Assembly: GCA_021821305.1 (NCBI GenBank)
Contig: JAKACP010000001.1
Span: 132,934-196,933 of the forward strand
Direction of reading: 5' to 3'
Length of the DNA stretch: 64,000 nucleotides
Source of the DNA: a bacterium
GTDB lineage: Bacteria > Patescibacteriota > Minisyncoccia > Moranbacterales > UBA1568
Shown: positions 1 to 64,000 of the stretch, piece by piece
Numbering within the stretch: the first letter of the stretch is position 1
Layout: the number at the start of each line of letters is the position of its first letter
Notes under the pieces: generated by a model
What the model saw: the letters and a program-made list of their open reading frames with translations, nothing else
Database searches by the model: none
Told to the model about the DNA's origin: nothing
Made by a program: the position numbers and the translations under genes

Positions 1-607
1 CAAGGGTCCGTCCGCGCGCACGATACAGCTCGACCTTCCGCGGTTCACCCTGATCGGGGCCACGACACGACTCGGATCCATATCCAACCCCCTGCGGAAC
101 CGTTTCGGTTCCACTCACCGCCTCGAGTTCTACGACGAGGGCGAGATGCAGTCCATCATCACCCGATCGAGCCGGATACTCGGGGTGCCGATCGAGGACG
201 AGGGATCCCGCGCGATCGCGCGGGCGAGCCGGGCCACGCCGCGCGTCGCCAATCGCCTCCTCAAGCGCGTCCGCGATTATGCCGAGATCCACGACCGTGA
301 ACGGATCACGCATGATCTGGCGCGGGAGGCGCTCACGCTTTTCGAAGTCGACGAGATCGGCCTCGAGCCGACGGACCGCAATATCCTCGCCACGCTCGCG
401 AAACGCTTCAAGGGAGGGCCCGCCGGCGTCCAGACGCTCGCCGCGGTCACCGGGGAAGAGGTCGAGACGATCGAGGATGTCTATGAGCCATACCTCATCC
501 AGCTCGGGTTCCTCGCCCGGACCCCGCGCGGCCGCATCGTCACCAAGGAGGGCTATGAGCACATCGGCATGGAGATGCCGGAAAACCACCAGGACAAACT
601 CCTATGA
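1..607 (+). CDS. ruvB: Holliday junction branch migration helicase RuvB, C-terminal part (5' end truncated by window edge)
   Basis: Open frame runs from the window edge to the stop at 605-607; translation matches the RuvB C-terminal winged-helix region (ATLAKRFKGGPAGVQTLAAVTGEE...YEPYLIQLGFLARTPRGR). Confidence 0.9.
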   Translation, partial: KGPSARTIQLDLPRFTLIGATTRLGSISNPLRNRFGSTHRLEFYDEGEMQSIITRSSRILGVPIEDEGSRAIARASRATPRVANRLLKRVRDYAEIHDRERITHDLAREALTLFEVDEIGLEPTDRNILATLAKRFKGGPAGVQTLAAVTGEEVETIEDVYEPYLIQLGFLARTPRGRIVTKEGYEHIGMEMPENHQDKLL

Positions 608-834
608 ACGAGATCATGAACCTCCTCTACCTCGTCGTCGTCCTCGGCATCACCGGAGTGTCGCTTTTCGTCGTGTACCACATCCTCCGATACTCCTTGT
701 CGAGGAAAAAGGCGATCGAAGGGGCCGTGCTGTTCATCTCGGTGTTCCTGTTCCTCCTGTTCACCAACATGATCCTCTTCTCGCAACTCGACTGGCGATC
801 CATACTCGGAACCGCCGCGAACACGACCCTATGA
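604..834 (+). CDS. small hypothetical membrane protein (2 predicted TM helices)
   Basis: 76-aa ORF overlapping the ruvB stop (ATGA) and the next start; two hydrophobic segments; no recognised family. Confidence 0.4.
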   Translation: MNEIMNLLYLVVVLGITGVSLFVVYHILRYSLSRKKAIEGAVLFISVFLFLLFTNMILFSQLDWRSILGTAANTTL

Positions 835-1427
835 AACCGACGGAAACGAAAAACATCACCTTCCCGGGGAAGCATGATCGGGAGACGGTCATCGCCGTCA
901 TCCACCGCCATTGGTTCGACATGTTCTCGCATCTCCTCACCGGGATACTCATGGGCATGGTGCTCCTCGGCAGTCTCGCCGTCCTTCCGGCGCTGTATCC
1001 CGACATCGCCGCCGGACAGCACGCCGCGTTCTTTTTCTTCATGGAAAACACCTTCCTCCTCTTCCTGTGGGTCTACCTCTTCCTCATCTGGATCGATGTC
1101 TACTTCGACGTCTGGATCATCACGGACGAGCGCATCGTGAACATCGAGCAGAAAGGGCTGTTCGTGAGACACATAAGCGAGCTCCGGTTCTCCCAGGTGC
1201 AGGACGTGACGAGCGAGGTGGAAGGGATCATCCCGAGCATACTCGACTATGGCGAAGTCTTCGTCCAGACCGCCGGCGAACAGACGCGCTTCATCTTCCG
1301 CAACGTCCCGAATCCGATCGGGATCAAGGACCTCGTGATGCGGCTTGCGAGCGACGCGCGGGAGGACGATATCGAGGAGGCGGTGAAGCTCCTCCACGAG
1401 ACCAAGCGGCCGGGAATGTTTTCTTGA
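831..1427 (+). CDS. membrane protein with bacterial PH-like (bPH_2, YdbS/YdbT-like) domain
   Basis: ATG at 831 overlaps the previous stop; N-terminal TM helices then IWIDVYFDVWIITDERIVNIEQKGLFVRHISELRFSQVQDV, typical of bPH_2/DUF304. The upstream part of the 279..1427 ORF is antisense/overlap artefact. Confidence 0.6.
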   Translation: MKPTETKNITFPGKHDRETVIAVIHRHWFDMFSHLLTGILMGMVLLGSLAVLPALYPDIAAGQHAAFFFFMENTFLLFLWVYLFLIWIDVYFDVWIITDERIVNIEQKGLFVRHISELRFSQVQDVTSEVEGIIPSILDYGEVFVQTAGEQTRFIFRNVPNPIGIKDLVMRLASDAREDDIEEAVKLLHETKRPGMFS

Positions 1428-1615
1428 TAAAAAGCGCGTCATCGGCTACCATGGAGGCGCTTCTTTGCTTTTAATGACTATCCGAGAAGGCGGGAATTTG
1501 AGTGGAATTCGAGGCGACACGAGGATACGGAGTAAGACGTACTGAGCAAGTACGTCGTCGAGTACCGGAGTGTCAACGAAGAAGTCCGCCAAATTCCCGC
1601 TCTTCGGTCACACCT

Positions 1616-2332
1616 ATGTCCGGACACTCCCACTGGGCCACAACCCACCGACAAAAAGGCGTCAATGACGCCAAGCGCGCCGCCATCTTCACCAAGGCCG
1701 GCCGGCTCGTGACCATCGCGGCGAAAGGCGGCGGAAATCCTGATATGAACTTCAAGCTCCGCCTCGCCATCGACCAGGCGCGCGCCGTCAACATGCCCAA
1801 GGACCGCATCGACCGGGCCATCAAGATCGGCACCGGCGAATCGAAGGAAGGGGCGGAGATCGATGAGCTCCTCTACGAAGCCTACGGTCCGGGACAGGTC
1901 GCGCTTCTCATCGGGGTCGCCACCGACAACCGGAACCGCTCGGTCGGCGAGGTCCGCACGCTGCTCACCAAGAACGGCGGGAAGATGGTCGCCGAAGGCG
2001 CGGTCGCCTATATGTTCGAATCCGTGGGCGAGATCGTCGTCTCGCTCGACGGGAAGGATCGCGACGAAGCGGAACTGCTCGCGATCGAATCCGGCGCCGA
2101 GGACGTGTCCGTCGATGATGGGAACCTCATCGTACTCACCAAGCCCGACCAGCTCCAGATGGTGAAGGAATCGCTCGAAAAGAACGGCTTCACCGTCGAA
2201 TCGGCGGCACTCTCCTATTCTCCGACCCAGAAGACATCCGCTTCCGCGGAAGACACGGAAAAGCTCGAGCGGTTGCTCGAAATCCTCGACGACCACCCGG
2301 ATGTCCAGACGGTGTGGGACAATCTCGAATAA
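1616..2332 (+). CDS. yebC: YebC/PmpR family DNA-binding transcriptional regulator
   Basis: MSGHSHWATTHRQKG...KAGRLVTIAAKGGGNPDMNFKLRLAIDQARAVNMPKDRIDRAIKIG is the canonical YebC N-terminus. ATG at 1616 chosen over the upstream GTG 1502 extension. Confidence 0.9.
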   Translation: MSGHSHWATTHRQKGVNDAKRAAIFTKAGRLVTIAAKGGGNPDMNFKLRLAIDQARAVNMPKDRIDRAIKIGTGESKEGAEIDELLYEAYGPGQVALLIGVATDNRNRSVGEVRTLLTKNGGKMVAEGAVAYMFESVGEIVVSLDGKDRDEAELLAIESGAEDVSVDDGNLIVLTKPDQLQMVKESLEKNGFTVESAALSYSPTQKTSASAEDTEKLERLLEILDDHPDVQTVWDNLE

Positions 2333-2358
2333 CAAGCATCCGATTAACGGATAAAGAC

Positions 2359-2847
2359 ATGAGAATAATCGGCATCGATCCGGGGACGGCGATCATCGGC
2401 TGGGGCGTCATCGACGACGCCGGGGGCAACCTCGCCACGCTCGCCTACGGACACATCACGACCCCGGCGAAGATGCCGCTTGCGGAACGCCTCCCCATCA
2501 TCGAGGAAGCGCTTTCGAAAATACTCGGGGAATGGAAGCCGGAAGAGGCCTCCGTCGAGGAGCTTTTCTTCTACAACAACCAGAAAACTGTCATTTCCGT
2601 CGCTCAGGCCAGGGGAGCTATACTCTTGACATTAAGCCATTTTCATGTTAATATCTTCGGTTACACGCCACTCCAAGTGAAGCAGGCGTTGACCACCTAC
2701 GGAAGGGCCGACAAGCACCAGGTCCAACAGATGGTGAAGAGCGTTCTCAAGTTGGGCGAGATACCAAAGCCGGATGACACCGCCGACGCGCTCGCGCTCG
2801 CCGTGTGCCACTCCTCGGCCAGAAAAATGAACCGTCTTCGGAGTTGA
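2359..2847 (+). CDS. ruvC: crossover junction endodeoxyribonuclease RuvC
   Basis: MRIIGIDPGTAIIGWGVID...ADALALAVCH: RuvC catalytic motifs. Start taken at internal ATG 2359; the ORF extension from 2314 overlaps yebC. Confidence 0.9.
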   Translation: MRIIGIDPGTAIIGWGVIDDAGGNLATLAYGHITTPAKMPLAERLPIIEEALSKILGEWKPEEASVEELFFYNNQKTVISVAQARGAILLTLSHFHVNIFGYTPLQVKQALTTYGRADKHQVQQMVKSVLKLGEIPKPDDTADALALAVCHSSARKMNRLRS

Positions 2848-2917
2848 CATCGCGAGACAAGTCTTGCGGAATGATACCTCTGGGGGGATAATGTACTCGG
2901 AGGGATTTTTTTATTCA

Positions 2918-2969
2918 CCCAGTGAAATAATTCGCTTCGCGAATTCCTGCTTTGCAGGATTTCACGGGG
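2918..2969 (+). ncRNA. conserved three-way-junction palindromic element, copy R1
   Basis: CCCAGTGAAAT / AATTCGCttcGCGAATT / CCTGCtttGCAGG / ATTTCACGGGG. Same architecture as the inverted copy at 22092..22144, with compensatory changes in hairpin A. Ends 9 nt before the 7TM gene ATG. Confidence 0.45.
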
Positions 2970-2978
2970 TAAATCCAT

Positions 2979-3635
2979 ATGGAATACCATCCGTTCATAC
3001 AGTTCGCCGCGGGAGAAGGCGTGCCGATGCAGACCATCGCGCTTCTGCTCATGCTCCCCCTCGTCGCGACCCTCGTCGCGTTCTTCCGGCAGGTCGTCGG
3101 TATCAAGGCGTTCGGCATCTATACGCCGTCGATCGTCACGTTCGCCTTCGTCGCGTTCGATCCGAAGGGATTCAAGTACGGGATCGGGATCTTCTTGGCG
3201 GTCATATTCGTCGGCATGGTATCACGGTATATCCTCAAGCCGTTCCGGCTGCTCTATCTCCCGCGCGTCGCCATCACGCTCTCGCTCATCTCGTTCGTCA
3301 TGTTCGCCATCCTCATCTTCGGCGGCTATTTCCAGCGCACGGGGCTCGCGGCCGTGTCCATCTTCCCGCTCCTCATCATGATCACGCTCGCCGAAAAATT
3401 CGTCGCGGTCCAGATCGAGAAGGGCAACCGGGTCGCGCTCCTGCTCGCCGGCGAGACGCTCGTCATCTCGCTCGTCGGATACGCGCTCGTCAGCTCGTCC
3501 GCGGTGACCCTCACCATGCTCGTCTATCCGTGGCTCGTGCTCCTCGCCATCCCGGTCAATATCATGCTCGGGAAATGGACGGGCCTGCGCCTCGTCGAGT
3601 ATGTCCGTTTCTACAAGATCCTCAGCAAAAAATGA
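2979..3635 (+). CDS. polytopic (6-7 TM) membrane protein, 7TM_transglut-like, partner of RimK-like ATP-grasp ligase systems
   Basis: 218 aa, 6-7 hydrophobic helices, no soluble domain; stop is 4 nt before the ATP-grasp gene start. Family assignment (7TM domain usually fused to an inactive transglutaminase, PF14402-like) is inferred from context plus topology, not from a search. Confidence 0.55.
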   Translation: MEYHPFIQFAAGEGVPMQTIALLLMLPLVATLVAFFRQVVGIKAFGIYTPSIVTFAFVAFDPKGFKYGIGIFLAVIFVGMVSRYILKPFRLLYLPRVAITLSLISFVMFAILIFGGYFQRTGLAAVSIFPLLIMITLAEKFVAVQIEKGNRVALLLAGETLVISLVGYALVSSSAVTLTMLVYPWLVLLAIPVNIMLGKWTGLRLVEYVRFYKILSKK

Positions 3636-3639
3636 CGCC

Positions 3640-5034
3640 ATGTTCGAGCTTCTCAAAAAAAGCGGTGGCATATTGGGAATGAACGCGCGCAACCTCGAGT
3701 ATGTGCGTCCTTTGAACCGTCGCCAGGCGCGGGAGATCGCCGACAACAAGCTCCTCGCGAAGCGGGTCCTCAAAAAAAACGATCTCCCCGTTCCGGGGCT
3801 CATCGCGAAGATCCGGACCGAGGAAGACCTCGAGTCCTTCGACTGGTCCACGCTTCCGGGCAGTTTCGCCCTCAAGCCGAACCGCGGATTCGGCGGCGAG
3901 GGAATCGTCGTCGTCTACGGACGGAAGAAGGGGCGCGATGACGCGTGGGTCAAGGCGAACGGTTCGGTCATCACCGTCGACGACCTGCGGGCGCATATCC
4001 GCAACATCCTCGACGGATCGTTCTCGCTCACCAACACTCCCGACATCGCGTTCTTCGAGGAGCGGCTCAAACTGCTCAAACTCTTCAAGCCGTACGCCTA
4101 CAAGGGAATCCCCGACATCCGCGTCATCGTGTTCAATGGGATACCGATCATGGCGATGCTCCGTCTCCCGACCCGGCAGTCCGACGGCAAGGCCAATCTC
4201 CAACAGGGCGCCATCGGTGTCGGCCTTGACCTCGCGACCGGGACGACGACGACCGCCGTCCTCGGGAAATCGCATATCATCGAGCACATCCCGAGAACCC
4301 GCCTCGTGCTCTCCGGTCTCAAGCTCCCCTACTGGAACGAGATCCTCCGCATCGCGGTCGAGTCCCAGCGCATCTCCGGACTCGGATTCCTCGGTGCCGA
4401 CATCGCGCTCGATCGCGATCGCGGCCCCGTCATTCTCGAGCTCAACGCGCGCCCAGGACTTTCCATCCAGGTCGCCAACCTCTCGGGACTCAAGACCCGT
4501 CTCAACCGCGTGAAGGGGCTCAAGGTCAGGACGACCGAGCGCGGCATCCTCCTCGGCAAACATCTCTTCGGCGGCGAGATCGAGGAAGAGATCGAGGAAC
4601 TCTCCGGACGGCGCGTCATCGGTTCGACCGAAAAGGTGAAGCTCATCGGCAAGGACGGCAAGGAGATCGAGATCGAGGCCAAGATCGATACCGGCGCCGA
4701 TTCCACCTCGATCGATACCGCGCTCGCGCGCGAGCTCGGATTCGGGGATGCGCTCTCGACCTTCGAGAGTCGCCTTGGCGGGCAGGACGTCATGAAGGAA
4801 CTGTCGAAAGAGGAACGGCAGAAGCTCTTCTCCGGTATCCCGGATCTCGCGGATACGGTCCCCGTGAAATCATCCCATGGAACGAGCTACCGGCCTATGG
4901 TCCGCATCGAATTCGTCATGGACACCGTCACCGTCCCGGCGAAGGTCTCGGTGATCGATCGGTCGGGACTCGAATATCCCGTCATCATCGGACGGAAGAG
5001 TCTCCGGAAATTCCTCGTGGACGTGAATAAATAA
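3640..5034 (+). CDS. alpha-L-glutamate-ligase-like (RimK-related, ATPgrasp_ST type) ATP-grasp enzyme fused to a C-terminal retropepsin-like aspartic protease domain
   Basis: N-terminal GMNARNLEYVRPLNRRQAREIADNKLLAKRVL...ILELNARPGLSIQ matches the TIGR02291/PF14397-type ligase. The C-terminus carries IDTGADSTSID (DTG aspartic-protease signature) and resembles the RimK-associated 'Zn_protease' (PF05618) domain. Start at ATG 3640, tight after the 7TM stop; the ORF also allows 3601. Confidence 0.75.
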   Translation: MFELLKKSGGILGMNARNLEYVRPLNRRQAREIADNKLLAKRVLKKNDLPVPGLIAKIRTEEDLESFDWSTLPGSFALKPNRGFGGEGIVVVYGRKKGRDDAWVKANGSVITVDDLRAHIRNILDGSFSLTNTPDIAFFEERLKLLKLFKPYAYKGIPDIRVIVFNGIPIMAMLRLPTRQSDGKANLQQGAIGVGLDLATGTTTTAVLGKSHIIEHIPRTRLVLSGLKLPYWNEILRIAVESQRISGLGFLGADIALDRDRGPVILELNARPGLSIQVANLSGLKTRLNRVKGLKVRTTERGILLGKHLFGGEIEEEIEELSGRRVIGSTEKVKLIGKDGKEIEIEAKIDTGADSTSIDTALARELGFGDALSTFESRLGGQDVMKELSKEERQKLFSGIPDLADTVPVKSSHGTSYRPMVRIEFVMDTVTVPAKVSVIDRSGLEYPVIIGRKSLRKFLVDVNK

Positions 5035-5044
5035 TCGGAATCAT

Positions 5045-6049
5045 ATGAATGAAAAAGCCGTCGACAAATGGACGAAGCATGGCGGATTCCGATCCTTCCT
5101 GAAATGCGCCACGCGGTGCGGCGTGAAAATCACCGTTCTCTCGAAGGAGAGTCACGTCATCAGACTCGGATACGGCGGCGATGTCGCCTTCCTCAAGGGA
5201 GCCAACGCACCGGTCATGAGGAGAATGGGAAACCTCACCCGGAACAAGGACGTGACCAAACAAATCCTCGAGGATGTCGGTATCCGCACGCCCCGTGGCA
5301 TAGTCGCGAATTCCATCCAAGACGCCATAAAAGCCGTGAAGAAGCACCGGATGCCGTTCCCGCTCATCCTCAAGCCGACCCACGGGTCGCGCTCGCTCGG
5401 CGTGACATGGAACATCCGTTCCGAGCAGGACCTCCGTGACGCTTTTTCGAGTTTCGAAAAGATAAAACGCGAACACTCCCTGAAAAAGGACACGGTGCTG
5501 GTCGAGGAGATGTTCGTCGGCCATGAATATCGGGTGCTCGTCCTCAATGGTCGGGTCATCTCCTGCGTACAAAAGGTCCCTGCAAGCGTCATCGGCGACG
5601 GGACATCGTCGATCAAGAAACTCATCGGTGCATTCAACAAGACCCGCCTCCGCGGATTCAAGATACGCCTCGATGCCATCGCCGAAAATACGATCGCGGA
5701 AAACAAGCTCACGCTTGATTCGATCCTCCCGAAAGGTCGCATACTCAGGCTCCGCAACAACCTCAATATGTCTGATGGCGGCCGGTCGATCGATGTCACG
5801 GCATCCATGCACCGATCCTTCAAGGACCTCTGCGTGAAATCGACCGAAGTCACGGGGCTGTCGTTCGCCGGAGTCGACGTGATCGCGAAGGACCTTTCAA
5901 GGCCGGCAAGGAGGGACAACTATGTCATCCTCGAGCTCAATCCGAATCCGTACTACAACATGAACGAAAAGCCGCTCGCGGAAGGTAAGGGCACCGATGT
6001 CTCCTTCCTTCTCCTGAAACAACTGTTCCCGAATATTCGGAAGAAATGA
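5045..6049 (+). CDS. second ATP-grasp domain protein (cyanophycin-synthetase/RimK-like amidoligase)
   Basis: ATP-grasp hallmarks: PLILKPTHGSRSLGV, EEMFVGHEYRVLVLNG, ILELNPNPYY. 10-nt gap after the previous gene. Confidence 0.7.
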   Translation: MNEKAVDKWTKHGGFRSFLKCATRCGVKITVLSKESHVIRLGYGGDVAFLKGANAPVMRRMGNLTRNKDVTKQILEDVGIRTPRGIVANSIQDAIKAVKKHRMPFPLILKPTHGSRSLGVTWNIRSEQDLRDAFSSFEKIKREHSLKKDTVLVEEMFVGHEYRVLVLNGRVISCVQKVPASVIGDGTSSIKKLIGAFNKTRLRGFKIRLDAIAENTIAENKLTLDSILPKGRILRLRNNLNMSDGGRSIDVTASMHRSFKDLCVKSTEVTGLSFAGVDVIAKDLSRPARRDNYVILELNPNPYYNMNEKPLAEGKGTDVSFLLLKQLFPNIRKK

Positions 6050-6107
6050 ACCCTTGAGAAAACCGGTGTTTCGGTGTAGAATCAGCATACGTTTGCTGAT
6101 TTTATCT

Positions 6108-8657
6108 ATGAAAATATTCTTTTTTAAGCCAAAAAAATTGATTTCCGGCGGAGAGAAGCCTGAAAAACCGAAGCGCTCGCGGAAATGGCTTCCGTTGGCG
6201 CTCAAGGTGTCCGGAATCCTGCTTATCCTCGGCTCGATCGCGGCGATAAGCCTGTTCGCCTGGGTCGCGAAGGACCTGCCCTCCCCGGGCAAGGTCAACA
6301 AGCGCGTCATCGCCGAATCGACCAAGATCTACGACCGATCCGGCGAGCATCTCCTCTATGAGGTGCACGGCGAGGAAAAGCGCACCCTTATCCCGTTCGA
6401 GGAGATTCCTCCGACCGTCCGCGCGGCGACACTTGCTCTTGAGGATCAGGACTTCTACTCCCACCACGGTATCAAACTGACCTCGATCGCACGCGCCATC
6501 CTCAAGGATGTCATCGAGCTGAGCGCGGCACAGGGAGCATCCACCATCACCCAACAGTTCGTCAAGAATTCCCTCCTGACCAACGAAAAAACACTCATCA
6601 GAAAGGTAAAAGAGGTCATCTTGTCGCTCGAGATCGAACAAAAATTCTCCAAGGATGAGATTCTCGCGATGTATCTCAATGAGATTCCCTACGGATCGAA
6701 CGCGTACGGGATAGAGGCGGCGGCGCAGACGTTCTTCGGGAAGAGCGCGAAGGATCTTTCCCTCGATGAGGCGGCGCTTCTCGCCGGACTCCCCAAGGCT
6801 CCGACCTACTATTCACCCTACGGGGCCAGGGCCGAACAGTTGAAAATACGGCAGGAAGTGGCCCTGAACCAGATGGCGAAACTCGGCTACATCACCCAGG
6901 AAGAGGCTGACGCCGCGAAACAAGTCGACGTATTCGGGAAACTTTCCATAAATCGGGACGCTATCGCGGCGCCCCACTTCGTCATGTATGTCCGCGACTA
7001 TCTCACCGAGAAGTACGGCGAAGGCGCGATAGAGTCGATGGGCCTCAAGGTCTACACCACGCTCGACTGGGACAAGCAGATGAAGGCTGAGGAGATCGTC
7101 AGGGAAAAGGCTGCGGAAAACGCCACAAAGTGGAACGCGGAAAACGCGTCTTTGGTCGCGATCGATCCGAAAACCGGGCAGATACTCACGATGGTCGGCT
7201 CGAAAGATTACTTCGACAAGGAGATCGACGGGCAGGTCAACGTCGCCATTCGGGACCGCCAGCCGGGATCCTCGTTCAAACCGTACGTTTACCTCGCCGC
7301 CTTCATCAAGGGATACACGCCGGAAACCATGCTCTATGACGTGGAAACCGAGTTTGAGACGGCGGAAGGCAAGGAATACAAGCCGCAGAATTATGATGGG
7401 ACGTTCCGTGGTCCGCTTCATATGAAGGAGGCGCTCGCACAGTCCCTCAATATCCCGGCTGTGAAGACGCTCTACCTCGTCGGCGTCAAGGATGCCATAA
7501 CGCTCGCGAAAAGCCTCGGCATCACCGGACTCAACGACGAGAACCGCTACGGCCTCTCGCTCGTCCTCGGCGGAGGGGAGATCACCCTCCTCGACCACGT
7601 GAGTGCCTACTCGACGCTCGCCACCGGCGGCGTGAAGCATGATAAGACAGCCATTCTCCGCATAGAGAGCGCCCAAGGGGAGGTCATCGAGGAATTCAAG
7701 CCGGATGCAGGCGAACGGGTGATCGAGGAAAAATACGTGGCCATGCTCGATCATATCATGTCGACAAACGCCTATCGGGCGCCGGTATTCGGGGAAAACA
7801 GTCCATTGCGCTCCGATAATCGTCCGATCGCGGCCAAAACCGGCACCACGAACGAATTCCGCGACGGATGGACCATCGGACACACGCCATCGATTTCGGT
7901 CGGTGTATGGGCCGGGAACAACGACAACACCCCGATGAGAGCCGGGGCTGATGGCATCAATGTCGCCGCGCCGATTTTCCGATCTTTCATGGATTTCGCC
8001 CTGCAGAATACGGCCATCGAGAAATTCCCCGAATACAAGCCGGATGAGTTTTTCAACAAGGATGAGGAGTGGATGAAAAAACCGATGTTAAGCGGAAAAC
8101 TCGAGGAAACGAAGGATTTGAAGGTCTGTGAGATAGATGATGATGAGTACTGTCTCGCGAGCAAATATTGCCGCGACAAGGATATAGAAAAGAAGGATTT
8201 CATCGATGCTCACTCGATACTCCACTATATAACCCGCGACGACCCGCGCGGATCGAAGCCGGATAAGCCGGATCGCGACCCTCAATACAAGAATTGGGAA
8301 AAGGGCGTGGAGGAATGGTATAAGAAGGAAAAGAAGATCGTTATCGATGAGCCTCCGAAAAACGAGTGTTCACAGGATGATTTCCCTGATTATCTTCCAA
8401 TGGTATCACTTTCCGCGCCGGATTCCGCTGGCTCATCGTTCTCCATAGAGGCAAGAGCTGACGCTCCGTACGAAGTGGAGTATCTCAAGATATTCGTCGA
8501 TGGTTCGGAAATAGCGTCCGGATCCAGTAGCTCGCTGTCAACAACCTATTCCGTTCCGCTTACGAAAAACAATTCCACGGTGACCGTGGAAGTGAAACTG
8601 AGGGATAAGAACGGGAATGAGAAAGGAACACAGAAAAGCGTTTCCGTAAGTTTCTAA
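6108..8657 (+). CDS. class A penicillin-binding protein (bifunctional glycosyltransferase/transpeptidase, PBP1A-like)
   Basis: GT51 motifs (ALEDQDFYSHHGI, ITQQFVKN) and transpeptidase SxxK/KTGT (GSSFKP, KTGTT). Start placed at ATG 6108; the ORF opens at 6054. Confidence 0.9.
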   Translation: MKIFFFKPKKLISGGEKPEKPKRSRKWLPLALKVSGILLILGSIAAISLFAWVAKDLPSPGKVNKRVIAESTKIYDRSGEHLLYEVHGEEKRTLIPFEEIPPTVRAATLALEDQDFYSHHGIKLTSIARAILKDVIELSAAQGASTITQQFVKNSLLTNEKTLIRKVKEVILSLEIEQKFSKDEILAMYLNEIPYGSNAYGIEAAAQTFFGKSAKDLSLDEAALLAGLPKAPTYYSPYGARAEQLKIRQEVALNQMAKLGYITQEEADAAKQVDVFGKLSINRDAIAAPHFVMYVRDYLTEKYGEGAIESMGLKVYTTLDWDKQMKAEEIVREKAAENATKWNAENASLVAIDPKTGQILTMVGSKDYFDKEIDGQVNVAIRDRQPGSSFKPYVYLAAFIKGYTPETMLYDVETEFETAEGKEYKPQNYDGTFRGPLHMKEALAQSLNIPAVKTLYLVGVKDAITLAKSLGITGLNDENRYGLSLVLGGGEITLLDHVSAYSTLATGGVKHDKTAILRIESAQGEVIEEFKPDAGERVIEEKYVAMLDHIMSTNAYRAPVFGENSPLRSDNRPIAAKTGTTNEFRDGWTIGHTPSISVGVWAGNNDNTPMRAGADGINVAAPIFRSFMDFALQNTAIEKFPEYKPDEFFNKDEEWMKKPMLSGKLEETKDLKVCEIDDDEYCLASKYCRDKDIEKKDFIDAHSILHYITRDDPRGSKPDKPDRDPQYKNWEKGVEEWYKKEKKIVIDEPPKNECSQDDFPDYLPMVSLSAPDSAGSSFSIEARADAPYEVEYLKIFVDGSEIASGSSSSLSTTYSVPLTKNNSTVTVEVKLRDKNGNEKGTQKSVSVSF

Positions 8658-8677
8658 GGATTTCCGGTTATCCTGAC

Positions 8678-8705
8678 AAAAAATCCCCTTTTCGGGGATT
8701 TTTTT
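8678..8705. terminator. bidirectional intrinsic terminator between PBP (+) and DciA-like (-) genes
   Basis: AAAAAATCCCCttttcGGGGATTTTTTT: GC stem with A-tract upstream and T-tract downstream. Confidence 0.6.
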
Positions 8706-9015
8706 AAATTTCTGACACCTTTATTTCCGAAACGATCTCTTCTCCGATTTCCTGATTTATCTTCATCCGGATCGACTCCCGATTGGTCCAGACTTCACCG
8801 ACCCAGAGTGAATTCTGCGAGAAAAGAAAGAGTTTCCCGTCTTTCCAGAATTTCGGGGATATATTCTCCTTTCCTCGGATACCATACTGCGACAAGAGTA
8901 TTTTTTCCGCGAGAAAGAATATCGTCTTTTCATCGAGATCCGTCTTCGTCGGATGCGTCTTCTTTTTTCCTGATGGGCCGCCACCTAAGGAAAGATAGTC
9001 GGAAAGTTTTTTCAT
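8704..9015 (-). CDS. DUF721/DciA-like protein (putative replicative-helicase operating factor)
   Basis: 103 aa directly downstream of dnaN. The C-terminal GKLFLFSQNSLWVGEVWTNRESIRMKINQEIGEEIVSEIKV fits the DUF721 pattern (G.L.v.v.s.w..EL......I..kiN..lG...V..I.). Confidence 0.55.
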   Translation of the reverse strand: MKKLSDYLSLGGGPSGKKKTHPTKTDLDEKTIFFLAEKILLSQYGIRGKENISPKFWKDGKLFLFSQNSLWVGEVWTNRESIRMKINQEIGEEIVSEIKVSEI

Positions 9016-9047
9016 ATTCCTGAGAGCCTATCCTGATAGGGTCCTAA

Positions 9048-10205
9048 TTATTTTCTCACCGGCATCGCGATATAGAGGAAATTATCCTTTTCTCCGGCGG
9101 ATTTATCGGAAGACCCTCCTTTCAGGGCGACAGGAGTGGAATTCGAGTTCGCAAAAAAGGTCACTTTCTCGGAATCAAGCACATTGAGACCGTCAAGGAT
9201 ATATCGGGGATTGAATATGATTTCAAGGAGATCATTACCGGCGACATCACAATGTAGGACAGTCTCATTCTCACCCACATCCGCCGATTTCGATGATATC
9301 CGCATCTCACCCTTACTTGGTATGATAGCGACACTCATCTCGCCGTTCGTTTGTGAAGTGAATACGCCCGCCATACGGACCGCGCGGAGAAATTCCTCAC
9401 GGGAAACCGTCGCCTCATAAGCATATGTCTTCGGAAGTATCTGCTTATAATCCGGATACTTCCCATTTATCACCCTTGAAACGATAGAAATACCGTCTAT
9501 TTCGAAAAACACCTGGTTTTCCTCGAATGATACTTTCACGGATTCGGTTTCCGGAGAAATGACGCGCGCTATCTCTTGAAGCGGCAGCTGTGGGATGATA
9601 AAAGATTGGTTTTGTTCCGCGAAACTCGCATATTCGGGAGAAATATCCTTCTTCGGGACGGAAAGGATGTATTCCGCAAGCCGGAAACTGTCCGTCGCGG
9701 CCATATGGATCTCATTGTCCACGAAAAGAAAATTCACACCAGTAAGCTCGATCCGACTCTCATTCACGGAAACACAAGGGAGGAGTTCCTGAAGAGCGGT
9801 TTTAAGCTCTTGAGCAGGGAGAGTGAGGATATATTCCCCTTGCTTCTCCGGAATGATCGGGAAATCCTTCGGATCCAACCCTTTTATCTTCATGTTGTAG
9901 CCGCCGCTCTCGAGTGAAACGGTATTCCCGTCTATATCCATCGAAACCACATCTCCCGCAGGAAGGTTGTGTATGAAATTACTGACGATCTTCACGGGCA
10001 CCGCTATCTCGCTTGTACCCTCGATCTTCGCGCTGACATACGCGGTGACACCTATCTCCAGGTTCGTCGCCGAAAGCTTCAAATTCCCATTGTCGTTCCG
10101 AAGGAGGAAATTACTCAATATGGGAAGCGTGGATTGTTTTCCTGATGCCCGCTCAAGGAATGAAAGTGCTCGGGCGATATTTTCCTGCGTGCAGACGATA
10201 TGCAT
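9048..10205 (-). CDS. dnaN: DNA polymerase III beta sliding clamp
   Basis: 385 aa with the three-domain clamp; MHIVCTQENIARALSFLERASGKQSTLPILSNFLL... is the typical DnaN N-terminus. Confidence 0.95.
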   Translation of the reverse strand: MHIVCTQENIARALSFLERASGKQSTLPILSNFLLRNDNGNLKLSATNLEIGVTAYVSAKIEGTSEIAVPVKIVSNFIHNLPAGDVVSMDIDGNTVSLESGGYNMKIKGLDPKDFPIIPEKQGEYILTLPAQELKTALQELLPCVSVNESRIELTGVNFLFVDNEIHMAATDSFRLAEYILSVPKKDISPEYASFAEQNQSFIIPQLPLQEIARVISPETESVKVSFEENQVFFEIDGISIVSRVINGKYPDYKQILPKTYAYEATVSREEFLRAVRMAGVFTSQTNGEMSVAIIPSKGEMRISSKSADVGENETVLHCDVAGNDLLEIIFNPRYILDGLNVLDSEKVTFFANSNSTPVALKGGSSDKSAGEKDNFLYIAMPVRK

Positions 10206-10449
10206 AACTATAAGTTATAAGAAGAATTTATATAAAAATCATTACTCTTATTAGTGCTGTGAAGATGTGGATAACCCGCTGACTCCGCCCTACCAAGCTT
10301 TTTTCATCGATCATCCTTCGGTATCCGTTTATACAATATGTCGTGTTTTTTAGGAAAAAATGAACTATCCGTTTCCTTGTGATTTTTTATGAACATATAT
10401 TTCCCATATGATACAGGGATATACGGAGGTTATACAACGTTTATCCACC
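10206..10449. promoter_or_regulatory. candidate oriC in the dnaA-dnaN intergenic region (DnaA boxes plus AT-rich DUE-like stretch)
   Basis: Perfect DnaA box TGTGGATAA at 10265..10273. A 1-mismatch box TTATCCACC at 10441..10449 overlaps the dnaA stop. AT-rich tract 10201..10260. Confidence 0.5.
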
Positions 10450-11886
10450 ATATGATTGGTAGAGCTCCGTTTTTATCGCGGAGAGTTCACCTTTCAATCG
10501 AAGATTCTTTTCTATATCTTTTCCTATTTTTTCAAATGCATGAAGTGCGGTCGTATGATCCCTTCCACCGAAAAACTCCCCTATGGAAGAAAATGACATA
10601 TTGAGTTCGCTTCGGAAAAGGTGCATCGCGACCTGTCTTGGGTGTGATATACCTTTTTTTCGGCCTTTCTTGATAAGGTCTTCCTCGGTGACATCGTAGT
10701 GTTTCGTGATGGCGTCGATGATATCCTTCGTTTGGATATTCTTTTTCCCCTGCACGATGAGTTGGGAGAGGATTTTTTCGACTATGGATGTCGATGGTTG
10801 TACTTTATAGAATTCGGAATACGCGATGACACGGTTCAGCGCTCCTTCAAGCTCCCGTATGTTCTGGGTGATGTTTTCAGCTATGAACCGTATCGAATCA
10901 TCATCGAGCGGAATCGATTTTTCCACCACTTTTTTCTTCAGGATAGCCATCCGTGTCTCAAGATTCGGTTGGCTTATATCGACGATCATACCGCCTTCAA
11001 AGCGGGATCTGAGGCGATCCTCGAGCGTCGGTATCGATTTCGGCGGTCGATCGCTTGATATGACGATCTGTTTGTTGATCTGGTAGAGGGCGTTGAAAAT
11101 ATGAAAAAACTCATTCTGCGTCTTTTCACGCCCTGAGAGGAATTGGACATCATCGATGATGAGGAGATCTATCTGCTGGTAGTATTCCTTGAATTTGTCG
11201 ATTTTTTGGTTCCGTATCGACTCGACCAGCTCGCTCGTGAACCGCTCGGAAGTGATATATTTTATGATCTTTTCCGGATGATTTGCCTTTACTTCGTTCC
11301 CAAGCGATTGGAGAAGGTGTGTTTTTCCGAGGCCGACGCCCCCATAGATGAACAAAGGGTTATATGCGCCCCCGAGATTCTGTGAAACCGAAAAACACGC
11401 GGCTCTCGCGAGTTCATTGTTTTCCGCGACGACGAAATCGTCGAATGTGTACCGCGGGTTCAGGTTCGATTCGTGGTAGAGGGCTGTTGTTTGGCGCTGT
11501 GGGACGGAATGTGACGGATGACCTGCTTGGGGTGGAGAGTTGGGATTCTCACTTGTGTGATCGGAAATCGACTGCGTTCGTTGTACCGCGTCTATCGATT
11601 TCATCGGCGTCATCATCGGTTGCTGTTGTGGTCCTGAGATAAAGCATTTTATTCCATTGATCCGCTCATCAAACCCGCGAAGCGATCTGAGGATCTCAAG
11701 ATTATACTTGTTTTCAAGCCATTCTTTCGCAAAGCCGTTCGGGACGCTGATGGTGACCAAGCCGTTTTCATTGGAAAGAATGGAGGTGTTCCGGAACCAT
11801 GTGACGAAATTCGCCTTCGAAATGGAAAGCTCGACCTGTCCCAAAACCCCCTTCCAAAGCTCTTCGTTCGTCATAACTTTTTCCAT
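10441..11886 (-). CDS. dnaA: chromosomal replication initiator DnaA
   Basis: AAA+ Walker A GGVGLGKTHLL, sensor/arginine finger region, and C-terminal DNA-binding domain (ISHPRQVAMHLFRSEL). Confidence 0.95.
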   Translation of the reverse strand: MEKVMTNEELWKGVLGQVELSISKANFVTWFRNTSILSNENGLVTISVPNGFAKEWLENKYNLEILRSLRGFDERINGIKCFISGPQQQPMMTPMKSIDAVQRTQSISDHTSENPNSPPQAGHPSHSVPQRQTTALYHESNLNPRYTFDDFVVAENNELARAACFSVSQNLGGAYNPLFIYGGVGLGKTHLLQSLGNEVKANHPEKIIKYITSERFTSELVESIRNQKIDKFKEYYQQIDLLIIDDVQFLSGREKTQNEFFHIFNALYQINKQIVISSDRPPKSIPTLEDRLRSRFEGGMIVDISQPNLETRMAILKKKVVEKSIPLDDDSIRFIAENITQNIRELEGALNRVIAYSEFYKVQPSTSIVEKILSQLIVQGKKNIQTKDIIDAITKHYDVTEEDLIKKGRKKGISHPRQVAMHLFRSELNMSFSSIGEFFGGRDHTTALHAFEKIGKDIEKNLRLKGELSAIKTELYQSYGG

Positions 11887-11992
11887 AAACCGGGCGTCAT
11901 AGCCTATGATCGACGAATCCCTACACCCTTACGCCATCCTCGGAAAGGTGAAAAGAAGTATATCATGTTTCCGTTTTTTGGTCGCCATCCTA

Positions 11993-12012
11993 TGTGAATA
12001 ATCGGTGGATAA
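11993..12012. promoter_or_regulatory. pair of imperfect DnaA boxes upstream of dnaA in the dnaA-rpmH divergent region
   Basis: TGTGAATAA (11993..12001) and GGTGGATAA (12004..12012), each one mismatch from TGTGGATAA, in tandem. Possible second oriC half or dnaA autoregulation site. Confidence 0.4.
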
Positions 12013-12114
12013 ATCAAGAATATGGGGTAATTATCGCATGGTTGACTTCTTCGCGGCATCCTGGTATCCTTCTTTTATGTCGAACCGACGTTTTTTTAGG
12101 TTTTTCTCAAAAAT

Positions 12115-12249
12115 ATGAAGCGTACGTACCAACCGAAGAAGCTCCGCCGAGCCAAAAGACACGGATTCTTGGAGCGGATGAACACCGCGGGGGGGCAGAA
12201 AGTCATCAAAAGCAGGAGAACTCAGGGGCGAAAAAAGCTTTCCGTTTAG
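12115..12249 (+). CDS. rpmH: 50S ribosomal protein L34
   Basis: 44-aa ORF below the track's size cut-off: [44 protein letters not shown]. Confidence 0.9.
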
Positions 12250-12263
12250 AGCTTGTTCAATAT

Positions 12264-12611
12264 ATGCTTCCGAAATCGCTCCGCTTGAAAAATTCGGAAC
12301 TCTTTCAAAAGGCTTTTCGTTTCGGAAAGCCCTTTTTCTTTGGAAATATGGGGTGTAAGGTCATATTTTCCCAAGATATGGGGAAAAAAGTAGGATTTTC
12401 CCTTTCGAAAAAGATTTTTCCTCGTGCCGTCGACCGAAATCGGGCCAAAAGGGCTCTGTCGGATGCCGCGGCATTTTTTTGGGATGATATACCCCAAGGT
12501 GTTTTCGTGGTATTCTTCCTTCGTGCCCATGAAGGATTCCTCGGGAAAGAGATCGTGATGAAGGACTTTTCCGGCCTGATTTCGAAGGTAAATGCCTCTA
12601 AACCCAAATGA
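12264..12611 (+). CDS. rnpA: ribonuclease P protein component
   Basis: MLPKSLRLKNSELFQKAFRFGKP...FPRAVDRNRAKRALSDAA is the RnpA fold with RNR motif; sits directly after rpmH; internal ATG of ORF 11994..12611. Confidence 0.85.
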   Translation: MLPKSLRLKNSELFQKAFRFGKPFFFGNMGCKVIFSQDMGKKVGFSLSKKIFPRAVDRNRAKRALSDAAAFFWDDIPQGVFVVFFLRAHEGFLGKEIVMKDFSGLISKVNASKPK

Positions 12612-13351
12612 ATATGATGCAGATATACGATGCGATAGTCTATGAGCCGCTTTACAACAGTATCGTTTTCTTCGCTGACCTCTTTCCGGGCGCGAATTTC
12701 GGCCTCGCCATCATCGCGACGACGATCCTTATAAAATTCCTTTTTCTGTCGCTTTCGAAAAAACAGATCGAAACACAGAAAAAAATGCAGGAAATACAGC
12801 CGAAATTGAAGGAAATACAGCAGAAATACAAGAATGACAAGGAGCGGCAGGCGAAGGAACTGATGGAGTTCTACCGCACCAACAAGGTGAATCCGTTTTC
12901 CGGCTGTCTCCCGCTTCTCGTGCAGATATTCTTCCTGATCACCATATATCAGATCATCATGAAGATCTCGGCCACGGGATTTTCAATAGATTCGTCCCTG
13001 CTTTACCCGTTCGTTTCCAATCCGGGGACCCTCTCGCATACCTTCTTCGGCATAGCGGATCTCGCTGTCCCGAGCGCTCTTTTTGCCATTCTCGCCGCTG
13101 TCGGCCAGTATTTCCAGATGAAGATGCTTATAAAGATGCAGCCGGAAAAACCGAAGGATGCGAAAAAAGATACGGATGAACCGGATTTCGCGACCATCAT
13201 GAACAAACAGATGCTTTATATCGGTCCGGCGCTTACGCTTTGGATCGGGTTCACCTTTCCAGCCGGACTTTCCTTGTATTGGCTTGTTTCCACGATTTTT
13301 GCGATCATACAACAGCAGTTCATCCTGAAGAAGAAGGAAGTTAATCCCTAA
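12608..13351 (+). CDS. yidC: membrane protein insertase YidC (short form)
   Basis: Overlaps the rnpA stop; 247 aa with the YidC/Oxa1 core helices (GCLPLLVQIFFLITIYQ...GLSLYWLVSTIFAIIQQ). Confidence 0.9.
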   Translation: MNMMQIYDAIVYEPLYNSIVFFADLFPGANFGLAIIATTILIKFLFLSLSKKQIETQKKMQEIQPKLKEIQQKYKNDKERQAKELMEFYRTNKVNPFSGCLPLLVQIFFLITIYQIIMKISATGFSIDSSLLYPFVSNPGTLSHTFFGIADLAVPSALFAILAAVGQYFQMKMLIKMQPEKPKDAKKDTDEPDFATIMNKQMLYIGPALTLWIGFTFPAGLSLYWLVSTIFAIIQQQFILKKKEVNP

Positions 13352-13361
13352 GATCGCACCT

Positions 13362-13850
13362 ATGGGAGAAAAAAATTTCCAATCCGTCGTCATGGAAACA
13401 TTGGAGGATGTTCTCGCAAAAATCGGGGTAGAGGATGCGAACATATCGATCCGGTCTGGACGAAGCGGGTTGAACGAGGCTTTCATCTGCGCGGTTTCGG
13501 TCAATAGGGATGATTCGAAGCTGCTTATCGGACAGCATGGAGCGACGCTTTCCGCCCTGCAACACCTCACCCAGGTGCTTGCGAAGCAGAAATCATCCGA
13601 ATACGAGGGATTCTCGGTGGATATCAACGAATACTGGAAGGGAAAGCAATCCCTTCTCGAACGTGATGCGGAAGAGGCCGCTCACAAAGTGATCGCATCC
13701 GGACGACCGGTGCACCTGCGGCCCATGCTTTCCTATGAACGAAAAATCATCCACCTGACGCTTTCCAAGAACGACAAGGTGGAAACCGAAAGTCTCGGTA
13801 AGGGTGAGGAGCGGAAGGTCGTCGTGAAGCCGGCCGCACTCCTTTCCTGA
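13362..13850 (+). CDS. jag: Jag/KhpB RNA-binding protein (KH and R3H domains)
   Basis: Conserved position after yidC; R3H motif region (LRPMLSYERKIIHLTLSKND). Confidence 0.85.
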   Translation: MGEKNFQSVVMETLEDVLAKIGVEDANISIRSGRSGLNEAFICAVSVNRDDSKLLIGQHGATLSALQHLTQVLAKQKSSEYEGFSVDINEYWKGKQSLLERDAEEAAHKVIASGRPVHLRPMLSYERKIIHLTLSKNDKVETESLGKGEERKVVVKPAALLS

Positions 13851-13880
13851 AGTACGAATGTTTTGCCAGGAAAATGAAAT

Positions 13881-13912
13881 ATCCATCCGAACAGGGATGG
13901 ATTTTCCTTTGT
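13881..13912 (+). terminator. intrinsic terminator after jag
   Basis: ATCCATCCgaacagGGATGGAT stem-loop followed by a T-rich tract. Confidence 0.5.
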
Positions 13913-13967
13913 TTGCCTTTTCCTTCCTCAAAACGTACAATGGGAGGGTACTATTTCGGAAAAGTCT

Positions 13968-15422
13968 ATGGCGATTGCCAGAAAAATCGCGTACAACATC
14001 GTCTTCAATTCCTTTTTGAAGGTGCTTACGACGGTCGCGCTCTCACTCCTCTCCATCCGGCTTATCACGGGATATCTCGGCAAGGAGGGCTTCGGAGACT
14101 ACACCACCATTCTCGCTTTCTTCGCCTTCTTTTCCGCGATCGCGGATCTCGGTATCAGCGCCGTCACCGTAAGGGAGATTTCCCGGGAGGGATCCGATGA
14201 AGAGGATATCCTGAGCCGGGTCGTTTCGCTCCGTATATTCTCCTCTCTCGCGCTTTTCCTGCTCGTCCCCGTCATCCTTTTCTTCTTCGCATACCCGTTC
14301 TCGGTCAAGCTCGGTATTTGGATCACCTCGGGCGCGGTCATATTTTCCTCGTTTTCCCTTTTCTTAAACGGTATTTTCCAGAAAAACATAGCCATGGACC
14401 GTGTCGCCATGGTCGAGTTCTTCGGGAAGCTCGCGCAGGTCGGCGCCGTTTTCGCGGTCGTTTCATTCGATCTCGGCTTTCTCGCGATCGTGTCGACCCT
14501 GGTCATTTCGCTCATATTCAACGCGACCCTCGCCTTCGTTCTGAGCCGAAAATATGTCAGGTTCGCCTTTATCGTCGACGTGGCGTACTGGAAGAAATTC
14601 CTCCACGAGTCGCTTCCGCTCGGCGGGAGCGCACTCATAACCTTCTTTTACTTCAAATTGGACGCCATACTCCTCTCCATTCTCCAAGGGAGCGCCGCGG
14701 TCGGTATCTATGGCGTGGCGTACAAGGTCATGGAGAACCTGACGTTCTTCCCAGCCATGCTCGCCGGGCTCATCCTCCCCCTCCTCGCGAGGTCCGTCTT
14801 TACGGACAAGGAAAAATTCCGTGATATCGCGGACACCACGTTCCGCGTGTTCCTCATCGTCGTCGTACCGATCATCATCGGGGGGATTTTCTTCTCATCG
14901 GATATCATAAGCATCGTGAGCGGATCCGGATTCGAGGAATCGGTCGTCGTGCTCGAGCTCCTACTTCTCTCGCTCGGATTCATCTTTTTCGGCCACTATT
15001 TCAACATGATGCTCATCGTGGGGAACCTTCAGAAAAAACTCATGAAGACGCTCCTGTTCGTGGCCATCCTCAATATCTCCATGAACCTCTTCCTCATACC
15101 GAAATATTCCTATCTCGGAGCGGCGATCGCATCGGTCCTGACCGAGTTCTCGGTCGTCACGCTCACTGGCTTTCTCGTCTACAAGTTCCTCGACTACAAG
15201 CCGTCCTTCGGGAAGATATGGCGGGTATTCCTCGCCGGCCTTTCCATGGCGGCTTTCCTCTACGAGTTTCATGGGGCGCTCCCGTTCATCGTCGCGGGAT
15301 TCCTTTCCGTCTTGGTGTACCTTTTCGCTCTCTGGGCGGTACGCGCGGTGACCAGTCAGGAAATAACCGAGCTTTTTTCGAAGAAACCGACCGTGTTCGT
15401 CCCGCAGGAGGAGATAGTGTAG
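13968..15422 (+). CDS. polysaccharide biosynthesis protein / Wzx-like flippase (MOP superfamily)
   Basis: 484 aa, ~12-14 TM helices, typical Wzx N-terminus (LKVLTTVALSLLSIRLITGYLGKEGFGDY). Confidence 0.8.
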   Translation: MAIARKIAYNIVFNSFLKVLTTVALSLLSIRLITGYLGKEGFGDYTTILAFFAFFSAIADLGISAVTVREISREGSDEEDILSRVVSLRIFSSLALFLLVPVILFFFAYPFSVKLGIWITSGAVIFSSFSLFLNGIFQKNIAMDRVAMVEFFGKLAQVGAVFAVVSFDLGFLAIVSTLVISLIFNATLAFVLSRKYVRFAFIVDVAYWKKFLHESLPLGGSALITFFYFKLDAILLSILQGSAAVGIYGVAYKVMENLTFFPAMLAGLILPLLARSVFTDKEKFRDIADTTFRVFLIVVVPIIIGGIFFSSDIISIVSGSGFEESVVVLELLLLSLGFIFFGHYFNMMLIVGNLQKKLMKTLLFVAILNISMNLFLIPKYSYLGAAIASVLTEFSVVTLTGFLVYKFLDYKPSFGKIWRVFLAGLSMAAFLYEFHGALPFIVAGFLSVLVYLFALWAVRAVTSQEITELFSKKPTVFVPQEEIV

Positions 15423-15520
15423 AAAGCTTTTTGCCCCGGTATTCGACAATGGCAGCGTGATGGATGCCGCCACCCACCGTATCCCGGCTTCCGGGATATC
15501 TCCCGGTAAAGAATCACGGT

Positions 15521-16387
15521 ATGAGACAGCAACCGAAAATTTTCGTCGTCATCCTGAATTGGAACGGGAAAGAGGTCCTTTTGGATTGTCTCCGCTCCAT
15601 TTTCTCCCTCGACTACGGGAACTTCGAGGTCGTCGTCGTGGACAACGCCTCCCGCGACGGGTCGCTCGAATCGGCCCGATCCTCTTTCGGGCGGGCGCAC
15701 TTCATCGTGAACGAAGCCAACAACGGGTTTGCCGCCGGTATGAATATCGGCATCAAATTCGCTCTTTCGAAAGGAGCACAGTACGTCTGGGTGCTCAATA
15801 ACGACACCGTCTGCGGCCGGGAATCGCTTCGCGAACTTCTTTCCGCCGCCGAACAGGAAGAAAAATGCGCGATTTTCAGTCCGCTCATACTGACTCCTTC
15901 CGGGAAAGCCTGGTTTTCCGCGGGGAAGATTGATTTCCTACGGATGAGAGCCTATCACGCGGACCCGGAGGTATCGACCCGCGAGAGCGAGCCGTATGAG
16001 AGCGGATACCTTTCCGGCTGCGCGATGTTTTTTTTGGGATCAACGATCAAAAAAATCGGATTTTTCGATGAAAAATACTTCCTGTACTATGAAGATGCCG
16101 ATCTTTCCGTCCGGGCCAAGAAGGCCGGTTGCCGGCTGCTCATGGTCCCGAAGTCGGTGATCGTACACGCCGAACAGAGCGGGCGCAATCCGGAAAAGAC
16201 ATACTGGCTGGTCCGTTCCGGCCTGCGGTTTTTCGCGCTCCATACCCCTGCGGTTCTTCGACCCTGGATGACGCTTTACATTCTGCTGAGAAAGGTGAAG
16301 AATGGTATGGATAAGAGCAAAGGGAAGGAGGAGGCCTTTCTCGTTTCTCGGGCCTATGAAGATTACCGAAAATCAGAAAAATCCTGA
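15521..16387 (+). CDS. glycosyltransferase family 2
   Basis: GT2 DxD-containing fold: FVVILNWNGKEVLLDCLRSI...VVVDNASRDGS...YYEDADLS. Start at ATG 15521 within ORF 15464..16387. Confidence 0.85.
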   Translation: MRQQPKIFVVILNWNGKEVLLDCLRSIFSLDYGNFEVVVVDNASRDGSLESARSSFGRAHFIVNEANNGFAAGMNIGIKFALSKGAQYVWVLNNDTVCGRESLRELLSAAEQEEKCAIFSPLILTPSGKAWFSAGKIDFLRMRAYHADPEVSTRESEPYESGYLSGCAMFFLGSTIKKIGFFDEKYFLYYEDADLSVRAKKAGCRLLMVPKSVIVHAEQSGRNPEKTYWLVRSGLRFFALHTPAVLRPWMTLYILLRKVKNGMDKSKGKEEAFLVSRAYEDYRKSEKS

Positions 16388-17222
16388 ATTTTCCCTCATA
16401 TACGTCAATTTCAGAAGCGCCGACTTGCTCGCCGAGTCGCTCGGGTCGCTTCGAAGGAACGGGGTTTTGGGCGAGGATGTCGAGGTCATTCTCGTGAATA
16501 ATGACCGGGAAGAAGAGGAAAAACTCCGGTACGTGGCGGCGAAGTTTTCCTGCACATCGCTGTCATTTCAGGAAAACCGCGGTTTCGGCTGGGCTGTGAA
16601 TCAGGCGGCCGGAAAGGCGCGCGGGAAATACATCGGCTGTATCAATCCGGATACGGAGTTCCTCGGAGGCTCCCTTTCCCCGATAGCGGGTCTTTTCGAA
16701 AAATATCAGAAAATCGGCATCATCGGTGCGAAAATAGTCGGTCCGGATGGGGCTCCGGAGAAGTGGAGTGCCGGGAAGAAACTTTCGCTGTGGCAGATCA
16801 TACGGAACAACACCGGGTTTCCTTCGGGTCGGCGATTGTGGATGAGCCAAAAGAATCGCTCGGTCGGATGGGTGAGCGGAGCCGCTCTTTTCATCAGGAA
16901 AGAACTTTTCGATCGGCTGTCCGGGTTCGATGAGCGGTTCTTCCTCTATTTCGAGGATGTGGATCTCTGCTATCGGGCCAAGCAAGAGGGTTTCCTCGTC
17001 GCCTTCTGCCCAAAAATCTCTTTTCTTCATAAAGGCGGCATGAGCCATGAATCGAAGCGATCGCAAAAGGAGTTGTTCTACGATTCCCAAAGGAAATATT
17101 TCGAGAAGCATCGTCCGAAGTGGGAACGCCTTTTGTTGGAAGGGGCCCGGAAAACGTTGAAATCCGGGTACTCCGGGGAACCGGACGGGAAGTCGCCCAT
17201 CATACTCCCCCACACATCATGA
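16356..17222 (+). CDS. glycosyltransferase family 2 (second)
   Basis: SLIYVNFRSADLL...ILVNNDREEEEK...YFEDVDLCYRA. Overlaps the previous gene by 32 nt. Confidence 0.8.
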   Translation: MKITENQKNPEFSLIYVNFRSADLLAESLGSLRRNGVLGEDVEVILVNNDREEEEKLRYVAAKFSCTSLSFQENRGFGWAVNQAAGKARGKYIGCINPDTEFLGGSLSPIAGLFEKYQKIGIIGAKIVGPDGAPEKWSAGKKLSLWQIIRNNTGFPSGRRLWMSQKNRSVGWVSGAALFIRKELFDRLSGFDERFFLYFEDVDLCYRAKQEGFLVAFCPKISFLHKGGMSHESKRSQKELFYDSQRKYFEKHRPKWERLLLEGARKTLKSGYSGEPDGKSPIILPHTS

Positions 17223-18502
17223 TCCTTCTGCGGTTATCACAGATTTTTCTCCTGACGCTTCCCTTCCAGGTGGCACTCAGTCCGATTCCCGGAATCGATC
17301 TTTCGGGAGCGAGGATTTTTGCGCTGTCACTCTTCCTTTTCTGGCTCACCACCGGACTTTTCAGGAAAAAACTGTTCATCCCCACATCTTTCGACGCGCT
17401 TCTTCTTGTTTCTTTCGTCTTCCTCTCCTGCGTCTCGTTTCTCTGGGCGGAGAACGCTGAATGGGCCGTCCGTCGAGCCACCTTCTTCCTCTCATTTTCC
17501 CCGCTCTTCCTCGTTTTTTCCGCGCTCGTGAGGGAATTCGGGAAGAGGGCGATTTCCGCATTGCTTCGATCATTCGTCCTCGGTGCGGCCGTCGCCGCCT
17601 TCGTCGGCATCATCCAATCCGTTTCCCAGCTTTTTTTCGGACCGGGTCCCGTCTTTCGTTTCTGGGTCGAGCACGTCATACCGGCATTTCTCGGCGGCTC
17701 GTTCGCGAGTTCCGTAGCCGAGTACCCGAGCCTGCTCGCCAATATCGGCGGGGCGACCGTACTTCGGGCGACCGCCTTTTTCCCCGATCCGCATATGTTC
17801 GCGTTTTATATGGGACTCGCCCTGCCGATCGCTTTCGGGTTCGCGCTTCTTTCGGATACCACCCACGAAAAGATATTCTTTTTTTCGGCATTCTTCCTTA
17901 TCGCGATGGCTGACCTCCTTTCGTTCTCGAGAGGAGGCTATGTCGGCCTCGGGTTCGGCGCCGTCCTCGCGGGAGCGATGACGTTGCGACAGGTGAAAGG
18001 GACCCGATCCTTGCTGTTCGTCGCCGGCATATCGTTCGCGCTCCTCGCGCTCCTGTTCGTCGACAACCCGATAAAACAGCGGCTGTTCTCATCGTTTTCG
18101 CTGGAGGACGGATCCAATCAGGGCCGCGTGGCCATATGGGAGGAGGCCGTGGAAGACATTTCCGAACGGCCGCTCCTCGGATATGGTATCGGAAACTATC
18201 CGCTCGCGGTCAAACCGACGGCCGAATACCGAGAACCCATTTATGCGCACAACCTTTTCCTCGATATCGCCTCCGAAACGGGAGTTCTCGGCGGAGCACT
18301 CTTTTTCATCGCATTTTTCACGGTTTTTTGGAAATTTTTGAAAAACCGATCGGTTCTGTTTTCCGCCTCCGCCATCTCGCTCGCGATTTTTTTCGGACAC
18401 GCGCTTTTCGAACTCCCCCTCTATTCCGTGCACATACTGCCTGTCCTCCTTCTCTTCCTCTCTCTCCCTGGATTCGTGAACGAATCTGAAAAAAAACTAT
18501 GA
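17219..18502 (+). CDS. O-antigen ligase / Wzy-like polymerase family membrane protein
   Basis: Polytopic; Wzy_C-type region (LLSFSRGGYVGLGFGAV...GYGIGNYP...AHNLFLDIASETGVLG). ATGA overlap with the upstream GT2. Confidence 0.75.
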   Translation: MILLRLSQIFLLTLPFQVALSPIPGIDLSGARIFALSLFLFWLTTGLFRKKLFIPTSFDALLLVSFVFLSCVSFLWAENAEWAVRRATFFLSFSPLFLVFSALVREFGKRAISALLRSFVLGAAVAAFVGIIQSVSQLFFGPGPVFRFWVEHVIPAFLGGSFASSVAEYPSLLANIGGATVLRATAFFPDPHMFAFYMGLALPIAFGFALLSDTTHEKIFFFSAFFLIAMADLLSFSRGGYVGLGFGAVLAGAMTLRQVKGTRSLLFVAGISFALLALLFVDNPIKQRLFSSFSLEDGSNQGRVAIWEEAVEDISERPLLGYGIGNYPLAVKPTAEYREPIYAHNLFLDIASETGVLGGALFFIAFFTVFWKFLKNRSVLFSASAISLAIFFGHALFELPLYSVHILPVLLLFLSLPGFVNESEKKL

Positions 18503-19749
18503 TATCACCGGAATTTTTTCTGAAAACGATGCTGTTTCTCGCTTTCCTTCTTTTCCCCTTCGCCCAGGAACGGCTGGTCATATTCGGGATACCGGTCTAT
18601 GCGCTCGAATTCCTGACCATCCTTTCCGGTAGCGCTTTCCTCTTCGGTATATGGAAAGGATCGATCGCGGTGAAACGGATACCGAGAGGGCTGCTATGGG
18701 GCGCAGGGCTCCTCTTCGGCGGTGCGGCCATATCGCTCCTCATGAACGGAGTCGATCGGGAAGGGCTCGGAGCTCTCAAGAGCTGGATACTGTTCCCGAT
18801 GCTGTTCGCGTTCCTGGCGTACCAGGGAATTTCCACTCCCAGTCAAAAAAACGCGGCGCTTCTCCTGTGGTTCGTGGGAATTTCCCTGGTGGCATCCGCC
18901 ACCTTCCTTATACCGAGCTTGTCCACGGAAACGTATGACGGTCGCCTCCGCTCCTTTTTCCCGTCCCCGAACCACCTCGCGATGTTTCTCGTCCCCGGCG
19001 CCGTGATCGGATCATTCCTCCTCTCGCGGTGCATGAAGCCTCTGCCGAAAGGGGGTCTCACGCCGAACCTCTTCGTGATAGCGCTCATGCTTTCGATCGT
19101 CATCGGCGCACTCCTCAAAACCGAATCTCTCGGCGGGGTGGTCGGTTTCGCCTCGGCCGTCGCCGTTCTCCTCGCCTCCTCCTCCCTTCAGCCTCACATT
19201 CTCCGGAAATCGGCCCCGATCCTTTTCCTCTGCGCCGTCGCGATCGTCGGATGTATCGCCTTTTCGGTCGATTGGGCGAGTCTCGCAAGCGGAGAAACCC
19301 GGACATCACTCGGATCCCGGGTGATGATATGGAACACGTCGCTCAGCCTGATAACCGAACATCCGGTAGCGGGGATAGGGATGAGAAATTTCGAGGAGGC
19401 ATACCTCGCCTTGCAACCGTTCTTTCCGTCGTACCTCGAGTGGGCGGTGCCGCATCCGCACAATATCGTGCTCGCCTTCTGGCTCTTCACCGGAGTCGTG
19501 GGGCTCATCGGCTTCCTGACGCTCGTTATTCTCACCGTCAGCTCGCTCCTGGATCGCCTGTCGTCCGGAACCGATCCGGAGGCTCGCCGATTCCACGGGC
19601 TCATGCTGGCGCTCCTGGTGGCGCTCCTGGTGCAGGGGCTCGTCGATACGCCGTACTTCAGGAATGATCTCAGTTTCTTCTTCTGGGCGATCGTAGCGTT
19701 GTCCGCAATTCTGTCCGGAGATGGAAAGCGTGGTTCCGATGCTTCCTGA
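18499..19749 (+). CDS. O-antigen ligase / Wzy-like family membrane protein (paralogue)
   Basis: Same architecture and motifs (HPVAGIGMRNFE...PHPHNIVLAFWLFTGVVG); ATGA overlap with the previous gene. Confidence 0.75.
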   Translation: MISPEFFLKTMLFLAFLLFPFAQERLVIFGIPVYALEFLTILSGSAFLFGIWKGSIAVKRIPRGLLWGAGLLFGGAAISLLMNGVDREGLGALKSWILFPMLFAFLAYQGISTPSQKNAALLLWFVGISLVASATFLIPSLSTETYDGRLRSFFPSPNHLAMFLVPGAVIGSFLLSRCMKPLPKGGLTPNLFVIALMLSIVIGALLKTESLGGVVGFASAVAVLLASSSLQPHILRKSAPILFLCAVAIVGCIAFSVDWASLASGETRTSLGSRVMIWNTSLSLITEHPVAGIGMRNFEEAYLALQPFFPSYLEWAVPHPHNIVLAFWLFTGVVGLIGFLTLVILTVSSLLDRLSSGTDPEARRFHGLMLALLVALLVQGLVDTPYFRNDLSFFFWAIVALSAILSGDGKRGSDAS

Positions 19750-19894
19750 TAGGCTCTGAAACATTCCCATCCGGTACAAATTTTTTCTCGGAGCAAAACT
19801 TGTACCGGAACGGAGTCTTGCGGGTATGTCAAAAAACGGAAAAGGCGCCGAAGCGCCGGAAGAAGTCTTATAAAACATCGAGTCGTATCGACCG

Positions 19895-21034
19895 TTACAG
19901 CCGTATGCGGTAGAGCTTCTTGTCGATCCGGTTCGTGAAGAAGAGGAACCCCTCGTTCGGATCGAGGAAGAGATCGATGCTATCAAGCTCTCCCGGAATG
20001 TTCTCGGGATCGACGATGCGCTCTTTTTTCCCCGTTTCGACGTCCATTTTCCAGAAGGAATCCGTCGTATGGATGGGCCGGTCGAAATAGTCGTTCGGGA
20101 GGACCACTCCTTCCGGCATGGAGAGAGGAAGCGCGTAGTAGAGCGTCTTGCTGTCCTTCGACCAGACGGCTTTCGATACGAACGTCGGTATCTGTATCGT
20201 GTGGTACTCCGCTCCGTTGCTATTGGCCAGTCCGAGCCAGATGGCGCCGCCGCTTTTTTCGGTGACCGAGCTCACAAGGAGACGCTCTCCGTTCGGGGAC
20301 CAGAGATAGCTCCCGCCGAATTTCCCGGAAAATATCCTCTTCGGTTCCCCGCCGGCCACGGGGATGGTGTAGAGATTCGTCTCCTCATGCCCGTTCGGCC
20401 GTGTCCAGAACGAGATGATCGCCGAGTTCGGGACAGTGGCGATGAACGGGTTCGCGAAGGGCGATTTTCCGATCTCTTTCCATTCGCTGCCATCGGGGTT
20501 CGCGGTGTTGATACCGGTTTTCCCGTCTGCGGGGTCCGTGTAGAAATAGAATATCTTTCCGCCGATATTGGCCCATGACGGCGAGGCAAGGCCCGCCTTG
20601 AGCGGGAGCACCGCCTTGTCCACTATCCGGACAAGGTGCCATCGTTGGCCGTCGGCGGTATCGATGAGCGCGAGTATTTGTTCCCGATCGGGAGACCAGA
20701 GAGCGCGGAGCACCTGCCCCGGAAGATTGTCGATCAAGGTCTCTTCCGCTCCTCCGCCGAGAGAGACTTTTTTCAGCGACGTAGCGTTGAAAAAACCGAT
20801 GAAAGTATCATCGAGTGTCGCCGCCCCGGAAGTTTCGATGTCGGTGACCTTCTCTATCGGTGCGTTCTTGAGCTTTTCGAGGAATCCCTTCTCGGCCTCC
20901 TCTTTCGCCTCCTCTTTCGCTTGTTCGTTGGTGGTCGGATTTCCCGGATTGTTCTTGAAGGCGAAGTTGTATACCCCCAGAAAGAGGAGTGTCACCGCGA
21001 AGAGCCCGAGAGATATGGCGAAGAGTTTTTTCAT
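19895..21034 (-). CDS. secreted TolB-like beta-propeller (PD40/WD40-like repeat) protein
   Basis: Signal peptide MKKLFAISLGLFAVTLLF; repeated ...W(S)PDG/PNG... blades (ALWSPDREQ, YLWSPNGERL, AVWSKDSKTLYY). Confidence 0.6.
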   Translation of the reverse strand: MKKLFAISLGLFAVTLLFLGVYNFAFKNNPGNPTTNEQAKEEAKEEAEKGFLEKLKNAPIEKVTDIETSGAATLDDTFIGFFNATSLKKVSLGGGAEETLIDNLPGQVLRALWSPDREQILALIDTADGQRWHLVRIVDKAVLPLKAGLASPSWANIGGKIFYFYTDPADGKTGINTANPDGSEWKEIGKSPFANPFIATVPNSAIISFWTRPNGHEETNLYTIPVAGGEPKRIFSGKFGGSYLWSPNGERLLVSSVTEKSGGAIWLGLANSNGAEYHTIQIPTFVSKAVWSKDSKTLYYALPLSMPEGVVLPNDYFDRPIHTTDSFWKMDVETGKKERIVDPENIPGELDSIDLFLDPNEGFLFFTNRIDKKLYRIRL

Positions 21035-21067
21035 TGAAGCGCTTTGAGACGGTGATCGGAAGCGATC

Positions 21068-22039
21068 TTATTGGACCTGGATGTGGATGTGATTCGGTCC
21101 GGAGGAGCAGGGAACGAATTTTCCGCTGTTATCGCAGATGGCGACCGGTCTCTTGCCTGCGTAGGTTCCGGTATTGAGCTTGTTGAATATATCGGCCATC
21201 TGTTGGTATCCTATCCCGCCCGTCGGTACGATATCGACCCCTATTCCTTTGTAGTGGGTGGAGTTCGTCGAGTGGCTTCCTCCCGCGACACTCGTCACGG
21301 TGAATCCGTAACTCGGATTCATTCCTTTGATCGTGGTGGCGAGTTGGGAGAGTCCCGAGGCGATGCCCGGATGGAGAGTGGATTTCCCGTTGCAGAGACT
21401 GGTCGTATTGTTGCATCCCTTATGGCATGTGATCATCTGGTTTCCCGCGGCTGTTTCCTGAATGTTCCCTTTCGGAAGCACCGGGCCCGCGTTTGAACTG
21501 CAACTTGCCGATGTCCCCCAGCTCACGTTGGAAGCGGAGAGGAGGCTCGATGCCGCCGCTTGAGCGGAAGCGATCGGAGGCGCCGGCGTCCCGAAGTCCC
21601 CTGTGGGAGTTCCGCTCGGTTGGGATGGCGTATAGGAAACCGTCCCGCCGACTGCGCTGAACCTCGACAGGTTCAGGTTGACGAGGTCAGGGTTGATCAC
21701 ATTGAGAATGAGGTAGGCGAGGAGCGCCAAGACGAGCCCGATGAGCGCATCGGAGATATATCCCTTTGCCCGGGAGAGGGTCGCGGTGTTTCCGCCGCTC
21801 GTCATGTAGACGAATCCCCCGACGGTGAGCATGAAGAGAGCCGCTATCCCGACGGTCCAGATGCCGAACTTGTATATGCCGCTTACGTAATCCGGAAGCG
21901 TAGTGGCTCCTGTGGCGCCGGGAATCTGCTCGAGCGGGGTATAGGTGAAGCCTTGCCCGAGCGTAGCGGACGGAGCGGCGAAGAGAAATCCGACGAGTAC
22001 TGCGGCGAACACGGACGCGAAGATGGTTCGTGATTTCAT
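21068..22039 (-). CDS. TrbC/VirB2-like two-TM pilin-type N-domain fused to a Cys-rich LAS/M15-like metallopeptidase C-domain
   Basis: Signal peptide plus two TM helices (GIYKFGIWTVGIAALFMLTVGG ... ISDALIGLVLALLAYLILNV). C-terminal STHYKGIGVD (S-x-H-x-x-G-x-G-x-D = H-x6-D) and terminal HIHIQ (H-x-H), as in M15/LAS zinc peptidases. Upstream: TATACT -10 and GGAGGAG RBS. Confidence 0.5.
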   Translation of the reverse strand: MKSRTIFASVFAAVLVGFLFAAPSATLGQGFTYTPLEQIPGATGATTLPDYVSGIYKFGIWTVGIAALFMLTVGGFVYMTSGGNTATLSRAKGYISDALIGLVLALLAYLILNVINPDLVNLNLSRFSAVGGTVSYTPSQPSGTPTGDFGTPAPPIASAQAAASSLLSASNVSWGTSASCSSNAGPVLPKGNIQETAAGNQMITCHKGCNNTTSLCNGKSTLHPGIASGLSQLATTIKGMNPSYGFTVTSVAGGSHSTNSTHYKGIGVDIVPTGGIGYQQMADIFNKLNTGTYAGKRPVAICDNSGKFVPCSSGPNHIHIQVQ

Positions 22040-22084
22040 ATGTTTGTTATTTTTCTCCTCCAGTATAGCGCATTTTCAGCGAAA

Positions 22085-22144
22085 GAAAAAACCCTGTGAA
22101 ATCCTGCTAGGCAGGAATCCGCAGAAGCGGATTATTTCACAGGG
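22085..22144 (-). terminator. nrdAB operon terminator, formed by three-way-junction element copy R2
   Basis: On the minus strand: CCCTGTGAAAT / AATCCGCttctGCGGATT / CCTGCctaGCAGG / ATTTCACAGGG followed by TTTTTTC. Same element as 2918..2969, with covarying base pairs. Confidence 0.55.
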
Positions 22145-22206
22145 TAAATCAAATCCAGAATAAAACCCGGATTTCATTGGATTTATTCCTCATTCGGTAT
22201 TCGTCT

Positions 22207-23265
22207 TCAAAAGTCCCAGCTTCCGTTCATGCTCGAGGATTGGGTATAGTTGACGACCGTCGTCTCGAAGAAATTGCCTTTGTCGGAGTTCGGGTCCTGG
22301 AGCCGATCGAGGTGCTTGTAGGGGTTTTCGACGGCTTCCGGGTAGAGTGGGGCTATTCCGAGCATACCGAGGCGGTTGTTGGCGAGCCACCGCGTGTAGC
22401 TCTGGGTCGTGTCTCCGTTGAGGCCCGGGATACGGTCTCCGAGTATGTGCCTCGACCACTCGATTTCCTGTTTGACGGCCGTGTCCATCATGTCCACGAT
22501 GAGTTTCTCATCGTAGATTTCCGGGAACTCCCGCCGGATCTCGCGGATGAGGTTGGCGAATATCGTGATGTGGGTCAGCTCGTCTCGGCGGATATAGGCG
22601 ATCATGCGACCGGTCGCGAGCATCTTCATGTGATCGACGAGCGTGTCGAAGAACGCGAACCCGTTGTAGAAATAGATCGATTCGAGGAGGAAGTTCGCCA
22701 CGATACCTCGGAAGAACGTCGCATCCGACGGATCGTCGATGAAATCCTGATAAATGGATCCGATGTACTTGTTGCGTTCGAGGAGGATCTTGTCCGTGCG
22801 CCAGAAGTAGTAGATCTCGTCGCGCTCCTCGCTCTCGACGACCGACTCGAGGATGGTGGCGTAGGACTGGGAGTGGATCGCCTCCTGGTAGGCCTGGATC
22901 GAGAGGATGAGGTTGACCTCGGGCGAAGTGACGTAGTCGGAGAAGTGCGGGAGATTCACCGTCTGTATGGAGTCGAGGAAGATGAGGAACGAGAGCACTC
23001 CCTTGTAGGCGCGCTGTTCGTCGTCGGTGAGCTCGGAATGGAACATCCGGGCGTCGTCCTTGAGCCCCGAGACCTTTTCCGGCACCCAGAAATTCCCGAC
23101 CATCACCTGGTAGAGGGATTTCGCCCACGGGTACTTCGTGGTATTGAGGTTGAAGAGCCCCGTGGTCGATCCCTTGATGATGGTGCGGCGTTCCACCTCG
23201 TCGTGCCCCTCCGGATTGAAGATGGCGTTCCGGTGTATTTTTTCAGTCATAGCCCTTGGAGTCAT
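22207..23265 (-). CDS. nrdB: ribonucleotide reductase class I beta subunit
   Basis: Di-iron ligands and radical site in EAIHSQSY...FLLESIYFYNGFAFF...RDELTH; lies downstream of nrdA. Confidence 0.9.
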   Translation of the reverse strand: MTPRAMTEKIHRNAIFNPEGHDEVERRTIIKGSTTGLFNLNTTKYPWAKSLYQVMVGNFWVPEKVSGLKDDARMFHSELTDDEQRAYKGVLSFLIFLDSIQTVNLPHFSDYVTSPEVNLILSIQAYQEAIHSQSYATILESVVESEERDEIYYFWRTDKILLERNKYIGSIYQDFIDDPSDATFFRGIVANFLLESIYFYNGFAFFDTLVDHMKMLATGRMIAYIRRDELTHITIFANLIREIRREFPEIYDEKLIVDMMDTAVKQEIEWSRHILGDRIPGLNGDTTQSYTRWLANNRLGMLGIAPLYPEAVENPYKHLDRLQDPNSDKGNFFETTVVNYTQSSSMNGSWDF

Positions 23266-23283
23266 TTCGTGATCCGTCCCGAA

Positions 23284-25899
23284 TTATCCCGAACAGTTGA
23301 CACAGTCGTCCTTCACTTCGCCCGAGAGACTTCGTACGTAGTAGACGGTCTTGATGCCCTGCTCCCAGGTCTTGATGTAGTAGCCGAAGAGCTGTTCCGG
23401 CGAGACGCGCGAGGGGTCGATCATCCATTCGAAGCTGATCGACTGGTCCACCCACTTGTAGACGACCGAGATCATATCGATGACGTCGTTCATGTCCATG
23501 TTCACGTACTCCTTGTAGTACCAGAAGTTCTCCTTGTCGAGCTTGGGGGCGACGCGGACGGTCGGCGCGGAGAGGTTGGTTTCGACGAAATAGCGCTTGT
23601 ATATGGGGAGAAGCGCGGCCGTGGTGCCGACGACGCCCGCCGTCGAGGTGTTCGGGGCCGGAGCGGTGTGGTAGCCGAACCGTACGCCGTACTTGCGCAT
23701 GTCGTCGAAGATATCGTCCCAGGCCTTCCCGTGTTCCGTGTTGAGCGAGAACCACTCCCGGTTCTGTCCGAGGATGACCCCCTTGTCGTATTCGCTTCCC
23801 TTGTAGAGCGGGTAGTGTCCGCGCTCCTTCGCGAGGTCGACCGACGAGCGGTAGGTATGGTACGCGTACCGGGAGAAGATTTTGTCGACGAGGTTCCGGG
23901 CCTCCTCGCTGTCGTACGCGAGCTTTCTCGTGGCGAGGAATTCGGCGAGCCCCAGGTACCCGAGGCCGATCGACCGGTACCGCATGGCGGTCCGCTCCGC
24001 TTCCTTGATGGGGTAGAAGTTGAGAGTGATGACGTTGTCGAGGACGCGCATGACGACCGGGAAGACCTCGGCCATCGTTTCCTCCTCGGACACCGTGGCC
24101 ACATTGATCGAGGCGAGGTTGCAGACGACGAGATCGCCGGGATCGTACCGGATGACGATGGTCCCGTCCTCGATCTCTTCCTCGACGAACCGGCTCGCCG
24201 AGGTGTTCTGGCAGATCTCGGTGCACAGCTGGGTCGAGTAGACGTTGCCTGCGTGCTTGTTCGGGTTCAGCCGGTTCACGGTGTCGCGGAAGAAGACATA
24301 GGGCATGCCGGTTTCCACCACGGACTTGAGGAACTTCTTGAAGAGGTCCTTGGCCTTCACGGTGCGCTTCATCGTGAGCGAGTCGTCTTTCTCGAGCGTC
24401 TCGTAGAACTTCTCGAACGCTTCCCCGAAATGGTCCTGGAGCGATTTGCCGTATTTGTCCGAGATCTCGTGCGGATCGAAAAGGGTCCAGTCCCCGTTCT
24501 CCTTCACGCGGCGCATGAAGAGATCCGGTACGGAGATCGACGGGAAGATGTCGAACGCCTTCGACCGGATGTCTCCGGTTTCCGTCTGCAGGTCGAGGAA
24601 GTCATAGATATCCCCGTGCCAGGCGTCGAGCGTGACCGAGATGGCGCCGAGCCGGGATCCGAGCTGATTGACGGCGACCGCGGTGTCGTTGATGACCTTG
24701 ATCCACGGGTTCACGCCGCCGGACATCCCGAGGACGCCGCGTATGGCGCTTCCGCGCGACCGGATGTTTCCGAGGTAGACGCCGACCCCGCCGCCGAATT
24801 TCGAGATCTGCGCCATGTTCTCGATGGCATGGTAGATGCCGCGCAGATCGTCGTCGACATTGATCTTGAAGCACGAGGAGAGCTGGTGGTAGTTGGTCCG
24901 GGAGTTGAGCAGGGTCGGGGTCGGGAGCGATATGCGTTGTTCCGAGCAGTGCCGATAGACCTTGAAGGCGAAATCGAGACGGGTCTCGTCGGATTCCGGG
25001 ATCGCAAGGAAGAGCGCGATCGACATGTACATCTCCTGCGGGAGCTCCTTGACGATCTTGTTCGGGTTCAGAAGATACCGTTTGGCGAGGGAGAGGAGCG
25101 TCGTATATTCGTACCGCTCGTCGATATCCGTCGAGAGGAGCGCTCCGGCCTTGAGGATGTCCTCCTTGGAATAGTATTTGTAGAAGTCCTTGTAATAGAG
25201 TCCGTCCCGCACGTATTCGTCGAACAGCGCCGCGTAGGCCGCCGGAGAATAGATGTCCTTCTGCGCGAGCCCGCGGTTCTTGACCGCCTGCTTGTAGAGC
25301 GTCCCGAGGAATATCCTCGCGGCGACCTGCTGCCAGGCGATGTTCTCCACCGTGACGAGGTCGATACAGGTCTTGACGAGGAGCTTGCCGATATCGGATG
25401 TCTTGATATCCTCGACGATGTTCTTCTTGAACGTTTCCATGAGATCCTCGAAGCGGCACTCCGCCTCGTACCCCTTGGCGGCCCGGTCGAACACCGCGCG
25501 GATCTTCGCGAAATCGAACGCCTCCTTCGACCCGTCCGCCTTGGTCACCTTGAGCGATCGGTTCTCGAACTGCTCGATGAGCTTCTCCTTCTTCTCCTCG
25601 CGCTCCTCCTTCCGCTTCTCGCGATAGATGATGTAGGCCTTGGCGACCTCGAACTTGTTCGCCTTGACGAGATTGCGCTCGACGATGTCCTGGATATCCT
25701 CGACCGCCGGAGTCCGGTTGACGAAGATGTCCGTGTAGACATGCTCGATGTCGCGTATGACGGTATCGGTCAGCTCGGGGATGAATCCTTTCTCGGTCTC
25801 GCCGATGGCGTCGCACGCGAGCGCGATCGCGTTCTCGATCTTCGATCGGTCGAAGTCGACCACCTCTCCGTCTCGCCGCTTGATTTTCGTGAGGGGCAT
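23284..25899 (-). CDS. nrdA: ribonucleotide reductase class I alpha subunit with N-terminal ATP-cone
   Basis: 871 aa; ATP-cone (KIKRRDGEVVDFDRSKIENAI), catalytic NSRTN...CFKIN, C-terminal redox Cys pair (CVNCSG). Confidence 0.95.
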   Translation of the reverse strand: MPLTKIKRRDGEVVDFDRSKIENAIALACDAIGETEKGFIPELTDTVIRDIEHVYTDIFVNRTPAVEDIQDIVERNLVKANKFEVAKAYIIYREKRKEEREEKKEKLIEQFENRSLKVTKADGSKEAFDFAKIRAVFDRAAKGYEAECRFEDLMETFKKNIVEDIKTSDIGKLLVKTCIDLVTVENIAWQQVAARIFLGTLYKQAVKNRGLAQKDIYSPAAYAALFDEYVRDGLYYKDFYKYYSKEDILKAGALLSTDIDERYEYTTLLSLAKRYLLNPNKIVKELPQEMYMSIALFLAIPESDETRLDFAFKVYRHCSEQRISLPTPTLLNSRTNYHQLSSCFKINVDDDLRGIYHAIENMAQISKFGGGVGVYLGNIRSRGSAIRGVLGMSGGVNPWIKVINDTAVAVNQLGSRLGAISVTLDAWHGDIYDFLDLQTETGDIRSKAFDIFPSISVPDLFMRRVKENGDWTLFDPHEISDKYGKSLQDHFGEAFEKFYETLEKDDSLTMKRTVKAKDLFKKFLKSVVETGMPYVFFRDTVNRLNPNKHAGNVYSTQLCTEICQNTSASRFVEEEIEDGTIVIRYDPGDLVVCNLASINVATVSEEETMAEVFPVVMRVLDNVITLNFYPIKEAERTAMRYRSIGLGYLGLAEFLATRKLAYDSEEARNLVDKIFSRYAYHTYRSSVDLAKERGHYPLYKGSEYDKGVILGQNREWFSLNTEHGKAWDDIFDDMRKYGVRFGYHTAPAPNTSTAGVVGTTAALLPIYKRYFVETNLSAPTVRVAPKLDKENFWYYKEYVNMDMNDVIDMISVVYKWVDQSISFEWMIDPSRVSPEQLFGYYIKTWEQGIKTVYYVRSLSGEVKDDCVNCSG

Positions 25900-25958
25900 A
25901 GGGTTTTCTTTTGTTGCTGATTGTAATCGGTTCCCTCCAGAACCTCATCAAAAATCAA

Positions 25959-26522
25959 TTACGCGAGCCGTTTTTCCGCCTCGCTCCAGTCTACGGACGC
26001 GAAGAATGCGGTGATGTAATCCGCGCGCTTGAGTCCGTAGTCGATCATGAACGCGTGTTCGAAGACGTCCATGACGAGGAGCGGCGTCGCGCCGGCGAGG
26101 TGTCCCAGGTCATGCTCGTTCACCCAGATATTGAACAGTTTGTTCTGCTTCGTGTCATGGACGAGCATGACCCACCCGATGCCGCGCATGGTCCCGATGC
26201 CGATGAAGTCCTTCTTCCACTCCTCGACGCTTCCGAAGTCGGCTGCGATCTTCTTCGCGAGCGCGCCGTCCCCGAGGGACGAGCCGCCCTTCTTCATGTT
26301 GCCGAAGTAGAGCTCATGGAGACGCATGCCGTTCCATTCCCATCCGAACCGCCGATGCAGTTCGGAATATTCCGGCGTCCCCGGCTCAGCGGCCAGGAGC
26401 AGTTCCACGAGCTTGTTCGTGTTGTTCACGTAACCCTCGTAGAGCGCGAAGTGATTGGTGAGAAGCGTGTCCGAGAACCCTTCGGTTCCGAGGAGATGCG
26501 AGAAGTCGTGCGCGGCGTACAT
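25959..26522 (-). CDS. sod: Fe/Mn superoxide dismutase
   Basis: Metal ligand contexts NHF, LHELYF, DVFEHAFMIDY; C-terminal domain WVNEHDLGHLAGATPLLVMDVFEHA. Confidence 0.9.
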   Translation of the reverse strand: MYAAHDFSHLLGTEGFSDTLLTNHFALYEGYVNNTNKLVELLLAAEPGTPEYSELHRRFGWEWNGMRLHELYFGNMKKGGSSLGDGALAKKIAADFGSVEEWKKDFIGIGTMRGIGWVMLVHDTKQNKLFNIWVNEHDLGHLAGATPLLVMDVFEHAFMIDYGLKRADYITAFFASVDWSEAEKRLA

Positions 26523-26534
26523 ATTTTTTTGTTT

Positions 26535-27152
26535 TTAGATTTTTCCGACGAGATCGATACCCGGCTTGAGCGTCTTCTTTCCCGGCTGCCATTTCGCTGG
26601 GCACACTTCACCTCCGTGCTCACGGACGAACTGCGCGGCCTGGAGCTTGCGGATCAACTCGTCCGAGCTGCGTCCGATGTTGTTGGAGTTCACTTCGAAC
26701 GACTGGAGTACTCCGTCCGGGTCGACGATGAACGTGCCGCGACGCGCGAGACCTTCGTCCTCGCCTTCTTCTATATAGACGCCGAGCATCCGCGAGAGTA
26801 CGCCGGCCGGATCCGCGAGCATCGGGTACTTCACCTTCTTGATCGCGTCCGAGTGATCATGCCACGCCTTGTGGGTGAATTTCGTGTCGGTGCTCACCGA
26901 AACGATCTCCGCACCGAGCTCCTGGAACTTCGCATAGTTGTCGGCGAGGTCTTCGAGCTCCGTCGGGCAGACGAACGTGAAGTCCGCCGGGTAGAAGAAA
27001 ATGATGAGCCATTTTCCCTCGTAGTCCGAAAGATGCGTCTTCTTGAACGTTTCTCCGTGGTACACTTCACCGCCGAAATCGGGAATTTTTTCCCCGATGA
27101 TGGGCAGCATATTTCCGCTACCGCACCCGTCTCCACAGCTATTTCCACACAT
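26535..27152 (-). CDS. peroxiredoxin (AhpC/Tsa 2-Cys family)
   Basis: FTFVCPTEL peroxidatic Cys motif; C-terminal resolving Cys region (GEVCPAKW). Confidence 0.9.
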   Translation of the reverse strand: MCGNSCGDGCGSGNMLPIIGEKIPDFGGEVYHGETFKKTHLSDYEGKWLIIFFYPADFTFVCPTELEDLADNYAKFQELGAEIVSVSTDTKFTHKAWHDHSDAIKKVKYPMLADPAGVLSRMLGVYIEEGEDEGLARRGTFIVDPDGVLQSFEVNSNNIGRSSDELIRKLQAAQFVREHGGEVCPAKWQPGKKTLKPGIDLVGKI

Positions 27153-27350
27153 AGTCGTACGTGTTATTGTTTAGTTCGACGCTCCTTTAGAGTGTCTCAT
27201 CATAATAGGATTCTCCTGAAAGAATGTCAAATATGGCCATATGAAGCCATTATTTCGATAATCGTCAAGGTGTGTTCACGAAATATCGTCGAAAAAACAA
27301 CAACATATTGTGTTTTGACAGATTGAAAATAACGATAGGTAGTCCATTCT

Positions 27351-28331
27351 ATGGAAGAAATAGTCGAAAAAACGGTAGGGACACAAGGTTCGAACATGCG
27401 TTTGGATGCCTTTTTGGCGGATTTCCTGAAACGAAACGCCCCGGATTCCGGTTCCTATTCCCGGACCCGCGTTCGGCAGGATATCGAACAGGGAACGGTC
27501 TCGGTGAACAGTGCTGTCGAAACCGACCCCGGTCGACGGCTGAAATACGGCGATCGCGTACATGCGACTCTCCGGTCGAAAGGATTTTCGATACGTCCGA
27601 ATCCGGAGCTCACGGTCCCCGTCTTGTTCGAGGACGAGCATATCATCGTGATCGACAAGCCGGTCGGTATGCAGATGCATCCCGGATCGGTCGAGGCGGA
27701 TGATACGGTCGCCAATTGGGCGCTGGCCCATTTCCCGGCCATAGCGGCGGTGGGCGAGGACCCGCTCCGCCCCGGCATCGTGCATCGGCTGGACCGTAAC
27801 ACGAGCGGCGTGCTCGTGCTCGCCAAAACACCCGATGCGTTCGTCGAGCTCAAGCGCATCTTCCAATCGAGGCTGATGCGCAAGACGTATACGGTGCTCG
27901 TTCTCGGAAATATCGAGCCGACTTCCGGCGAGATCGCGCATCCGATCGCACAGCGAACCGGGACGCTCAAGCGGATGGCGGTAGAACATCCGGAATCGTT
28001 CCGCGGGGAAATGAAGGAGGCGATGACGGAGTATCGGCTCGAGGAACGCTTCCCGGGATACGATCTCCTGTCCGCATTTCCGAAAACGGGACGGACGCAC
28101 CAGATACGCGTACACTTCGCCTCCGTCGGCCATCCGGTCGCGGGCGATCATCTCTATGGCGGACGAAGGATGCGGGAGTCGGGGATGCCGTCGCGGCAAC
28201 TGTTGCACGCTTCGGCGCTCGAATTCGAGCTTTTCGGGGAAAAACTGAGCTTTGTCGCGCCGCTTCCCGAGGACTTCCGTGCCTTTATTCAAAAAATCGC
28301 CGCAGGGGGTGTTCCGGGGTTGACGGAATAG
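27351..28331 (+). CDS. RluA-family 23S rRNA pseudouridine synthase (RluD-like, with S4 domain)
   Basis: HRLDRNTSGVLVLAKT catalytic Asp motif; N-terminal S4-like (MRLDAFLADFL). Confidence 0.85.
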   Translation: MEEIVEKTVGTQGSNMRLDAFLADFLKRNAPDSGSYSRTRVRQDIEQGTVSVNSAVETDPGRRLKYGDRVHATLRSKGFSIRPNPELTVPVLFEDEHIIVIDKPVGMQMHPGSVEADDTVANWALAHFPAIAAVGEDPLRPGIVHRLDRNTSGVLVLAKTPDAFVELKRIFQSRLMRKTYTVLVLGNIEPTSGEIAHPIAQRTGTLKRMAVEHPESFRGEMKEAMTEYRLEERFPGYDLLSAFPKTGRTHQIRVHFASVGHPVAGDHLYGGRRMRESGMPSRQLLHASALEFELFGEKLSFVAPLPEDFRAFIQKIAAGGVPGLTE

Positions 28332-28445
28332 GAGTTCCAAGCTATGCTGGTGAAGCTTTGAACCGATAGGGCGAAGCTTTATTTTATATGTCGCTTCCGT
28401 TTTTCTGAGGCCGTTTCCGGTTCCGAGCGGATTTATCCAAACGTT

Positions 28446-28913
28446 ATGCACAAAGATCTCATCGCTTTCAACGCCGCCCGCCGCACCAAGGAGGTCGCGA
28501 ACCTTCACTCCGGCGACGTCGTCAAGGTCTATCGCAAGATCGTCGAGGGTGGCAAGGAACGGACCCAGGTGTTCCAGGGCATGGTCATCGCCCTTCGCGG
28601 CGGACAGAGCTCTTCCCCTACCGTCACGGTGCGGAAAGTCTCGTTCGGCATCGGCGTCGAGATCGTGTTTCCGCTGTATTCCCCGAATATCGAGAAGATC
28701 GAGGTGCTCAAGAGCACCCGTTCCCGCCGTGCCAAGCTCTACTTCGTCCGCGACAAGTCTTCCAAACTGCTCAGCCGGAAACTGAAGGAAGTGACGATAA
28801 AGACCGGAAAGGACGCGAAGATGGTCGCTCCGATGGAAGAGGCGGTCGCCGAAGAAGTTGTCGAGGCCGAGGCAGTGAAGGAAGAGGTGTCGGAGGAAGC
28901 CCCGAAAGCCTAG
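28446..28913 (+). CDS. rplS: 50S ribosomal protein L19 with acidic C-terminal extension
   Basis: VVKVYRKIVEGGKERTQVFQGMVIA...YSPNIEKIEVL is the L19 core. Confidence 0.9.
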   Translation: MHKDLIAFNAARRTKEVANLHSGDVVKVYRKIVEGGKERTQVFQGMVIALRGGQSSSPTVTVRKVSFGIGVEIVFPLYSPNIEKIEVLKSTRSRRAKLYFVRDKSSKLLSRKLKEVTIKTGKDAKMVAPMEEAVAEEVVEAEAVKEEVSEEAPKA

Positions 28914-28928
28914 GGTTTTCGGATATTT

Positions 28929-29012
28929 GCCCAGGTGGCGGAATTGGTATACGCGCTAGCTTGAGGTGCTAGTTCTCGCAAGGGATTGGAGGTTCGAGTC
29001 CTCTCCTGGGCA
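28929..29012 (+). tRNA. tRNA-Leu(GAG)
   Basis: Acceptor GCCCAGG/CCTGGGC; anticodon stem CTAGC/GCTAG with loop TTGAGGT; long variable arm; T-arm GGTTCGAGTCC; discriminator A; no encoded CCA. Confidence 0.85.
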
Positions 29013-29072
29013 CAAGCGAGGGAAAAAACTGGCAATCGCCAGTTTTTTGTTTATAATTGATGAAGCATGATC

Positions 29073-29094
29073 GGACGATTAGCTCAGTTGGTTA
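29073..29094 (+). pseudogene. tRNA-Val-like 5' fragment (acceptor 5' strand plus D-arm up to GGTTA), interrupted in the D-loop
   Basis: GGACGATTAGCTCAGTTGGTTA matches the first 22 nt of the downstream tRNA-Val (GGGCAATTAGCTCAGTTGGTTA-GAGC). The D-stem 3' strand GAGC reappears only after a 63-nt insert; no anticodon or T arm follows. Confidence 0.45.
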
Positions 29095-29157
29095 CCCGCC
29101 CGAACGACCGGGTCCCCGCCAGAATGACTCTGTCGGGCTGGGTCCGGTCGGGCGGGG
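29095..29157 (+). repeat. GC-rich palindromic element (CCCGCCCGAACG...CGGGCGGGG) inserted in the tRNA-like D-loop
   Basis: CCCGCCCGAACGACCGGGTCC ... GGGTCCGGTCGGGCGGGG: imperfect long inverted repeat. Shares the CCCGCCCGAACG/CGGGCGGG core with the elements at 37983..38018 and 38145..38180. Confidence 0.5.
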
Positions 29158-29191
29158 AGCATCTCATTTTCCCGCCATACAGTGAAACTTT

Positions 29192-29265
29192 GGGCAATTA
29201 GCTCAGTTGGTTAGAGCGCCTCGTTTACACCGAGGAAGTCGGAGGTTCGAGTCCTCCATTGCCCA
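29192..29265 (+). tRNA. tRNA-Val(TAC)
   Basis: Acceptor GGGCAAT/ATTGCCC; anticodon stem CCTCG/CGAGG with loop TTTACAC; T-arm GGAGGTTCGAGTCCTCC. Confidence 0.85.
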
Positions 29266-29449
29266 CAGGCGAAAAGAATGACTCAAAATAAATGCACATC
29301 ATGCGGAGAGTTCTGGAGCAGGCACCATTGATTTTTTCCGCTGATACGATACAATAGCTCCTGTATCAGCAAGAGCCTGTTGAGAAAGTCTCTTTCGTCG
29401 CAATTCCCGGATTGCAGCAGAATACGGACTTTTTCAACAGACTCTCAGA

Positions 29450-29521
29450 GCCGGGGTAGCTCAGTGGTAGAGCAGAGGACTGAAAATCCTCGTGTCGGCA
29501 GTTCAATTCTGCCCCCCGGCA
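29450..29521 (+). tRNA. tRNA-Phe(GAA)
   Basis: Acceptor GCCGGGG/CCCCGGC; anticodon stem GAGGA/TCCTC with loop CTGAAAA; T-loop TTCAATT. Confidence 0.85.
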
Positions 29522-29583
29522 CAGGCCGTTTTGTGGATAAGGGGTGTATATCCGTTCATTGGAGAGCGATTTCCACAGGTCCT

Positions 29584-29656
29584 GGGACTGTAGCTCAGCG
29601 GTTAGAGCAGGCGGCTCATAACCGCTTGGTCGCTGGTTCGAATCCAGCCAGTCCCA
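29584..29656 (+). tRNA. tRNA with CAT anticodon, most likely tRNA-Ile2 (lysidine, k2CAU) rather than elongator Met
   Basis: Acceptor GGGACTG/CAGTCCC is fully paired, so not an initiator. The D/anticodon/T region GCAGGCGGCTCATAACCGCTTGGTCGCTGGTTCGAATCCAGC closely resembles E. coli ileX (from memory). tilS is present in this window. Confidence 0.7.
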
Positions 29657-29671
29657 CAGAAGCGCAGTAAA

Positions 29672-29743
29672 GCGGGTATCGTATAGCGGCTATTATGTGA
29701 CCTTGCCAAGGTCAAGATACGGGTTCGACTCCCGTTACCCGCT
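29672..29743 (+). tRNA. tRNA-Gly(GCC)
   Basis: Acceptor GCGGGTA/TACCCGC; anticodon stem TGACC/GGTCA with loop TTGCCAA; T-arm ACGGGTTCGACTCCCGT; atypical D-arm. Confidence 0.8.
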
Positions 29744-29814
29744 CAAAAGAGGCAAAAAGCGGCACCAAGTGTGCTGTTTTTTGCTTTAAAATAGGGAAAA
29801 TATGGAAATTATCC

Positions 29815-29843
29815 TTGACAGCGACGAGAAAATCTGCTATACT
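29815..29843 (+). promoter_or_regulatory. consensus sigma70-type promoter for the 3D-domain gene
   Basis: TTGACA (29815..29820), 17-nt spacer, TATACT (29838..29843); ~90-nt structured leader before ATG 29940. Confidence 0.5.
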
Positions 29844-29939
29844 CCTCCGTTATCGTGAAAACCCGAGAAATCATGGTTTTCCCGGCAACCCGAGCGGGAC
29901 GCAGCCTCGTACGTCTCGGATAAGCATTGAAAGTACGAT

Positions 29940-30521
29940 ATGAGTGGTAAACGCCTGGCGCTGGTCCTCGGAATAGCCATATTCTCATGGGCGAACGTCG
30001 CGAATGCCGAAACCGATATCGAAACCGTCGAAACGAACAACGAGATACTCCGTATTTCGGAGAAAAATACATACGATTTCATGAAGGATCCGTTCCTTCT
30101 CTCGCTCATCCTCATGAAGGAAGACGCGATCGAGACGCCGAAGCCGGAACAGAGTCGCGAAGAGACGCCGGAGGAAAAGATCCTTTCCAAGTGGCGCGTG
30201 AAACAGCAGGACAAGTGGGCGAGCCTTCCGAAAGGAAAGTTCGTCGTCAATGCCTCCGCGTATACCGCCTCGGCTGACGAGTGCGGAAACGACAAGGGCA
30301 TCACGGCCTCCGGCCTGCTTGTCAAGAAAGAGCGGACGCTCGCCTGCCCTCCCGAATTCCCGTTCGGTGCCAAGGTGGCGATCGAAGGAATCGGAGTGCT
30401 CCGCTGCGAAGACCGCGGCGGTGCGATCAAGGGAAATCACTTCGACATCTACATGGAAACCAAGACGGAAGCCTTCGCCTTCGGGCGCAGGAACCTCGTC
30501 GCCGAAGTCGTCCTTGACTAA
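29940..30521 (+). CDS. secreted 3D-domain (MltA-like/YuiC-type) cell-wall-binding protein
   Basis: Signal peptide MSGKRLALVLGIAIFSWANVANA. C-terminal 3D domain with conserved Asp residues (TASGLLVKKERTLACPPEFPFGAKVAIEGIGVLRCEDRGGAIKGNHFDIYM). Confidence 0.7.
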   Translation: MSGKRLALVLGIAIFSWANVANAETDIETVETNNEILRISEKNTYDFMKDPFLLSLILMKEDAIETPKPEQSREETPEEKILSKWRVKQQDKWASLPKGKFVVNASAYTASADECGNDKGITASGLLVKKERTLACPPEFPFGAKVAIEGIGVLRCEDRGGAIKGNHFDIYMETKTEAFAFGRRNLVAEVVLD

Positions 30522-30609
30522 GGCGGCCAATGAAAACGCCCCGGCATCCGTCGGAGCGTTTTTTTGTTGACGCTCACCACTCTCTTTGGTACGCTTGGCA
30601 GGTGGTACC

Positions 30610-30683
30610 GGCCAGGTGTCCGAGCGGTTAGGAAGAGGTCTGCAAAACCTCGTACAGGAGTTCGACTCTCCTCCTGGCCTCCA
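30610..30683 (+). tRNA. tRNA-Cys(GCA), CCA encoded
   Basis: Acceptor GGCCAGG/CCTGGCC; anticodon stem GAGGT/ACCTC with loop CTGCAAA; T-arm AGGAGTTCGACTCTCCT; discriminator T then CCA. Confidence 0.85.
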
Positions 30684-30736
30684 GATGAAAATTATGGTAA
30701 TCTTACAGGTGTGACAACCTCTGTAAGTTTGCCATT

Positions 30737-31207
30737 ATGCGGCCTCGAAAATGGACGGATGCCCAGTTGATCGCGGCGGTAAAAAAATTCAAGAGTACCA
30801 GGGCCGTTATCAATGCATTGGGGCTCATCCCTGCCGGAGGAAATTATCTCCAAGTGAAAGAAAGAATACGGGATCTTGGCCTCGACACCTCGCATTTTCT
30901 CGGTATGGGATGGTGCAAAGGGATGTCTTTTGATCGTCCGATGATCCCTCTTGAGAACATTCTTGTCGAAAATTCGTCATATCAGAGTTATAAATTGAAA
31001 AAACGACTCTTCCGTCTGGGCTTGAAGATTCCTAAGTGCGAGGAATGCGGATGGGCGAAGATATCCGCTGATGGCCGGATCCCATTGGAGCTTGACCATA
31101 TCAACGGAAATTCCAGGGATCACCGGATCGGAAACTTACGGGTGCTTTGCCCCAATTGTCATAGCTTGAAGCCGACACATCGTGGAAAAAACAAGAACAG
31201 GAAGTAG
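30737..31207 (+). CDS. HNH endonuclease (free-standing, homing-endonuclease-like)
   Basis: C-terminal HNH motif ELDHINGNSRDHRIGNLRVLCPNCHSLKP plus CEECGW zinc-hook Cys. N-terminal helical region (WTDAQLIAAVKKFKSTRAVINALGL...LGLDTSHF) as in phage/actinobacterial HNH proteins. Confidence 0.85.
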   Translation: MRPRKWTDAQLIAAVKKFKSTRAVINALGLIPAGGNYLQVKERIRDLGLDTSHFLGMGWCKGMSFDRPMIPLENILVENSSYQSYKLKKRLFRLGLKIPKCEECGWAKISADGRIPLELDHINGNSRDHRIGNLRVLCPNCHSLKPTHRGKNKNRK

Positions 31208-31215
31208 TTTGTTTC

Positions 31216-31297
31216 GGGTCGGTGGTGGAACTGGCATACACGCGACACTTAAAATGTCGTGCCGAAAGGCTTGAGGGTTCGACTCCCTCCCGACCCA
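31216..31297 (+). tRNA. tRNA-Leu(TAA)
   Basis: Acceptor GGGTCGG/CCGACCC; anticodon stem CGACA/TGTCG with loop CTTAAAA; long variable arm; T-arm GAGGGTTCGACTCCCTC. Confidence 0.8.
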
Positions 31298-31397
31298 CAG
31301 AGCTTTTTCTTTCGTATCTGACGCTGGACGAAATATTCACTTTCTGTTAGGCTTTTCGGAAGTTCTTTTTCAACCGAAACTGTTAGGAGGGTGCAAC

Positions 31398-32507
31398 ATG
31401 ATACTAGGAACAGGTGTTCTATCCGATCGGATGATTCGGGTACTCGTGGCTGATGGCCATATAAGGAATGCGAAGGATGCGAATGTAAGTCCAGCCTCGC
31501 TCGATCTCTCAATCAGTCGGGAAATATACCGTATCACGAGCTCCGCTTTGCCCATCAAGGGACAGTCGATCCGCGACCTTATGAAAATCCTCGGGGTAGT
31601 TCCAATGCATCCGGGTGAAATTTTCGAACCGGGGACGATGTACCTTGCGAGAGCGAACGAGTCGTTCGCTCTTCCTGATGACATCTACGGATACTGTAAC
31701 CCGAAGTCATCGGTCGGACGGGACGGGCTTCTTGTCCGCGTTATTACTGATGGCGTCGATGGGTTTGACTCCATTCCGACAGGGGTGAGTGAGCTCACGG
31801 GGAAGCCGCGAAATCCATGGTTTCTCATCTCGCCGACAGTTATGCCGATACGGATGTTTCCTGGAGAAACGCTTGCACAGGTACGGTTCTTCACTTGGGA
31901 CACACGGCTTGACCAGCAAGAGATGGAACGGCTTTATCGCAAACAACCGCTCTTCTTTGATGAAAGTGGAAAGCCGATTCCGTGGGAGAGCGTAACATGT
32001 TCGAAGGACGGGGCGCTTGCAGTCACACTTGATCTTCGCCCCGGGAAGGTCATCGGCTGGCGGTGCAAGGAAAGTCGCCAGGTGGTTGATTATTCCACCA
32101 CCCAGAAAACGGAAGAATATTTTGATCCGGTTATCGCGGACAAAAATAGCGGTGTTCTTCTTAAGAAGGGAGGCTTCTATATCCTTGGGACGGAACAAAA
32201 CATTCTTGTCCCGCCAGAGTTTGCCTGCGAAGTGAAAGCGGTCACGAAGCGGTACGCTCATGCTGATATCCACGCCGCTGGCTTTGCAGAAGGCGGGTGG
32301 GGAAAGAGAAAGGACGGGCGAGGTCTCGGCAGGCGCATTACCCTCGAAGTCTGGCCGCACGAAGACTGGTATATTCAGTCGGGACAGCTTATCGGAGAAC
32401 TCAGTTATGAATGCATGATTGAACCGCCGCTTGTCCACTATGATGAGAAAGAGACGAGTCACTACCGTCATCAGAAGGGAGCGCTCCCCTCCAAACGGTT
32501 CGTGTGA
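31398..32507 (+). CDS. 2'-deoxycytidine 5'-triphosphate deaminase-like protein (long, tandem-domain DCD family)
   Basis: 369 aa. The N-terminus resembles the dCTP deaminase/dUTPase beta-clip (MILGTGVLSDRMIRVLVADGHIR...VSPASLDLSISREIYRI). Length and layout match the ~360-aa DCD family (PF06559-like, from memory). Confidence 0.65.
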   Translation: MILGTGVLSDRMIRVLVADGHIRNAKDANVSPASLDLSISREIYRITSSALPIKGQSIRDLMKILGVVPMHPGEIFEPGTMYLARANESFALPDDIYGYCNPKSSVGRDGLLVRVITDGVDGFDSIPTGVSELTGKPRNPWFLISPTVMPIRMFPGETLAQVRFFTWDTRLDQQEMERLYRKQPLFFDESGKPIPWESVTCSKDGALAVTLDLRPGKVIGWRCKESRQVVDYSTTQKTEEYFDPVIADKNSGVLLKKGGFYILGTEQNILVPPEFACEVKAVTKRYAHADIHAAGFAEGGWGKRKDGRGLGRRITLEVWPHEDWYIQSGQLIGELSYECMIEPPLVHYDEKETSHYRHQKGALPSKRFV

Positions 32508-32527
32508 TTTCAAAAACCCCGACCTGG

Positions 32528-33139
32528 TCAATCCAGTTCGGGGTCCTTTTTTATCTTCTCGAGCAACTTCGGAATCCTGCCGAAATCCTCGATGAGCGTG
32601 GCCCGCATTCCTCCGTTGTAGAGCGCGGCCGCCGGATGGTAGAGGACGTAGAAGGTATGTTGTCCGATTCCGGGGAGGTCGCAGCGGAACGCATGCCCGT
32701 GCACTTCGGATATCTTCGCGTCCGGGAAGAAACGGTTGAGCGCGTGCCGCCCGAGCGTCACGATGATCTTCGGTTCGATGAGCGCTATCTGCTCGCGGAG
32801 CCACTCCGCGCAATCCTCGATCTCCTCGGGAGTGGGATCGCGATTGTCCGGCGGGCGATACTTCACGACGTTGGTTATGTAGATATCCTCGCGCGCCATC
32901 CCGATCGAGCCGAGCATGGTCTCGAGGAATTTCCCCGCGGCGCCGACGAACGGTTCCCCTTTCAGATCCTCGTTCTTCCCCGGCGCTTCGCCGATGAACA
33001 GGATGTCGGCATCGGCGCTCCCCTTGCCGGGGACGGCCTGCGTCGCGGTTTCTTTCAGCGCGCAGTGGCACTCCTTCGCCATGCGGGCATTGAGATCGTC
33101 GAGGAGCTTTTCTTTTATTTCAGATACGGAATTGTTCAT
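32528..33139 (-). CDS. uracil-DNA glycosylase, family 4 (Fe-S type)
   Basis: GEAPG motif (ILFIGEAPGKNEDLKGEPFVGAAGKFL), Cys ligands (CHCALKE...C), and HPAAALYN C-terminal motif. Confidence 0.85.
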   Translation of the reverse strand: MNNSVSEIKEKLLDDLNARMAKECHCALKETATQAVPGKGSADADILFIGEAPGKNEDLKGEPFVGAAGKFLETMLGSIGMAREDIYITNVVKYRPPDNRDPTPEEIEDCAEWLREQIALIEPKIIVTLGRHALNRFFPDAKISEVHGHAFRCDLPGIGQHTFYVLYHPAAALYNGGMRATLIEDFGRIPKLLEKIKKDPELD

Positions 33140-33160
33140 AACTCGTGCACAACGCGCGTA

Positions 33161-34144
33161 TCAGCGGACTTCCCATCCTTGCGGCGTCTCGACGATGGTG
33201 CCGGGAATCTCGAATCCGCCCGCGAGCGCGTGTCCTCCCCCGCCGAGATCTCTCGCGATCGAGGAGACGTCCACGTTCTTGTGCGGTTCGCTTCGGAGAC
33301 TGCCGCGGACGATCCCTGGCTGCAGCTGATAGAAGAGGAGGGAGAACTTCGCATCGGGCACGGCGTTGAGCAGTGTCGATGCGATGTAGAGATCTTCCGT
33401 CGAGGGGTTGCCGAGTTCCTCTATGTCACGTTCCGTGATCGCGGAATAGATCATGCCGTTTCCGGAATTGATCCGCGCGCGCGACAACGCTTTCCCCCAC
33501 AGCTGCAGTGTCGATATCTTGTTGTTCGCGAAGACGTCCGATGTGATCTTCTGAAGCTGTGCGCCTTTCTGTATGAGTGTCGATACCGCCGCGAACGTAT
33601 CGAGGCTGGTGCAGGAATGTTGGAGGTTTCCGGTGTCGCCGAGAATTCCCATGAGGAGCGGGGTCGCCATCTTCGGAGTGATGGTGATATTTTCCGTCTG
33701 AAAAAAGTGGAAGAGCATCTCGCATGACGATGACATCGTGTCATCGATGATGACGATATCGCCGGTCATGCGGATGTTCGGGTGGTGGTCGACGAGCACG
33801 ATGACCTGTTCTTCCCGGAAGCGTTCCTTCAGAAGTTGGAATCCCCTGTCGACGCTGTCGGAGGCGATGACGGCGTCGTATGTCTCGACCGGGAGCGCGT
33901 CGGGATCGCGGAAGACGATGCCCGGGAACAGCTCAGCCGCGAATTCCGGAAGACGGTCAAAACAAGCGATGTCGGCTTTTTTCCCGAGCGATCGGATATA
34001 TTCACGAAGAGCGATGCTCGCCCCGACCGCGTCGGGATCCGGCCGGGTATGAGCGAAAAGGAGCACGCTCTCCGCATTCCGTATGACGTAGTGAAGATTT
34101 CGGAATTCGGAAGAAAAATCCTGCATAACCCGTGTATAACTCAA
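33161..34144 (-). CDS. nrnA: DHH-family phosphoesterase, NrnA-like oligoribonuclease/pAp phosphatase
   Basis: DHH motifs (HTRPDPDAVGAS, LVDHH) and DHHA1 C-terminal GGGH (LGGGGHALAGGF). Confidence 0.8.
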   Translation of the reverse strand: MSYTRVMQDFSSEFRNLHYVIRNAESVLLFAHTRPDPDAVGASIALREYIRSLGKKADIACFDRLPEFAAELFPGIVFRDPDALPVETYDAVIASDSVDRGFQLLKERFREEQVIVLVDHHPNIRMTGDIVIIDDTMSSSCEMLFHFFQTENITITPKMATPLLMGILGDTGNLQHSCTSLDTFAAVSTLIQKGAQLQKITSDVFANNKISTLQLWGKALSRARINSGNGMIYSAITERDIEELGNPSTEDLYIASTLLNAVPDAKFSLLFYQLQPGIVRGSLRSEPHKNVDVSSIARDLGGGGHALAGGFEIPGTIVETPQGWEVR

Positions 34145-34536
34145 ATTTCCCCTTTCTCAAGGCCTTTCAGGATGCGCTCGATCTCATCCGCCTTGCTCTC
34201 CGTCGGGTCGAAAGAGAAGGAAAGCTTCGGAAGCGGCTTCATATACAGCTTCTCGTGGAGCGCTTTCTGGATGGAGTGCTTCTCGTTCGCTATGGTCTTC
34301 ATGACATAGCGCTCTTCCGATTCCGGAAAGACGCTGACCAGGACGTCCGATCGCCTGAGATCGGGGGTAGTGTCGACTTTCGTGATCGTCGCGAGCACGC
34401 CGGGTTTTAGATTGACCTCATGGGCGAAGATTTCCCCAAGATGGGCCCGTATGAGCTCGTTTATCTGTATGATTCGTTTTGACATAGGCAAAAGGTGAAA
34501 TCGTTCTATCTTGAAGCAAGAGAGCGTTTTTGTCAA
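34141..34536 (-). CDS. rbfA: ribosome-binding factor A
   Basis: KH-like RbfA fold (RIIQINELIRAHLGEIF...LRRSDVLVSV). Real start may be the internal Met at 34485. Confidence 0.8.
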   Translation of the reverse strand: MTKTLSCFKIERFHLLPMSKRIIQINELIRAHLGEIFAHEVNLKPGVLATITKVDTTPDLRRSDVLVSVFPESEERYVMKTIANEKHSIQKALHEKLYMKPLPKLSFSFDPTESKADEIERILKGLEKGEI

Positions 34537-34595
34537 AGGTCGGTAAAAATCCGATTTCTTGGCGTTTGATGGACGCCTTTGCCCGACGATGGTTG

Positions 34596-34667
34596 TGCCC
34601 CCAGAGGGAATCGAACCCCCATCTCTCCCTTAGGACGGGATAGCTCTATCCATTGAGCTATGGAGGC
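34596..34667 (-). tRNA. tRNA-Arg(CCT)
   Basis: Minus strand: acceptor GCCTCCA/TGGGGGC (one G-U pair); anticodon loop GTCCTAA; T-arm GGGGGTTCGATTCCCTC. One A-G mismatch at the top of the anticodon stem. Confidence 0.7.
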
Positions 34668-34679
34668 AGGATGGCTATG

Positions 34680-34752
34680 TGGACCGTACCGGATTCGAAC
34701 CGGTGACCTCCTCCATGCCATGGAGGCGCTCTACCAACTGAGCCAACGGCCC
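34680..34752 (-). tRNA. tRNA-Ala(GGC)
   Basis: Minus strand: acceptor GGGCCGT/ACGGTCC with the diagnostic G3-U70 wobble; anticodon stem CCTCC/GGAGG with loop ATGGCAT; T-arm ACCGGTTCGAATCCGGT. Confidence 0.85.
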
Positions 34753-34884
34753 TGATTTGACTACCCGAAGTGTTATCTATGGTATATCGAATCGTTTCTT
34801 CCGTCAATTTTGTTTTACAGAGTGTGGGCCGCTTTTATGATTAAAATATATTAAACAATAAATAATATAAAATGTCAAGTATAT

Positions 34885-35540
34885 TGTTCCACGTGGAACA
34901 TTACACTCTTGTCTTTACGATTGCCAGTTACTCAGATTCAATTTGATATTGTTCCACGTGGAACAATTCTATCGCGACTTTTCTTTGAAGATGTATAAAA
35001 GAAGGACGTGCAAATGTTCCACGTGGAACAAATGTTTTTATATGCGTTGAGTTAAAATGTTCCACGTGGAACATTCTTATGAACATCCATAGATCAGTTC
35101 GGCTCATTCTTAATTGTTCCACGTGGAACAATTGGTCGATATTTTTTTGTGCCTTAAATAAAGAAATTGGTTAATTGTTCGCTTCAAGATAAAGATCATC
35201 GGCATAATGTTCCACGTGGAACAAATATTCAAATAAAAGAAATCGACTCCCAATACCTTAAATTGTTCCACGTGGAACAATTTATTCCTACTCTCTCATC
35301 CATATTAAATTCAAAAACACAAAATGTTCCACGTGGAACATTTTTGTAATATTAAAAACCAGGATATGTTCCACGTGGAACAATTAAGAGAATTTGTTTA
35401 CAACGTCACCTTTCATATGGATTTTGTTCCACGTGGAACAAAATCAGGGAATTCTTAAATCCCTAGAGATCTGCATGTCCGTCACAATGTTCCACGTGGA
35501 ACATTGTTGCTCCTGGGCGCCTTATGTTCCACGTGGAACA
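34885..35540. repeat. array of 12 perfect 16-bp palindromes TGTTCCACGTGGAACA (symmetric parS-like sites) in an AT-rich intergenic region
   Basis: Exact copies start at 34885, 34950, 35015, 35058, 35115, 35208, 35264, 35325, 35367, 35425, 35488, 35525; spacing 37-93 bp. Several extend to 20-26-bp palindromes (e.g. TAAATTGTTCCACGTGGAACAATTTA at 35259..35284). A degenerate half-site lies at 35171..35180. Differs from B. subtilis parS TGTTCCACGTGAAACA by one base. Confidence 0.9.
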
Positions 35541-35555
35541 ATCTTGATAGATATA

Positions 35556-35584
35556 TTGACAAAATATATATATTATTGTATAAT
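35556..35584 (+). promoter_or_regulatory. consensus sigma70 promoter immediately downstream of the palindrome array
   Basis: TTGACA (35556..35561), 17-nt spacer, TATAAT (35579..35584). Followed by a ~240-nt leader before the first secreted-protein gene. Confidence 0.6.
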
Positions 35585-35830
35585 ATAATACTTGAAAGGA
35601 TCACTCGACTTTATTTCATATATATAGAGAGCCACCGAATCATCCTGACTCCGGATTTTCAAATCGGTATCCTTTCGAGAAAAGAGTGGGTGGTTTCTCG
35701 GAATTCGGCATGCGTGGTGTGCTCGAATCGGTGTCCCAGTGATTTACGCATCTTGGCATGACTTGCGTGCATGACGGCTATTGTCGTATCCCTCCAAAAG
35801 TGCTATAATGGAGTCAAACAAAATTCTCGT

Positions 35831-36838
35831 ATGGAAAAGACGGACAACCGAAACGCTCTCGCCGGGATGAGAAAGCATTTTTTCGTTTTATTCGGCCTAC
35901 TCTTCTTGAGTGGAGCCTTTTTTGTTTCCGCCGCGGAGGAAATGACCGGAAAAAATATCGTCGAAGATCCCGACCAGGACGGATTGACGACCGCAGAGGA
36001 AAAACTGTATGGAACCGATCCGATGAACCGTGATTCCGATGGTGACGGATATTCCGATGGCGTCGAAATCAAAGGCGGCTATGACCCGCTCAAGAAAGCT
36101 CCCGGAGATAAGATCATCCCGGATCAGGAAACCGATGCGGACGATGCGGGGGAATTCGGAATCGGCGGTGACAATCTCACCGAGCAGGTTTCCGAGAAGA
36201 TAGCGGCGCTCGTTCAGGAAAACAGTTCCGGTGAAGATGAGAATGCGGAAGTGTCCCTCGAGGAAATCAATCTTCTGGCTCAGAACCTGTCCGCCGGGAA
36301 CGTCGAGGAAGTGGTGCTCCCCGAAATCGATACCGATACCATCAAGGTGAAGAAGCAGTCGTACAAGAATCTTTCCGATGAAAAACGCGAGGAGCGGATC
36401 AAGGAAGATATCACCGAATATCTGACTATCATCGCCTACATCTTCGCGAACAACTCGCCGGAGCCGTTCGGGACGGATGATGAATTCAAGGACATGTCGA
36501 CGTCGCTTGTCGACAGCGCTTTGTCATCGATCTCGCTCGGCAACGTCGCCCAGCTGAACTCTCTCGCGGAAAACGGGGAGAAGGTGCTCGCGCAGATATA
36601 TGAGGTGGAGGTTCCCGAACAGATGCTCGATGTGCATGTGAAGGCGATCAAGCTCGCCAAATACGCGACCACGCTCAAGGGGGAACTCGCGGTCGACCCG
36701 GACTCCGATCCGATGAAGATGATCGCCTCGCTTTCGAAGGTGCAAGGCTTCCTGAACATCGTCGTTTCCTTCACGACGGAGATACAGTCGAAACTCTCCG
36801 AATATGGGATTTCGGAAATTCCTCTCGACATCAATTAA
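35831..36838 (+). CDS. secreted protein with thrombospondin-type-3-like Ca-binding Asp-rich repeats
   Basis: Signal peptide after MEKTDNRNALAGMRKHFFVLFGLLFLSGAFFVSA; DPDQDGLTTAEEKLYGTDPMNRDSDGDGYSDGVE repeats. Start at ATG 35831 (ORF opens at 35771). Confidence 0.6.
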   Translation: MEKTDNRNALAGMRKHFFVLFGLLFLSGAFFVSAAEEMTGKNIVEDPDQDGLTTAEEKLYGTDPMNRDSDGDGYSDGVEIKGGYDPLKKAPGDKIIPDQETDADDAGEFGIGGDNLTEQVSEKIAALVQENSSGEDENAEVSLEEINLLAQNLSAGNVEEVVLPEIDTDTIKVKKQSYKNLSDEKREERIKEDITEYLTIIAYIFANNSPEPFGTDDEFKDMSTSLVDSALSSISLGNVAQLNSLAENGEKVLAQIYEVEVPEQMLDVHVKAIKLAKYATTLKGELAVDPDSDPMKMIASLSKVQGFLNIVVSFTTEIQSKLSEYGISEIPLDIN

Positions 36839-36871
36839 CCGAGGCTCCTCGGACCGCATCACCGACTTATT

Positions 36872-37894
36872 ATGAGAATCAAGAAATCCATCGTCATCTC
36901 GATATTCACGCTGGTGTTTTTTTCTCAGGCGATCGTTTCGGCTCCCCGTGCTCAGGCCGGATACTGGGGTGAGCCTATCTTCGCCGCCTTCATAGATGAT
37001 ATGCTCGAGAAGATCATGCGACAGATCGAGGGAGCGATGCTCGCCGCGCTCAAGGCGAGTGCCGTCAACCTGATCAACAGCCAGGTGGGACAGCTCATCG
37101 GAGGTGCTTCCGCGGGGGAATCGCTTGTCATCAACGATTGGAAGGGATTCCTCTATGACGAGCCGGAACAGCGGGTACAGATAGAGATGGAAAACTTCTT
37201 CGCCTCGATGACGAGCGGCCGTTCGTCGTCCGCGAATTATGGCAGTCCCTATAGTCTGGCATCCGGAAACCCGACTCTCGGCAACTACAGCGCCCGTCTC
37301 GTCGAAGGCGCGAAGCTGAGCCTGGGGACTCCTTATCAGCCGACGGACATATTGGAGGTGTCTCCGGATCCCGAGACCGCGTTAGCGGAGGGGGACCTAC
37401 GAACGCTCAACGCGCTCTTCTCGAATCCGATGAACAATCCTTTCGGGTTCACGCTCGCCGCGCAGAGCTATGAGCGTTCCGTCCGTGAGCGCGAACAGCA
37501 GGAGCAGGTCGTGCAGTCCATCTCGCACGGATATCGGAGTAGCCCAGGCCTCCCGGGAAGCACCGTCGGTCAGTTGGTGGCGGATGCGCAGGATGTCGGA
37601 AACAAGATCATCGCGGCCGCCTCGAACCCGGGTGAACTTGCGAGTGGCATCATCACCTCGCTCGTGAACAAGACGATCACGAATATGGTACAGAAGGGAA
37701 TCGGCGATGTGCAGGCGAATATACAGCGTGAAATCGGGAACGTCGACCGGCAGATTTCGGGGCAGATCAAAACGCTCGACCAGACGCTCGGACCGGCGGC
37801 AGGATTCATCGACGAGGTGCGCCAGCAGACCAATGTCATCGTCAAGCCCGCGACGGACCCCGGCGCCGCCATACCGAAGGGGACATCGCTCTAG
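36872..37894 (+). CDS. secreted hypothetical protein
   Basis: Signal peptide MRIKKSIVISIFTLVFFSQAIVSAPRAQA; no recognised domain; probably co-transcribed with 35831..36838. Confidence 0.55.
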   Translation: MRIKKSIVISIFTLVFFSQAIVSAPRAQAGYWGEPIFAAFIDDMLEKIMRQIEGAMLAALKASAVNLINSQVGQLIGGASAGESLVINDWKGFLYDEPEQRVQIEMENFFASMTSGRSSSANYGSPYSLASGNPTLGNYSARLVEGAKLSLGTPYQPTDILEVSPDPETALAEGDLRTLNALFSNPMNNPFGFTLAAQSYERSVREREQQEQVVQSISHGYRSSPGLPGSTVGQLVADAQDVGNKIIAAASNPGELASGIITSLVNKTITNMVQKGIGDVQANIQREIGNVDRQISGQIKTLDQTLGPAAGFIDEVRQQTNVIVKPATDPGAAIPKGTSL

Positions 37895-37982
37895 GGGGCG
37901 GTGGACAGCGGCAATCGAAACGAAAACAGCACAGGCTGAGGCCTGGGCTGTTTTTCTTCTTCGGTGGGTGATACTGGATTCC

Positions 37983-38018
37983 CCGCCCGTACCGAACGGT
38001 ACGTTCGGGCGGGGAACC
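37983..38018. repeat. GC-rich palindromic repeat, direct copy flanking tRNA-Val(GAC)
   Basis: CCCCGCCCGTACCGAACGGTACGTTCGGGCGGGGAACC: outer stem CCCGCCCG/CGGGCGGG, inner perfect palindrome GTACCGAACGGTAC. Near-identical direct copy at 38145..38180. Confidence 0.6.
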
Positions 38019-38042
38019 AGTGACTTTTTCCCGTATGCTTTG

Positions 38043-38116
38043 TGGGCGACACAAGATTCGAACTTGTGACCTCCACAATGTCAATGTGGCGCTCTAACCA
38101 ACTGAGCTAGTCGCCC
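38043..38116 (-). tRNA. tRNA-Val(GAC)
   Basis: Minus strand: acceptor GGGCGAC/GTCGCCC; anticodon stem CCACA/TGTGG with loop TTGACAT; T-arm ACAAGTTCGAATCTTGT. Confidence 0.85.
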
Positions 38117-38144
38117 ACAAAGCATGGGATCAATGTTGTGAGGC

Positions 38145-38180
38145 TCCCCGCTCGTACCGAACGGTACGTTCGGGCGGGTA
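38145..38180. repeat. GC-rich palindromic repeat, second direct copy; on the minus strand it is inserted in the D-loop of a tRNA 5' fragment
   Basis: CCCCGCTCGTACCGAACGGTACGTTCGGGCGGGTAACC; two substitutions relative to 37983..38018. Confidence 0.6.
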
Positions 38181-38200
38181 ACCAGCTGAGCTAATCACCC
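38179..38200 (-). pseudogene. tRNA-Val-like 5' fragment, minus strand (GGGTGATTAGCTCAGCTGGTTA)
   Basis: Matches the first 22 nt of tRNA-Val(GAC) (GGGCGACTAGCTCAGTTGGTTA) with 3 substitutions. Followed on the minus strand by the GC palindrome, then GAGC, then ~29 nt to the intact tRNA. Same layout as 29073..29265. Confidence 0.45.
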
Positions 38201-38214
38201 GATTTCGTACCCGA

Positions 38215-39090
38215 TTATCCGATACCGGGTACTTCTTTTTGTATCACGTTTTTTTCCTTTTGGGAAGCCTCGTCCGCTGTCTCCGTCTGCGCCGGTTCTT
38301 CGGGAGTCGCGATGAATCGAAAGAACGAGAGCCAGGCGCTTTTCTGGATCACGGCCATCGCGCCCTGGAAAAGGAAGAGCACCGCTATGACGAAGAGGGC
38401 GCCGCCGTTCGAATTGGGGATCAAGGCGTCGCTTATGCCGAGCATGATACCGATAACGACGGAGAAGATGATGAGAACGAGGATCGAGAGGGCTCCGAAG
38501 ACGAGGCTCGTCGCGGCGCGCTTCACGAAAAGCGCATAGGCGAGTTCGACCGAGGATCGGAGGGTGGTTTTCGACAGGACCAGGTAAAAGAACGCGTAGA
38601 TTTCCATCAGGGCGATGACGATGGAAATCGGGAGAAAGACCGCGATACCGAGGAAGGCGAGATTGTTCCAGAGCCCGGGCGTATCCGCCGTGAGCATGGC
38701 CGGAACGAGGAGTACGACGAGCAGAAGGAAGAGCGAAAGCAGTGCACCCACTTCGAGCGCGTAGAGCTTCCAGAACGACGAAGAGATCCGTTTGGATATC
38801 TTTCCGAATGCGGGCTTCCGTTCGGCAAGAGCGAGGATGAGTCCTCCCTTGAAGAACGTCGAGAGCGCTATCGTCACGGGAAGTACGGCGAGGAGCCACG
38901 GCTGCGCCGAGAAGAGGTCGATGGCGGCATAGCGGTACCGATCGAGCGGAGCACCCTCCTCGAGAAGCGATGAGAAGTATTCCAGGCTCGAGAGCGTGAG
39001 CAGAAGTCCGAATGCCAGGGCGACGCGGTTCCTGACCACGGTCGGGATCGCGTCGCGGAAGAATCTGATGAAGAGCTTGAATTCGTTCAT
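38215..39090 (-). CDS. hypothetical polytopic membrane protein
   Basis: 291 aa, ~6-7 TM helices, no recognised motif. Overlapping + strand ORFs are antisense artefacts. Confidence 0.5.
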   Translation of the reverse strand: MNEFKLFIRFFRDAIPTVVRNRVALAFGLLLTLSSLEYFSSLLEEGAPLDRYRYAAIDLFSAQPWLLAVLPVTIALSTFFKGGLILALAERKPAFGKISKRISSSFWKLYALEVGALLSLFLLLVVLLVPAMLTADTPGLWNNLAFLGIAVFLPISIVIALMEIYAFFYLVLSKTTLRSSVELAYALFVKRAATSLVFGALSILVLIIFSVVIGIMLGISDALIPNSNGGALFVIAVLFLFQGAMAVIQKSAWLSFFRFIATPEEPAQTETADEASQKEKNVIQKEVPGIG

Positions 39091-39121
39091 AGGGGATTGG
39101 TCGTTGTTTCGCTTTGGTCCT

Positions 39122-41041
39122 TTATTCCTGAGACGCGGAAGTCGGCTGATCCGACTGATCGGAGGCGGTCGCCGACTCTTCCCGCGTTTCGGGTTCGGTC
39201 GGCTTCACTTCGATTTCCGGGAGCGTCTCTCCCCGTACCAAGGCGTCGAAGGCTTCCTTCTCGAGGGTTTCCCTGACGAGGAGCGTCTGCGCTATCCGCT
39301 CGAGCACTTCGCGTTTCTCCGTCAGTATGGCGGTCGCCTTCTTGAACGCTTCGTCGACGAAGCGGGACACTTCGGAGTCGATCATCTTGGCGGTCTCGTC
39401 GGAGTAGTCGCGTTCCTCATGGAGCTCGCGGCCGAGGAAGACGAGCTCTTCCTTGTGGCCGAAGGTGCGTGCGCCCAAGGTGCTCATCCCGTATCGCGTG
39501 ACCATGCCGCGCGCGGTGTGCGTGGCCCGTTCGAGATCGTTCGAAGGACCGGTGGTCGTATCGTCGAACACGAGTTTCTCGCTCGCGTATCCGCCGAGGA
39601 GGACGGCGAGTTCGTCTATGAAGTAGGCTCGCGAGTGGAGCGTCTTGTCTTCGGTCGGGACGGCGAGCGTGTATCCGCCGGCGTGGCCTCGGGAGATGAT
39701 CGAGACCTTCTGCACCGGATCGGCGTTCGGGAGCGATGCCGCGATGAGTGCGTGGCCGGCCTCATGATAGGCGACGATCTTCTTTTCCTTCTCGTTGATG
39801 ATGCGGCTCTTACGTTCGGGGCCGAGGATGACCTTTTCGATCGACTCCGCCAGCTCGTCCATGTGGATGAGTTTCTTTTTCCGCCTCGTCGCGAGGATAG
39901 CTCCTTCGTTGACGAGGTTGGCGAGGTCGGCTCCGGAGAATCCCGGCGTGCGCTCGGCGAGTCGGCGGACGTTCACGTCCTTCGCGAGCGGCTTGCCCTT
40001 AAGGTGTATCCCGAGGATCTGTTCGCGATCGTTGATATCGGGGAGGTCGATCGTGACGCGCCGGTCGAAGCGGCCGGGGCGCAGGAGCGCCGGGTCGAGG
40101 ACATCGGGGCGGTTGGTCGCGGCGATGACGATGACGTTCGTTTCCGTCTCGAAGCCGTCCATCTCGACCAAGATCTGGTTGAGCGTCTGTTCGCGCTCGT
40201 CGTGACCGCCGCCGAGGCCCGCGCCGCGGTGCCGGCCGACGGCATCGATCTCATCGATGAAGATGATCGCCGGGGCGTTCTTTTTGGCCTGTTTGAAGAG
40301 GTCGCGGACGCGGCTCGCGCCCACGCCGACGAACATCTCGACGAACTCGGATCCGCTGATGTTGAAGAAGGGGACGCCCGCCTCTCCGGCGACGGCCTTG
40401 GCGATGAGCGTCTTGCCCGTTCCCGGAGGGCCGAGAAGCAGCACGCCTTTGGGAATCTTGGCTCCCATGGCGAGGAATTTCTTCGGATGCTTGAGGAATT
40501 CGACGACTTCCTCCAGTTCCTCCTTGGCTTCCCGGGCGCCGGCCACATCGGAGAACGTGATGCGTTTCTTCTTGTCACGCGGGTCGACCATGCGGGCCTT
40601 GGACATACCGAAGCTCATCGCCTGGTTGTTGCCGCGCTGTGCCTGCCGCATCATGAACCAGATGAACGCGCCGATGAGGAGGAACGGTATCAGGAAGGGG
40701 AGTATCGCCGCCGCCCAGAAGGCGCCGCCGGATTCCTTCTTGATCTCCACCGATACCGCGTTCAGCTTCGCGGTGTCGACCCCGTAGTTCTTGAGCGTTT
40801 CGGTGAGCGACGCTTCCGGCTCCTTCTGCGCGACCTGCTGTTTCCCGTCGAGGAGTTCTATCGAGAGCTCGTTCGATTTCACGTCGATCTTTTTCACCTG
40901 TCCTTCGTTGATCTCTCCGACGAGCGCGGAAAGGGAGACCTCCTCCGGGCGGGTTCCGGTGTCCTGATAGAGGACGAGGATTCCCGAGACGATGAAGAAG
41001 ATGATGATGATCGTCGCGATATTCTTGAAAAATTTGTCCAT
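39122..41041 (-). CDS. ftsH: ATP-dependent zinc metalloprotease FtsH
   Basis: Walker A GPPGTGKT, second region of homology, HEAGH zinc motif; N-terminal two-TM anchor. Confidence 0.95.
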
Positions 41042-41057
41042 AGCGATATTCGGGTAT

Positions 41058-42107
41058 TTAGAACTTTATCATGACAACTGTATCACCTTTCGCCTCCGCT
41101 TTCAACTGTCCGGTACGGATCGTCTGGATCTTGTTCTTGGTGCTTCGGAGCATCTTTTTCAGTTCCTTCACGAACGCTTCGCTCGGATTTTTTCCGGTCC
41201 CGGAGACATCGCGGAAAAGACGTCGCAGTTCGCGCGACCGGTCCCGCTCCGGGAGTGAGAGGAACCGTTTGCGTGAGAAGGAGACGCCACCCGGGATCGG
41301 CGTTGCGGGAAGCGGCGATCGGAGCGTGCCTTTCCCTTCGGATTCCTCGGCGAGAATGAGAGCGGTGCGGGCGAGGATGCCTCTCACGCCCGGCTGGTAC
41401 TTCTTTTCGAGAAGGGGGATGAGTTCGTGCCTGATCCGGTTGCGCAGGATGCCCGTGTCCCGGTTGGTCTTGTCGATACGGAAGCCGATACCTTCCTCAT
41501 GGAGGAATCGGAGGATGTCATCTTTCGAGATCCCGATGAGCGGCCGGATGATGAGACCGTTTTTCGGACGGATGGCTCCGAGACCGGTCATTCCGGATCC
41601 GCGAAGGAGCCGCATGAGTACGGTCTCGGCCTGATCGTCTTCGGTGTGGGCGGTCGCGATGAGGTCGAATCCGAGCTTTTTCCGTACGGACTCGAAGAAT
41701 CGGTACCGCATATCACGGAGCGCCTCCTCGTTCCTGCCGGCCGTGTTTTTCGGGTGGGAGACGAAGATCGGGACGTCGTGGTGTTCGCAGAGCGCACGCA
41801 CGAACGCCTCGTCCCCGTCGGAATCCTTGCCGCGAAGGCGGTAATTCATATGCGCGACAACCAGTCGGAGGCCGAGTTTCGCGCGGAGACGGACAAGGAG
41901 GTGGAGGAGTGCCGTGCTGTCGGGGCCGCCGGATATGGCGACGAGTATGGAACTGTCCTTCCCGAACAGATCGAATGCATGCGAAGTATTCCGTACGCGC
42001 TTAAGAAGACCCCTCCCGAAAGAGGTCAAGGAAAGGTTTTCAGGCAGCGTTCCGGTGCTTTTCGATGATCGCCGTGGCCGCTTCGACGGCCTGCTCGAGC
42101 TGCCCAT
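41058..42107 (-). CDS. tilS: tRNA(Ile)-lysidine synthetase
   Basis: PP-loop SGGPDS (ILVAISGGPDSTALLHLL) and TilS middle/C-terminal domains; upstream of ftsH as in many genomes. Start uncertain: the ORF opens at 42236 but overlaps gmk; Met at 42107 chosen. Confidence 0.75.
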   Translation of the reverse strand: MGSSSRPSKRPRRSSKSTGTLPENLSLTSFGRGLLKRVRNTSHAFDLFGKDSSILVAISGGPDSTALLHLLVRLRAKLGLRLVVAHMNYRLRGKDSDGDEAFVRALCEHHDVPIFVSHPKNTAGRNEEALRDMRYRFFESVRKKLGFDLIATAHTEDDQAETVLMRLLRGSGMTGLGAIRPKNGLIIRPLIGISKDDILRFLHEEGIGFRIDKTNRDTGILRNRIRHELIPLLEKKYQPGVRGILARTALILAEESEGKGTLRSPLPATPIPGGVSFSRKRFLSLPERDRSRELRRLFRDVSGTGKNPSEAFVKELKKMLRSTKNKIQTIRTGQLKAEAKGDTVVMIKF

Positions 42108-42609
42108 CGTGATTTTCGATGGTGTAGTCATAGATATCGGTATGGTCCAGCCATTCCCGGGTATAGGCCATGCGTTCGGCGAGGTAGGCCTCGCTCGGGT
42201 TGTCGCGCTTCCGTAGGCGCGCTTCGATACTCTCAAGCGGAGCGGATATGAGTATGGCGACGATTCCTGGGAAGAGCCGCTTCGCCGTCACGACGCCTTT
42301 CCACTCCATCTTCCAGACACCCACCTTCCCGCATCCCGCGACGCGTTCGAGTTCGTCTTGTGTCACGCCGTAGAGCTCGTCGTTGTATTCCTGCGCCCAC
42401 TCGATGAATCGCTCCTCGGCAATTCCGGCCTCGAAGACGGACCGGTCGAGAAAATAGTAGGGATGTCCCTCCGCCTCTCCGGGGCGCGGCTTCCGCGTGG
42501 TCGAGGTGATGACGCGCTCGAGGGGGAGGCGATCGGCGAGTTCCTCGATGATGGAGTCCTGGCCGGATCCGGACGGGCCGGAGATGATGAAGAGGTGTTT
42601 CGTGTCCAT
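42040..42609 (-). CDS. gmk: guanylate kinase
   Basis: P-loop GPSGSGQDS; TTRKPRPGEAEGHPYYF is the GMP-binding signature. Confidence 0.9.
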   Translation of the reverse strand: MDTKHLFIISGPSGSGQDSIIEELADRLPLERVITSTTRKPRPGEAEGHPYYFLDRSVFEAGIAEERFIEWAQEYNDELYGVTQDELERVAGCGKVGVWKMEWKGVVTAKRLFPGIVAILISAPLESIEARLRKRDNPSEAYLAERMAYTREWLDHTDIYDYTIENHDGQLEQAVEAATAIIEKHRNAA

Positions 42610-42653
42610 AATCCGATAGCGAAAGTCCCGCGGCGCGCGGGACTTCGGCTTTC

Positions 42654-43838
42654 TTATTTTTGTTCAGGAGTCGCTTCGGCTTCCTTGGTCTCCTTTTTCG
42701 TGCCTGCCTTTTTCTTGGCGTCGGCTTTGACCGGCAGTAAGCCCATACGGTGGGATTTCGGCTCTATGGAAAGGATTTTCCAATCGTAGGTCTCTCCGAC
42801 CTGGAAGACGTCTTCCATCTTCTTGCCGGGGTAGACGTCCTGGAATTCGCTCACGTGCGCGAGACCGTGGATGTCCTTGTCAAGATAGACGAACGCACCG
42901 AAGTGGTTGATCTTGTCGACCTTTCCGGATACGACCTGGTCGACGGAGTACCGCTCGAGCGCCGTCGTCCACGGGTCGTCGCGGAGCGCCTTCATGGAGA
43001 GCGAGATACGGGTGTCCTCGATACCGATGATCTTGGCCTTCACCTTGTCGCCCGTCTTCACGATTTCGCGAGGATTGTCGATGAGCTGCCAGGCGAGCTC
43101 GGAAATGTGGACGAGTCCCTCGAGTTTCTGGCTGGGCTTCTTGCCGTCCTTGTCCGTCGGAGCGTCGAATTTGAGGAAGGCGCCGAAATCGACGACGCCG
43201 CTGATCTCTCCCTCGACCTCATCGCCGACACGGAGACGGTTGATGAGCTCGCGGTCGCGCTCGCTCTGCGCCGCCTTCTCGCTGACGATGAGCTTCTCGT
43301 TCTCGCGGTCGGCGTCGAGGATGCGGACCTTGATGGTCTCGCCCACGATGGCGCGGAGGAGCTCGAGGATCTTGTTCTTGTCACCGTCCTCGACGCGCGG
43401 GTAGTGCTCGCTCGAGAGCTGTGAAACCGGGAGGAATCCCATGATCCCGTTGAGTTCGATCATGAGACCGCCCTTGTTCGCGTCGAGCACCTTGGTCTCC
43501 ACGACGCCTTTGTTGTCCCGCTTCTCGATCAGATCTTCCCAGGACTTGTCGTAGGATGCCTCGCGGATGGAGACTTCTATGTCGCCGTCCTCGTTCTCGA
43601 AGCTCATGAGCGTCGCGCTCACGGTGTCGCCTTCACGGAGCTTGAGACCTCCTCCGAGACCGCTCTTCATTTCCTTGCCCAAGACGACGCCGGTCCCGAG
43701 CGGTCCGAGGTCGATGATCGCGTGGTTCGAGGAAACGTGGATGACCACTCCCTCGACGACGTCGCCCACCGCCGGTATCTGGACGGTTTCTTCATTTAAA
43801 AGGCTCTGTAAAGCCGATGTAGTCTGTTCTTCGGTCAT
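42654..43838 (-). CDS. rpsA: 30S ribosomal protein S1 (four S1 domains)
   Basis: 394 aa with repeated S1-domain motifs (GDVVEGVV, GDKVKAKIIGIE, GETYDWKILSIEPKSHRMGLL). Confidence 0.9.
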   Translation of the reverse strand: MTEEQTTSALQSLLNEETVQIPAVGDVVEGVVIHVSSNHAIIDLGPLGTGVVLGKEMKSGLGGGLKLREGDTVSATLMSFENEDGDIEVSIREASYDKSWEDLIEKRDNKGVVETKVLDANKGGLMIELNGIMGFLPVSQLSSEHYPRVEDGDKNKILELLRAIVGETIKVRILDADRENEKLIVSEKAAQSERDRELINRLRVGDEVEGEISGVVDFGAFLKFDAPTDKDGKKPSQKLEGLVHISELAWQLIDNPREIVKTGDKVKAKIIGIEDTRISLSMKALRDDPWTTALERYSVDQVVSGKVDKINHFGAFVYLDKDIHGLAHVSEFQDVYPGKKMEDVFQVGETYDWKILSIEPKSHRMGLLPVKADAKKKAGTKKETKEAEATPEQK

Positions 43839-44160
43839 AATGGTGTTCGTGAAACGGTGCGCGTCCGCTTCGGGTTAGTGATTAGCGCGCCTTACTGATT
43901 AAAAAACCCCGGGCTGAACCCGAAAGTCAGAAGAAGTATAGGGCACCGAGAGCATTTTGGCAAGGGCCGGAGGCCGACGGGAAACGAGGGGGCCGAGGGC
44001 TCGTATCCGTGGCGCTTCATGGAAAATCTGAGGGCACGCGGACAGCTCTCAGGAACAGGCGCGATGGCTCTGCCGATAGGGTTGTTTCCCCTTGGCAAGG
44101 CCGTCTTCGTATGCTAGACTTTCCTTGCTCGAGGAGAGGTTTTTTTGTTTCAAACCGGTT

Positions 44161-44820
44161 ATGAACATCCAATATTACGGCGATTATTGTTTCAAGATAA
44201 CGACAAAGCCCGCGGGACGTGCCACGGACGACATCGTCATCTGGACCGACCTTCCGGAAAAGAAGACCGGCATACGTTCGCCCTTCGGTCACGCGGATAT
44301 CGCCCTTCTCTCGCATGTTTCTCCGGATGACGAGGCGCTCTCCGGGTTGAAGGATGATCCGACCATGATCTATACTCCCGGAGAATACGCGGTAAAGGGC
44401 GTAAGCGTGTTCGGTTATCCGTCATCGCGGGATGAGGAATGGGGGGCGAAGAGCGGGAAAAACACCATTTTCGTGTTCGACTCCGAGGATGTGCGCCTGG
44501 CCTACCTCGGTGCGATCGGGCATACGCTCGATGAGAAGACCGTGGAGAAGATCGGCGATGTCGATATCCTCTTCGTGCCGGTAGGCGGTGAGGACACCCT
44601 CGCTTCCAAGGAAATCGATGCGCTCATCCGCGAAATAGAGCCGAAAATGGTCATACCGATGCACTACAGCCTGCCTTCGGCGACGATTGCCACCTCCGGG
44701 ACGGAGGCCTTCTGCAAGGAAATGGGTTGTTCGCGGGATAATGAGGTTTCGAAGCTCAATTTCAAGAGAAAGGACCTCGACGGGAAGAGCATGGAGATCG
44801 TCTTCCTGGAGAAGTCCTAG
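44161..44820 (+). CDS. MBL-fold metallo-hydrolase (UPF0173-like)
   Basis: Beta-lactamase-fold His/Asp cluster (LSHVSPDD) and C-terminal His (PMHY). Start at ATG 44161 inside ORF 44092..44820. Confidence 0.7.
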   Translation: MNIQYYGDYCFKITTKPAGRATDDIVIWTDLPEKKTGIRSPFGHADIALLSHVSPDDEALSGLKDDPTMIYTPGEYAVKGVSVFGYPSSRDEEWGAKSGKNTIFVFDSEDVRLAYLGAIGHTLDEKTVEKIGDVDILFVPVGGEDTLASKEIDALIREIEPKMVIPMHYSLPSATIATSGTEAFCKEMGCSRDNEVSKLNFKRKDLDGKSMEIVFLEKS

Positions 44821-44845
44821 TCGTTTTCATAAACGTGAATCCGGT

Positions 44846-45124
44846 ATGCGAAACCGCATAGTCGAAAAGATAGAGGAAATACGGCAGAAACCCGAGCATG
44901 TCCGCATCTGGTATGCGTGGGCATCGGTGCTGGTCATCATGTTTTTCGTCATCATCATCTGGATATTCACCCTGCAGGAGAGTCTGCGGGAAAGCGCCCC
45001 TATCGAGGACGTGAGAAAGATCCAAAGCAGGCTTCCATCCGCGGATACGGGGCAGGAAAAGCAGTCCCTGGAAGAGATATTCAAGTCGCAGGGAGGAGCT
45101 TCGGGAAGCTCGGATTACCGATAG
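44846..45124 (+). CDS. small single-pass membrane protein, hypothetical
   Basis: 92 aa from internal ATG 44846: MRNRIVEKIEEIRQKPEHVRIWYAWASVLVIMFFVIIIWIF... Confidence 0.4.
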   Translation: MRNRIVEKIEEIRQKPEHVRIWYAWASVLVIMFFVIIIWIFTLQESLRESAPIEDVRKIQSRLPSADTGQEKQSLEEIFKSQGGASGSSDYR

Positions 45125-45145
45125 GGAGCGTGGCCGTTTCAAAAG

Positions 45146-45349
45146 AATGATAATCTGAGAGCCTGTCTAATATCTCATGTCGAACTGAAAATTCAGAATT
45201 TCGAGCGAAAATCATGCATCGTGAGAAGGCCTATCGCGATAAGCCGACGAGCGATAAATGATTTGCAGCCGAAATTCTGAACTTTCAGATGACAAGCAAA
45301 AAAAAGTCTTTCTCTTATTTCATGCGTTGAGATATGAGACAGGCTCTAA
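45146..45349. mobile_element. MITE-like element with nested inverted repeats upstream of gyrA
   Basis: Outer IR GAGAGCCTGTCTAATATCTCA (45146-45166) versus TGAGATATGAGACAGGCTCTA (45329-45349). Inner IR CTGAAAATTCAGAATTTCG (45175-45193) versus CGAAATTCTGAACTTTCAG (45267-45285). No ORF inside. Confidence 0.4.
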
Positions 45350-45355
45350 TACCGT

Positions 45356-47815
45356 ATGAGCAAGCAGACACAGGAGGAAATCGATATACATGGCCGGATC
45401 GATCCGAGAGCGATCACCGACGAGGTCCGCCAGTCGTACCTCGACTATGCGATGAGCGTCATCGTGGCGCGTGCCCTGCCGGACGTCCGTGACGGATTGA
45501 AGCCGGTGCACCGCCGCATCCTCTATTCGATGTGGGCGACGGGCCTCCGTTCCACCGCGAAATTCCGGAAATCGGCGACGGTCGTCGGTGAGGTGCTCGG
45601 AAAGTATCATCCGCACGGCGACTCCGCCGTGTACGAGACCATGGTCCGCATGGCGCAGGATTTCTCACTCCGCTATCCGCTCATCTGGGGCCAGGGAAAC
45701 TTCGGCTCGCTCGACGGCGACGGTGCCGCGGCCTACCGCTATACCGAAGCGAAGCTTTCCCCGATCGCCGAGGAGATGCTGCTCGACATCGAGAAGGACA
45801 CCGTCGATTTCATACCGAACTTCGACGGCGTGCATATGGAGCCGACCGTGCTCCCGGCCAAGCTTCCGCAGCTCCTCCTCAACGGGACGGTCGGTATCGC
45901 CGTCGGTATGGCGACCAATATCCCCCCGCACAATCTGAGCGAGCTCGTGGACGGCATCTGTCACCTCATCGACAACCCCGACGCGGGAGTCGACGAGCTT
46001 ACGGAGTTCATCAAGGGCCCGGACTTCCCGACGGGCGGCATCATCTATGACGCGAAGGATATCCGCGAGGCGTACGCGACCGGCAAGGGTAGGATAGCGA
46101 CGCGCGCCAAGGCGGAGATCGTCGAGACCAAGGCCGGAGCGTTCCAGATCATCGTGACCGAGATCACCTACCAGACGAACAAGTCGACGCTCATCGAGAA
46201 GATCGCCGACCTCGTGAAGGAAGGCCGGCTCACCGGTATCCGCGACCTGCGCGACGAGTCCGACAAGGACGGCGTTCGGATCGTGGTCGAGCTCAAGAAG
46301 GAAGCCTATCCGCAGAAGGTGCTCAACCAGCTCTACACCCTCACGGATCTCCAGAAGAATTTCAACGTCAACATGCTCGCGCTCGTCGACGGCATCGATC
46401 CGCAGATCCTCAATCTCAAATCGATACTCGAGCACTACATCATCCATCGCGAGAAGGTGGTGGTGCGTCGCGCGGAATACGAGCTCGCGAAAGCGAAGGA
46501 CCGCGCGCATATCCTCGAAGGGCTCAAGAAAGCCCTTGATTTCATCGACGCGGTCATCGATACGATCCGAAAATCCAAGACGAAAGAGGAGGCGCACGCG
46601 AACCTCATGAAGAAGTTCAAGCTCTCCGATCGCCAGTCGACCGCGATTCTCGAGATGCGGCTCCAGACACTCGCCGGACTCGAGCGCAAGAAGATCGAGG
46701 ACGAGCTCGGGGAAAAGTACAAGATCATCGCCGAACTCGAGACGTTGCTTGCGAGCAAGAAGAAGATCTTCGCGCTCGTGAAGAGCGAACTCCTCGAGCT
46801 CAAGGAGAAATACGGCGACGAGCGCAAGACCCGCGTCGTGAAGTCCGGCATCGGCGAGTTCAAGCAAGAGGACCTCGTCCCGAACGAGGAAGCCATCGTC
46901 ACGATCTCGGACGACGGCTACATCAAGCGCATGAATCCTTCCGTCTACCGCGTGCAGAAGCGCGGCGGCAAAGGCGTCATCGGCGCGGTCGCGAAGGACG
47001 AGGATCGGATCTCCATGGTGATCTCGCTCGAGACGCACGACGACCTCATGTTCTTCACGAACACCGGCAAGATATTCCAGCTCAAGGCATACGAGATTCC
47101 CGAATCGTCCCGCACCGCCAAGGGGACGGCCGTCGTCAACTTCATCCAGACGAGCCCCGAAGAGAAGATCACCGAGATGGTGTCCTTTCGCAAGGGGAGC
47201 GACGCGAAGTACCTCTTCATGGCGACGCGTCAGGGGACGATCAAGAAGACCAAGATCGAGGATTTCGCGAACGTCAGGCGAAGCGGCCTCATCGCGATCA
47301 ACCTCGACAAGGGCGATGTCCTGGGATGGGTCAAGCTCACGACCGGATCCGACGAGATCATCATGACGACCCGCGACGGGCAGGCGATCCGTTTCAAGGA
47401 GACCGACGTGCGCGCGATGGGACGTTCCGCCGCCGGCGTACGCGGTATCAAGCTCGGCGCGGGCGACGAAGTGGTCGGCATGGATATGATCTCCAAGGAC
47501 CAGAAGGGGCTCGAGCTCCTCATCCTCTCGCAGAAGGGTCTCGGGAAGCGCAGTGAACTCAAACACTACAAGATCCAGAAGCGCGGCGGCTCGGGCATCA
47601 AGACGATGAAAATCACACCGAAGACGGGCTCGCTCGTCGGCGCGATGATCACCTCCATGGCCAACATCGAGGACGATCTCATCCTCACGTCCGAGAAGGG
47701 GACGATCATCCGGATCCCGTTCAAGTCCGTTCCACTCCTTTCCCGCGTGACCCAGGGTGTCCGCATCATGAAGCCGCAGGCAGGCGACCAGGTCGGTGCC
47801 TTCACGATGCTGTAG
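45356..47815 (+). CDS. gyrA: DNA gyrase subunit A
   Basis: Active-site Tyr region ([10 protein letters not shown]), QRDR-like segment, C-terminal beta-pinwheel repeats. No gyrB adjacent in this window. Confidence 0.95.
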
Positions 47816-47954
47816 GCTTGCCAAACCGAAATAATCGTGTTATTGTTCCATCGTTAATTCATTGAGAAGAAGCGTACAGTGGTGCGGGTGGGGGCGCGGA
47901 AGCGTCTTGTGAGCTTGAAAAAGCCACGGCACGACGGTATGGCTTACGAAGCAT

Positions 47955-48218
47955 ATGGCGCTCACGCATGCGCAGAAGGATCGGGTGACCAAGGAGGTCA
48001 AACGCCACGAGAAGGACACGGGGTCTCCCGAGTACCAGATCGCGATGTTCACCGAGAAGATCAAGAAGCTGACGGCCCACTTGAAGAAGAACAAGCAGGA
48101 TTTCCATTCCCGCCGGGGACTTCTCAAGATGGTCTCGAAGCGCAAGAAACTGTTTTCCTATCTCGAGTCGACCAATGAGAAGGCCGCCAAGGCGATCCGG
48201 AAGAAGCTCGATTTATAG
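47955..48218 (+). CDS. rpsO: 30S ribosomal protein S15
   Basis: [48 protein letters not shown]-type S15 signature. Confidence 0.9.
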   Translation: [87 protein letters not shown]

Positions 48219-48226
48219 TATCTCTG

Positions 48227-48256
48227 ACTGCTCCTTCGGGAGCAGTTTCATTTTTC
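48227..48256 (+). terminator. intrinsic terminator after rpsO
   Basis: ACTGCTCCttcgGGAGCAGT hairpin followed by TTCATTTTT. Confidence 0.6.
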
Positions 48257-48293
48257 AATAACCAACGCCGAATTCCCGGAGAGGGAAATTCCG

Positions 48294-48863
48294 ATGACCA
48301 CGGCAGAGCCGAAACATTTTCGGCACTCGGGTATCGGCACTCGGTATATCCATAAGAGTATGGCAAAATTCGCGGAACAGAGGGTCGGCGTCCTGGTGGA
48401 CATTTCCAATCTCTACCACAGCGCGCGCGTCCTCTATCACAAGAAGGTGAACTTCAAGGCGGTTCTCGAGACGGCCGTCGCCGAGCGGAAGCTCATCCGC
48501 GCCATCGCGTACGGCATCACGACGACGGAAGGCATGGAGGAGAAGTTTCTCGAGACGCTCAAGACGTACGGCTACGACGTGAAGACCAAGGACCTGCAGA
48601 TATTCCCGGACGGCTCCAAGAAAGGCGACTGGGACGTCGCGATCGCGATCGACGCGATCAAGATGGCCCCGAAACTCGATGTCGTCGTCCTCATTTCCGG
48701 CGACGGGGACTATATCCCGCTCGTCGAATACCTCCAGGGGACGTTCGGCTGTCGCGTCGAGGTCCTCGCCTTCGCCGAATCGACCTCGGCCAAGCTCATC
48801 GAGGCATCGGACGACTTCCTCGACCTCTCGAGCGACAAGCGAAAATTCCTTTTGGGGAAATAG
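48294..48863 (+). CDS. NYN-domain (LabA/YacP-like, PIN-related) predicted ribonuclease
   Basis: VGVLVDISNLYHSARVL...VVLISGDGDYIPLVEYLQGTFGCRVEVLAF is the NYN acidic core. An alternative start exists at ATG 48360. Confidence 0.7.
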   Translation: MTTAEPKHFRHSGIGTRYIHKSMAKFAEQRVGVLVDISNLYHSARVLYHKKVNFKAVLETAVAERKLIRAIAYGITTTEGMEEKFLETLKTYGYDVKTKDLQIFPDGSKKGDWDVAIAIDAIKMAPKLDVVVLISGDGDYIPLVEYLQGTFGCRVEVLAFAESTSAKLIEASDDFLDLSSDKRKFLLGK

Positions 48864-49061
48864 CGTACGCTCGCGGGACAAGACCGCTCCGACGATGGTC
48901 GGAGCGGTCTTTCTTTGACAACAGGCCCCGAAAAAGGTAGGGTATGAGCAGTTAATTAATGTAGAAAGGCGCGCTCGGGAAGTCGCTTGATGCCTTGTGA
49001 ACTCAAATATCTTGAGCTCATAGCCGCGTCCGGCGAGTTCGTGGACAAGCCGATTTTTCGT

Positions 49062-51200
49062 ATGAAGAATGAGAAGAAGTGGTCGCTCCAACTGGGCGGC
49101 CGGGAGCTCTCCATCTCCACCGGCGTCTATGCCGGTCAGGCGAACGGAGCGGTGACCGCACGCTACGGCGACACGGTCGTTTTGGCGACGGCGGTCATGT
49201 CGAAGAGCGCGGGGCAGTCGAGGGGATATTTCCCCCTCATGGTGGACTATGAGGAGCGGTACTACGCGGCCGGGAAGATCAAGGGATCGCGTTTCATCAA
49301 GCGCGAGGGGCGCCCGTCGGATGACGCGGTGCTGTCCGGACGCGCGGTCGATCGCACCATCCGTCCGCTTTTCGACGCGAGGATGCGCAACGAGATACAG
49401 GTCATCGCGACCACGCTTTCCTTCGACGGCGAGAACGATCCTGATCTCGTCGCGATGATCGCGGCGTCGGCGGCGCTTACCATCTCCGATATCCCGTGGA
49501 ACGGCCCAATCGGTGCGGTCCGCGTCGGGAAATCGCCCGCCGGCTTCATACTCAATCCGTCGACGGAAGAACGGGAGAATACCGAGAGCGATCTCGATCT
49601 GCTCGTTTCCGGGACCAAGGACAAGATCAACATGATCGAAGCCGGTGCCAAGGAGCTCTCCGAGGCGGAAATGGCGGCCGCGTTCGCGTTCGGATTCGAG
49701 AATGTACAGAAAATCGCCCTCTTCATCGAGGACATCGGGAAAGAGATCGGGAAGCCGAAGGCTGTCCCGACGCTCCTTTCGGGTCCGGAGGGATTCGACG
49801 AGGACCTGAAGGCCTTCCTCCGCAAGGAGGGAATCGCCGATGCGCTCTTCGCCAAAGCCAAAAAAGAGGAAAAGTACGCGTCTATCGACGAGATCGGTGA
49901 GCGTATGAAGGCCTATGTCGCCGAGAAATATCCGGATCAGGCGTCGAGTCTCGGGGAAGTCTCGAGCCACGTCATGGACGAGCTCTCCGACGAGATCCTC
50001 CACGAGAAGATCCTCAAGGAAAAGACCCGTCCGGACGGCCGCGGCGTGACCGAAATCCGTCCGATCTGGTGTGAGGTCGGGGTGCTCCCGAGGACTCATG
50101 GATCCGGCGTGTTCACCCGCGGTGAGACGCAGGCCCTGACGGTGACGACGCTCGGCGCCCCCGGCGCGGAGATGATCGTCGACACGATGGAGACCGACGA
50201 GAAGAAGCGGTACATGCACTTCTACAACTTTCCGCCGTATTCGGTCGGCGAAGTGCGTCCGATGCGGGGTCCCGGTCGACGCGAAGTGGGCCATGGCGCG
50301 CTCGCGGAAAAGGCGTTGCTCCCGGTGCTCCCTTCCAAGGAAGAATTCCCGTACACGATACTCCTCGTTTCCGAGGTGCTCTCCTCGAACGGATCCTCCT
50401 CGATGGCGTCGACCTGCGGGTCGACCCTCTCCCTCATGGATGCCGGCGTCCCGATCAAGAAGCCGGTCGCGGGTATCGCGATGGGCATCATCATGGGCAA
50501 GGACGGCGACTATCAGGTACTCTCCGACATCCAGGGCCTCGAGGATCATTTCGGTGACATGGACTTCAAGGTCGCCGGAACCCGCGACGGTATCACGGCC
50601 ATGCAGATGGACGTGAAGATCGACGGACTGACCCCGGAAGTGCTCGGGAAAGCCATCATCCAGGCGAAGGAAAGCCGTCTCTTCATCCTCGAGAAGATGC
50701 TCGAGGCGATGCCGGAAGTGCGCAAGGAGATGTCCCCGTACGCGCCACGCATCATCACGCTCCACATCAACCCCGAGAAGATCCGCGATGTCATCGGCCC
50801 GGGCGGCAAGATGATCAACCGGATCATCGACGAGACCGGTGTCGACATCGATATCGAGGACGACGGATCGGTCTTCATCACGTCGACCGACGAGACGAGC
50901 GCCAAGGAAGCGGTCGAATGGATCAAGAACATCACCCGCGAGGTGAAGGCGGGCGAGATGTTCCAGGGCCGCATCACGCGTCTCATGAACTTCGGCGCGT
51001 TCGCCGAGGTGCTCCCGAACCAGGAAGGATTGATCCACATCTCCGAACTGGCGGACTACCGCGTGGAAAAAGTCGAGGATATCGTCAAGGTCGGCGATAT
51101 CATCCCGGTCATCGTCAAGGAAATCGACGACCAGGGTCGTATCAACCTCTCGCACAAGCAGGCCAAGCGTCGGCTCGAGGACGAGGCTCACGGCGAATAG
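49062..51200 (+). CDS. pnp: polynucleotide phosphorylase
   Basis: Two RNase PH domains, then KH (IGPGGKMINRIIDETGV) and S1 (GEMFQGRITRLMNFGAFAEV) domains. Start at MKNEKKW (49062) within ORF 48987..51200. Confidence 0.9.
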   Translation: MKNEKKWSLQLGGRELSISTGVYAGQANGAVTARYGDTVVLATAVMSKSAGQSRGYFPLMVDYEERYYAAGKIKGSRFIKREGRPSDDAVLSGRAVDRTIRPLFDARMRNEIQVIATTLSFDGENDPDLVAMIAASAALTISDIPWNGPIGAVRVGKSPAGFILNPSTEERENTESDLDLLVSGTKDKINMIEAGAKELSEAEMAAAFAFGFENVQKIALFIEDIGKEIGKPKAVPTLLSGPEGFDEDLKAFLRKEGIADALFAKAKKEEKYASIDEIGERMKAYVAEKYPDQASSLGEVSSHVMDELSDEILHEKILKEKTRPDGRGVTEIRPIWCEVGVLPRTHGSGVFTRGETQALTVTTLGAPGAEMIVDTMETDEKKRYMHFYNFPPYSVGEVRPMRGPGRREVGHGALAEKALLPVLPSKEEFPYTILLVSEVLSSNGSSSMASTCGSTLSLMDAGVPIKKPVAGIAMGIIMGKDGDYQVLSDIQGLEDHFGDMDFKVAGTRDGITAMQMDVKIDGLTPEVLGKAIIQAKESRLFILEKMLEAMPEVRKEMSPYAPRIITLHINPEKIRDVIGPGGKMINRIIDETGVDIDIEDDGSVFITSTDETSAKEAVEWIKNITREVKAGEMFQGRITRLMNFGAFAEVLPNQEGLIHISELADYRVEKVEDIVKVGDIIPVIVKEIDDQGRINLSHKQAKRRLEDEAHGE

Positions 51201-51223
51201 ACGGAAGGAATCGCGGATACGAA

Positions 51224-51262
51224 AACGCTCCGGCTCATGTCGGAGCGTTCTTGTTTCTTTTG
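51224..51262 (+). terminator. intrinsic terminator after pnp
   Basis: AACGCTCCGgctcatgtCGGAGCGTT followed by CTTGTTTCTTTTG. Confidence 0.6.
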
Positions 51263-51299
51263 TGGTATACTATAGCTCATCAGCACTGACGAACGGCGT

Positions 51300-52325
51300 A
51301 TGGGTTTCTTCGGAAAAATATTGAAAAAGGACGATCAGACGGCCGCGGGTACCATACCGCCGGAGATATACAAGAGCGTCCGGGTGATGCGCGACGACCT
51401 GAACGAGCTCGAGGGAAAGCCGCCGGAAGGGATTCCGGGTGCCGTTGCTCCGGAGGCGAGCGATGCGGGACACCCCTTTCTCGGGGCGCATGGGCACCCG
51501 TCCGCACCGGAGGCACCCGTCGCCGACACCTCCGTGGCGCCAGCTTCGAAAAATTTAAAAAAATGGCTCATTCCGGCCGCTGTCGTGATTCTTGTCCTCA
51601 TGATCGGCGGTATTACGGCATATTTTTTCCTCCGTTCCACGCCCGAAAACGATACCGTCGAATCCGTACCGACCACCGAAATCCCGTCGCCGGTCGACGG
51701 TATGCAGGCACCGACCGCTGAACCCACGCCCGCGCCGACGTCCGCGTTCTCTCCCGACAGCCCCAACTATCTCGCGCTTGATCCGGAGTCGGATGCGGCG
51801 ACACCCGAGGGTATCGTGGCTACGCTCGAAGGTGTCGGCATGAAGGTGAGGGAGATGAACCCGTCCGGGCCGGTCGAATTCCTCCTGCGCGACGGGAACA
51901 ACAATCCGATCGCCTTTTCCCGCTTCTCATACCTCATGAAACTCGGTATCCCCGAGGACACGCTTTCGTTCCTGGATGAGTCGTTCTCGCTCTATTTCGT
52001 TCCGGAGGGATCCGATATCCGGATGACGCTGGTCCTGGACATCAAGGATGCCGCTAACCTCGTGGGGGCGGTGAACCGGGATGAGGCTGTGGTACCGACG
52101 TGGTTCAGCGGACTCCTGTACCGGCCCGCCGGTGTCGAAGTACCGGCGTCGGTCGAGTTCCGCAGCGGGACGTATGGCGCGCTTGAGACGAGGTTCGTCC
52201 CGATCGACGCCGCGAAGAATTATTCGTTCGACTACATCTTCCTCGCGGACAAGTGGATGATCGGAACCAGCAAGGATTCGTTCCGGGCGACCGTCGATGC
52301 CGTGATCAAAGATGGCGTGCGATAG
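51300..52325 (+). CDS. membrane-anchored hypothetical protein (single TM, Pro/Ala/Thr-rich linker, C-terminal globular domain)
   Basis: TM helix WLIPAAVVILVLMIGGITAYFFL; no recognised family. Confidence 0.5.
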   Translation: MGFFGKILKKDDQTAAGTIPPEIYKSVRVMRDDLNELEGKPPEGIPGAVAPEASDAGHPFLGAHGHPSAPEAPVADTSVAPASKNLKKWLIPAAVVILVLMIGGITAYFFLRSTPENDTVESVPTTEIPSPVDGMQAPTAEPTPAPTSAFSPDSPNYLALDPESDAATPEGIVATLEGVGMKVREMNPSGPVEFLLRDGNNNPIAFSRFSYLMKLGIPEDTLSFLDESFSLYFVPEGSDIRMTLVLDIKDAANLVGAVNRDEAVVPTWFSGLLYRPAGVEVPASVEFRSGTYGALETRFVPIDAAKNYSFDYIFLADKWMIGTSKDSFRATVDAVIKDGVR

Positions 52326-52450
52326 GGATTTTTGGAAGGGAAACAGAAAGTCGGATCACTTTATTTTTCGATCGGGTTTCGGGAAAATTTCCACTCGTAT
52401 CCACAACTCCCTGAAAACGGCTTGTATGAAGTGTAAATAAGGAATGATAA

Positions 52451-52479
52451 TTGACCGGAGGTCAAATTCCTGCTATAAT
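52451..52479 (+). promoter_or_regulatory. consensus sigma70 promoter with no downstream ORF
   Basis: TTGACC (52451..52456), 17-nt spacer, TATAAT (52474..52479). Confidence 0.55.
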
Positions 52480-52485
52480 GGCTTT

Positions 52486-52998
52486 GTAAGTGTCCATTGA
52501 AAACCGAATACGGGGAACGGAGAAAGAGTTTTCAGTCACAATTTCCCCCTGATTGTGACTGAGCATTCTTTCACTGTTCAAGAGCCTGAGGTAAACTCGA
52601 CCTCGGCCGCCCTGATCTGACCAGGGACCCAAAACAAAAACAAAAACACCTTCGAAAAAATAATACAGTCGAAGGAGTCGAAACAAAAACAAACAGAGAA
52701 AAATAGTTCTTTGAATAAAGGGCCAAGTGCCAGAGAATGGTGAAAGGAAAAAAGTCGATGCTACCAGAAGTCAGACAAGCACGGCGAACATGCAAGTCCA
52801 CAAACTACATGCAGCTGAAATGGATTACGAGTGTCTTCTCACCCGGGACGCCGTAACCTCGCTACATGTTGGGACATGCAGTCGGGCGCTCCAGCCAAAT
52901 ATTTATATTATTGGGCGCAAGGAGCGCCCGACACCAACACTTTCCCCGAGTGTCGTGTCGGGAGAAGGAAGATGAATGCCTCGCAAGGGCGTTTTTTT
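52486..52998 (+). ncRNA. candidate structured non-coding RNA of unknown family (~510 nt)
   Basis: Between the promoter and a GC hairpin plus T7 tract (52978..52998). Perfect hairpins include CAGTCACAAT/ATTGTGACTG, CCCTG/CAGGG, CCTTCGA/TCGAAGG, and 12-bp GTCGGGCGCTCC/GGAGCGCCCGAC. Local GC is below the genome average. Only short, implausible ORFs overlap. Confidence 0.3.
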
Positions 52999-53320
52999 AT
53001 TGTTCGTCTCCGCTTTGGCGGAGCAACGAACAATAAACCCCGCTGTTTTTCTTAAAAACATTTGCGGGGTCGTGCCTTGTTTTTATCGAATTCGGAATTT
53101 TTTGTATTCAGACCCCGGCCCCGCTCCATGCAACTTTTTCTCCTCGCTCCGGACTCATCGCGGCTTTCGATTATCGGAATATTTCCCTCATTCGACGGCA
53201 TCCTGAGGAAATATTCCGAACCGAAAGCCGCTCTTCAGACAGGCGGAGGCGAAAGAGAAAAAATTCATGGAGCAGGGTCGGATTGCGCTCGATTCGGGTG
53301 ATGCGCTATAGTGAGCATAT

Positions 53321-53731
53321 TTGAAATACCCTATGCCATTTCTTCGGCGGTTCCGTCTCACGAACCCGCTCGGTGTCCGGGGGGAGGACGAGGCGGTGAT
53401 ATTTTTGAAGAAACGGGGATTCGCGATCATCGAACGGAATTGGAAGAATCGGACCGGTCGCGCCATAGGCGAGATCGATATCGTTGCGAAAGAAGGGAAC
53501 GAACTGGTGTTCGTCGAGGTCAAAGCGAGGAAATCGAGACGAGAGGAAACCGTGCTCCCCGAAGAAAGCATCACCCGAGGGAAGCTTCGACGCCTCTCGC
53601 GTATCGCGGAAGGGTATATACGTGAAAAAAGGCTTGGAAATGCCCCGTATCGGATTGATGCGCTCCTTCTCGTATTTTCGGATTCCGGAAAAGAGACCGA
53701 AGTACGGCATTTTCGGAGCATTTTTCTTTAG
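53321..53731 (+). CDS. yraN: YraN-family (UPF0102) predicted endonuclease
   Basis: GEDEAVIFLKKRGFAIIERNWKNRTGRAIGEIDIVAKEGNELVFVEVKAR is the YraN signature. Confidence 0.8.
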   Translation: MKYPMPFLRRFRLTNPLGVRGEDEAVIFLKKRGFAIIERNWKNRTGRAIGEIDIVAKEGNELVFVEVKARKSRREETVLPEESITRGKLRRLSRIAEGYIREKRLGNAPYRIDALLLVFSDSGKETEVRHFRSIFL

Positions 53732-53814
53732 AGAAAGCGGTGACAGGCACCCTGTCTGGACGCGAATATTTTTTTGGAATACAATGGATACGCGATAACC
53801 ATTCTTTAGAAGCT

Positions 53815-54159
53815 ATGGCACTCAGCAATGAATTCGTGGCGGAAATGAAGGTGCTTCTGACCGCGGAGAAGGAGAAGCTGGAACAGCAGCTCTCGCGATT
53901 CGCCGCTCCGACCGAGGTTTCCGGCGAGTATGAGACGAAATTCGAGGATATCGGGCCGGACGTCGACGAGAACGCCTCGGAGGTGGAGATGTACGCGGAC
54001 AATATCGCGCTTGAGGACAATCTGGAACAGCAGCTCGAGCGGGTCAATGCCGCGCTTGCCCGCATCGAAGGAGGGACGTACGGTATCTGCGTGAAGACCG
54101 GCAAAGAAATCTCCGAAGATCGCCTCCGCGCCTACCCGGCGGCCGAGACCGCTCTTTAG
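53815..54159 (+). CDS. DksA/TraR-family protein lacking the C4 zinc finger
   Basis: Coiled-coil N-region and C-terminal GTYGICVKTGKEISEDRLRAYPAAETAL, aligning to the DksA finger region with only one Cys. Start at MALSNEF within ORF 53740..54159. Confidence 0.5.
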   Translation: MALSNEFVAEMKVLLTAEKEKLEQQLSRFAAPTEVSGEYETKFEDIGPDVDENASEVEMYADNIALEDNLEQQLERVNAALARIEGGTYGICVKTGKEISEDRLRAYPAAETAL

Positions 54160-54174
54160 TAGCCGAAAGCTGGG

Positions 54175-54645
54175 ATGAGACATACCGAGTCAATCGAAGG
54201 AAAAATAAAAAAACGGGCTTCCGGCATCATCATCGCCGGAGCCCTTTTTTGTCTGGATCAGTCGGTGAAGTATTCCTTTCCCGCTTCGGATCGGTACTAC
54301 TGCAATCACGACGGACCGTGGGGGACAGTCATGCATGAGGAAGTCCTCCTGTCCGGAGGCGCGCTCCTCCTCGTCGCCTTCGGTACTTTTCTCCTGCGGG
54401 CCAGGGGATGGAGGGAGATCGTCGCGTTCGCGTTCCTTTTCGGTGGCGGACTCTCGAATCTCGTGGACCGCGCCCTATATGGGTGTGTGCGGGATTTTTC
54501 GGTCGTTTCCTGGTTCCCGGCGTTCAATTTCGCGGACGTCTGCCTCTCCGTCGGCGCGGGGCTCCTCCTGACCACGCTTTTCTCGCGCGCACGGAATAGC
54601 GAGATCAGTATTTCTCGAGAATCTCACGACGCTTCGGTTCGATGA
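54175..54645 (+). CDS. lspA: lipoprotein signal peptidase II
   Basis: Four TM helices with conserved GGGLSNLVDR and FNFADV motifs. Confidence 0.8.
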   Translation: MRHTESIEGKIKKRASGIIIAGALFCLDQSVKYSFPASDRYYCNHDGPWGTVMHEEVLLSGGALLLVAFGTFLLRARGWREIVAFAFLFGGGLSNLVDRALYGCVRDFSVVSWFPAFNFADVCLSVGAGLLLTTLFSRARNSEISISRESHDASVR

Positions 54646-55960
54646 CGGCGAGGACGGAATCGATGAACTTCCAGGAAAGGAGGATCTCCTGGGCGTTGAG
54701 GAATGTTCCCTGGTCCTTGGCGAAGAAGTCGTGGAGCGCATTGTCGTAGGGCTCCTTGAAGGAATAGGCGTTGTCCGCGAAGGCGAAACGGAGATCGGCC
54801 GGGTAGGCGCACTTCTTTTCGGTCGAGAATTCGGAGTTGAGGCGGAGGCGGATCTCGTTTTCCGGCTGGATATTGATCCGGATGCGGTTCTCGGCGAGCG
54901 CGCAGCCGGACGCCTCCCAGAGCGTGTGCTCGGGTTTCCTGAAGGTGACGGTGATGTCGGTCGTTTTCTTCGGCATCTTCTTGCCGCTCGCTATGGTGAT
55001 GGGGATGCCGCGCCATCGGGGCGTATCGATCTCGAGACGGATGGACGCCCGGGTTTCCACGAGCGAGTCGCTCGCGACGAGCGGCTCCTTCCGATAGCCG
55101 TCGTATTGGCCGATGCTGATATTCTCGAGTTTCTCGTTTCCGAAGAGACGGAGTTTGCGGAAGATGCGGATTTTCTCATGGTGGATGTCCTCCGGATCCT
55201 GACTTTTCGGCTGATCCATGGTCGTGAACGCGAGGAGCTCGAGAGCATGATTCTGGAGCATGTCGCGGATGGCGCCGGAGCGCTCGTAGTATTCGGCGCG
55301 CTTGCGGATGCCTTCATCCTCCCAGATCTCGATCGTGATATCGCGGATGAAACGGCTGTTCCAGACAGGATCGAAGATAGGATTGGCGAAGCGGAGCGCG
55401 AAGAGGTCGCGGACCATGTCTTTGGCGAGGTAGTGGTCGAGGCGGTAGATCTGCGATTCGTCGAGGTGCCGCGCGAGGAGCGCGTTCAATTGTTTCGCCG
55501 AGGCGAGGTCGGAACCGAACGGCTTCTCGAGCGCGAGGCTCGTCGTCTTGCCGAGGAGATCGTTTCCTGCGAGACCGTCGATGATGGCCTCTATGAGTCC
55601 GTATTCCGACGGGATCGCGAGGTAGAAGAAGAGCGATTTCTTCGGCGTTCCACGGAGCGCTTCCGAGAGCGCCTTCATGCCGCCTCGGTCGTAGGTCCCG
55701 GAATAGTAGCGGAAGCAGGAAGAGAAGGTCTCGATATCTTCCGGGGTCGCCTGCGCGCGTTTCGCGGAGACAGCCTCCCGTACGAGCGTGCGGAAGTCAT
55801 CGTGCGAGAACGCCGTGCGGCCGAATCCGGTCACGCGCACGCCCTCGTCGCGCATGAAGAGGTCGAAGAGCGCGGGGTAGAGCTTTTCCTTGGCAAGATC
55901 GCCGGAGGCGCCGAAGAGGATGAGCTCCTTGTCGATATGGAGCGGGGACGGGCAGGTCAT
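54605..55960 (-). CDS. zwf: glucose-6-phosphate 1-dehydrogenase
   Basis: N-terminal FGASGDLA NADP motif; RIDHYLGKE-type (RLDHYLAKD) and EKPFG signature. Confidence 0.9.
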   Translation of the reverse strand: MTCPSPLHIDKELILFGASGDLAKEKLYPALFDLFMRDEGVRVTGFGRTAFSHDDFRTLVREAVSAKRAQATPEDIETFSSCFRYYSGTYDRGGMKALSEALRGTPKKSLFFYLAIPSEYGLIEAIIDGLAGNDLLGKTTSLALEKPFGSDLASAKQLNALLARHLDESQIYRLDHYLAKDMVRDLFALRFANPIFDPVWNSRFIRDITIEIWEDEGIRKRAEYYERSGAIRDMLQNHALELLAFTTMDQPKSQDPEDIHHEKIRIFRKLRLFGNEKLENISIGQYDGYRKEPLVASDSLVETRASIRLEIDTPRWRGIPITIASGKKMPKKTTDITVTFRKPEHTLWEASGCALAENRIRINIQPENEIRLRLNSEFSTEKKCAYPADLRFAFADNAYSFKEPYDNALHDFFAKDQGTFLNAQEILLSWKFIDSVLAVIEPKRREILEKY

Positions 55961-56124
55961 AGGGGAGTATCAAGTATAAGGTATCTTTATATTCAAAGCA
56001 TTGTACCCTAAAGCTGAAAAAAGAGGAAGTGCGAAAAAAAGTCTTTCTCCTTTAGGTTTTTTCCACTAAACTGGAGAAGAACATACGTGATACCGGATAC
56101 TTCATACTTAATGCCCCTTCAATT

Positions 56125-57648
56125 ATGCCGGCCAGAATATTTTCCGTGGCGACGGTCGGTCTCGACGGCGTGTCCGTCGAAGTGGAGCTCGACATACTCT
56201 CGCAGGGGCTTCATCACTTCACGCTCGTCGGATTGCCCGACGCATCGGTCAAGGAATCCCGCGATCGTGTCAGCTCGGCGATCAAGAACAGCGGATTCAG
56301 ACCCCCGCATCAGAGCGGCCGCATCACCGCCAATCTCGCGCCGGCCGACCTCCCCAAGAACAGTCCGGTCTACGATCTCCCGATGGCGCTCGGCTACCTT
56401 CTCGCGACGGAACAGATGCATTTCGACCCGAAGGGAAAGCTCTTCCTCGGGGAATTGGCGCTCGACGGGAAGATGCGCCGGGTCAATGGCGTCCTATCCG
56501 CGGCGTTCTTCGCCAAGGAATCCGGCGCGAAGGAACTCTACGTGCCGGAGGAGAATGCCGATGAAGCGGCGCTCATCCCCGGCGTGACGGTCTATCCGGT
56601 GCGCGACCTCCTCTCCATCGTGAAACATCTGACCCGGACGGAACCGATCGGGGAATGGCGGGCGGATCCGTCCGCGCAGGCGGACGAGGAGGACTATCCT
56701 TTCGATATGGCGGAAGTCCGCGGACAGGAGCACGCCAAGCGCGCGCTCGAGATCGCCGCGGCCGGCGGCCACAACAGTATCCTCGTCGGACCGCCCGGTT
56801 CCGGGAAGACGCTCCTCGCCCGGGCGCTCCCGTCCATACTTCCGAAGCTCTCGTTCGAGGAGAGTCTCGAGGTGACCAAGATCTTTTCCGTCGCAGGGAA
56901 ACTTCCCGGCGACAGATCGCTCGTGCGGACCAGGCCGTTCCGTTCCCCGCATCACAGCGCGTCGGCGATATCGCTCGTCGGCGGGGGAAGCCTGCCGAAG
57001 CCGGGCGAGGTCAGTCTCGCGCATCGCGGCGTGCTCTTCCTCGACGAGTTCGCCGAATTCCCCAAATCGGTACTCGAGAATCTCCGTCAGCCGCTCGAGG
57101 ACGGATTCGTGACGGTATCGAGGATAAAAGGCAGCAACTCGTTTCCGGCGCGGTTTTCGCTCGTCGCGGCGATGAATCCCTGCCCATGCGGCTACGCGGG
57201 CGACCCGGAGCGCATGTGCTCATGCGCGCCGTTCCAGGCGTCGCGGTATCGCGAGCGCGTGTCCGGTCCGATACTCGACCGGATCGATCTGCAGGTGGAG
57301 GTGCCGCGCATCAGGATCGAGAAGCTCGAGGAGACGGAGCGCGGCGAGCCGAGCGCGGATATCCGCGAGCGGGTGGAACGGGCGCGGGCGGTACAATCCG
57401 CGCGCTTCGAGGGTACCGACGCCCGGACCAACAGCGAGATGGGGCCGGACGCGATACGCAGGCACTGCGCGCTCGACGAGGCGTCGAAGGAGCTCCTCCG
57501 CGGCGCGGTGTCGCGCCTTAAGCTTTCCGCGCGTAGTTACCATCGCATACTCAAGGTCTCGCGCACGATCGCCGATCTCGCGGGAGCCGAGGCCATCCTC
57601 GCTCCGCACATCGCCGAAGCGTTGCAATACCGGTTCAAGAGCGAATGA
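56125..57648 (+). CDS. comM: Mg-chelatase-like AAA+ ATPase YifB/ComM
   Basis: N-terminal Lon-like domain; Walker A GPPGSGKT; C-terminal Mg_chelatase_C region. Confidence 0.9.
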   Translation: MPARIFSVATVGLDGVSVEVELDILSQGLHHFTLVGLPDASVKESRDRVSSAIKNSGFRPPHQSGRITANLAPADLPKNSPVYDLPMALGYLLATEQMHFDPKGKLFLGELALDGKMRRVNGVLSAAFFAKESGAKELYVPEENADEAALIPGVTVYPVRDLLSIVKHLTRTEPIGEWRADPSAQADEEDYPFDMAEVRGQEHAKRALEIAAAGGHNSILVGPPGSGKTLLARALPSILPKLSFEESLEVTKIFSVAGKLPGDRSLVRTRPFRSPHHSASAISLVGGGSLPKPGEVSLAHRGVLFLDEFAEFPKSVLENLRQPLEDGFVTVSRIKGSNSFPARFSLVAAMNPCPCGYAGDPERMCSCAPFQASRYRERVSGPILDRIDLQVEVPRIRIEKLEETERGEPSADIRERVERARAVQSARFEGTDARTNSEMGPDAIRRHCALDEASKELLRGAVSRLKLSARSYHRILKVSRTIADLAGAEAILAPHIAEALQYRFKSE

Positions 57649-57713
57649 CGCCCCTTCCCCAAACAGAGCCGAAGTCGTATAATTGAAACCCCAATTCCCA
57701 TGGTCGCCATCCC

Positions 57714-58646
57714 ATGAAGAAAGCCTTATTCATCATCATCGCCCCTATCGGATCGTATCTCATCTTCTCCGGGACCGGGGAGGAGAGAACCTTCGAAACC
57801 GGTGGGCCGAAAGACGTGACCGTCTCGATCGACGGTTCAGCCGTCCCGTTTTCCGGTGCGAGTTCGGGCACGGTGGGCGATCTGCTCGGGGAACTGCGTT
57901 CCGGGACGATGGAAGGGGACAGGGTCTTCCCCGCGCGCGACGTGCGGCTCTCATCCGGCATGACGGTATTCGTGGAGCGCGAGAAGAAAGTCGCGATCAA
58001 GGTCGACGGCGGAACGAAAGACGTCGTGACGCACGCGCGGACGGTGGAGGAGGCGCTCGATGAGGCGGGAGTCGCCACCGAGGAGGATGATATCGTGAAG
58101 CCCGCACGCGGAGCCCGGCTTGATCCGGAGACGGACATCACCGTCACGCGCGTGGAGATCCGCGAGGAGACGGTCGAGAAAAAGATCGCGTTCGACACGG
58201 AGGAGACGGAGGACGATGAGCTCTCGTGGCGCAAGCGCGTCGTGACCCGAAAGGGCGAGAACGGGGTCCGCACCTACCGATACCGCGTGAGCTATCATGA
58301 CGGCGAGGAGGTGGGGCGGAAACTCCTCGGCAGCGAAGTGACCCGCGAGCCGGTCACGGAAATCGTGACCCAGGGCACGTACGTGAAGACGGGAAAATCG
58401 CATCGGGGCGCCGCGTCGTGGTATGCTCATACCGGTACGATGGCGGCGGCCAACCCGTGGCTTCCGATGGGATCGTACGTGAAGGTGACGAACATGGACA
58501 ACGGAAAATCGGTTATCGTGAAGATCAACGACCGCGGGCCGTTCGTCCCGGGGCGCATCATCGATCTCGATCGGGTCGCCTTCGCGGAAATCGCCTCGGT
58601 GGGCGCGGGCGTCATCAACGTGAAGATGGAGGAAGTCGTGAATTGA
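57714..58646 (+). CDS. cell-wall-binding protein with DUF348/G5 domains and C-terminal RlpA-like double-psi beta-barrel
   Basis: Signal/TM anchor; G5 region (VEKKIAFDTEETEDDELSWRKRVVTRKGENG); DPBB (ASWYAHTGTMAAANPWLPMGSYVKVTNMDNGKSVIVKINDRGPF). Confidence 0.7.
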   Translation: MKKALFIIIAPIGSYLIFSGTGEERTFETGGPKDVTVSIDGSAVPFSGASSGTVGDLLGELRSGTMEGDRVFPARDVRLSSGMTVFVEREKKVAIKVDGGTKDVVTHARTVEEALDEAGVATEEDDIVKPARGARLDPETDITVTRVEIREETVEKKIAFDTEETEDDELSWRKRVVTRKGENGVRTYRYRVSYHDGEEVGRKLLGSEVTREPVTEIVTQGTYVKTGKSHRGAASWYAHTGTMAAANPWLPMGSYVKVTNMDNGKSVIVKINDRGPFVPGRIIDLDRVAFAEIASVGAGVINVKMEEVVN

Positions 58647-58649
58647 TAT

Positions 58650-59459
58650 ATGGAAAAAGTGAAACCGAAAAAATCCCTGGGACAGAACTTCCTCCGCGAC
58701 GGCGCGATCGTCGAGGGGATCCTTCGCGTCGCAGATGTCCATACGGATGACCGGGTCCTCGAGATCGGTCCCGGCGATGGGGCGCTGACCGCACCGCTCC
58801 TCGCTCGCGGCGCGAGGGTGACGGCGATCGAGCTCGATCACGAACTCGTCGAGCGCCTCACCGATCGTTTCCTGGATTCCGACGGACTCTCGCTCCTCGA
58901 GGGGAATATCCTCGATCTTGACATGAACCAGTACCTCTCGGAGTCCGCCCTCGAGGACGGGAAGTACAAGGTGGTCGCGAACATACCCTATTACATCACC
59001 GCTCCGATCATCCGGCTTCTCCTGTCTCTTTCCGTCCGTCCGGAACGGATCGTGCTCATGGTACAGAACGAGGTGGCGAAACGGCTCGCCGCGGCGCCCG
59101 GTGATATGAGCATCCTCTCGGTGATGGCGCAGTACTACGCCGATGTCCGGATAGAGATCTTCGTCCCGAAGACGTCGTTTTTTCCGGTGCCGAAAGTCGA
59201 CAGTGCGGTGGTGGAGCTTCGTCCGAAACGGCGCTTTTCACAGGAAGGTGATCGGAAGATCTTCCGTGTCGTCCGTGCCGGATTCGCCGCACGCCGCAAG
59301 ACGCTCGCGAACAACCTCTCCTCGAGTTTCCGTATCCCGCGCGAGGAGATCACGGCGATGTTCGTCGGAATCGGTCTCGGCGCATCGGTACGGGCGCAGG
59401 AGCTTTCGGTGGAGGATTGGGAGAAACTCGCGGATATGATCGCCGCCCGGCCGGAGTGA
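58650..59459 (+). CDS. rsmA: 16S rRNA (adenine1518/1519-N6)-dimethyltransferase
   Basis: LGQNFL motif, SAM-binding EIGPGDGALT, NIPYYIT. Confidence 0.9.
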   Translation: MEKVKPKKSLGQNFLRDGAIVEGILRVADVHTDDRVLEIGPGDGALTAPLLARGARVTAIELDHELVERLTDRFLDSDGLSLLEGNILDLDMNQYLSESALEDGKYKVVANIPYYITAPIIRLLLSLSVRPERIVLMVQNEVAKRLAAAPGDMSILSVMAQYYADVRIEIFVPKTSFFPVPKVDSAVVELRPKRRFSQEGDRKIFRVVRAGFAARRKTLANNLSSSFRIPREEITAMFVGIGLGASVRAQELSVEDWEKLADMIAARPE

Positions 59460-59526
59460 GGAAGTATGATGCCGAAAGGAAAAGAGCGCCCCGGAAGGAG
59501 CGCTCTTTCGTGTCCGCGAGGACGGG

Positions 59527-61197
59527 CTATCGGAGGAGAATGGCGGCGACCGATATGCCGTAGAGGGTGGCGAAGAGCATGTTCCACCCCGAGAGCGTCC
59601 GGAATGTCCCCCAGGCCTTCTCGCTCCGCTGGGCGCGATTGATGCTCCAGAAAGCGAGGCCGCCGAAGAGCACGGCCGGGACGATGAGGTCGGCCTCGCG
59701 GAAGACGACGGGACTCGCCGCATAGCAGAGGAAGAGCGCCGTGCCGACGACGAGGCGCGCTTTTTCTTCCCCGAGTATCACCGGTATCGTGTGGACGCCG
59801 TCGGCGCGGTCGCCCGCGATGTCCTTGAAGTCCTTGAGCGGGAGCGTCACGGCGTAGGCCACGAAGAGGAAAGCGAGTATCGGAAACGGGACCGCACCGA
59901 GGTCGGCTTCCGGAGCGAGGACGGAATACCCGGTGATGAGTACGGCCATGCCGGCGAGCGCCGCGAGGACGGTCGCGAGTATCGGGATCCGCTTGAGCCG
60001 CAGGGGCGGCATGGAGTAGACCCATGCGAGGCCGTGATAGGCGAGAATGAGAAGCATCGCCTTGAAGCTGACGATGGCCGAGAAGAGGAGTGACACGGCG
60101 AAGAACGCCCAGCCGATCTCGGCGTACCGTCGCGGCGGGATGTCGCCGGTCGGGAGCGGGCGCTTCGGATTCGTAGCTTCGTCGATCGCACGGTCGGCGA
60201 GGTCGTTTCCCACCACGGAGGCGAACCAGGCGCTTTCGATCGCCATCACCAGGAGCAGTATCGAGAGCACTTCGAAGAAGTGGAAATCCGGTCTCGCTCC
60301 GGCGAAGATCATCGCGAGCGCGCCGCCGAGGAAGAGGAGTCCGCCATGCCATACGACTTGCGGGAAGCGGCTGTTCCACAGGAGGGCGAGAAAGGTTCCT
60401 TTCGACATGCGGTAGAGGAGCGCTCCGACGCCGAGCGCCGAGAGGATCGCATAGACGATGCTGAGCCGTGAGCCGAGCGACATACGCGGGTCGACGATGT
60501 CCTGGCCGAACAGCTTGCTCGGGGCGAGCATCGTACCGACGACGTCGAACTCCGTGACGGCGAAGAATCCTTTCTCCATGCCGAGCATGAGAATGGCGAT
60601 GTATGACGGGAAGGTGCCGAGGACGAAGAAGGTCGCATAGGTGAGGAGCGCGACACCGAGCGCTTTCAGGAGATTCCGGGAGCGGAAAAACGCGTAGCCC
60701 CCGAGCGCGGCCGTCATGAGCGCGACCTCGACGCGGACGCCGTAGGTGATCCCCATGTTGGGCGTATCATCGAAAAAGGTGAAGAACTGGCTCATGAGTC
60801 CCCGGAGGCTGTCGAGTTCATAGAAACTCCAGAACCGCTCGCCCTGGAAGACGAGCACGTCTATCAAGGGCGGGGTCCAGATGATGAGAAAGCCGAAGAG
60901 GAGGAGATTGGCGGCGCGGGACCATGAGTCGGCTCCGGCGATCCGGACGATCGGCATGAAGAGGAGAAACGCGAAAAGGAAGAAGAGAAAGGTGTGGGAG
61001 AACTCGAAGAACATGTAGTGGAGGGATTCCGTCTCGTACGCGCTCGTTCCGCCCTCGATGAAGAGTCGGACGAGGATGATGCCGAGGAACGCGAGGATAA
61101 AGGTCGAAAGGCTGAGCGGAGCCGTCTCGATAGCTTCGACCATTCTCCTCATTCCGTGGGCGGCGGTCTTCCATGCGGACCGGATTCTTCGTGGCAT
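59527..61197 (-). CDS. UbiA-family prenyltransferase with ~280-aa N-terminal polytopic membrane extension
   Basis: C-terminal half carries NDLADRAIDEATNPKRPLPTGDI (first Asp-rich motif) and KDFKDIAGDRADGVHTIPV (second). N-terminal half is 7-8 additional TM helices of unknown function. Confidence 0.7.
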   Translation of the reverse strand: MPRRIRSAWKTAAHGMRRMVEAIETAPLSLSTFILAFLGIILVRLFIEGGTSAYETESLHYMFFEFSHTFLFFLFAFLLFMPIVRIAGADSWSRAANLLLFGFLIIWTPPLIDVLVFQGERFWSFYELDSLRGLMSQFFTFFDDTPNMGITYGVRVEVALMTAALGGYAFFRSRNLLKALGVALLTYATFFVLGTFPSYIAILMLGMEKGFFAVTEFDVVGTMLAPSKLFGQDIVDPRMSLGSRLSIVYAILSALGVGALLYRMSKGTFLALLWNSRFPQVVWHGGLLFLGGALAMIFAGARPDFHFFEVLSILLLVMAIESAWFASVVGNDLADRAIDEATNPKRPLPTGDIPPRRYAEIGWAFFAVSLLFSAIVSFKAMLLILAYHGLAWVYSMPPLRLKRIPILATVLAALAGMAVLITGYSVLAPEADLGAVPFPILAFLFVAYAVTLPLKDFKDIAGDRADGVHTIPVILGEEKARLVVGTALFLCYAASPVVFREADLIVPAVLFGGLAFWSINRAQRSEKAWGTFRTLSGWNMLFATLYGISVAAILLR

Positions 61198-61309
61198 AGG
61201 CGTTATTCTAGTGGTTGTTTTTCCATTATAGCGTGTTTTTCGGCATTTGCCTCAAGGGTGCTTTTTTGCTATTCTTCGGTGACGGAAAGTAATATTTGAG
61301 ACCATATCT

Positions 61310-61858
61310 ATGTTGATACCGATCATCATCCTGGGAGCCGTCGTACTCGTCGCCGGCATATTCATGTACAACCAGCTCGTGACGCTCAAGAACCGCACGG
61401 ACGAGTCGTGGAGCGACATCGACGTACAGCTCAAGCGCCGGTACGACCTCATCCCGAACCTCGTGAACACCGTCAAAGGATATGCGACGCACGAGAGCGA
61501 GGTGCTCCAGAAAGTGACGGAAGCCCGTTCGCAGGCGATGCAGGCGGGGACGGCCGGCGGCAGGGCTCAGGCCGAGAACATGCTCTCCGACGCGCTCAAG
61601 AGTCTCTTCGCGGTTTCGGAAAACTATCCCGATCTCAAGGCGAACACGAACTTTCTCGAGCTCCAGCGCGAGCTGTCCGATACCGAGAACAAGATCCAGG
61701 CGGCGCGCCGGTTCTACAACGCCAATGTCCGTGATTTCAACACCAAGATCGAATCCTTCCCGAACAACGTGATCGCGGGGATATTCACCTTCGGCAAGCG
61801 CGAATTCTTCGAGCTCGAGGAGGGTGCGGCCAAAGAGCCGGTCGCGGTACAATTTTAG
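61310..61858 (+). CDS. lemA: LemA family protein
   Basis: N-terminal TM plus QLKRRYDLIPNLVNTVKGYATHE...ENYPDLKANTNFLELQREL is the LemA signature. Confidence 0.85.
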   Translation: MLIPIIILGAVVLVAGIFMYNQLVTLKNRTDESWSDIDVQLKRRYDLIPNLVNTVKGYATHESEVLQKVTEARSQAMQAGTAGGRAQAENMLSDALKSLFAVSENYPDLKANTNFLELQRELSDTENKIQAARRFYNANVRDFNTKIESFPNNVIAGIFTFGKREFFELEEGAAKEPVAVQF

Positions 61859-61933
61859 CCTCAGGAAAACCATCAGGAATCACGGAGCACGGAAAGAGAA
61901 GAGAGGGCCTTCCTGATTCTCTATCCGATACCC

Positions 61934-62845
61934 GTGATTCCTTTATTTCTTATGACGCTCTACACGCATTACGACAAGAACGTACGATTGACGTGGGTAT
62001 ACCTCACGGGTTTCCTCGTGCTCGTGATCGGGGCGGGGTATGTCTTCTCCGAGGCGCTGGGTCAGCGGTGGATCCTTCCGGTGGCGGTCGGTTTCTCGAC
62101 TCTGATGAGCGTCGGCTCATACTGGTGGAGCGACCGCATCGTGCTGTCGATGAGCGGCGCGAAACCGGTCGAGTTCGAGACGGACAAGGAGCTCTACCGC
62201 GTCGTCGAGAACCTCGCCATCACCGCGGGACTGCCGACCCCGAAAATATATACCATCGATGACACCGCGATGAACGCGTTCGCGACCGGGCGCGATCCGG
62301 AACACGGCGTCATCTGCTTCACGACCGGACTCCTCTCACGGCTCGACCGTTCCGAGGTCGAGGCGGTCGCCGCACACGAGCTCTCACATATCGGCAACCG
62401 CGATACGCTCGTCTCGACCGTCGTCGTCGTGCTCGTGGGCCTCGTCGCGCTGCTCGCGGACTGGTTCCGGCATGCGGCGTTCTACGGATTCGGCGGACGG
62501 GACGACAACCGCAACACCCATCCGGCGATGATCGTAGCCGCCCTCGTCCTCTCGCTCCTCGCGCCGATATTCGCGATGCTTATCCAGCTCGCGATCTCGC
62601 GGAAACGCGAATTCCTCGCCGACGCGTCCGGAGCGCTCCTCACCCGGTATCCGGAGGCGCTCGCCTCGGCGCTCGAGAAGATTTCCGGCGACACGGAGCC
62701 CTTGGAGGCGGCGAACCGGGCGACGGCACATCTCTACATCTCGAACCCGTTCAAGGGGAAGAATATCTCCAAGCTTTTCATGACCCACCCGCCGATGGAG
62801 GAGCGCGTCGCGGCGCTCCGCGGAACCGATGTCGGAGGGAAATAG
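61934..62845 (+). CDS. htpX: HtpX-like M48 zinc metalloprotease
   Basis: HELSHI (HExxH) within four-TM M48 topology; conserved lemA-htpX pairing. Confidence 0.85.
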   Translation: MIPLFLMTLYTHYDKNVRLTWVYLTGFLVLVIGAGYVFSEALGQRWILPVAVGFSTLMSVGSYWWSDRIVLSMSGAKPVEFETDKELYRVVENLAITAGLPTPKIYTIDDTAMNAFATGRDPEHGVICFTTGLLSRLDRSEVEAVAAHELSHIGNRDTLVSTVVVVLVGLVALLADWFRHAAFYGFGGRDDNRNTHPAMIVAALVLSLLAPIFAMLIQLAISRKREFLADASGALLTRYPEALASALEKISGDTEPLEAANRATAHLYISNPFKGKNISKLFMTHPPMEERVAALRGTDVGGK

Positions 62846-62848
62846 CGT

Positions 62849-63280
62849 ATGCCGTCCCCGTACCAGGAATTTCTCGAGAAGGCCCGGGCGCGGTTCCATG
62901 CCAACCGGGAGAAAAAGCGCTCCGGCAACTTCGTCCTGACGCGGCATGCGGAGTTCAAGATGCGCCAGTACGCGCTCTCCGAACAGAAGGTGCGCGGCGT
63001 CATCCGCAATCCGCGTCGCATCGAGGAAGGTATCGCCAAGGATACGGTCGCGGTCATGCAGCCCGTGTCACCGAAGCGCGACGCGAAGGGTGTCGAGACC
63101 TGGAAGCAGGAAATCTGGGTGATGTTCCAGAAGAAGGCGAACAAAAACGACCTGCCGGGAGCGATCGGACGCGTGAGGATAATCAGCGCGTGGCGGTACC
63201 CGGGCGTGAGCCCGAAAAGAAACCCGATACCGGACGATATCCTTCTGGAACTTGAGAGGGAGGATATCTTGGAAGAGTGA
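62849..63280 (+). CDS. hypothetical basic protein
   Basis: 143 aa, Lys/Arg-rich, no recognised motif; 4 nt after the htpX stop. Confidence 0.45.
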   Translation: MPSPYQEFLEKARARFHANREKKRSGNFVLTRHAEFKMRQYALSEQKVRGVIRNPRRIEEGIAKDTVAVMQPVSPKRDAKGVETWKQEIWVMFQKKANKNDLPGAIGRVRIISAWRYPGVSPKRNPIPDDILLELEREDILEE

Positions 63281-63372
63281 TGGAGGCTTGTCCGCCTTTG
63301 GCGGAAGATTTTGCGGGAACTCGAGGAAGGGAGTATCATGGAGGAGGAGTTTAACGAGTAATACATACGAAT

Positions 63373-63783
63373 ATGTCGGAAGACATGCAGTCGGTTCCGG
63401 CTCCGGAAGAGCCGAAGATGGAAGCCCCGGTCCAGCCGGTGGCCCCCGCCCCGGAAGCGCCGAAGGCGGACATGTCCGATGTCGAGCAGAACAAGGTCAT
63501 GGCGATCGTGGGGTACATCATCCCGCTCCTGTTCTTCGTACCGATGCTGGCGGAGAAGAAGAGTCCGTTCGGGATGTTCCACGCGAACCAGCAGCTCGCG
63601 CTGCTCATAACGGCGATTCTCGTGCAGATCGTCGGGACCGTCATCCCGATTCTCGGGTGGTTCATCATCCTTCCCCTCGGTATGATCGCGGTGATCGTGT
63701 TCGCGATCATGGGCATCATCAACTCGGCGAAGGGCGAGATGAAACCGCTCCCGTTGATCGGAGGGTTCTCGATCATCAAGTAG
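63373..63783 (+). CDS. DUF4870/TM2-like small membrane protein
   Basis: AIVGYIIPLLFFVPMLAEKKSPFGMFHANQQLALLI matches the DUF4870 core; N-terminal Pro/Ala-rich tail. Confidence 0.6.
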   Translation: MSEDMQSVPAPEEPKMEAPVQPVAPAPEAPKADMSDVEQNKVMAIVGYIIPLLFFVPMLAEKKSPFGMFHANQQLALLITAILVQIVGTVIPILGWFIILPLGMIAVIVFAIMGIINSAKGEMKPLPLIGGFSIIK

Positions 63784-63897
63784 TCTGTCACGAAGTCGTT
63801 CGCATCGGAGCTCCGGCACATGCCGGAGCTTTTTCGTTTGACTCATGTGTCGGAGTGGTGTAGACAGGAGACAGTTCCTTTTGGAAGGAGAACGTGA

Positions 63898-64000
63898 TGA
63901 ACAAGTTCCGGATTGATTTGTTTCTGTTCGCATCGGTGGCCGCCCTCGTTCTGGTCGCCGTTCCCGGGGAGGAGAAGAAGCCACCTCCTCCTCCGACGAA
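63898..64000 (+). CDS. secreted hypothetical protein, N-terminal fragment (runs off window)
   Basis: MNKFRIDLFLFASVAALVLVAVPGEEKKPPPPPT...: signal peptide then Pro-rich segment; 3' end outside window. Confidence 0.3.

Follow-up and report, generated by a model that had tools for sequence, protein, structure and literature searches.

What is the role of twelve identical palindromes packed into a short non-coding stretch near the replication origin of a bacterium from a lineage that cannot be cultured? The locus lies in the 64-kb stretch of DNA analysed here (hereafter the window). An exact-match scan recovered 12 mismatch-free copies of TGTTCCACGTGGAACA at 34885–35540 (656 bp), whereas 0.01 copies of a 16-mer of this kind would be expected by chance across the window (dinucleotide-preserving shuffles). 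The initial annotation had suggested counting one-mismatch variants as well; beyond the array, no copy of TGTTNCACGTGNAACA was found in the 64 kb, even when up to two mismatches were allowed. The sites are numbered below under the name argued for in the following paragraphs; all coordinates refer to the window.

34885–35540, unstranded: whole parS array, 12 exact 16-bp palindromes with AT-rich non-coding spacers
34885–34900, unstranded: parS 1, TGTTCCACGTGGAACA, exact match
34950–34965, unstranded: parS 2, exact; 20-bp palindrome when extended
35015–35030, unstranded: parS 3, exact match
35058–35073, unstranded: parS 4, exact; 20-bp palindrome when extended
35115–35130, unstranded: parS 5, exact; 22-bp palindrome when extended
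35208–35223, unstranded: parS 6, exact match
35264–35279, unstranded: parS 7, exact; 26-bp palindrome when extended
35325–35340, unstranded: parS 8, exact; 24-bp palindrome when extended
35367–35382, unstranded: parS 9, exact match
35425–35440, unstranded: parS 10, exact; 26-bp palindrome when extended
35488–35503, unstranded: parS 11, exact; 24-bp palindrome when extended
35525–35540, unstranded: parS 12, exact match

The start-to-start spacings are 65, 65, 43, 57, 93, 56, 61, 42, 58, 63 and 37 bp, leaving gaps of 21–77 bp between neighboring sites, and no helical phasing is evident from them. Seven of the twelve sites extend to palindromes of 20–26 bp. Beyond the site and its immediate flanks, the spacers are mutually unrelated, and only a core of 16–20 bp is repeated. 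Their G+C content is 31%, compared with 56% for the window, and no reading frame of at least 100 codons spans the array. The picture drawn in the initial annotation, perfect palindromes at irregular 37–93-bp spacing in an AT-rich intergenic region with several copies extended to 20–26 bp, is thereby confirmed. Outside the array, the parS core CACGTG occurs twice where Markov models predict 5–8 occurrences, a mild depletion that is not significant.

The 1.4 kb around the array and all 12 sites in it recur at 100% identity in four further assemblies from different samples (ENA ERZ534008 and Logan SRR28285720, SRR13304626 and SRR6670121). Its identity in four independent assemblies rules out an assembly artefact. 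Conservation at the strain level is otherwise uninformative, since strain differences cluster in gyrA. Compared with the ERZ534008 strain, 61 of 81 differences over 19 kb fall in the gyrA region (window 45000–47000), marking a local hot spot where divergence or recombination is concentrated.

An array of repeats in non-coding DNA could encode RNA, as a CRISPR, TIGR, terminator or insulator array, and single palindromes with their T runs do score as terminator-like. The spacing is irregular, however, the repeat is only 16 bp long and fully palindromic, and no cas or tas genes lie nearby in the window. An Rfam scan at gathering thresholds returned tRNAs only, the E-value scan adding hairpin noise far below gathering scores, and the predicted promoters described below face away from the array. 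We regard an RNA-encoding array as extremely improbable, and the earlier dismissal of a CRISPR holds on the grounds of irregular period, palindromic 16-bp repeat, missing cas genes and lack of an Rfam match. No competing content was found within the array, which contains neither a coding frame nor an Rfam family nor a tandem unit.

All 12 sites match the parS consensus tGTTNCACGTGNAACa exactly and represent its symmetric form. The parS consensus of M. xanthus, TGTTCCACGTGGAACG, contains the 16-mer as its core and is bound by purified ParB, and a duplex containing TGTTCCACGTGGAAC is shifted by M. xanthus ParB in vitro (PMC3778016, PMC3899335). In relatives of the window organism, the variant sites TGTTTCACGTGGAACA and TGTTCCACGTGAAACA carry changes at positions 5 and 12 only, which are the two degenerate positions of the parS consensus.

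Independent support for this identity came from loci chosen by DNA pattern alone, not by par genes. A genome scan for two exact copies 20–50 bp apart (one genome per species, 8-kb blocks) yielded at least 120 loci, with hosts in Acidobacteriota, Bacteroidota, Verrucomicrobiota, Bacillota, Proteobacteria and the candidate phyla radiation (CPR). Using tblastn, with a Spo0J query that proved to match B. subtilis Spo0J at 100% identity, parB was located in the same 8-kb block in 50 of 120 loci and parA in 50 of 120, among the matches listed; dnaA or dnaN was present in 12–17 of 120, again among the matches listed. A metagenome scan for three close copies of the 16-mer also gave at least 120 loci, with parB in 44 and parA in 58 of 120 among the matches listed. 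Combined, parAB share the fetched stretch with the clustered 16-mer in ~40% of 240 loci (among the matches listed), and in one of them (L113) 14 sites lie directly upstream of parA-parB. Since this linkage emerged from the DNA pattern alone, it is strong evidence that the 16-mer is a ParB site wherever it is clustered. The recognition of the palindrome as a perfectly symmetric parS in the initial annotation is thus supported both by the consensus match and by the parAB linkage elsewhere. In a complete scan of a viral collection, only 19 contigs contained a close pair of the 16-mer.

The same loci (L001–L120 and L136–L255) provided 959 exact clustered sites, whose flanks are biased: A at −2 in 68%, A/T at −1 in 80%, T/A at +1 in 83% and T at +2 in 66%, compared with a background of ~24% per base. 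This A-W...W-T preference indicates an effective site that is a 20-bp palindrome, which explains the longer palindromes in the array. The smallest start-to-start spacing among the 959 sites is 26 bp.

The surroundings of the array are those of chromosomal housekeeping, with dnaA, gyrA, tRNAs and rbfA. The features that matter for the argument are the following.

9048–10205, strand not given: dnaN, beside dnaA
10441–11886, minus strand: dnaA (Pfam), origin marker
34595–34752, minus strand: tRNA-Arg(cct) and tRNA-Ala(ggc), conserved left-hand neighbors of the array
34779–34807, minus strand: weaker promoter-like site TTGACG-17-TACCAT (9/12, consensus match only), facing tRNA-Ala/tRNA-Arg and away from the array
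35556–35584, plus strand: sigma-70-type consensus promoter TTGACA-17-TATAAT (12/12), facing the TSP3-repeat gene and away from the array
35831–36838, plus strand: encodes a 335-aa protein, N terminus signal-peptide-like, with a bacterial TSP3 repeat; conserved right-hand neighbor
36872–37894, plus strand: encodes a 340-aa protein, N terminus signal-peptide-like, without any Pfam family; conserved together with the TSP3-repeat gene

DnaA boxes are found at 10266, 10441, 11993 and 12004. The measured distance between array and dnaA, 23.0 kb, agrees with the earlier estimate of ~23 kb and corresponds to ~3% of an 826,099-bp NCBI contig on which exact proteins of the window (DnaN, KsgA and the 340-aa protein) are also found. 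The gene content is CPR-like (a small YidC, T4SS-pilin-like proteins and many orphan proteins), and the GyrA of the window shares 74% identity with its counterpart in a MAG labelled 'Parcubacteria group bacterium'. One T4SS-pilin-like ORF (21068–22039, minus strand) sits beside very large ORFs without a Pfam family (1247 aa at 22177–25920; 471 aa at 25911–27326); the large Pfam-less ORFs of this region (21068–27326) are typical CPR surface or orphan genes. In a tRNA-rich stretch, a 156-aa ORF with an HNH endonuclease domain (30737–31207, plus strand) lies between tRNA-Cys (30610–30683) and tRNA-Leu (31216–31298) and may be a homing or mobile nuclease.

To the left of the tRNA pair, rbfA, a DHH-family gene and a UDG gene are all on the minus strand. 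On the right, the consensus promoter begins 15 nt past the last parS site, ahead of two genes whose products both have signal-peptide-like N termini, in keeping with the promoter and the pair of secreted-protein genes described earlier for this position. If the predicted promoters are real, the array would lie between diverging transcription units and would not be transcribed through. Between the consensus promoter and the TSP3 gene start at 35831 lies a leader of ~240–245 nt (35591–35835, plus strand), which matches no Rfam family and folds no better than shuffled sequence (z = 0.65). The leader contains a second promoter-like site, TTGTCG-17-TATAAT with TG, at 35781–35809 and a 14-nt direct repeat at 35659 and 35723.

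If the sites are parS, where is the cognate ParB? Pfam scans of ~50 ORFs and tblastn with Spo0J (best E 0.085) and Soj detected neither ParA nor ParB in the window, as the initial annotation had stated for parAB. A 291-aa ORF at 38215–39090, a candidate ParB by size, turned out to be a polytopic membrane protein. The 5.4 kb to the right of the window contained neither parAB nor further copies of the 16-mer. Among CPR relatives, no ParB or ParA was found at the arrays in 11 metagenome loci (2.5–14 kb), and no ParB in two 21-kb neighborhoods of the gene that hosts the array in relatives (see below). A homologue search seeded with Spo0J returned Bacillus ParBs only and did not reach CPR ParBs. 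The lack of parAB at the CPR arrays read indicates that the array in this clade is not parAB-linked, unlike in Acidobacteria or Myxococcus.

We take COG1475 to be the ParB/Spo0J family. In a table of Parcubacteria core genes, COG1475 is recorded for 13 genomes, and Soj/ParA (COG1192) has no entry (PMC4508563 supplement). Apart from this entry, our literature search retrieved nothing specific on ParB or parS in Patescibacteria/CPR, and full-text searches retrieved no paper on parS in Patescibacteria. With COG1475 in the core table and COG1192 not, an orphan ParB whose main task is to load SMC is conceivable. A more radical reading is that the clade has lost or replaced ParB and that a divergent ParB-fold paralogue or an unrelated HTH protein binds the array. 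Such a binder would fit the lack of parAB near any array read in CPR relatives and of ParA in the core list, but both the array sequence and the allowed variants agree exactly with parS, the Parcubacteria core includes COG1475, and a parB unseen in ~3% of the genome says little. We therefore rate a non-canonical binder as highly unlikely.

Evidence on what is conserved came from relatives. In Moranbacteria/Parcubacteria-like genomes, the order rbfA, tRNA-Arg, tRNA-Ala, array and TSP3-repeat gene recurs. The tRNA-Arg/tRNA-Ala pair also flanks the array in L218, L214, L240 and L237, and homologues of the TSP3-repeat gene adjoin it in L218, L214/L152, L240 and L063. One relative, L218, reproduces the order of the window (rbfA, tRNA-Arg, tRNA-Ala, array, TSP3 gene, 340-aa gene, tRNA-Val) with proteins 36–57% identical to those of the window. 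Its array comprises 16 sites in 812 bp of non-coding DNA, all exact, with spacers of ~30% G+C that show no homology to those of the window and are unalignable with them. The suggestion to look for the same array beside the same genes in related genomes was therefore answered positively. In L218, two outward promoters, each matching 11/12 positions (8058–8086, minus strand, and 8933–8961, plus strand), lie 9 and 27 bp from the array ends. Outward promoter-like sites thus bracket the array in both non-coding orthologues, and transcription would leave it on both sides without crossing it, provided that the predicted promoters are real. A Moraniibacteriota MAG (L103) shows rbfA, tRNA-Arg and then non-coding sites, its contig ending inside the array.

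L214/L152 and L240 share this synteny, but all of their sites (17 or 16) fall inside one open frame of 664 or 715 codons, respectively, between tRNA-Ala and the TSP3 gene. All 17 sites of L214 are exact. In L237, from the same organism as L014, 12 sites lie in a 552-codon frame adjoining the same tRNA pair, and the arrays of L012, L250, L154, L180 and L063 are similarly contained within open frames. Wzy_C-family ORFs hosting an array are located as follows.

L214, 4274–6268, plus strand: array-hosting frame
L240, 1775–3922, plus strand: array-hosting frame
L237, 7867–9525, minus strand: array-hosting frame
L012, 6189–7973, minus strand: array-hosting frame
L250, 1444–3375, minus strand: array-hosting frame
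L154, 1651–2529, minus strand: array-hosting frame
L180, 11384–12487, plus strand: array-hosting frame

The host frame encodes an O-antigen-ligase-family membrane protein (Pfam Wzy_C, 40.6 bits vs a cut-off of 31.7), and NCBI gives the protein this family name in Moranbacteria and Parcubacteria MAGs. The palindromes are translated in frame as FHVE, CSTWN or VPRGT. Among the best 120 host-protein homologues, at least one of these peptides is present in 106, a count biased upward because the candidates were gathered by shared 5-residue words, and at least five are present in 57. Judged from the sequences, this is the more unusual finding: a putative centromere array of these relatives is carried in frame inside a membrane-protein gene.

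The window itself contains two adjacent Wzy_C (O-antigen ligase) genes (17120–19749, plus strand) in a polysaccharide cluster directly after rnpA-yidC-jag near the origin; they carry no parS and are weakly similar (~29% over 105 aa) to the parS-hosting ligases of relatives. When the window array was examined as a possible decayed Wzy-like gene, its parS-masked spacers retained no similarity to the host proteins (best E 0.48). Synteny suggests that the host gene was lost in the window lineage.

In L237, L154, L180, L140 and L248, the array lies beside other genes (gyrA, dnaA or yidC). Across the clade, the sequences indicate that what is conserved is the presence of sites at the locus; the spacers, the coding status and the right-hand neighbor are not. 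Sites that persist while spacers and coding status vary, as in the 16 exact sites of L218 between unalignable spacers and the 17 of 17 exact sites of L214, point to purifying selection on the binding of a protein with ParB specificity.

These relatives also bear on the regulatory alternative raised in the initial annotation, a repressor super-operator. Under this reading, ParB or a different palindrome-binding repressor would occupy the array chiefly to silence the secreted-protein promoter and possibly that of the tRNAs. A regulatory effect of some kind is possible, given that 15 nt separate the last site from a 12/12 promoter, that the L218 array is likewise bracketed within 9–27 bp by its two 11/12 outward promoters, and that P. 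aeruginosa ParB is reported to repress promoters beside parS3 and parS4 (PMC5521831). Yet no array site overlaps a −35/−10 region, and 12 sites over 650 bp far exceed the needs of an operator. Furthermore, the L214/L152 and L240 arrays are inside the upstream gene, more than 400 bp from the TSP3 gene start, those of L237, L154, L180, L140 and L248 adjoin gyrA, dnaA or yidC, and the same motif is tied to parAB across phyla. With orthologous arrays inside a gene or beside different genes, promoter adjacency does not seem to be the conserved trait, and the super-operator is a weak and improbable alternative.

The in-frame sites raise a further question, namely whether the copies belong to a selfish, parS-like palindromic element (REP, MITE or RPE type) that multiplied locally and plays no part in segregation. 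Rickettsia palindromic elements insert in frame in genes, much as the sites of the relatives lie in frame in theirs. A module of ~110 bp with three sites recurs three times in L014/L237, and L188 carries a ~132-bp unit with three sites in tandem. A selfish-repeat origin of the site-bearing modules in relatives is therefore possible. For the array itself, however, all copies are at one locus, with none elsewhere in the 64 kb or the 5.4 kb beyond, only the 16–20-bp core is repeated in the window while the spacers are unrelated, and the core is identical across phyla and parAB-linked. The locus is also orthologous rather than scattered, and a selfish repeat would leave the single locus with perfect sites unexplained. 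We judge this reading to be very improbable.

Taken together, we consider it likely that the array is a chromosomal parS centromere, that is, a ParB loading array, of a small-genome bacterium of the Moranbacteria/Parcubacteria type of CPR. The proposal of a ParB-binding centromere near the origin draws its support from the parAB linkage elsewhere (~40% of loci) and from the positional conservation in relatives. Read in this way, the array is a known kind of segregation site in unusually compact form, not a new kind of element.

For ParB binding in the window organism and all effects downstream of it, we infer the likely course from established ParB biology. Loading of ParB begins at parS, where the protein closes into a CTP-dependent clamp that then slides off, whereupon the sites are reloaded (PMC7053999, PMC8367383). 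At the present locus, CTP-bound ParB dimers would recognize each 16-bp palindrome via their helix-turn-helix, with an effective recognition site of ~20 bp given the A-W...W-T flanks. The dimers would then close into clamps and slide onto adjacent DNA, after which the array sites could be reloaded. Twelve loading sites 37–93 bp apart, with gaps of at least 21 bp, should permit simultaneous occupancy and a high loading flux. The expected outcome would be a partition complex in which ParB is very highly concentrated on the DNA ~23 kb from dnaA; this complex might be moved by ParA, be used to load SMC, or both.

A broader and clearly more tentative picture can be sketched for the clade. In Moranbacteria-type CPR, one dense parS array that keeps its place by tRNA-Ala/tRNA-Arg may serve the entire chromosome as its single point-like centromere. 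The usual and probably ancestral home of this array would be the O-antigen-ligase-family reading frame. The window lineage and L218 would have lost the host gene and have kept and compacted the sites. ParB would be encoded elsewhere, possibly as an orphan without ParA, and serve mainly for SMC loading, while the array might also bring an ultra-small cell's few ParB molecules together in a single focus. The modules, in turn, may multiply through duplication or insertion in frame, as Rickettsia palindromic elements do. We offer this scenario as a possibility that we do not favor outright.

If correct, the centromere assignment would give a lineage that cannot be cultured a clean, sequence-defined centromere. 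With 12 perfect sites in ~0.66 kb, the array also offers a substrate on which ParB loading, the crowding of clamps and the stimulation of CTPase activity could be studied where sites are packed very densely. Our scans indicate that dense parS arrays are common in uncultured bacteria. In the CPR clade, an array fixed at one orthologous locus, whether non-coding or in a membrane-protein frame, speaks for selection on the sites themselves and raises the question of how a translated gene and a ParB loading platform share the same DNA.

How does the array compare with known systems? Chromosomal parS sites had been described in the initial annotation as normally solitary, and the array as reminiscent of plasmid or phage centromeres. 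Neither statement was supported: clustered sites are common in the genome and metagenome scans and are known from the Myxococcus chromosome (PMC3899335), and close pairs occurred in just 19 viral contigs. The largest array found, L161, has 27 sites (26 exact) in 1.9 kb (27–1886) of a 1.9-kb metagenome contig with 60% G+C, followed by L188 with 23 sites in 1.75 kb (12230–13979), L152 and L214 with 17 sites in 1.46 kb, L218 with 16 sites in 0.81 kb, L113 with 14 sites in 1.7 kb and L058 with 5 sites in 186 bp. At one site per 55 bp, the window array is at the dense end of this range but not unique. In L188, one group of sites lies upstream of parA (12444–13187), and the tandem ~132-bp units that follow, with three sites each, reach the contig end, where parB would be expected. 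The contigs of L103, L140, L188 and L162 all end inside arrays, which suggests that dense parS arrays break short-read assemblies.

The F-plasmid sopC and other tandem-repeat plasmid centromeres comprise about a dozen ParB-family palindromes in less than 1 kb, and the window array resembles them in site number, extent and high loading-site density. However, sopC consists of regular 43-bp tandem repeats, uses a site sequence of its own and sits beside sopAB on a plasmid, whereas the window array is irregular, has unrelated spacers and the chromosomal parS sequence, lacks adjacent par genes and lies on a chromosome. A sopC-like plasmid or phage centromere is contradicted by the irregular 37–93-bp spacing, the unrelated spacers, the lack of par genes in the window and the chromosomal housekeeping context.

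A closer parallel is the parS cluster of M. xanthus, with 22–24 sites in ~3 kb, ~30–35 kb from oriC (PMC3899335, PMC3778016). The two share the core sequence, and in each case numerous sites are gathered at a single locus near the origin, at a comparable distance from it. For the Myxococcus cluster, binding by ParB has been demonstrated (PMC3899335, PMC3778016). The window array has fewer sites, 12, all of them perfect copies, at ~2.5 times the density (one per 55 bp vs about one per 140 bp). The Myxococcus cluster lies ~4 kb upstream of parA in a 9.1-Mb genome, while the window array is not beside parAB and its host has 826 kb. The dispersed parS sites of Bacillus subtilis, Caulobacter, Pseudomonas, Corynebacterium and Streptomyces share the 16-bp consensus and the origin-proximal bias (PMC7022226), but they are kilobases apart and often imperfect, whereas those of the window are identical and confined to 656 bp. 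The KorB operators of RK2 and P. aeruginosa parS3/parS4 are single sites at or near promoters. They exemplify repression of adjacent promoters by a bound ParB-family protein (PMC5521831). The window array, in contrast, lies beside promoters without overlapping them, and its orthologues are not consistently beside a promoter.

Further close matches are the arrays of L218, L161, L188 and L113, which share the exact 16-mer, a spacing of mostly 35–65 bp and the A-W...W-T flanks. Among them, L218 is a true orthologue of the window array, whereas L161, L188 and L113 belong to unrelated lineages, in which many of the arrays adjoin parAB.

Follow-up and report, generated by a model that had tools for sequence, protein, structure and literature searches.

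In the stretch of DNA analysed here (64 kb in full; the window), the minus strand from 38200..37965 carries one complete outer tRNA-Val gene with three interruptions (locus 1; Table 1). A hairpin repeat, P1, lies in its D-loop, a tRNA cassette replaces its anticodon arm, and a second hairpin repeat, P2, lies in its T-loop. The cassette contains an inner tRNA-Val(GAC), which an initial annotation made from the sequence alone had already placed on the minus strand and which was supported by ARAGORN and by Rfam (72.1 bits). Rfam searches at gathering and permissive thresholds returned tRNAs alone, and in this locus solely the inner tRNA. The near-identical direct repeats of the initial annotation were also found, as a 32-nt core in direct orientation with 31 of 32 positions identical between P1 and P2 and 133 nt between them. 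They do flank the inner tRNA as had been described, but what they actually interrupt is the outer gene, whose 3′ half had been missed.

Table 1. Features of the two valine tRNA loci of the window
Feature	Coordinates	Strand	Sequence or support
Locus 1: outer tRNA-Val positions 1-21, ancestral, now dead	38179..38200	-	GGGTGAT TA GCTC AGCTGGTTA
Locus 1: hairpin P1, D-loop insert between positions 21 and 22 (GGTTA/GAGC)	38147..38178	-	CCCGCCCGAACGTACCGTTCGGTACGAGCGGG (32 nt, tRNA-sense strand, 38178..38147); ssDNA fold -11.5 kcal/mol
Locus 1: degenerate remnant, outer D-stem 3′ strand and anticodon region	38130..38146	-	GAGC C TCACA ACATTGA
Locus 1: cassette left flank	38117..38129	-	TCCC ATGCTTTGT; same flank in L249/L250
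Locus 1: inner functional tRNA-Val(GAC)	38043..38116	-	Acceptor GGGCGAC/GTCGCCC; ARAGORN; Rfam tRNA 72.1 bits
Locus 1: cassette right flank	38029..38042	-	CAAAGCAT AC GGGA; sequence comparison with relatives
Locus 1: outer variable region and T-stem 5′ strand to T-loop position 56	38014..38028	-	AAAAGTC ACTGG TTC
Locus 1: hairpin P2, T-loop insert between positions 56 and 57 (TTC/GAAT)	37982..38013	-	CCCGCCCGAACGTACCGTTCGGTACGGGCGGG (32 nt, tRNA-sense strand, 38013..37982); ssDNA fold -12 kcal/mol
Locus 1: outer positions 57-73 and discriminator base	37965..37981	-	GAAT CCAGT ATCACCC A
Locus 1: terminator-like stem and T-run, end of transcription unit past the outer 3′ half	37922..37945	-	
Locus 2: 5′ relic of an earlier tRNA-Val(TAC) gene	29073..29094	+	GGACGAT TA GCTC AGTTGGTTA
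Locus 2: GC-clamp hairpin, 62 nt, D-loop position 21/22	29095..29156	+	Folds at -21.7 kcal/mol
Locus 2: remnant and spacer	29157..29191	+	GAGC A TCTCA TTTT...
Locus 2: present functional tRNA-Val(TAC), acceptor GGGCAAT	29192..29266	+	ARAGORN, Rfam

Pairing in the acceptor stem (7/7), the D-stem and the T-stem of the outer gene is perfect around all three interruptions. The tRNA-like 5′ fragment GGGTGATTAGCTCAGCTGGTTA-P1-GAGC upstream of the inner tRNA, noticed before together with a look-alike, is present, as is that look-alike at 29073..29160, and its own acceptor strand GGGTGAT pairs 7/7 with 37971..37965. P2 sits in the context ACTGG TTC/GAAT CCAGT, followed by ATCACCC-A, which is the 7/7 partner of the 5′ GGGTGAT. 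Since P2 lies inside a T-loop and is followed by the matching 3′ half, the repeats interrupt one outer tRNA gene rather than merely flank another. Within the hairpin, GTACCGAACGGTAC is not the perfect inner palindrome for which it had been taken: it folds into a stem of 5 bp capped by a 4-nt loop, and a complementary bulge of 4 nt adjoins the GC clamp. In the cassette, ATGCTTTGT pairs with ACAAAGCAT beyond the inner tRNA, and similar inverted-repeat flanks surround inner tRNAs at six other loci (L019, L027, L042, L051, L103 and L112). No match to TAGCTCAGYTGGTTA is expected in shuffled sequences, and the pattern of repeats and tRNA fragments is not due to chance.

The neighbours of locus 1 encode a 340-aa secreted protein, a 291-aa membrane protein, FtsH and TilS, and this synteny is conserved in relatives. 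The window holds only three hairpin sites, every one at tRNA relics. We found no tyrosine or serine recombinase gene in or beside the element, whose repeats enclose just 133 nt, and no GIY-YIG ORF within the 64-kb window. A sigma-70 promoter scan upstream of the outer gene gave no match, such a scan being uninformative for CPR. Seven near-identical contigs of the same species showed no polymorphism at locus 1; one of these (L004) is chimeric, and three (L005-L007) end at the locus. A polymorphism at tRNA-Leu between the window and L001 shows that variation of the kind left by excision, deletion between repeats or new insertion does exist. Elsewhere in the window, a 16-bp palindrome array at 34.9-35.5 kb was checked as a replication origin and showed no GC-skew turn.

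We compared the orthologous site among relatives, with the 340-aa gene on one side of it and the 291-aa gene, FtsH and TilS on the other. A check for empty sites and a wide search for the repeat had been proposed and proved decisive. Empty sites exist: L248, L251 and L247 lack the insertion, and the first two carry a single intact tRNA-Val(GAC), identical between them. The outer gene of the window matches this intact gene closely, with 0 of 22 differences in the 5′ part, 1 of 17 in the 3′ part (37965..37981) and one difference between 38014..38028 and the ancestral AGGTC ACTGG TTC; the counterpart of the degenerate remnant is GAGC G TCACA TTGACAT TGTGA. The inner gene differs from it at 12 of 74 positions. 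In L249/L250, closer relatives of the window (neighbouring protein 87% identical), the inner tRNA is identical to that of the window and the cassette flanks and the remnant AAAAGTCAC are kept, with neither hairpins nor outer ends. The more distant Moranbacteria genome L257 shares this synteny, its flanking proteins matching at E 2e-69 and 5e-9. Its site carries a 5′ relic, a hairpin CCCGCCCGAACGTACCGTCGTTCGGTACGGGCGGG nearly identical to that of the window, an 86-aa GIY-YIG ORF and a functional tRNA-Val(GAC) with the acceptor stem of the window's inner gene (GGGCGAC), as well as another relic, in which this hairpin recurs, and a 3′ relic.

The same site thus shows the ancestral, empty state, occupancy by hairpin and GIY-YIG ORF (L257), an ORF-less form (the window) and decay in a sister lineage (L249/L250). 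These states fix the direction of change: a resident gene was invaded and functionally replaced. Judged by these orthologous sequences, the inner tRNA-Val(GAC) is the incoming replacement and the outer gene the ancestral resident. The occupied and empty sites bear out the footprint of a tRNA-associated mobile module that the initial annotation had seen. Its view of the tRNA as integration target is reversed, the tRNA between the repeats being the newcomer and the repeats lying in the D- and T-loops of the resident gene.

At locus 2, the hairpin follows a 5′ relic with the acceptor GGACGAT, which in L051 is the acceptor of the inner functional gene; a matching 3′ relic (...ATCGTCC A) survives in the relative L252. 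The outer 3′ half is absent from locus 2. Its remnant resembles the GAGC A TCTCG TTTACAC of relatives' intact tRNA-Val(TAC) genes, and the alleles at this site in relatives include GCGCGCT (L252) and GCACGCT (L253). The fragments of loci 1 and 2 are 92% identical over a shared 37 nt, which take in 4 upstream nt and the insert's first 12 nt. Locus 2 shows serial replacement of tRNA-Val(TAC) within the same clade.

Beyond the window, we ran wide scans for a single D-arm sequence or a single hairpin variant and listed part of the matches, so that proportions and the list of tRNA types are biased. At least 86 genome loci (CPR, Bacteroidota and others) carried a GC-clamp hairpin at D-loop position 21/22. 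Among those listed with enough downstream sequence, an intact tRNA followed on the same strand in 60 of 63, its acceptor being different in 19 and the same in 41 of the matches listed. Most relics among the listed loci were 5′ fragments only. Insertions occurred at cloverleaf positions 7/8, 9/10, 13/14, 21/22, in the anticodon loop and at 56/57, and T-loop insertions like P2 were seen at L148, L228, L234 and L103. Nested examples reached three levels, and L103 combined ORF, inner tRNA and both hairpins.

The protein linked to the hairpin elsewhere is not the recombinase that had been suggested as its partner, but an ~80-aa single-domain GIY-YIG nuclease. At related loci these ORFs encode 77-106 aa (Pfam PF01541, E ~1e-13), and the solved structures most closely related to them are those of the UPF0213 proteins 1ywl (E 1e-5) and 1zg2. 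Among the matches listed, 33 of 39 GIY-YIG ORFs lay within 150 nt of a GC-clamp hairpin, usually at 10-50 nt, and when homologues were picked by protein similarity alone, all four of four had the relic with hairpin, the ORF and the tRNA. Both hairpin orientations relative to the ORF were seen. The proximity of hairpin and GIY-YIG gene is far too tight for coincidence.

We conclude that locus 1 is probably the fossil left when a small selfish element invaded the resident gene for tRNA-Val(GAC), and that the hairpin repeats are scars of the replacement of the original valine tRNA by a foreign copy. The element would consist of an ~80-aa single-domain GIY-YIG gene, a conserved ~32-nt GC-clamped hairpin and a functional tRNA copy that is brought along or regenerated, and would enter tRNA genes at cloverleaf positions that are single-stranded. 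The outcome would be a functional tRNA beside hairpin-tagged pieces of the displaced gene. In the window, two dead halves (1-21 plus the remnant, and 44-76) would be all that is left of the ancestral gene, the foreign tRNA-Val(GAC) between them would now do the work, and the nuclease gene would since have been lost, presumably by deletion. The interior remnants (22-38 and 44-56) could derive from the resident or have been borne by the element, and the interruptions may reflect one event or three. Transcription probably starts at the old promoter and runs through the whole unit to the old terminator, and normal tRNA-processing enzymes would cut out the inner tRNA. Spread may be driven by the nuclease, either in a homing-like manner or via single-stranded DNA during replication or transformation. 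By analogy with Ssn nucleases and their NTS hairpins, the hairpin may be the recognition site of the nuclease; the earlier suggestion that it is a protein recognition site is plausible. The chemistry of mobility is something we infer: we know of no chemistry by which a hydrolytic GIY-YIG nuclease makes these junctions.

Alternatively, the events may have been independent: ordinary transfer or recombination replaced the gene, autonomous REP- or MITE-like palindromes landed later in the dead halves because insertions are tolerated there, and the GIY-YIG genes are mere neighbours. The exact 32-nt hairpin is indeed dispersed, with identical copies in at least 120 metagenome contigs that are unrelated. 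Among the matches listed from an unbiased metagenome sample, ~25 of 130 lay in tRNA fragments and ~100 of 130 in non-tRNA contexts, from which it follows that the hairpin may move or persist independently of the nuclease gene. Its occurrence in both orientations, a weak sequence signature in its flanks (T at -2, A at +2; 58-59% of the contexts listed) and direct repeats of at least 6 nt beside it (12.4% of listed contexts versus 3.1% of controls) also fit such autonomy. At the tRNA D- and T-loop sites no flanking direct repeats were found. Location at the apex of larger inverted repeats was not enriched (15% versus 10%), single cases existing, and in a search of IMG/VR for carriage by phages the exact hairpin had 0 matches and the D-loop junction three. 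Bare hairpins never interrupt an otherwise intact tRNA (in-silico removal restored a tRNA in 0 of the 130 instances listed), which fits this explanation and also invasion by a selfish element. Against independent events stand the spacing of hairpin and ORF and the four unbiased homologues, the recurrent use of the same cloverleaf positions, the near-identity and symmetry of P1 and P2 about the cassette, and the same hairpin type with an ORF at the same site in L257. We consider this explanation unlikely. A common dispersed repeat had been named beforehand as speaking against a connection with tRNAs. The hairpin itself is such a repeat, but its link to tRNA genes is still strong.

A domesticated host function, with the hairpins as sites of an Ssn-like nuclease by which the host limits recombination of incoming DNA at tRNA genes or as structures that process or insulate the embedded tRNA, appears distinctly improbable. 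In Neisseria, Ssn and gene-flanking NTS hairpins lower gene replacement by transformation (PMC11893778), and the hairpins of the window do flank a functional gene. However, the arrangement is not conserved in close relatives (absent from L247, L248 and L251, lost in L249), no nuclease gene lies within the window, and the clade shows frequent tRNA replacement rather than protection.

It is highly improbable that the locus works at the RNA level, with a functional outer gene and with hairpins and inner tRNA forming a new type of intervening sequence, so that two tRNAs are produced. The intact outer acceptor, D- and T-stems would agree with it, as would two other loci (L028 and L029) at which removal of the inserts would yield a perfect outer tRNA-Val, and pairing of P1 with P2 could form a long helix around the inner tRNA (MFE -126.9 kcal/mol, z -9.7). 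In the window, however, the anticodon arm of the outer gene is destroyed and the pieces, whichever way they are joined, do not yield one for Val, and we rejected the outer gene as an intron-containing functional tRNA because this arm cannot be rebuilt. Hairpin removal restored no tRNA in the listed cases, the outer parts are gone from the sister lineage L249, Rfam at permissive thresholds gave no ribozyme or intron family, and most listed relics lack any 3′ part. Scarcely credible is the remaining reading, a minimal integrative module in which a tyrosine or serine recombinase used the direct repeats as att sites: repeats do bracket a tRNA gene, and tRNA genes are classic integration targets at which partial copies are left (PMC9897764), but the repeats are copies of a foreign palindromic element that is no part of any tRNA sequence, no duplicated target and found in non-tRNA contexts too, they enclose no recombinase, the housekeeping neighbours keep their synteny, and the newcomer status of the enclosed tRNA contradicts it, given the ancestral state of the orthologous site.

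Returning to invasion by a selfish element, colonisation of tRNA genes by tiny GIY-YIG genes, with the host surviving, is widespread and apparently undescribed; our literature search found no description of nested or hairpin-interrupted bacterial tRNA genes or of tRNA-associated GIY-YIG elements. We see an even chance that these elements form an undescribed selfish class, in which an Ssn-like single-domain GIY-YIG nuclease with a ~32-nt GC hairpin invades single-stranded cloverleaf positions and delivers or regenerates a tRNA to escape counter-selection, giving serial horizontal tRNA replacement across Patescibacteria, Bacteroidota and other phyla. The interleaved repeats of the hairpin could then form a pseudoknot, and serial replacement would be visible as nested 'Russian-doll' tRNAs and tandem relic arrays. 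Bringing a spare copy would be a third route, beside self-splicing introns and inteins, by which a selfish nuclease can live in a gene that is both essential and universally conserved. It would imply that in the streamlined genomes of CPR bacteria tRNA genes are repeatedly replaced horizontally, which matters for tRNA-based phylogeny and for annotation (relics mis-called, assemblies broken) and bears on how genes flow among organisms believed to rely on taking up DNA. Ssn-type ssDNA nucleases would gain a natural target context, tRNA genes, and a candidate for a new hairpin partner, with possible use for ssDNA tools.

Of the systems described so far, Ssn/NTS comes closest: its ssDNA nucleases have a single GIY-YIG domain and are paired with cognate hairpins (Chenal et al., Nat Commun 2025, PMC11893778). 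Ssn genes are flanked by repeats of 20-50 nt that can form hairpins and also lie scattered through the genome, an IS-like hairpin-gene-hairpin arrangement on which the authors remarked, and hairpins that flank a gene affect its exchange by transformation (PMC11893778). The related loci described here likewise have single-domain GIY-YIG proteins (~80-95 aa in Ssn, 77-106 aa here) encoded beside a hairpin repeat that is also dispersed. In contrast, the hairpins here depart from the published SRM consensus: a regular-expression scan for HGTCWY..YYVSBRH..WNVSBRG..RNCYNB matched at 0 of the 39 GIY-YIG loci listed, nor did P with its flanks match on either strand. tRNA genes, tRNA replacement and Patescibacteria are without mention in PMC11893778. 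The genes here lie inside tRNA genes and overlap the tRNA 5′ end, with displaced fragments and replacement tRNAs, unlike Ssn.

Free-standing GIY-YIG homing elements can bring a part-copy of their target gene, as does the Allomyces mitochondrial atp6 element. The host survives such an insertion since it receives a working version of the part that was interrupted. Phage T4 SegB is a homing endonuclease in the tRNA cluster (PMC2330249). As in homing elements, a selfish nuclease gene here sits in a conserved essential gene, the displaced original fragment is a pseudogene, occupied, empty and decayed states occur at one site among relatives, and host function is preserved, with intact tRNAs at nearly all listed loci and a high-scoring inner tRNA in the window. 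The differences are the bacterial chromosomal tRNA targets, a nuclease without a separate DNA-binding domain, the conserved hairpin that tags the displaced fragment, and repeated invasions that lead to nested or tandem relics.

Integrase-borne islands and prophages in tRNA genes leave one complete and one partial tRNA copy (PMC9897764), and they resemble the present elements in their targets and in these remains. The elements here, however, measure only 0.1-0.4 kb, have no recombinase and insert in D-, anticodon and T-loops instead of a 3′-end att core; their fragments carry a foreign hairpin, and the functional gene can be flanked by 5′ as well as by 3′ fragments. REP/RAYT, MITEs, Rickettsia palindromic elements and yeast mitochondrial GC clusters are small palindromic mobile repeats. 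Like them, the hairpins are short, GC-rich, imperfect palindromes, here dispersed across metagenomes, in either orientation and sometimes inside RNA genes; unlike them, the 32-mer is unchanged between widely differing organisms and is specifically associated with tRNA cloverleaf positions and a GIY-YIG gene, and no HUH or DDE transposase was noticed beside it.

Interrupted tRNA genes are known from the same phylum, in which group I introns occur in the anticodon loop at 35/36 and are missed by annotation tools (PMC13011429). Those introns are self-splicing and restore the tRNA, whereas at the window locus no ribozyme is present, the interrupted gene is dead and a complete second tRNA lies inside it. 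Archaeal tRNAs can have several introns or be split, with interruptions in D-, anticodon and T-loops and helices that flank the inserts. The interruptions reported here share these loops and flanking helices, but they concern bacterial-type tRNAs and have no bulge-helix-bulge motif, and in the window removal of the inserts restores no tRNA.

P2, the second of the two GC hairpins at locus 1, lies in a T-loop, and the acceptor strand 3' of it is complementary to the 5' fragment that opens the locus; P1 and P2 therefore interrupt the D-loop (positions 21/22) and the T-loop (56/57) of a single outer tRNA gene. In this disrupted resident tRNA-Val a cassette with a second, complete tRNA takes the place of the anticodon arm; the second tRNA, the inner gene, was the sole match of ARAGORN and Rfam at the locus. 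The repeats, inner tRNA and 5' fragment reported in the initial annotation were all confirmed in 38200..37965 (-) and extended. That the repeats bracket a tRNA-Val is true, but the T-loop position of P2 and the 3' acceptor strand, which place both within one outer gene, had been overlooked.

Features of locus 1 (in order along the minus strand) and locus 2
Feature	Position	Strand	Placement	Basis
Outer gene 5' part, GGGTGAT TA GCTC AGCTGGTTA	start of 38200..37965	-		sequence reading
P1, 32 nt	38178..38147	-	directly after AGCTGGTTA, D-loop 21/22	
GAGC C TCACA ACATTGA		-	between P1 and cassette	sequence reading
Cassette left flank, TCCC-ATGCTTTGT		-	5' of inner tRNA	sequence reading
Inner tRNA-Val(GAC), 74 nt		-	between ATGCTTTGT and ACAAAGCAT	ARAGORN + Rfam
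Cassette right flank, ACAAAGCAT-AC-GGGA		-	3' of inner tRNA	sequence reading
AAAAGTC ACTGG TTC		-	between right flank and P2	sequence reading
P2, 32 nt	38013..37982	-	T-loop 56/57	
GAAT CCAGT ATCACCC A	end of 38200..37965	-	3' of P2	sequence reading
Locus 2, 5' fragment with 62-nt GC-clamp hairpin, then tRNA-Val(TAC)	29073..29266	+	same D-loop point as P1	

P1 and P2 are identical at 31 of 32 positions. In each, a 7-bp GC clamp encloses what had been read as an inner perfect palindrome and is actually a set of interleaved repeats A-B-A'-B' (GAAC GTACC GTTC GGTAC). In computed folds each copy forms a stable ssDNA hairpin (about -12 kcal/mol), and P1-P2 pairing is also possible within the whole transcript. 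Locus 1 was invariant across seven near-identical contigs. L004 diverges from the other strains within the tRNA-Val T-arm (3430-3591) and is probably a chimeric assembly; contigs L005, L006 and L007 terminate inside the tRNA or hairpin, and short-read assemblies are broken by the locus 1 repeats. A two-way terminator-like hairpin 3' of the locus (37922-37955) is common to a 340-aa gene (+) and the tRNA unit (-).

The neighbouring genes of locus 1 encode FtsH, TilS and this 340-aa secreted protein; together with the names carried by their homologues, they assign the window to Candidatus Moranbacteria/Moraniibacteriota (Patescibacteria). Orthologous sites in the same synteny were found in more distant relatives and were decisive. 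L248 and L251 (neighbouring protein 70% and 59% identical) hold a single intact tRNA-Val(GAC) of the same sequence, which has no differences from the window's outer gene at positions 1-22 and one at 57-74, and which differs from the inner gene at 12 of 74 positions. L247 (77%) carries a different intact allele. In L249/L250 (87%) the window's inner gene is unchanged, with the same flanks and a remnant AAAAGTCAC, and the hairpins and outer ends are absent. L257 (Moranbacteria, GCA_026396275.1; flanking proteins 35% [E 2e-69] and 28% [E 5e-9] identical) is an occupied site, with the order 5' relic (a dead tRNA fragment), hairpin CCCGCCCGAACGTACCGTCGTTCGGTACGGGCGGG, 86-aa GIY-YIG ORF, tRNA-Val(GAC), second relic, 3' relic and terminator. 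The ORF runs into the functional tRNA-Val(GAC), whose acceptor GGGCGAC is that of the window's inner gene; the second relic carries CCCGCCCGAACGTACCGTCGTTCGGTACGGGCGGG too, and the 3' relic belongs to the outermost gene. The site is thus known empty, occupied, ORF-less and decayed, as the life cycle of a selfish nuclease element would lead one to expect. This series further shows the inner gene to be the newcomer, and the outer halves to be the old resident gene.

Locus 2 has no 3' half, and its history is the same as that of locus 1. The ancestral Val(TAC) acceptor was GGACGAT/ATCGTCC; its 5' relic is kept in the window, and L252 retains the 3' relic together with a T-loop hairpin, behind a different functional allele. 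L253 has a third allele at this site, and in L051 (Moraniibacteriota) the GGACGAT gene is the inner gene within an older outer gene. At 29013/29014 the window lacks a GC-rich insert of ~170 nt that directly follows tRNA-Leu in L001 (19900-20255), which is of the same species, and this constitutes a within-species presence/absence polymorphism. The tRNA-Leu(GAG) 3' end (GAATCCTCTCCTGGGCACAA) is duplicated beside the insert; the relatives L252 (1932-2197) and L253 (108-340) have both the insert and the duplicated end. Rfam assigned the insert to no family (weak match to group-II-D1D4-4, 17.7 bits, E 0.19); L009 has a comparable long insert 5' of a 3' relic.

Small ORFs adjacent to hairpins encode 77-106 aa with a GIY-YIG domain alone (Pfam E about 1e-13), and their nearest solved relatives are UPF0213 proteins. 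A hairpin lies within 150 nt of 33 of the 39 ORFs, commonly at 10-50 nt. From the promoter side, the layout is a tRNA 5' fragment with hairpin, ATG...ORF and an intact tRNA; a mirror layout on the 3' side has the hairpin in the T-loop. The stop is often the TAG of downstream tRNA positions 8-10 (TAGCTCAG) or of GGTTAGAGC, and the ORFs of L025, L036, L154, L168, L257, L262 and others lack a stop codon of their own and read into the downstream tRNA. A protein search gave 187 homologues (65-78% identity across CPR classes), and all four picked solely for long contigs showed the standard layout, with the hairpin at 21/22 (L257, L258), 7/8 (L262) or 9/10 (L266). No ORF of this type was found within the 64-kb window. 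Upstream of one functional tRNA-Val(GAC), L258 has an array (1250-2300) of six or more 5' relic units, each tagged with a hairpin, that derive from two tRNA genes (GGACTCA Val, GCGTCTG) and have a GIY-YIG ORF in between; shorter tandem relic arrays occur in L046, L021, L063, L110 and L017.

We scanned one genome per species with the D-arm sequence plus seven G/C and obtained at least 118 loci. Both wide scans were anchored (on the D-arm sequence for genomes, on the window's hairpin core for metagenomes) and list part of the matches, so that their frequencies are indicative only. Among the genome matches listed, 86 had a CCCGCC...GGCGGG insert at exactly 21/22, and an intact same-strand tRNA followed within 900 nt in 60 of 63 loci with enough downstream sequence (Val 29, Met 10, Ile 9, His 7, Asp 4, Asn 1), its acceptor being the same as that of the fragment in 41 and different in 19. 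Tandem relic units were present in eight of these matches and a GIY-YIG ORF within 250 nt in 11. According to their record titles, the hosts in this list belong to many CPR classes, to Flavobacteriaceae in culture (Gelidibacter, Arenibacter, Mesonia, Salinimicrobium, Spongiivirga) and to other Bacteroidota; some are MAGs labelled Proteobacteria. Nested loci were common in it, with up to three levels, either as a whole tRNA in the loop of a hairpin stem (L027-L029, L109) or as an anticodon-loop cassette with both outer halves kept (L019, L042, L051, L075, L103, L112); L103 has exactly the window's architecture with the GIY-YIG ORF still there. In L016 (JBBCKG010000004.1, a public MAG; ~7250, -), an Illumina adapter AGATCGGAAGAGCACACGTCTGAACTCCAGTCAC directly 3' of a tRNA fragment is an assembly artefact.

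An unbiased metagenome scan with the window's hairpin core yielded at least 120 contigs and 130 instances. Among the matches listed, only ~25 of 130 instances lay in recognisable tRNA fragments, the others lying between genes, within short tandem repeats or in recurrent unassigned contexts, and hairpin removal restored a complete tRNA in 0 of 130. The flanks of these listed instances had T at -2 in 58% and A at +2 in 59%; direct repeats of at least 6 nt were found in 12.4% (controls, 3.1%), and inverted flanks were not enriched. The hairpin was almost absent from the viral contigs searched. In L159, L211 and L221 it occurs exactly, 3-5 times per contig, inside a 1.1-1.8 kb repeat unit, invariably between ...GGATGCTT and CGTYGAGTAACGCTTACT.... 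A non-tRNA context, GTAAACTACGTAACCTAAAGGATGCGGCTA[hairpin]TACAAATCGCTCAATTTAGATTGAAGG, recurs in L132, L175, L210 and L243, and also in L191 and L226, contigs from different samples; here the hairpin may interrupt another conserved element. In L131, L137, L164 and L192 the hairpin follows CGTCATTCCGAGGGAGGCACGACTGAGG, which opens with a stretch similar to CGTCATTCC..., the conserved 5' part of the NTS that the Ssn system has in Neisseria.

Elsewhere in the window, at least 12 copies of a 16-bp palindrome TGTTCCACGTGGAACA with irregular 37-150-nt spacing (34869-35543) lie between tRNA-Ala (-) and a 355-aa TSP3-like ORF; there is no GC-skew turn at this intergenic array, which may bind a regulator.

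The small tRNA-associated mobile module proposed in the initial annotation holds up in a different form; the integrase/att interpretation given there is rejected. We infer the route from nuclease and hairpin to the observed junctions. Of the systems described so far, the Ssn family comes closest: these single-domain GIY-YIG nucleases cut ssDNA beside cognate hairpin repeats, and their genes are flanked by such repeats in an arrangement called IS-like (PMC11893778). Neither tRNA genes nor Patescibacteria come up in that paper. The hairpin described here is unlike the SRM consensus of Ssn, which matched at 0 of 39 GIY-YIG loci. The tRNA-gene elements are also unlike integrase islands in tRNA genes (PMC9897764) and distinct from the group I introns of CPR tRNAs (PMC13011429). 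Our literature searches turned up no account of nested tRNA genes tagged with hairpins. Some homing-endonuclease elements carry part of their own target gene, and the logic of the tRNA-gene elements described here resembles theirs.

Follow-up and report, generated by a model that had tools for sequence, protein, structure and literature searches.

The segment 52486–52998 (+ strand) of the 64-kb window, the whole stretch of DNA analysed here, is very likely the gene for an undescribed, independently transcribed and highly structured ncRNA of ~0.5 kb, specific to Candidatus Moranbacteria, a lineage of ultra-small CPR/Patescibacteria, as far as sampled. We judge that the 513-nt RNA represents a genuinely new family of large structured ncRNAs. 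Three features generally expected of a stand-alone ncRNA were found: a promoter and terminator of its own, a structure with compensatory changes beyond those in controls, and no conserved reading frame.

The segment makes up about half of the gap (52326–53320) that a preliminary description had flagged as a single ncRNA element of ~1 kb. The conserved ncRNA accounts for the upstream part of this proposal, while 52999–53320 proved to be a separate, lineage-specific spacer. Of the two options left open in that description, an unclassified large structured ncRNA is supported by conservation from promoter to terminator in 43 loci and by abundant compensatory changes in helices, and a decayed gene remnant is rejected for the reasons given below.

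Boundaries, conservation and synteny of the RNA gene

The promoter TTGACC-17-TATAAT proposed earlier at 52451–52479 was recovered, as was the GC hairpin with a T7 tract proposed as terminator (stem 52974–52994, U-run to 52998). The strong perfect-stem hairpins described downstream of the promoter reappeared in an inverted-repeat listing, and the GC content of the region is low as claimed (0.43–0.50 vs about 0.57–0.65 in the surroundings). The elements that define the transcription unit are as follows.

52451–52456 (+): –35 box TTGACC, inside the palindrome TTGACC-GGA-GGTCAA (52451–52465)
52471–52479 (+): extended –10 box TGCTATAAT, 11/12 match, TG present
52486–52998 (+): predicted primary transcript of the ncRNA, 513 nt, one conserved block in 43 loci
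52974–52998 (+): intrinsic terminator, hairpin then U7, from a terminator scan; stem with 2 compensatory pairs

The start site was estimated to lie 7 nt past the –10 box and the 3' end was set at the last U of the U7 tract; existence, limits and abundance of the transcript are all predictions from sequence. A promoter-like site is by itself not above chance (2 found vs 1.7 expected in 4 kb); this one is kept in 30/30 aligned homologues. Within it, the TTGA of the –35 box is invariant and the next C is present in 29/30 homologues, and positions T27, G28, T30, A31, T32, A33 and T35 of the –10 region (alignment A3) are invariant. The terminator U-run is nearly invariant as well, and the same scan independently found both promoter and terminator in the homologous loci L017 and L040. 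The predicted promoter is of the near-consensus, extended –10 sigma-70 type, from which the RNA would be made constitutively and abundantly.

Searches with blastn and nhmmer found a single copy of the RNA in each of 43/43 related Candidatus Moranbacteria loci, a sample that represents only ~22–25 distinct lineages, all from one order. The gene order is rpsO-NYN-pnp-X-RNA-yraN, with the RNA located between pnp-X and yraN in all 43 loci; seven of these were found by the RNA sequence pattern alone and proved to have the same neighbouring genes. No second copy was detected within the 64-kb window, and a search bearing on a mobile or phage origin found no matching sequence among viral contigs, phage genomes and plasmids. 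The position of the RNA gene is syntenic in the core genome, and the gene is passed on vertically.

Conservation sets in at the –35 box and is gradually lost within ~20 nt past the U-tract. The DNA identity of the RNA to the window sequence is 96–97% where that of pnp is 84–94%, and 56–84% where those of X and yraN are 40–59% and 47–65%, respectively. The RNA is hence at least as conserved as the pnp gene and far more so than the flanking X and yraN, values that indicate purifying selection on the RNA as strong as that on pnp.

Helices, kissing loop and alternative pairings

The homologues were aligned as MAFFT blocks and folded with RNAalifold, so that the alignment is based on sequence and not on structure; H4 and H7 were scored by a separate hairpin-extraction script. 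RNAalifold predicted 76 pairs, 44 of them compensatory. A curated nested structure of 86 pairs is 94.9% paired over 30 sequences, against 40–44% in controls with slid partners, and none of 500 shuffles reached the real structure. Compensatory changes occur in 47/86 of the curated pairs, several of the events being common to related sequences and counting as one event each. At least ten predicted helices of the RNA are backed by such changes. The fold was assigned to the + strand because G-U pairs are frequent (for example, alignment columns 129–186, 484–577 and 186–583) and because the fold z-score of 52486–52998 is –9.25 on the + strand vs –4.47 on the – strand. Overall, the fold consists of local hairpins in series, with the following segments.

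52515–52579 (+): H1, long hairpin (inverted repeat I1); 21 pairs, 12 compensatory, 97.1% paired
52584–52607 (+): H2, hairpin; 6/6 pairs with compensatory changes
52610–52626 (+): H3, hairpin; loop UCUGAC (52616–52621) predicted to kiss the H7 loop
52628–52648 (+): A-rich single-stranded tract 1, CCCAAAACAAAAACAAAAACA; columns largely invariant, unpaired in MFE and consensus folds
52649–52675 (+): H4, hairpin with conserved loop AAAAAAUAAUA; 12 different stem sequences, all pairable
52676–52705 (+): A-rich single-stranded tract 2, ...AAACAAAAACAAACAGAGAAAAA; largely invariant, unpaired
52706–52747 (+): H5 (GUUCUUU / AGAGAAU) around H6 (GGC / GCC), then S4
52735–52747 (+): S4, GAAUGGUGAAAGG; near-copy of S1 that can pair with S2
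52754–52785 (+): H7, hairpin; loop GUCAGA (52770–52775) pairs with the H3 loop in the model; 14 stem variants, all pairable
52792–52879 (+): H8, long irregular four-segment hairpin (helices 6–10); 16 pairs with compensatory changes
52881–52932 (+): H9, GC-rich basal stem of 11–12 bp, internal loop and short upper stem (repeat I8, helices 11–13)
52932–52938 (+): CACCAAC, directly 3' of H9; CACCA all but invariant
52939–52973 (+): variable 3' segment holding UGUCGGG (52956–52962), a copy of the H9 5' strand

The arms of H1 (52515–52542 / 52552–52579) hold CAGTCACAAT...ATTGTGACTG, its basal strands are S1 (GAACGGAGAAAGAG, 5') and S2 (CUUUCACUGUUC, 3'), and its loop UCCCCCUGA is kept in most members. 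The two A/C-rich single-stranded tracts, ~50 nt together, are largely invariant and lie on either side of H4, whose loop is itself A-rich. H5 is conserved without compensatory change, and H6 shows one. The apical loop of H8 bears the near-invariant heptamer UCACCCG. The basal stem of H9 is a perfect 12-bp pairing of GTCGGGCGCTCC with GGAGCGCCCGAC (52881–52892 / 52921–52932), and its loop comprises ~15 nt, almost exclusively A and U. Maturation may remove the poorly conserved part past CACCA as a 3' trailer.

A predicted long-range kissing loop between the loops of H3 and H7 also covaries. It is 97.8% paired, compared to 16–33% in slid controls, and occurs as the variants CCUAAC/GUUAGG, UCUAAC/GUUAGA and UCUGGU/ACCAGA. 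Other tertiary pairings were considered. Pairing of GGUGA (52741–45) with the UCACC of the H8 loop is unsupported: both strands are otherwise invariant, and the pairing is broken in loci L016 and L018. Two more combinations that were looked at are UGGUG with CACCA, both of which are invariant, and the H4 loop with the AU-rich H9 loop, which are low-complexity A/U sequence.

In H1, H8 and H9, the 3' strand can pair not only with its 5' strand but, as a mutually exclusive alternative, with a near-copy of that 5' strand located further downstream. Two of these three alternative pairings covary in several lineages. The S2:S4 pairing comprises 11 bp, is 99.1% paired and includes 6 compensatory pairs. 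The pairing of GUUGG (H8 3' strand) with CCAAC is 99.3% paired, with one compensatory event in 4 sequences. The third, H9alt, joins UGUCGGG (52956–52962) to the H9 3' strand over 7–9 bp in most members and covaries (CCCGACA/UGUCGGG, CCCGGCA/UGCCGGG, CCCGGAC/GUCCGGG); it is absent in 5 divergent members, and H9 is more stable than H9alt by 4–14 kcal/mol. These helix-swap modules may toggle the RNA between two folds or pair separate molecules. The alternative pairings may also represent folding intermediates or intermolecular contacts instead of a functional switch.

Downstream spacer and alternative explanations

The remainder of the flagged interval contains further perfect inverted repeats of 12–13 bp, and the fold z-score of 52999–53320 is –8.35. 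Two elements were distinguished.

52999–53282 (no strand): lineage-specific spacer, outside the RNA, with a post-terminator hairpin (52996–53037), a second hairpin (~53037–53070) and a long imperfect palindrome (53115–53281)
53283–53312 (+): probable compact yraN promoter TTGCGC-18-TATAGT, read from the sequence

The spacer is missing from most homologous loci, where yraN lies ~20–40 nt past the terminator; the palindrome 53115–53281 occurs in close relatives only, with inverted orientation in L031. Since yraN starts with TTG at 53321, its mRNA would be leaderless or nearly so. In relatives, an equivalent TTGCTw...TATnnT lies directly past the U-tract. An obligatory read-through into yraN was considered and dropped, as the spacers of 24–36 nt contain a plausible TTGCTw-~17-TATnnT promoter with a start that is nearly leaderless. 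The RNA and yraN thus appear to be separate transcription units.

The preliminary description had found no resemblance to RNase P RNA, tmRNA, SRP RNA or 6S RNA, and the Rfam/Infernal scan proposed there agrees: Rfam 15 gave no credible match in the window or in 18 homologous loci. With cmscan and 4227 families, nothing reached the gathering score in the window region or these loci, and relaxing the threshold to E ≤ 10 and E ≤ 1 added nothing beyond spurious miRNA-type hairpins and a CrcZ fragment of 9 bits. For RNase P RNA (RF00010 / RF00011), neither the gathering score nor E ≤ 10 gave a model match in the window, and none was found in the 18 loci. Likewise, no covariance-model match was obtained in the window or the 18 loci for 6S RNA, SRP RNA, OLE RNA (RF01071), GOLLD, ROOL, raiA or HEARO. 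There was no Rfam match to tmRNA (RF00023 and permuted forms), and ARAGORN at default settings reported 10 tRNAs and no tmRNA. Full-text literature searches, which included the 224-motif paper, found no report of a large ncRNA in Moranbacteria or other CPR/Patescibacteria.

We give next to no credence to the region being a decayed protein gene or encoding a small protein. The statement in the preliminary description that 52326–53320 holds no credible ORF stands, the only ORFs being of 41–82 aa and none of them protein-like. Although those of 76–82 aa (e.g. 52727–52975, +) and open frames of 100–200 aa that cross the region in some relatives could be taken for coding sequence, no ORF is kept in position or frame on either strand across 30 aligned sequences. 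Indels are frequent in the homologues, several visibly not being multiples of three; the substitutions are compensatory within helices, and conservation tracks the limits set by promoter and terminator, not those of any ORF. It is also highly improbable that the RNA is a very divergent member of a known family (RNase P RNA, tmRNA, 6S, SRP RNA, OLE, GOLLD, ROOL or raiA) missed by Rfam. CPR RNAs are often divergent, the locus resembles that of a housekeeping RNA in its single copy, strong promoter and vertical inheritance, and H9 is a helix of 11–12 bp followed by a conserved ACCA. However, besides the negative cmscan result, the length of 513 nt and the order of helices fit none of these families. 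With lowered thresholds, ARAGORN placed a weak 'tRNA-Val' over H8 in 7/28 homologues, but its calls at relaxed settings are inconsistent in position, strand, type and tag, and the covariation-backed H8 is a rod, not a cloverleaf. The tRNA-like or tmRNA reading was rejected as threshold noise, the recurring 'tRNA-Val (cac)' standing amid contradictory calls on both strands.

Very unlikely, though less so than either of these, is the reading of the RNA as a giant cis-acting leader or attenuator for the operon yraN-dksA/traR-lspA(-comM), in which mutually exclusive helices (S1:S2 vs S2:S4, H9 vs H9alt) would pass a signal to the terminator and thereby set read-through. In its favour, the RNA and yraN share one strand, with the RNA always immediately upstream, and the terminator hairpin is broken up in the H9-containing MFE folds of two homologues, L006 and L013. 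Like riboswitch and attenuator platforms, it has three strands with two maintained partners each, covarying in part, one of them just upstream of the terminator. This model was demoted to a rival because, in MFE folds with the H9 5' strand blocked, the terminator still forms in 9/11 homologues; it is present in both conformations in most of them. Moreover, the downstream gene appears to have its own compact promoter, with a start codon a few nt past the –10 box, and in several lineages, including that of the window, 190–330 nt of unrelated palindromic DNA separate the terminator from yraN. A 500-nt leader with 10 helices would be 3–5 times larger than known leaders, far exceeding any known riboswitch or attenuator. 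The YraN protein acts as a DNA nuclease that resolves D-loops in transformation (bioRxiv 10.1101/2024.02.06.579203), and this role offers no obvious reason for such a leader. Somewhat less improbable, yet still unlikely, is a sponge of the CrcZ/CsrB type that titrates an (ARN)n-tract binder (Hfq-like, S1-like or with a KH domain). The two A/C-rich tracts and the A-rich H4 loop fit AAnAAnAA repeats, resembling the A-rich single-stranded stretches between hairpins in CrcZ/CrcY; the second gene upstream encodes PNPase, which has KH and S1 domains; and CrcZ is the only bacterial sRNA model touching tract 1, in a weak local alignment at 52631–52680 (9.1 bits vs a gathering score of 95, E = 9.2). 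However, there are only 2–3 A-rich tracts, and the host is unrelated to Pseudomonas. Sponge RNAs usually evolve fast outside their repeats, whereas here helices, loops and the tertiary contact are all conserved in a complex fold. The sponge reading is one mode of a protein-binding RNA and overlaps with the preferred explanation rather than excluding it.

Possible roles and comparison with known large RNAs

In the preferred reading, the independently transcribed structured RNA most likely works in trans, in a housekeeping role. It would most likely be the protein-binding scaffold of an RNP in which the A-rich tracts and invariant loops provide docking sites, possibly a scaffold that can switch its conformation. 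Large RNAs of complex fold are rare in bacteria; the list comprises roughly RNase P RNA, tmRNA, group I/II introns, OLE, GOLLD, ROOL, HEARO and raiA, and several of those with known function are ribozymes or the cores of RNPs. With RNase P RNA, tmRNA, 6S RNA and 4.5S RNA, the new RNA shares its single copy, strong conservation and own transcription unit, as well as a possible terminator-bearing 3' trailer and a helix that precedes ACCA close to the probable 3' end of the mature RNA. However, it lacks conserved regions of the P4 type, a tRNA-like domain with tag ORF and the central bubble of 6S RNA.

OLE RNA is comparable in its size class (~0.5–0.6 kb), its many conserved helices and single-stranded stretches, its restriction to one lineage and its position next to a gene for a membrane protein, oapA in the case of OLE and X here; in neither case is the function deducible from sequence. 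The OLE gene sits within a long operon and its hosts are Bacillota, whereas the present RNA belongs to CPR hosts and has its own promoter and terminator. Protein X is a single-pass membrane protein of 341 aa without a Pfam family, and in its AlphaFold model the N-terminus is disordered and the C-terminal alpha/beta domain confidently predicted, with one TM helix. Its best PDB match is DcrB (E = 0.04, TM 0.18), and no RNA-binding domain was recognisable by Pfam search or in the predicted structure. With no Pfam hit, no convincing structural match and nothing pointing to RNA binding, an OLE-like RNP with X was set aside as a candidate, and a complex of the two would be suggested only by analogy to OLE.

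GOLLD and ROOL (RF01998, RF03087) are likewise large, ornate, lineage-restricted bacterial RNAs with tertiary contacts and unexplained function. They are often found near tRNA genes or in prophages, whereas the RNA described here has no association with either and shows core-genome synteny and vertical inheritance. The possible intermolecular pairing of its duplicated strands recalls the homo-oligomeric assemblies that GOLLD and ROOL form (PMC12286853). We consider it possible, if on balance doubtful, that the RNA is the founding member of a new CPR-confined class of large RNAs, in which three helix-swap modules make it a stand-alone, trans-acting two-state machine or a strand-swapped multimer and not a static scaffold. 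Such an RNA might act in catalysis or in assembly in these symbionts with reduced genomes.

The genomes of these organisms are ~1 Mb in size, and 0.5 kb of strongly conserved non-coding sequence is for this reason a notable investment. The RNA can be used as a marker gene of its lineage and to seed a new Rfam family, and its precise predicted ends, covariation-backed model, tertiary contact and candidate switches make it readily testable by experiment.

A predicted transcription unit upstream of yraN

The interval 52326-53320, which had been described as a single structured RNA candidate of about 1 kb lacking any credible ORF, contains only short ORFs of 41-82 aa. A consensus scan returned the reported promoter, with 11 of 12 positions matched and a TG in front, as well as the terminator, and the quoted hairpins were recovered by a repeat finder. 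The interval has a GC content of 0.43-0.50, compared to about 0.57-0.65 around it. Fold z-scores for 52486-52998 are -9.25 (+ strand) and -4.47 (- strand); for 52999-53320 the value is -8.35. These results confirm the observation, with its extent revised: the conserved RNA occupies 52486-52998, while 52999-53282 lies outside it and is absent from most relatives.

Features of the region (window coordinates unless a locus is given)
51300-52325, + strand: gene of protein X, 341 aa
52451-52479: promoter of the RNA, TTGACC-17-TATAAT
52486-52998, + strand: predicted 513-nt RNA
52515-52542 / 52552-52579: inverted repeat (repeat finder)
52881-52892 / 52921-52932: perfect inverted repeat, 12/12 (repeat finder)
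52974-52998: terminator hairpin and U-run
after 52996: several further inverted repeats (repeat finder)
52996-53037: hairpin, UUUAUUGUUCG...CGAACAAUAAA, its 5' arm including the terminator U-tract
about 53037-53070: GC-rich hairpin, AAACCCCGC...GCGGGGU, recurring in loci L031, L008, L022 and L032
53115-53281: imperfect palindrome of 167 nt between the RNA terminator and yraN, in some lineages only
53283-53312: putative yraN promoter, TTGCGC-18-TATAGT
53321-53731, + strand: yraN (UPF0102), TTG start at 53321
L017:5706-5740: putative compact yraN promoter of a relative, its -35 box abutting the RNA terminator

Homologous loci were gathered by X-based scans of GTDB genomes, exact-protein look-ups and a search of JGI metagenomes with a 24-nt pattern derived from the RNA; the same pattern found no match in viral contigs. 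In each of the 43 loci collected, nhmmer finds the RNA region once, in the orientation of X. Gene order does not vary (rpsO, an NYN-domain gene, pnp, X, RNA, yraN, dksA/traR, lspA, often followed by comM), and the seven loci retrieved by the RNA pattern alone have identical neighbours. In an alignment of 30 sequences (A3), conservation starts at the -35 box, with TTGA and TG-TATA-T invariant, and fades across about 20 nt past the U-tract; the 100 nt upstream of the promoter are unalignable. No conserved ORF was found among the 30 sequences, the longest ORFs varying in position and frame on both strands. Indels are common, several visibly not multiples of three, and lineage-specific insertions are themselves hairpins sited in loops or junctions.

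Close relatives share 96-97% DNA identity with the window in the RNA (pnp 84-94%, X 69-79%, yraN 74-86%), and more distant ones 56-84% (pnp 66-81%, X 40-59%, yraN 47-65%). By these identities, purifying selection acts on the RNA block about as strongly as on pnp, which is among the most conserved genes nearby. The RNA gene is shown to be a stand-alone, single-copy, vertically inherited gene for an RNA of about 513 nt, restricted to Moranbacteria as far as sampled, all sampled sequences belonging to one order. Five of the loci come from MAGs that GTDB record titles place in unrelated taxa, 'uncultured Bdellovibrionales' (L006, L007, L015, L016) or 'Candidatus Fimivivens' (L011); they carry a Moranbacteria-type pnp-X-RNA-yraN locus, with a PNPase 74-87% identical to that of the window, and these bins probably bear a wrong label or contain contaminating sequence.

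A palindrome, TTGAC-N5/6-GTCAA (52451-52465), has the -35 box of the RNA promoter as its left half. It is kept by the clade of the window and by that of L006, L008, L022 and L038 but not elsewhere, and may serve a dimeric regulator as operator.

Covariation, kissing loop and alternative pairings

RNAalifold predicted 76 pairs on A3, 44 with compensatory changes. This structure was edited by dropping five pairs in the untranscribed promoter and adding the terminator, hairpin H5 and the full H3 (hairpins numbered 5' to 3'), giving 86 pairs. In these, 94.9% of cells are paired, compared to 40-44% after a shift of the 3' partners by 1-3 columns, and none of five measures was reached by shuffled alignments (0/500). 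Both-sided changes occur in 47 pairs, several compensatory changes being common by descent. The alignments are based on sequence and not on structure. H4 and H7 were scored by a separate script because MAFFT misaligned both. In H4 (52649-52675), 12 distinct stem sequences, each of them pairable, surround the conserved loop AAAAAUAAUA, and H7 (52754-52785) has 14 stem variants around the conserved loop AAGUCAGAC. The many G-U pairs and the difference in fold energy between the strands assign the structure to the + strand. About 50 nt in two A/C-rich single-stranded tracts, both largely invariant, lie beside an A-rich hairpin loop.

When every pair of columns was scanned for stacked covariation, the known helices came back together with one long-range loop-loop contact, between the H3 loop UCUGAC (52616-52621) and the H7 loop GUCAGA (52770-52775). 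This kissing loop covaries (CCUAAC/GUUAGG, UCUAAC/GUUAGA, UCUGGU/ACCAGA) and is 97.8% paired, compared to 16-33% in slid controls.

The 3' strands of three hairpins have a second possible partner. The 3' base strand of H1, S2 (UUUCACUGUUC), can pair locally with the 5' strand S1 or, as found by the covariation scan, with S4 (GAAUGGUGAAA, 52735-52745), a near-copy of S1, in 11 contiguous pairs (99.1% paired, compensatory changes in 6 pairs). GUUGG of the H8 3' strand is pairable with CCAAC at 52934-52938 (99.3% paired; one compensatory event, in four sequences). The H9 3' strand is pairable with UGUCGGG (52956-52962), a downstream copy of its 5' strand, over 7-9 bp in most members, the helix covarying (CCCGACA/UGUCGGG, CCCGGCA/UGCCGGG, CCCGGAC/GUCCGGG) and missing from five divergent members. 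In each case the local and alternative helices are mutually exclusive. Local H9 is favoured by 4-14 kcal/mol, and the terminator forms with either H9 state in 9 of 11 homologues. The alternative pairings are read as evidence for either a second conformation or intermolecular pairing. The comparative evidence shows a fold of at least ten helices with a tertiary kissing loop and candidate helix swaps.

At 52881-52938, the basal helix of H9 (11-12 bp, the length of a tRNA acceptor/T-arm stack) is directly followed by a conserved A-CCA, where the RNA may be processed at its 3' side or may have an acceptor-like end. Trimming of the 3' end after this CACCA motif would be possible, because conservation is lowest between the motif and the terminator.

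The spacer and neighbouring genes

The segment 52999-53282 holds three elements, two hairpins and a long palindrome. Equivalents of the hairpin at 52996-53037, with compensatory changes, are present in L008, L022, L031, L032 and L039; L026 has an altered form. The palindrome of L026 (4398-4598) is 83.5% identical to that of the window, and the best match in L031 (3030-3186, opposite strand) is inverted. Its conserved apical sequence, UCGACGGCAUCCUGAGG, recurs on different stems in L028 (3972-4038) and L008 (4444-4467). The palindrome may belong to a class of palindromic elements that invert or move, or it could be another structured RNA.

Only 24-36 nt separate the U-tract from the start of yraN in many relatives, and obligatory read-through into yraN was first suspected. 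This was dropped because the spacers contain a putative compact promoter: TTGCTw abuts the U-tract, TATnnT follows about 17 nt on, and a few nt further comes the start codon. The TTG kept past the U-tract in A3 is assigned to this -35 box. With the start codon so close to the -10 box, the yraN mRNA made from such a promoter would be leaderless or nearly so.

Resolution of transformation D-loops involves YraN, a DNA endonuclease, acting together with the ComM helicase (bioRxiv 10.1101/2024.02.06.579203). No functional link between YraN and the RNA is apparent. In L032, L035, L039 and L040, yraN is followed by a dksA/traR-type zinc finger gene, lspA and a ComM-like Mg-chelatase helicase gene; in the window (cluster 53321-54645), the gene next to lspA is instead that of G6PD, - strand, 54605-55960.

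Protein X, always upstream of the RNA, is lineage-specific and matches no Pfam family; the few of its 80 homologous clusters with a source name are all Candidatus Moranbacteria/Moraniibacteriota. Predictions make it a single-pass membrane protein whose disordered N-terminal region contains a conserved motif, VRVMRDD. The model of its C-terminal alpha/beta domain is confident (pLDDT >90) and has no significant fold match in the PDB.

Relation to known RNAs and predicted role

An Rfam scan was suggested in the preliminary description; when the whole window was run against Rfam 15 (4227 models), only ten tRNAs reached the gathering score. The window carries a seven-tRNA cluster at 28929-31298 (Leu, Val, Phe, Met, Gly, Cys, Leu) and three further tRNA genes at 34.6-38.1 kb. 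With permissive filters (E ≤ 10), the RNA region gave nothing beyond noise from miRNA-type hairpins and a CrcZ fragment of 9 bits over an A-rich tract. ARAGORN found no tmRNA, 18 homologous loci had no Rfam match at gathering level, and two divergent homologues had no credible match at E ≤ 1. Rfam and ARAGORN do not place the RNA in OLE, GOLLD, ROOL or the classical housekeeping families (RNase P RNA, tmRNA, SRP RNA, 6S RNA). Full-text literature searches found no RNA of this kind described from CPR bacteria, and it is rated as a new RNA family, categorically new at the family level.

The closest analogues are OLE, GOLLD and ROOL, which are alike in size, ornateness, lineage restriction and lack of known function. 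The classical housekeeping RNAs come near it too, as stand-alone, strongly expressed units, expression here being predicted from the promoter: its near-consensus extended -10 suggests that the RNA would be expressed highly and constitutively. No partner for the RNA was found. As the unit is independent, its distance to yraN variable and yraN provided with its own putative promoter, the RNA would act in trans, and the invariance of its unpaired tracts and loops suggests a putative role as a protein-binding scaffold.
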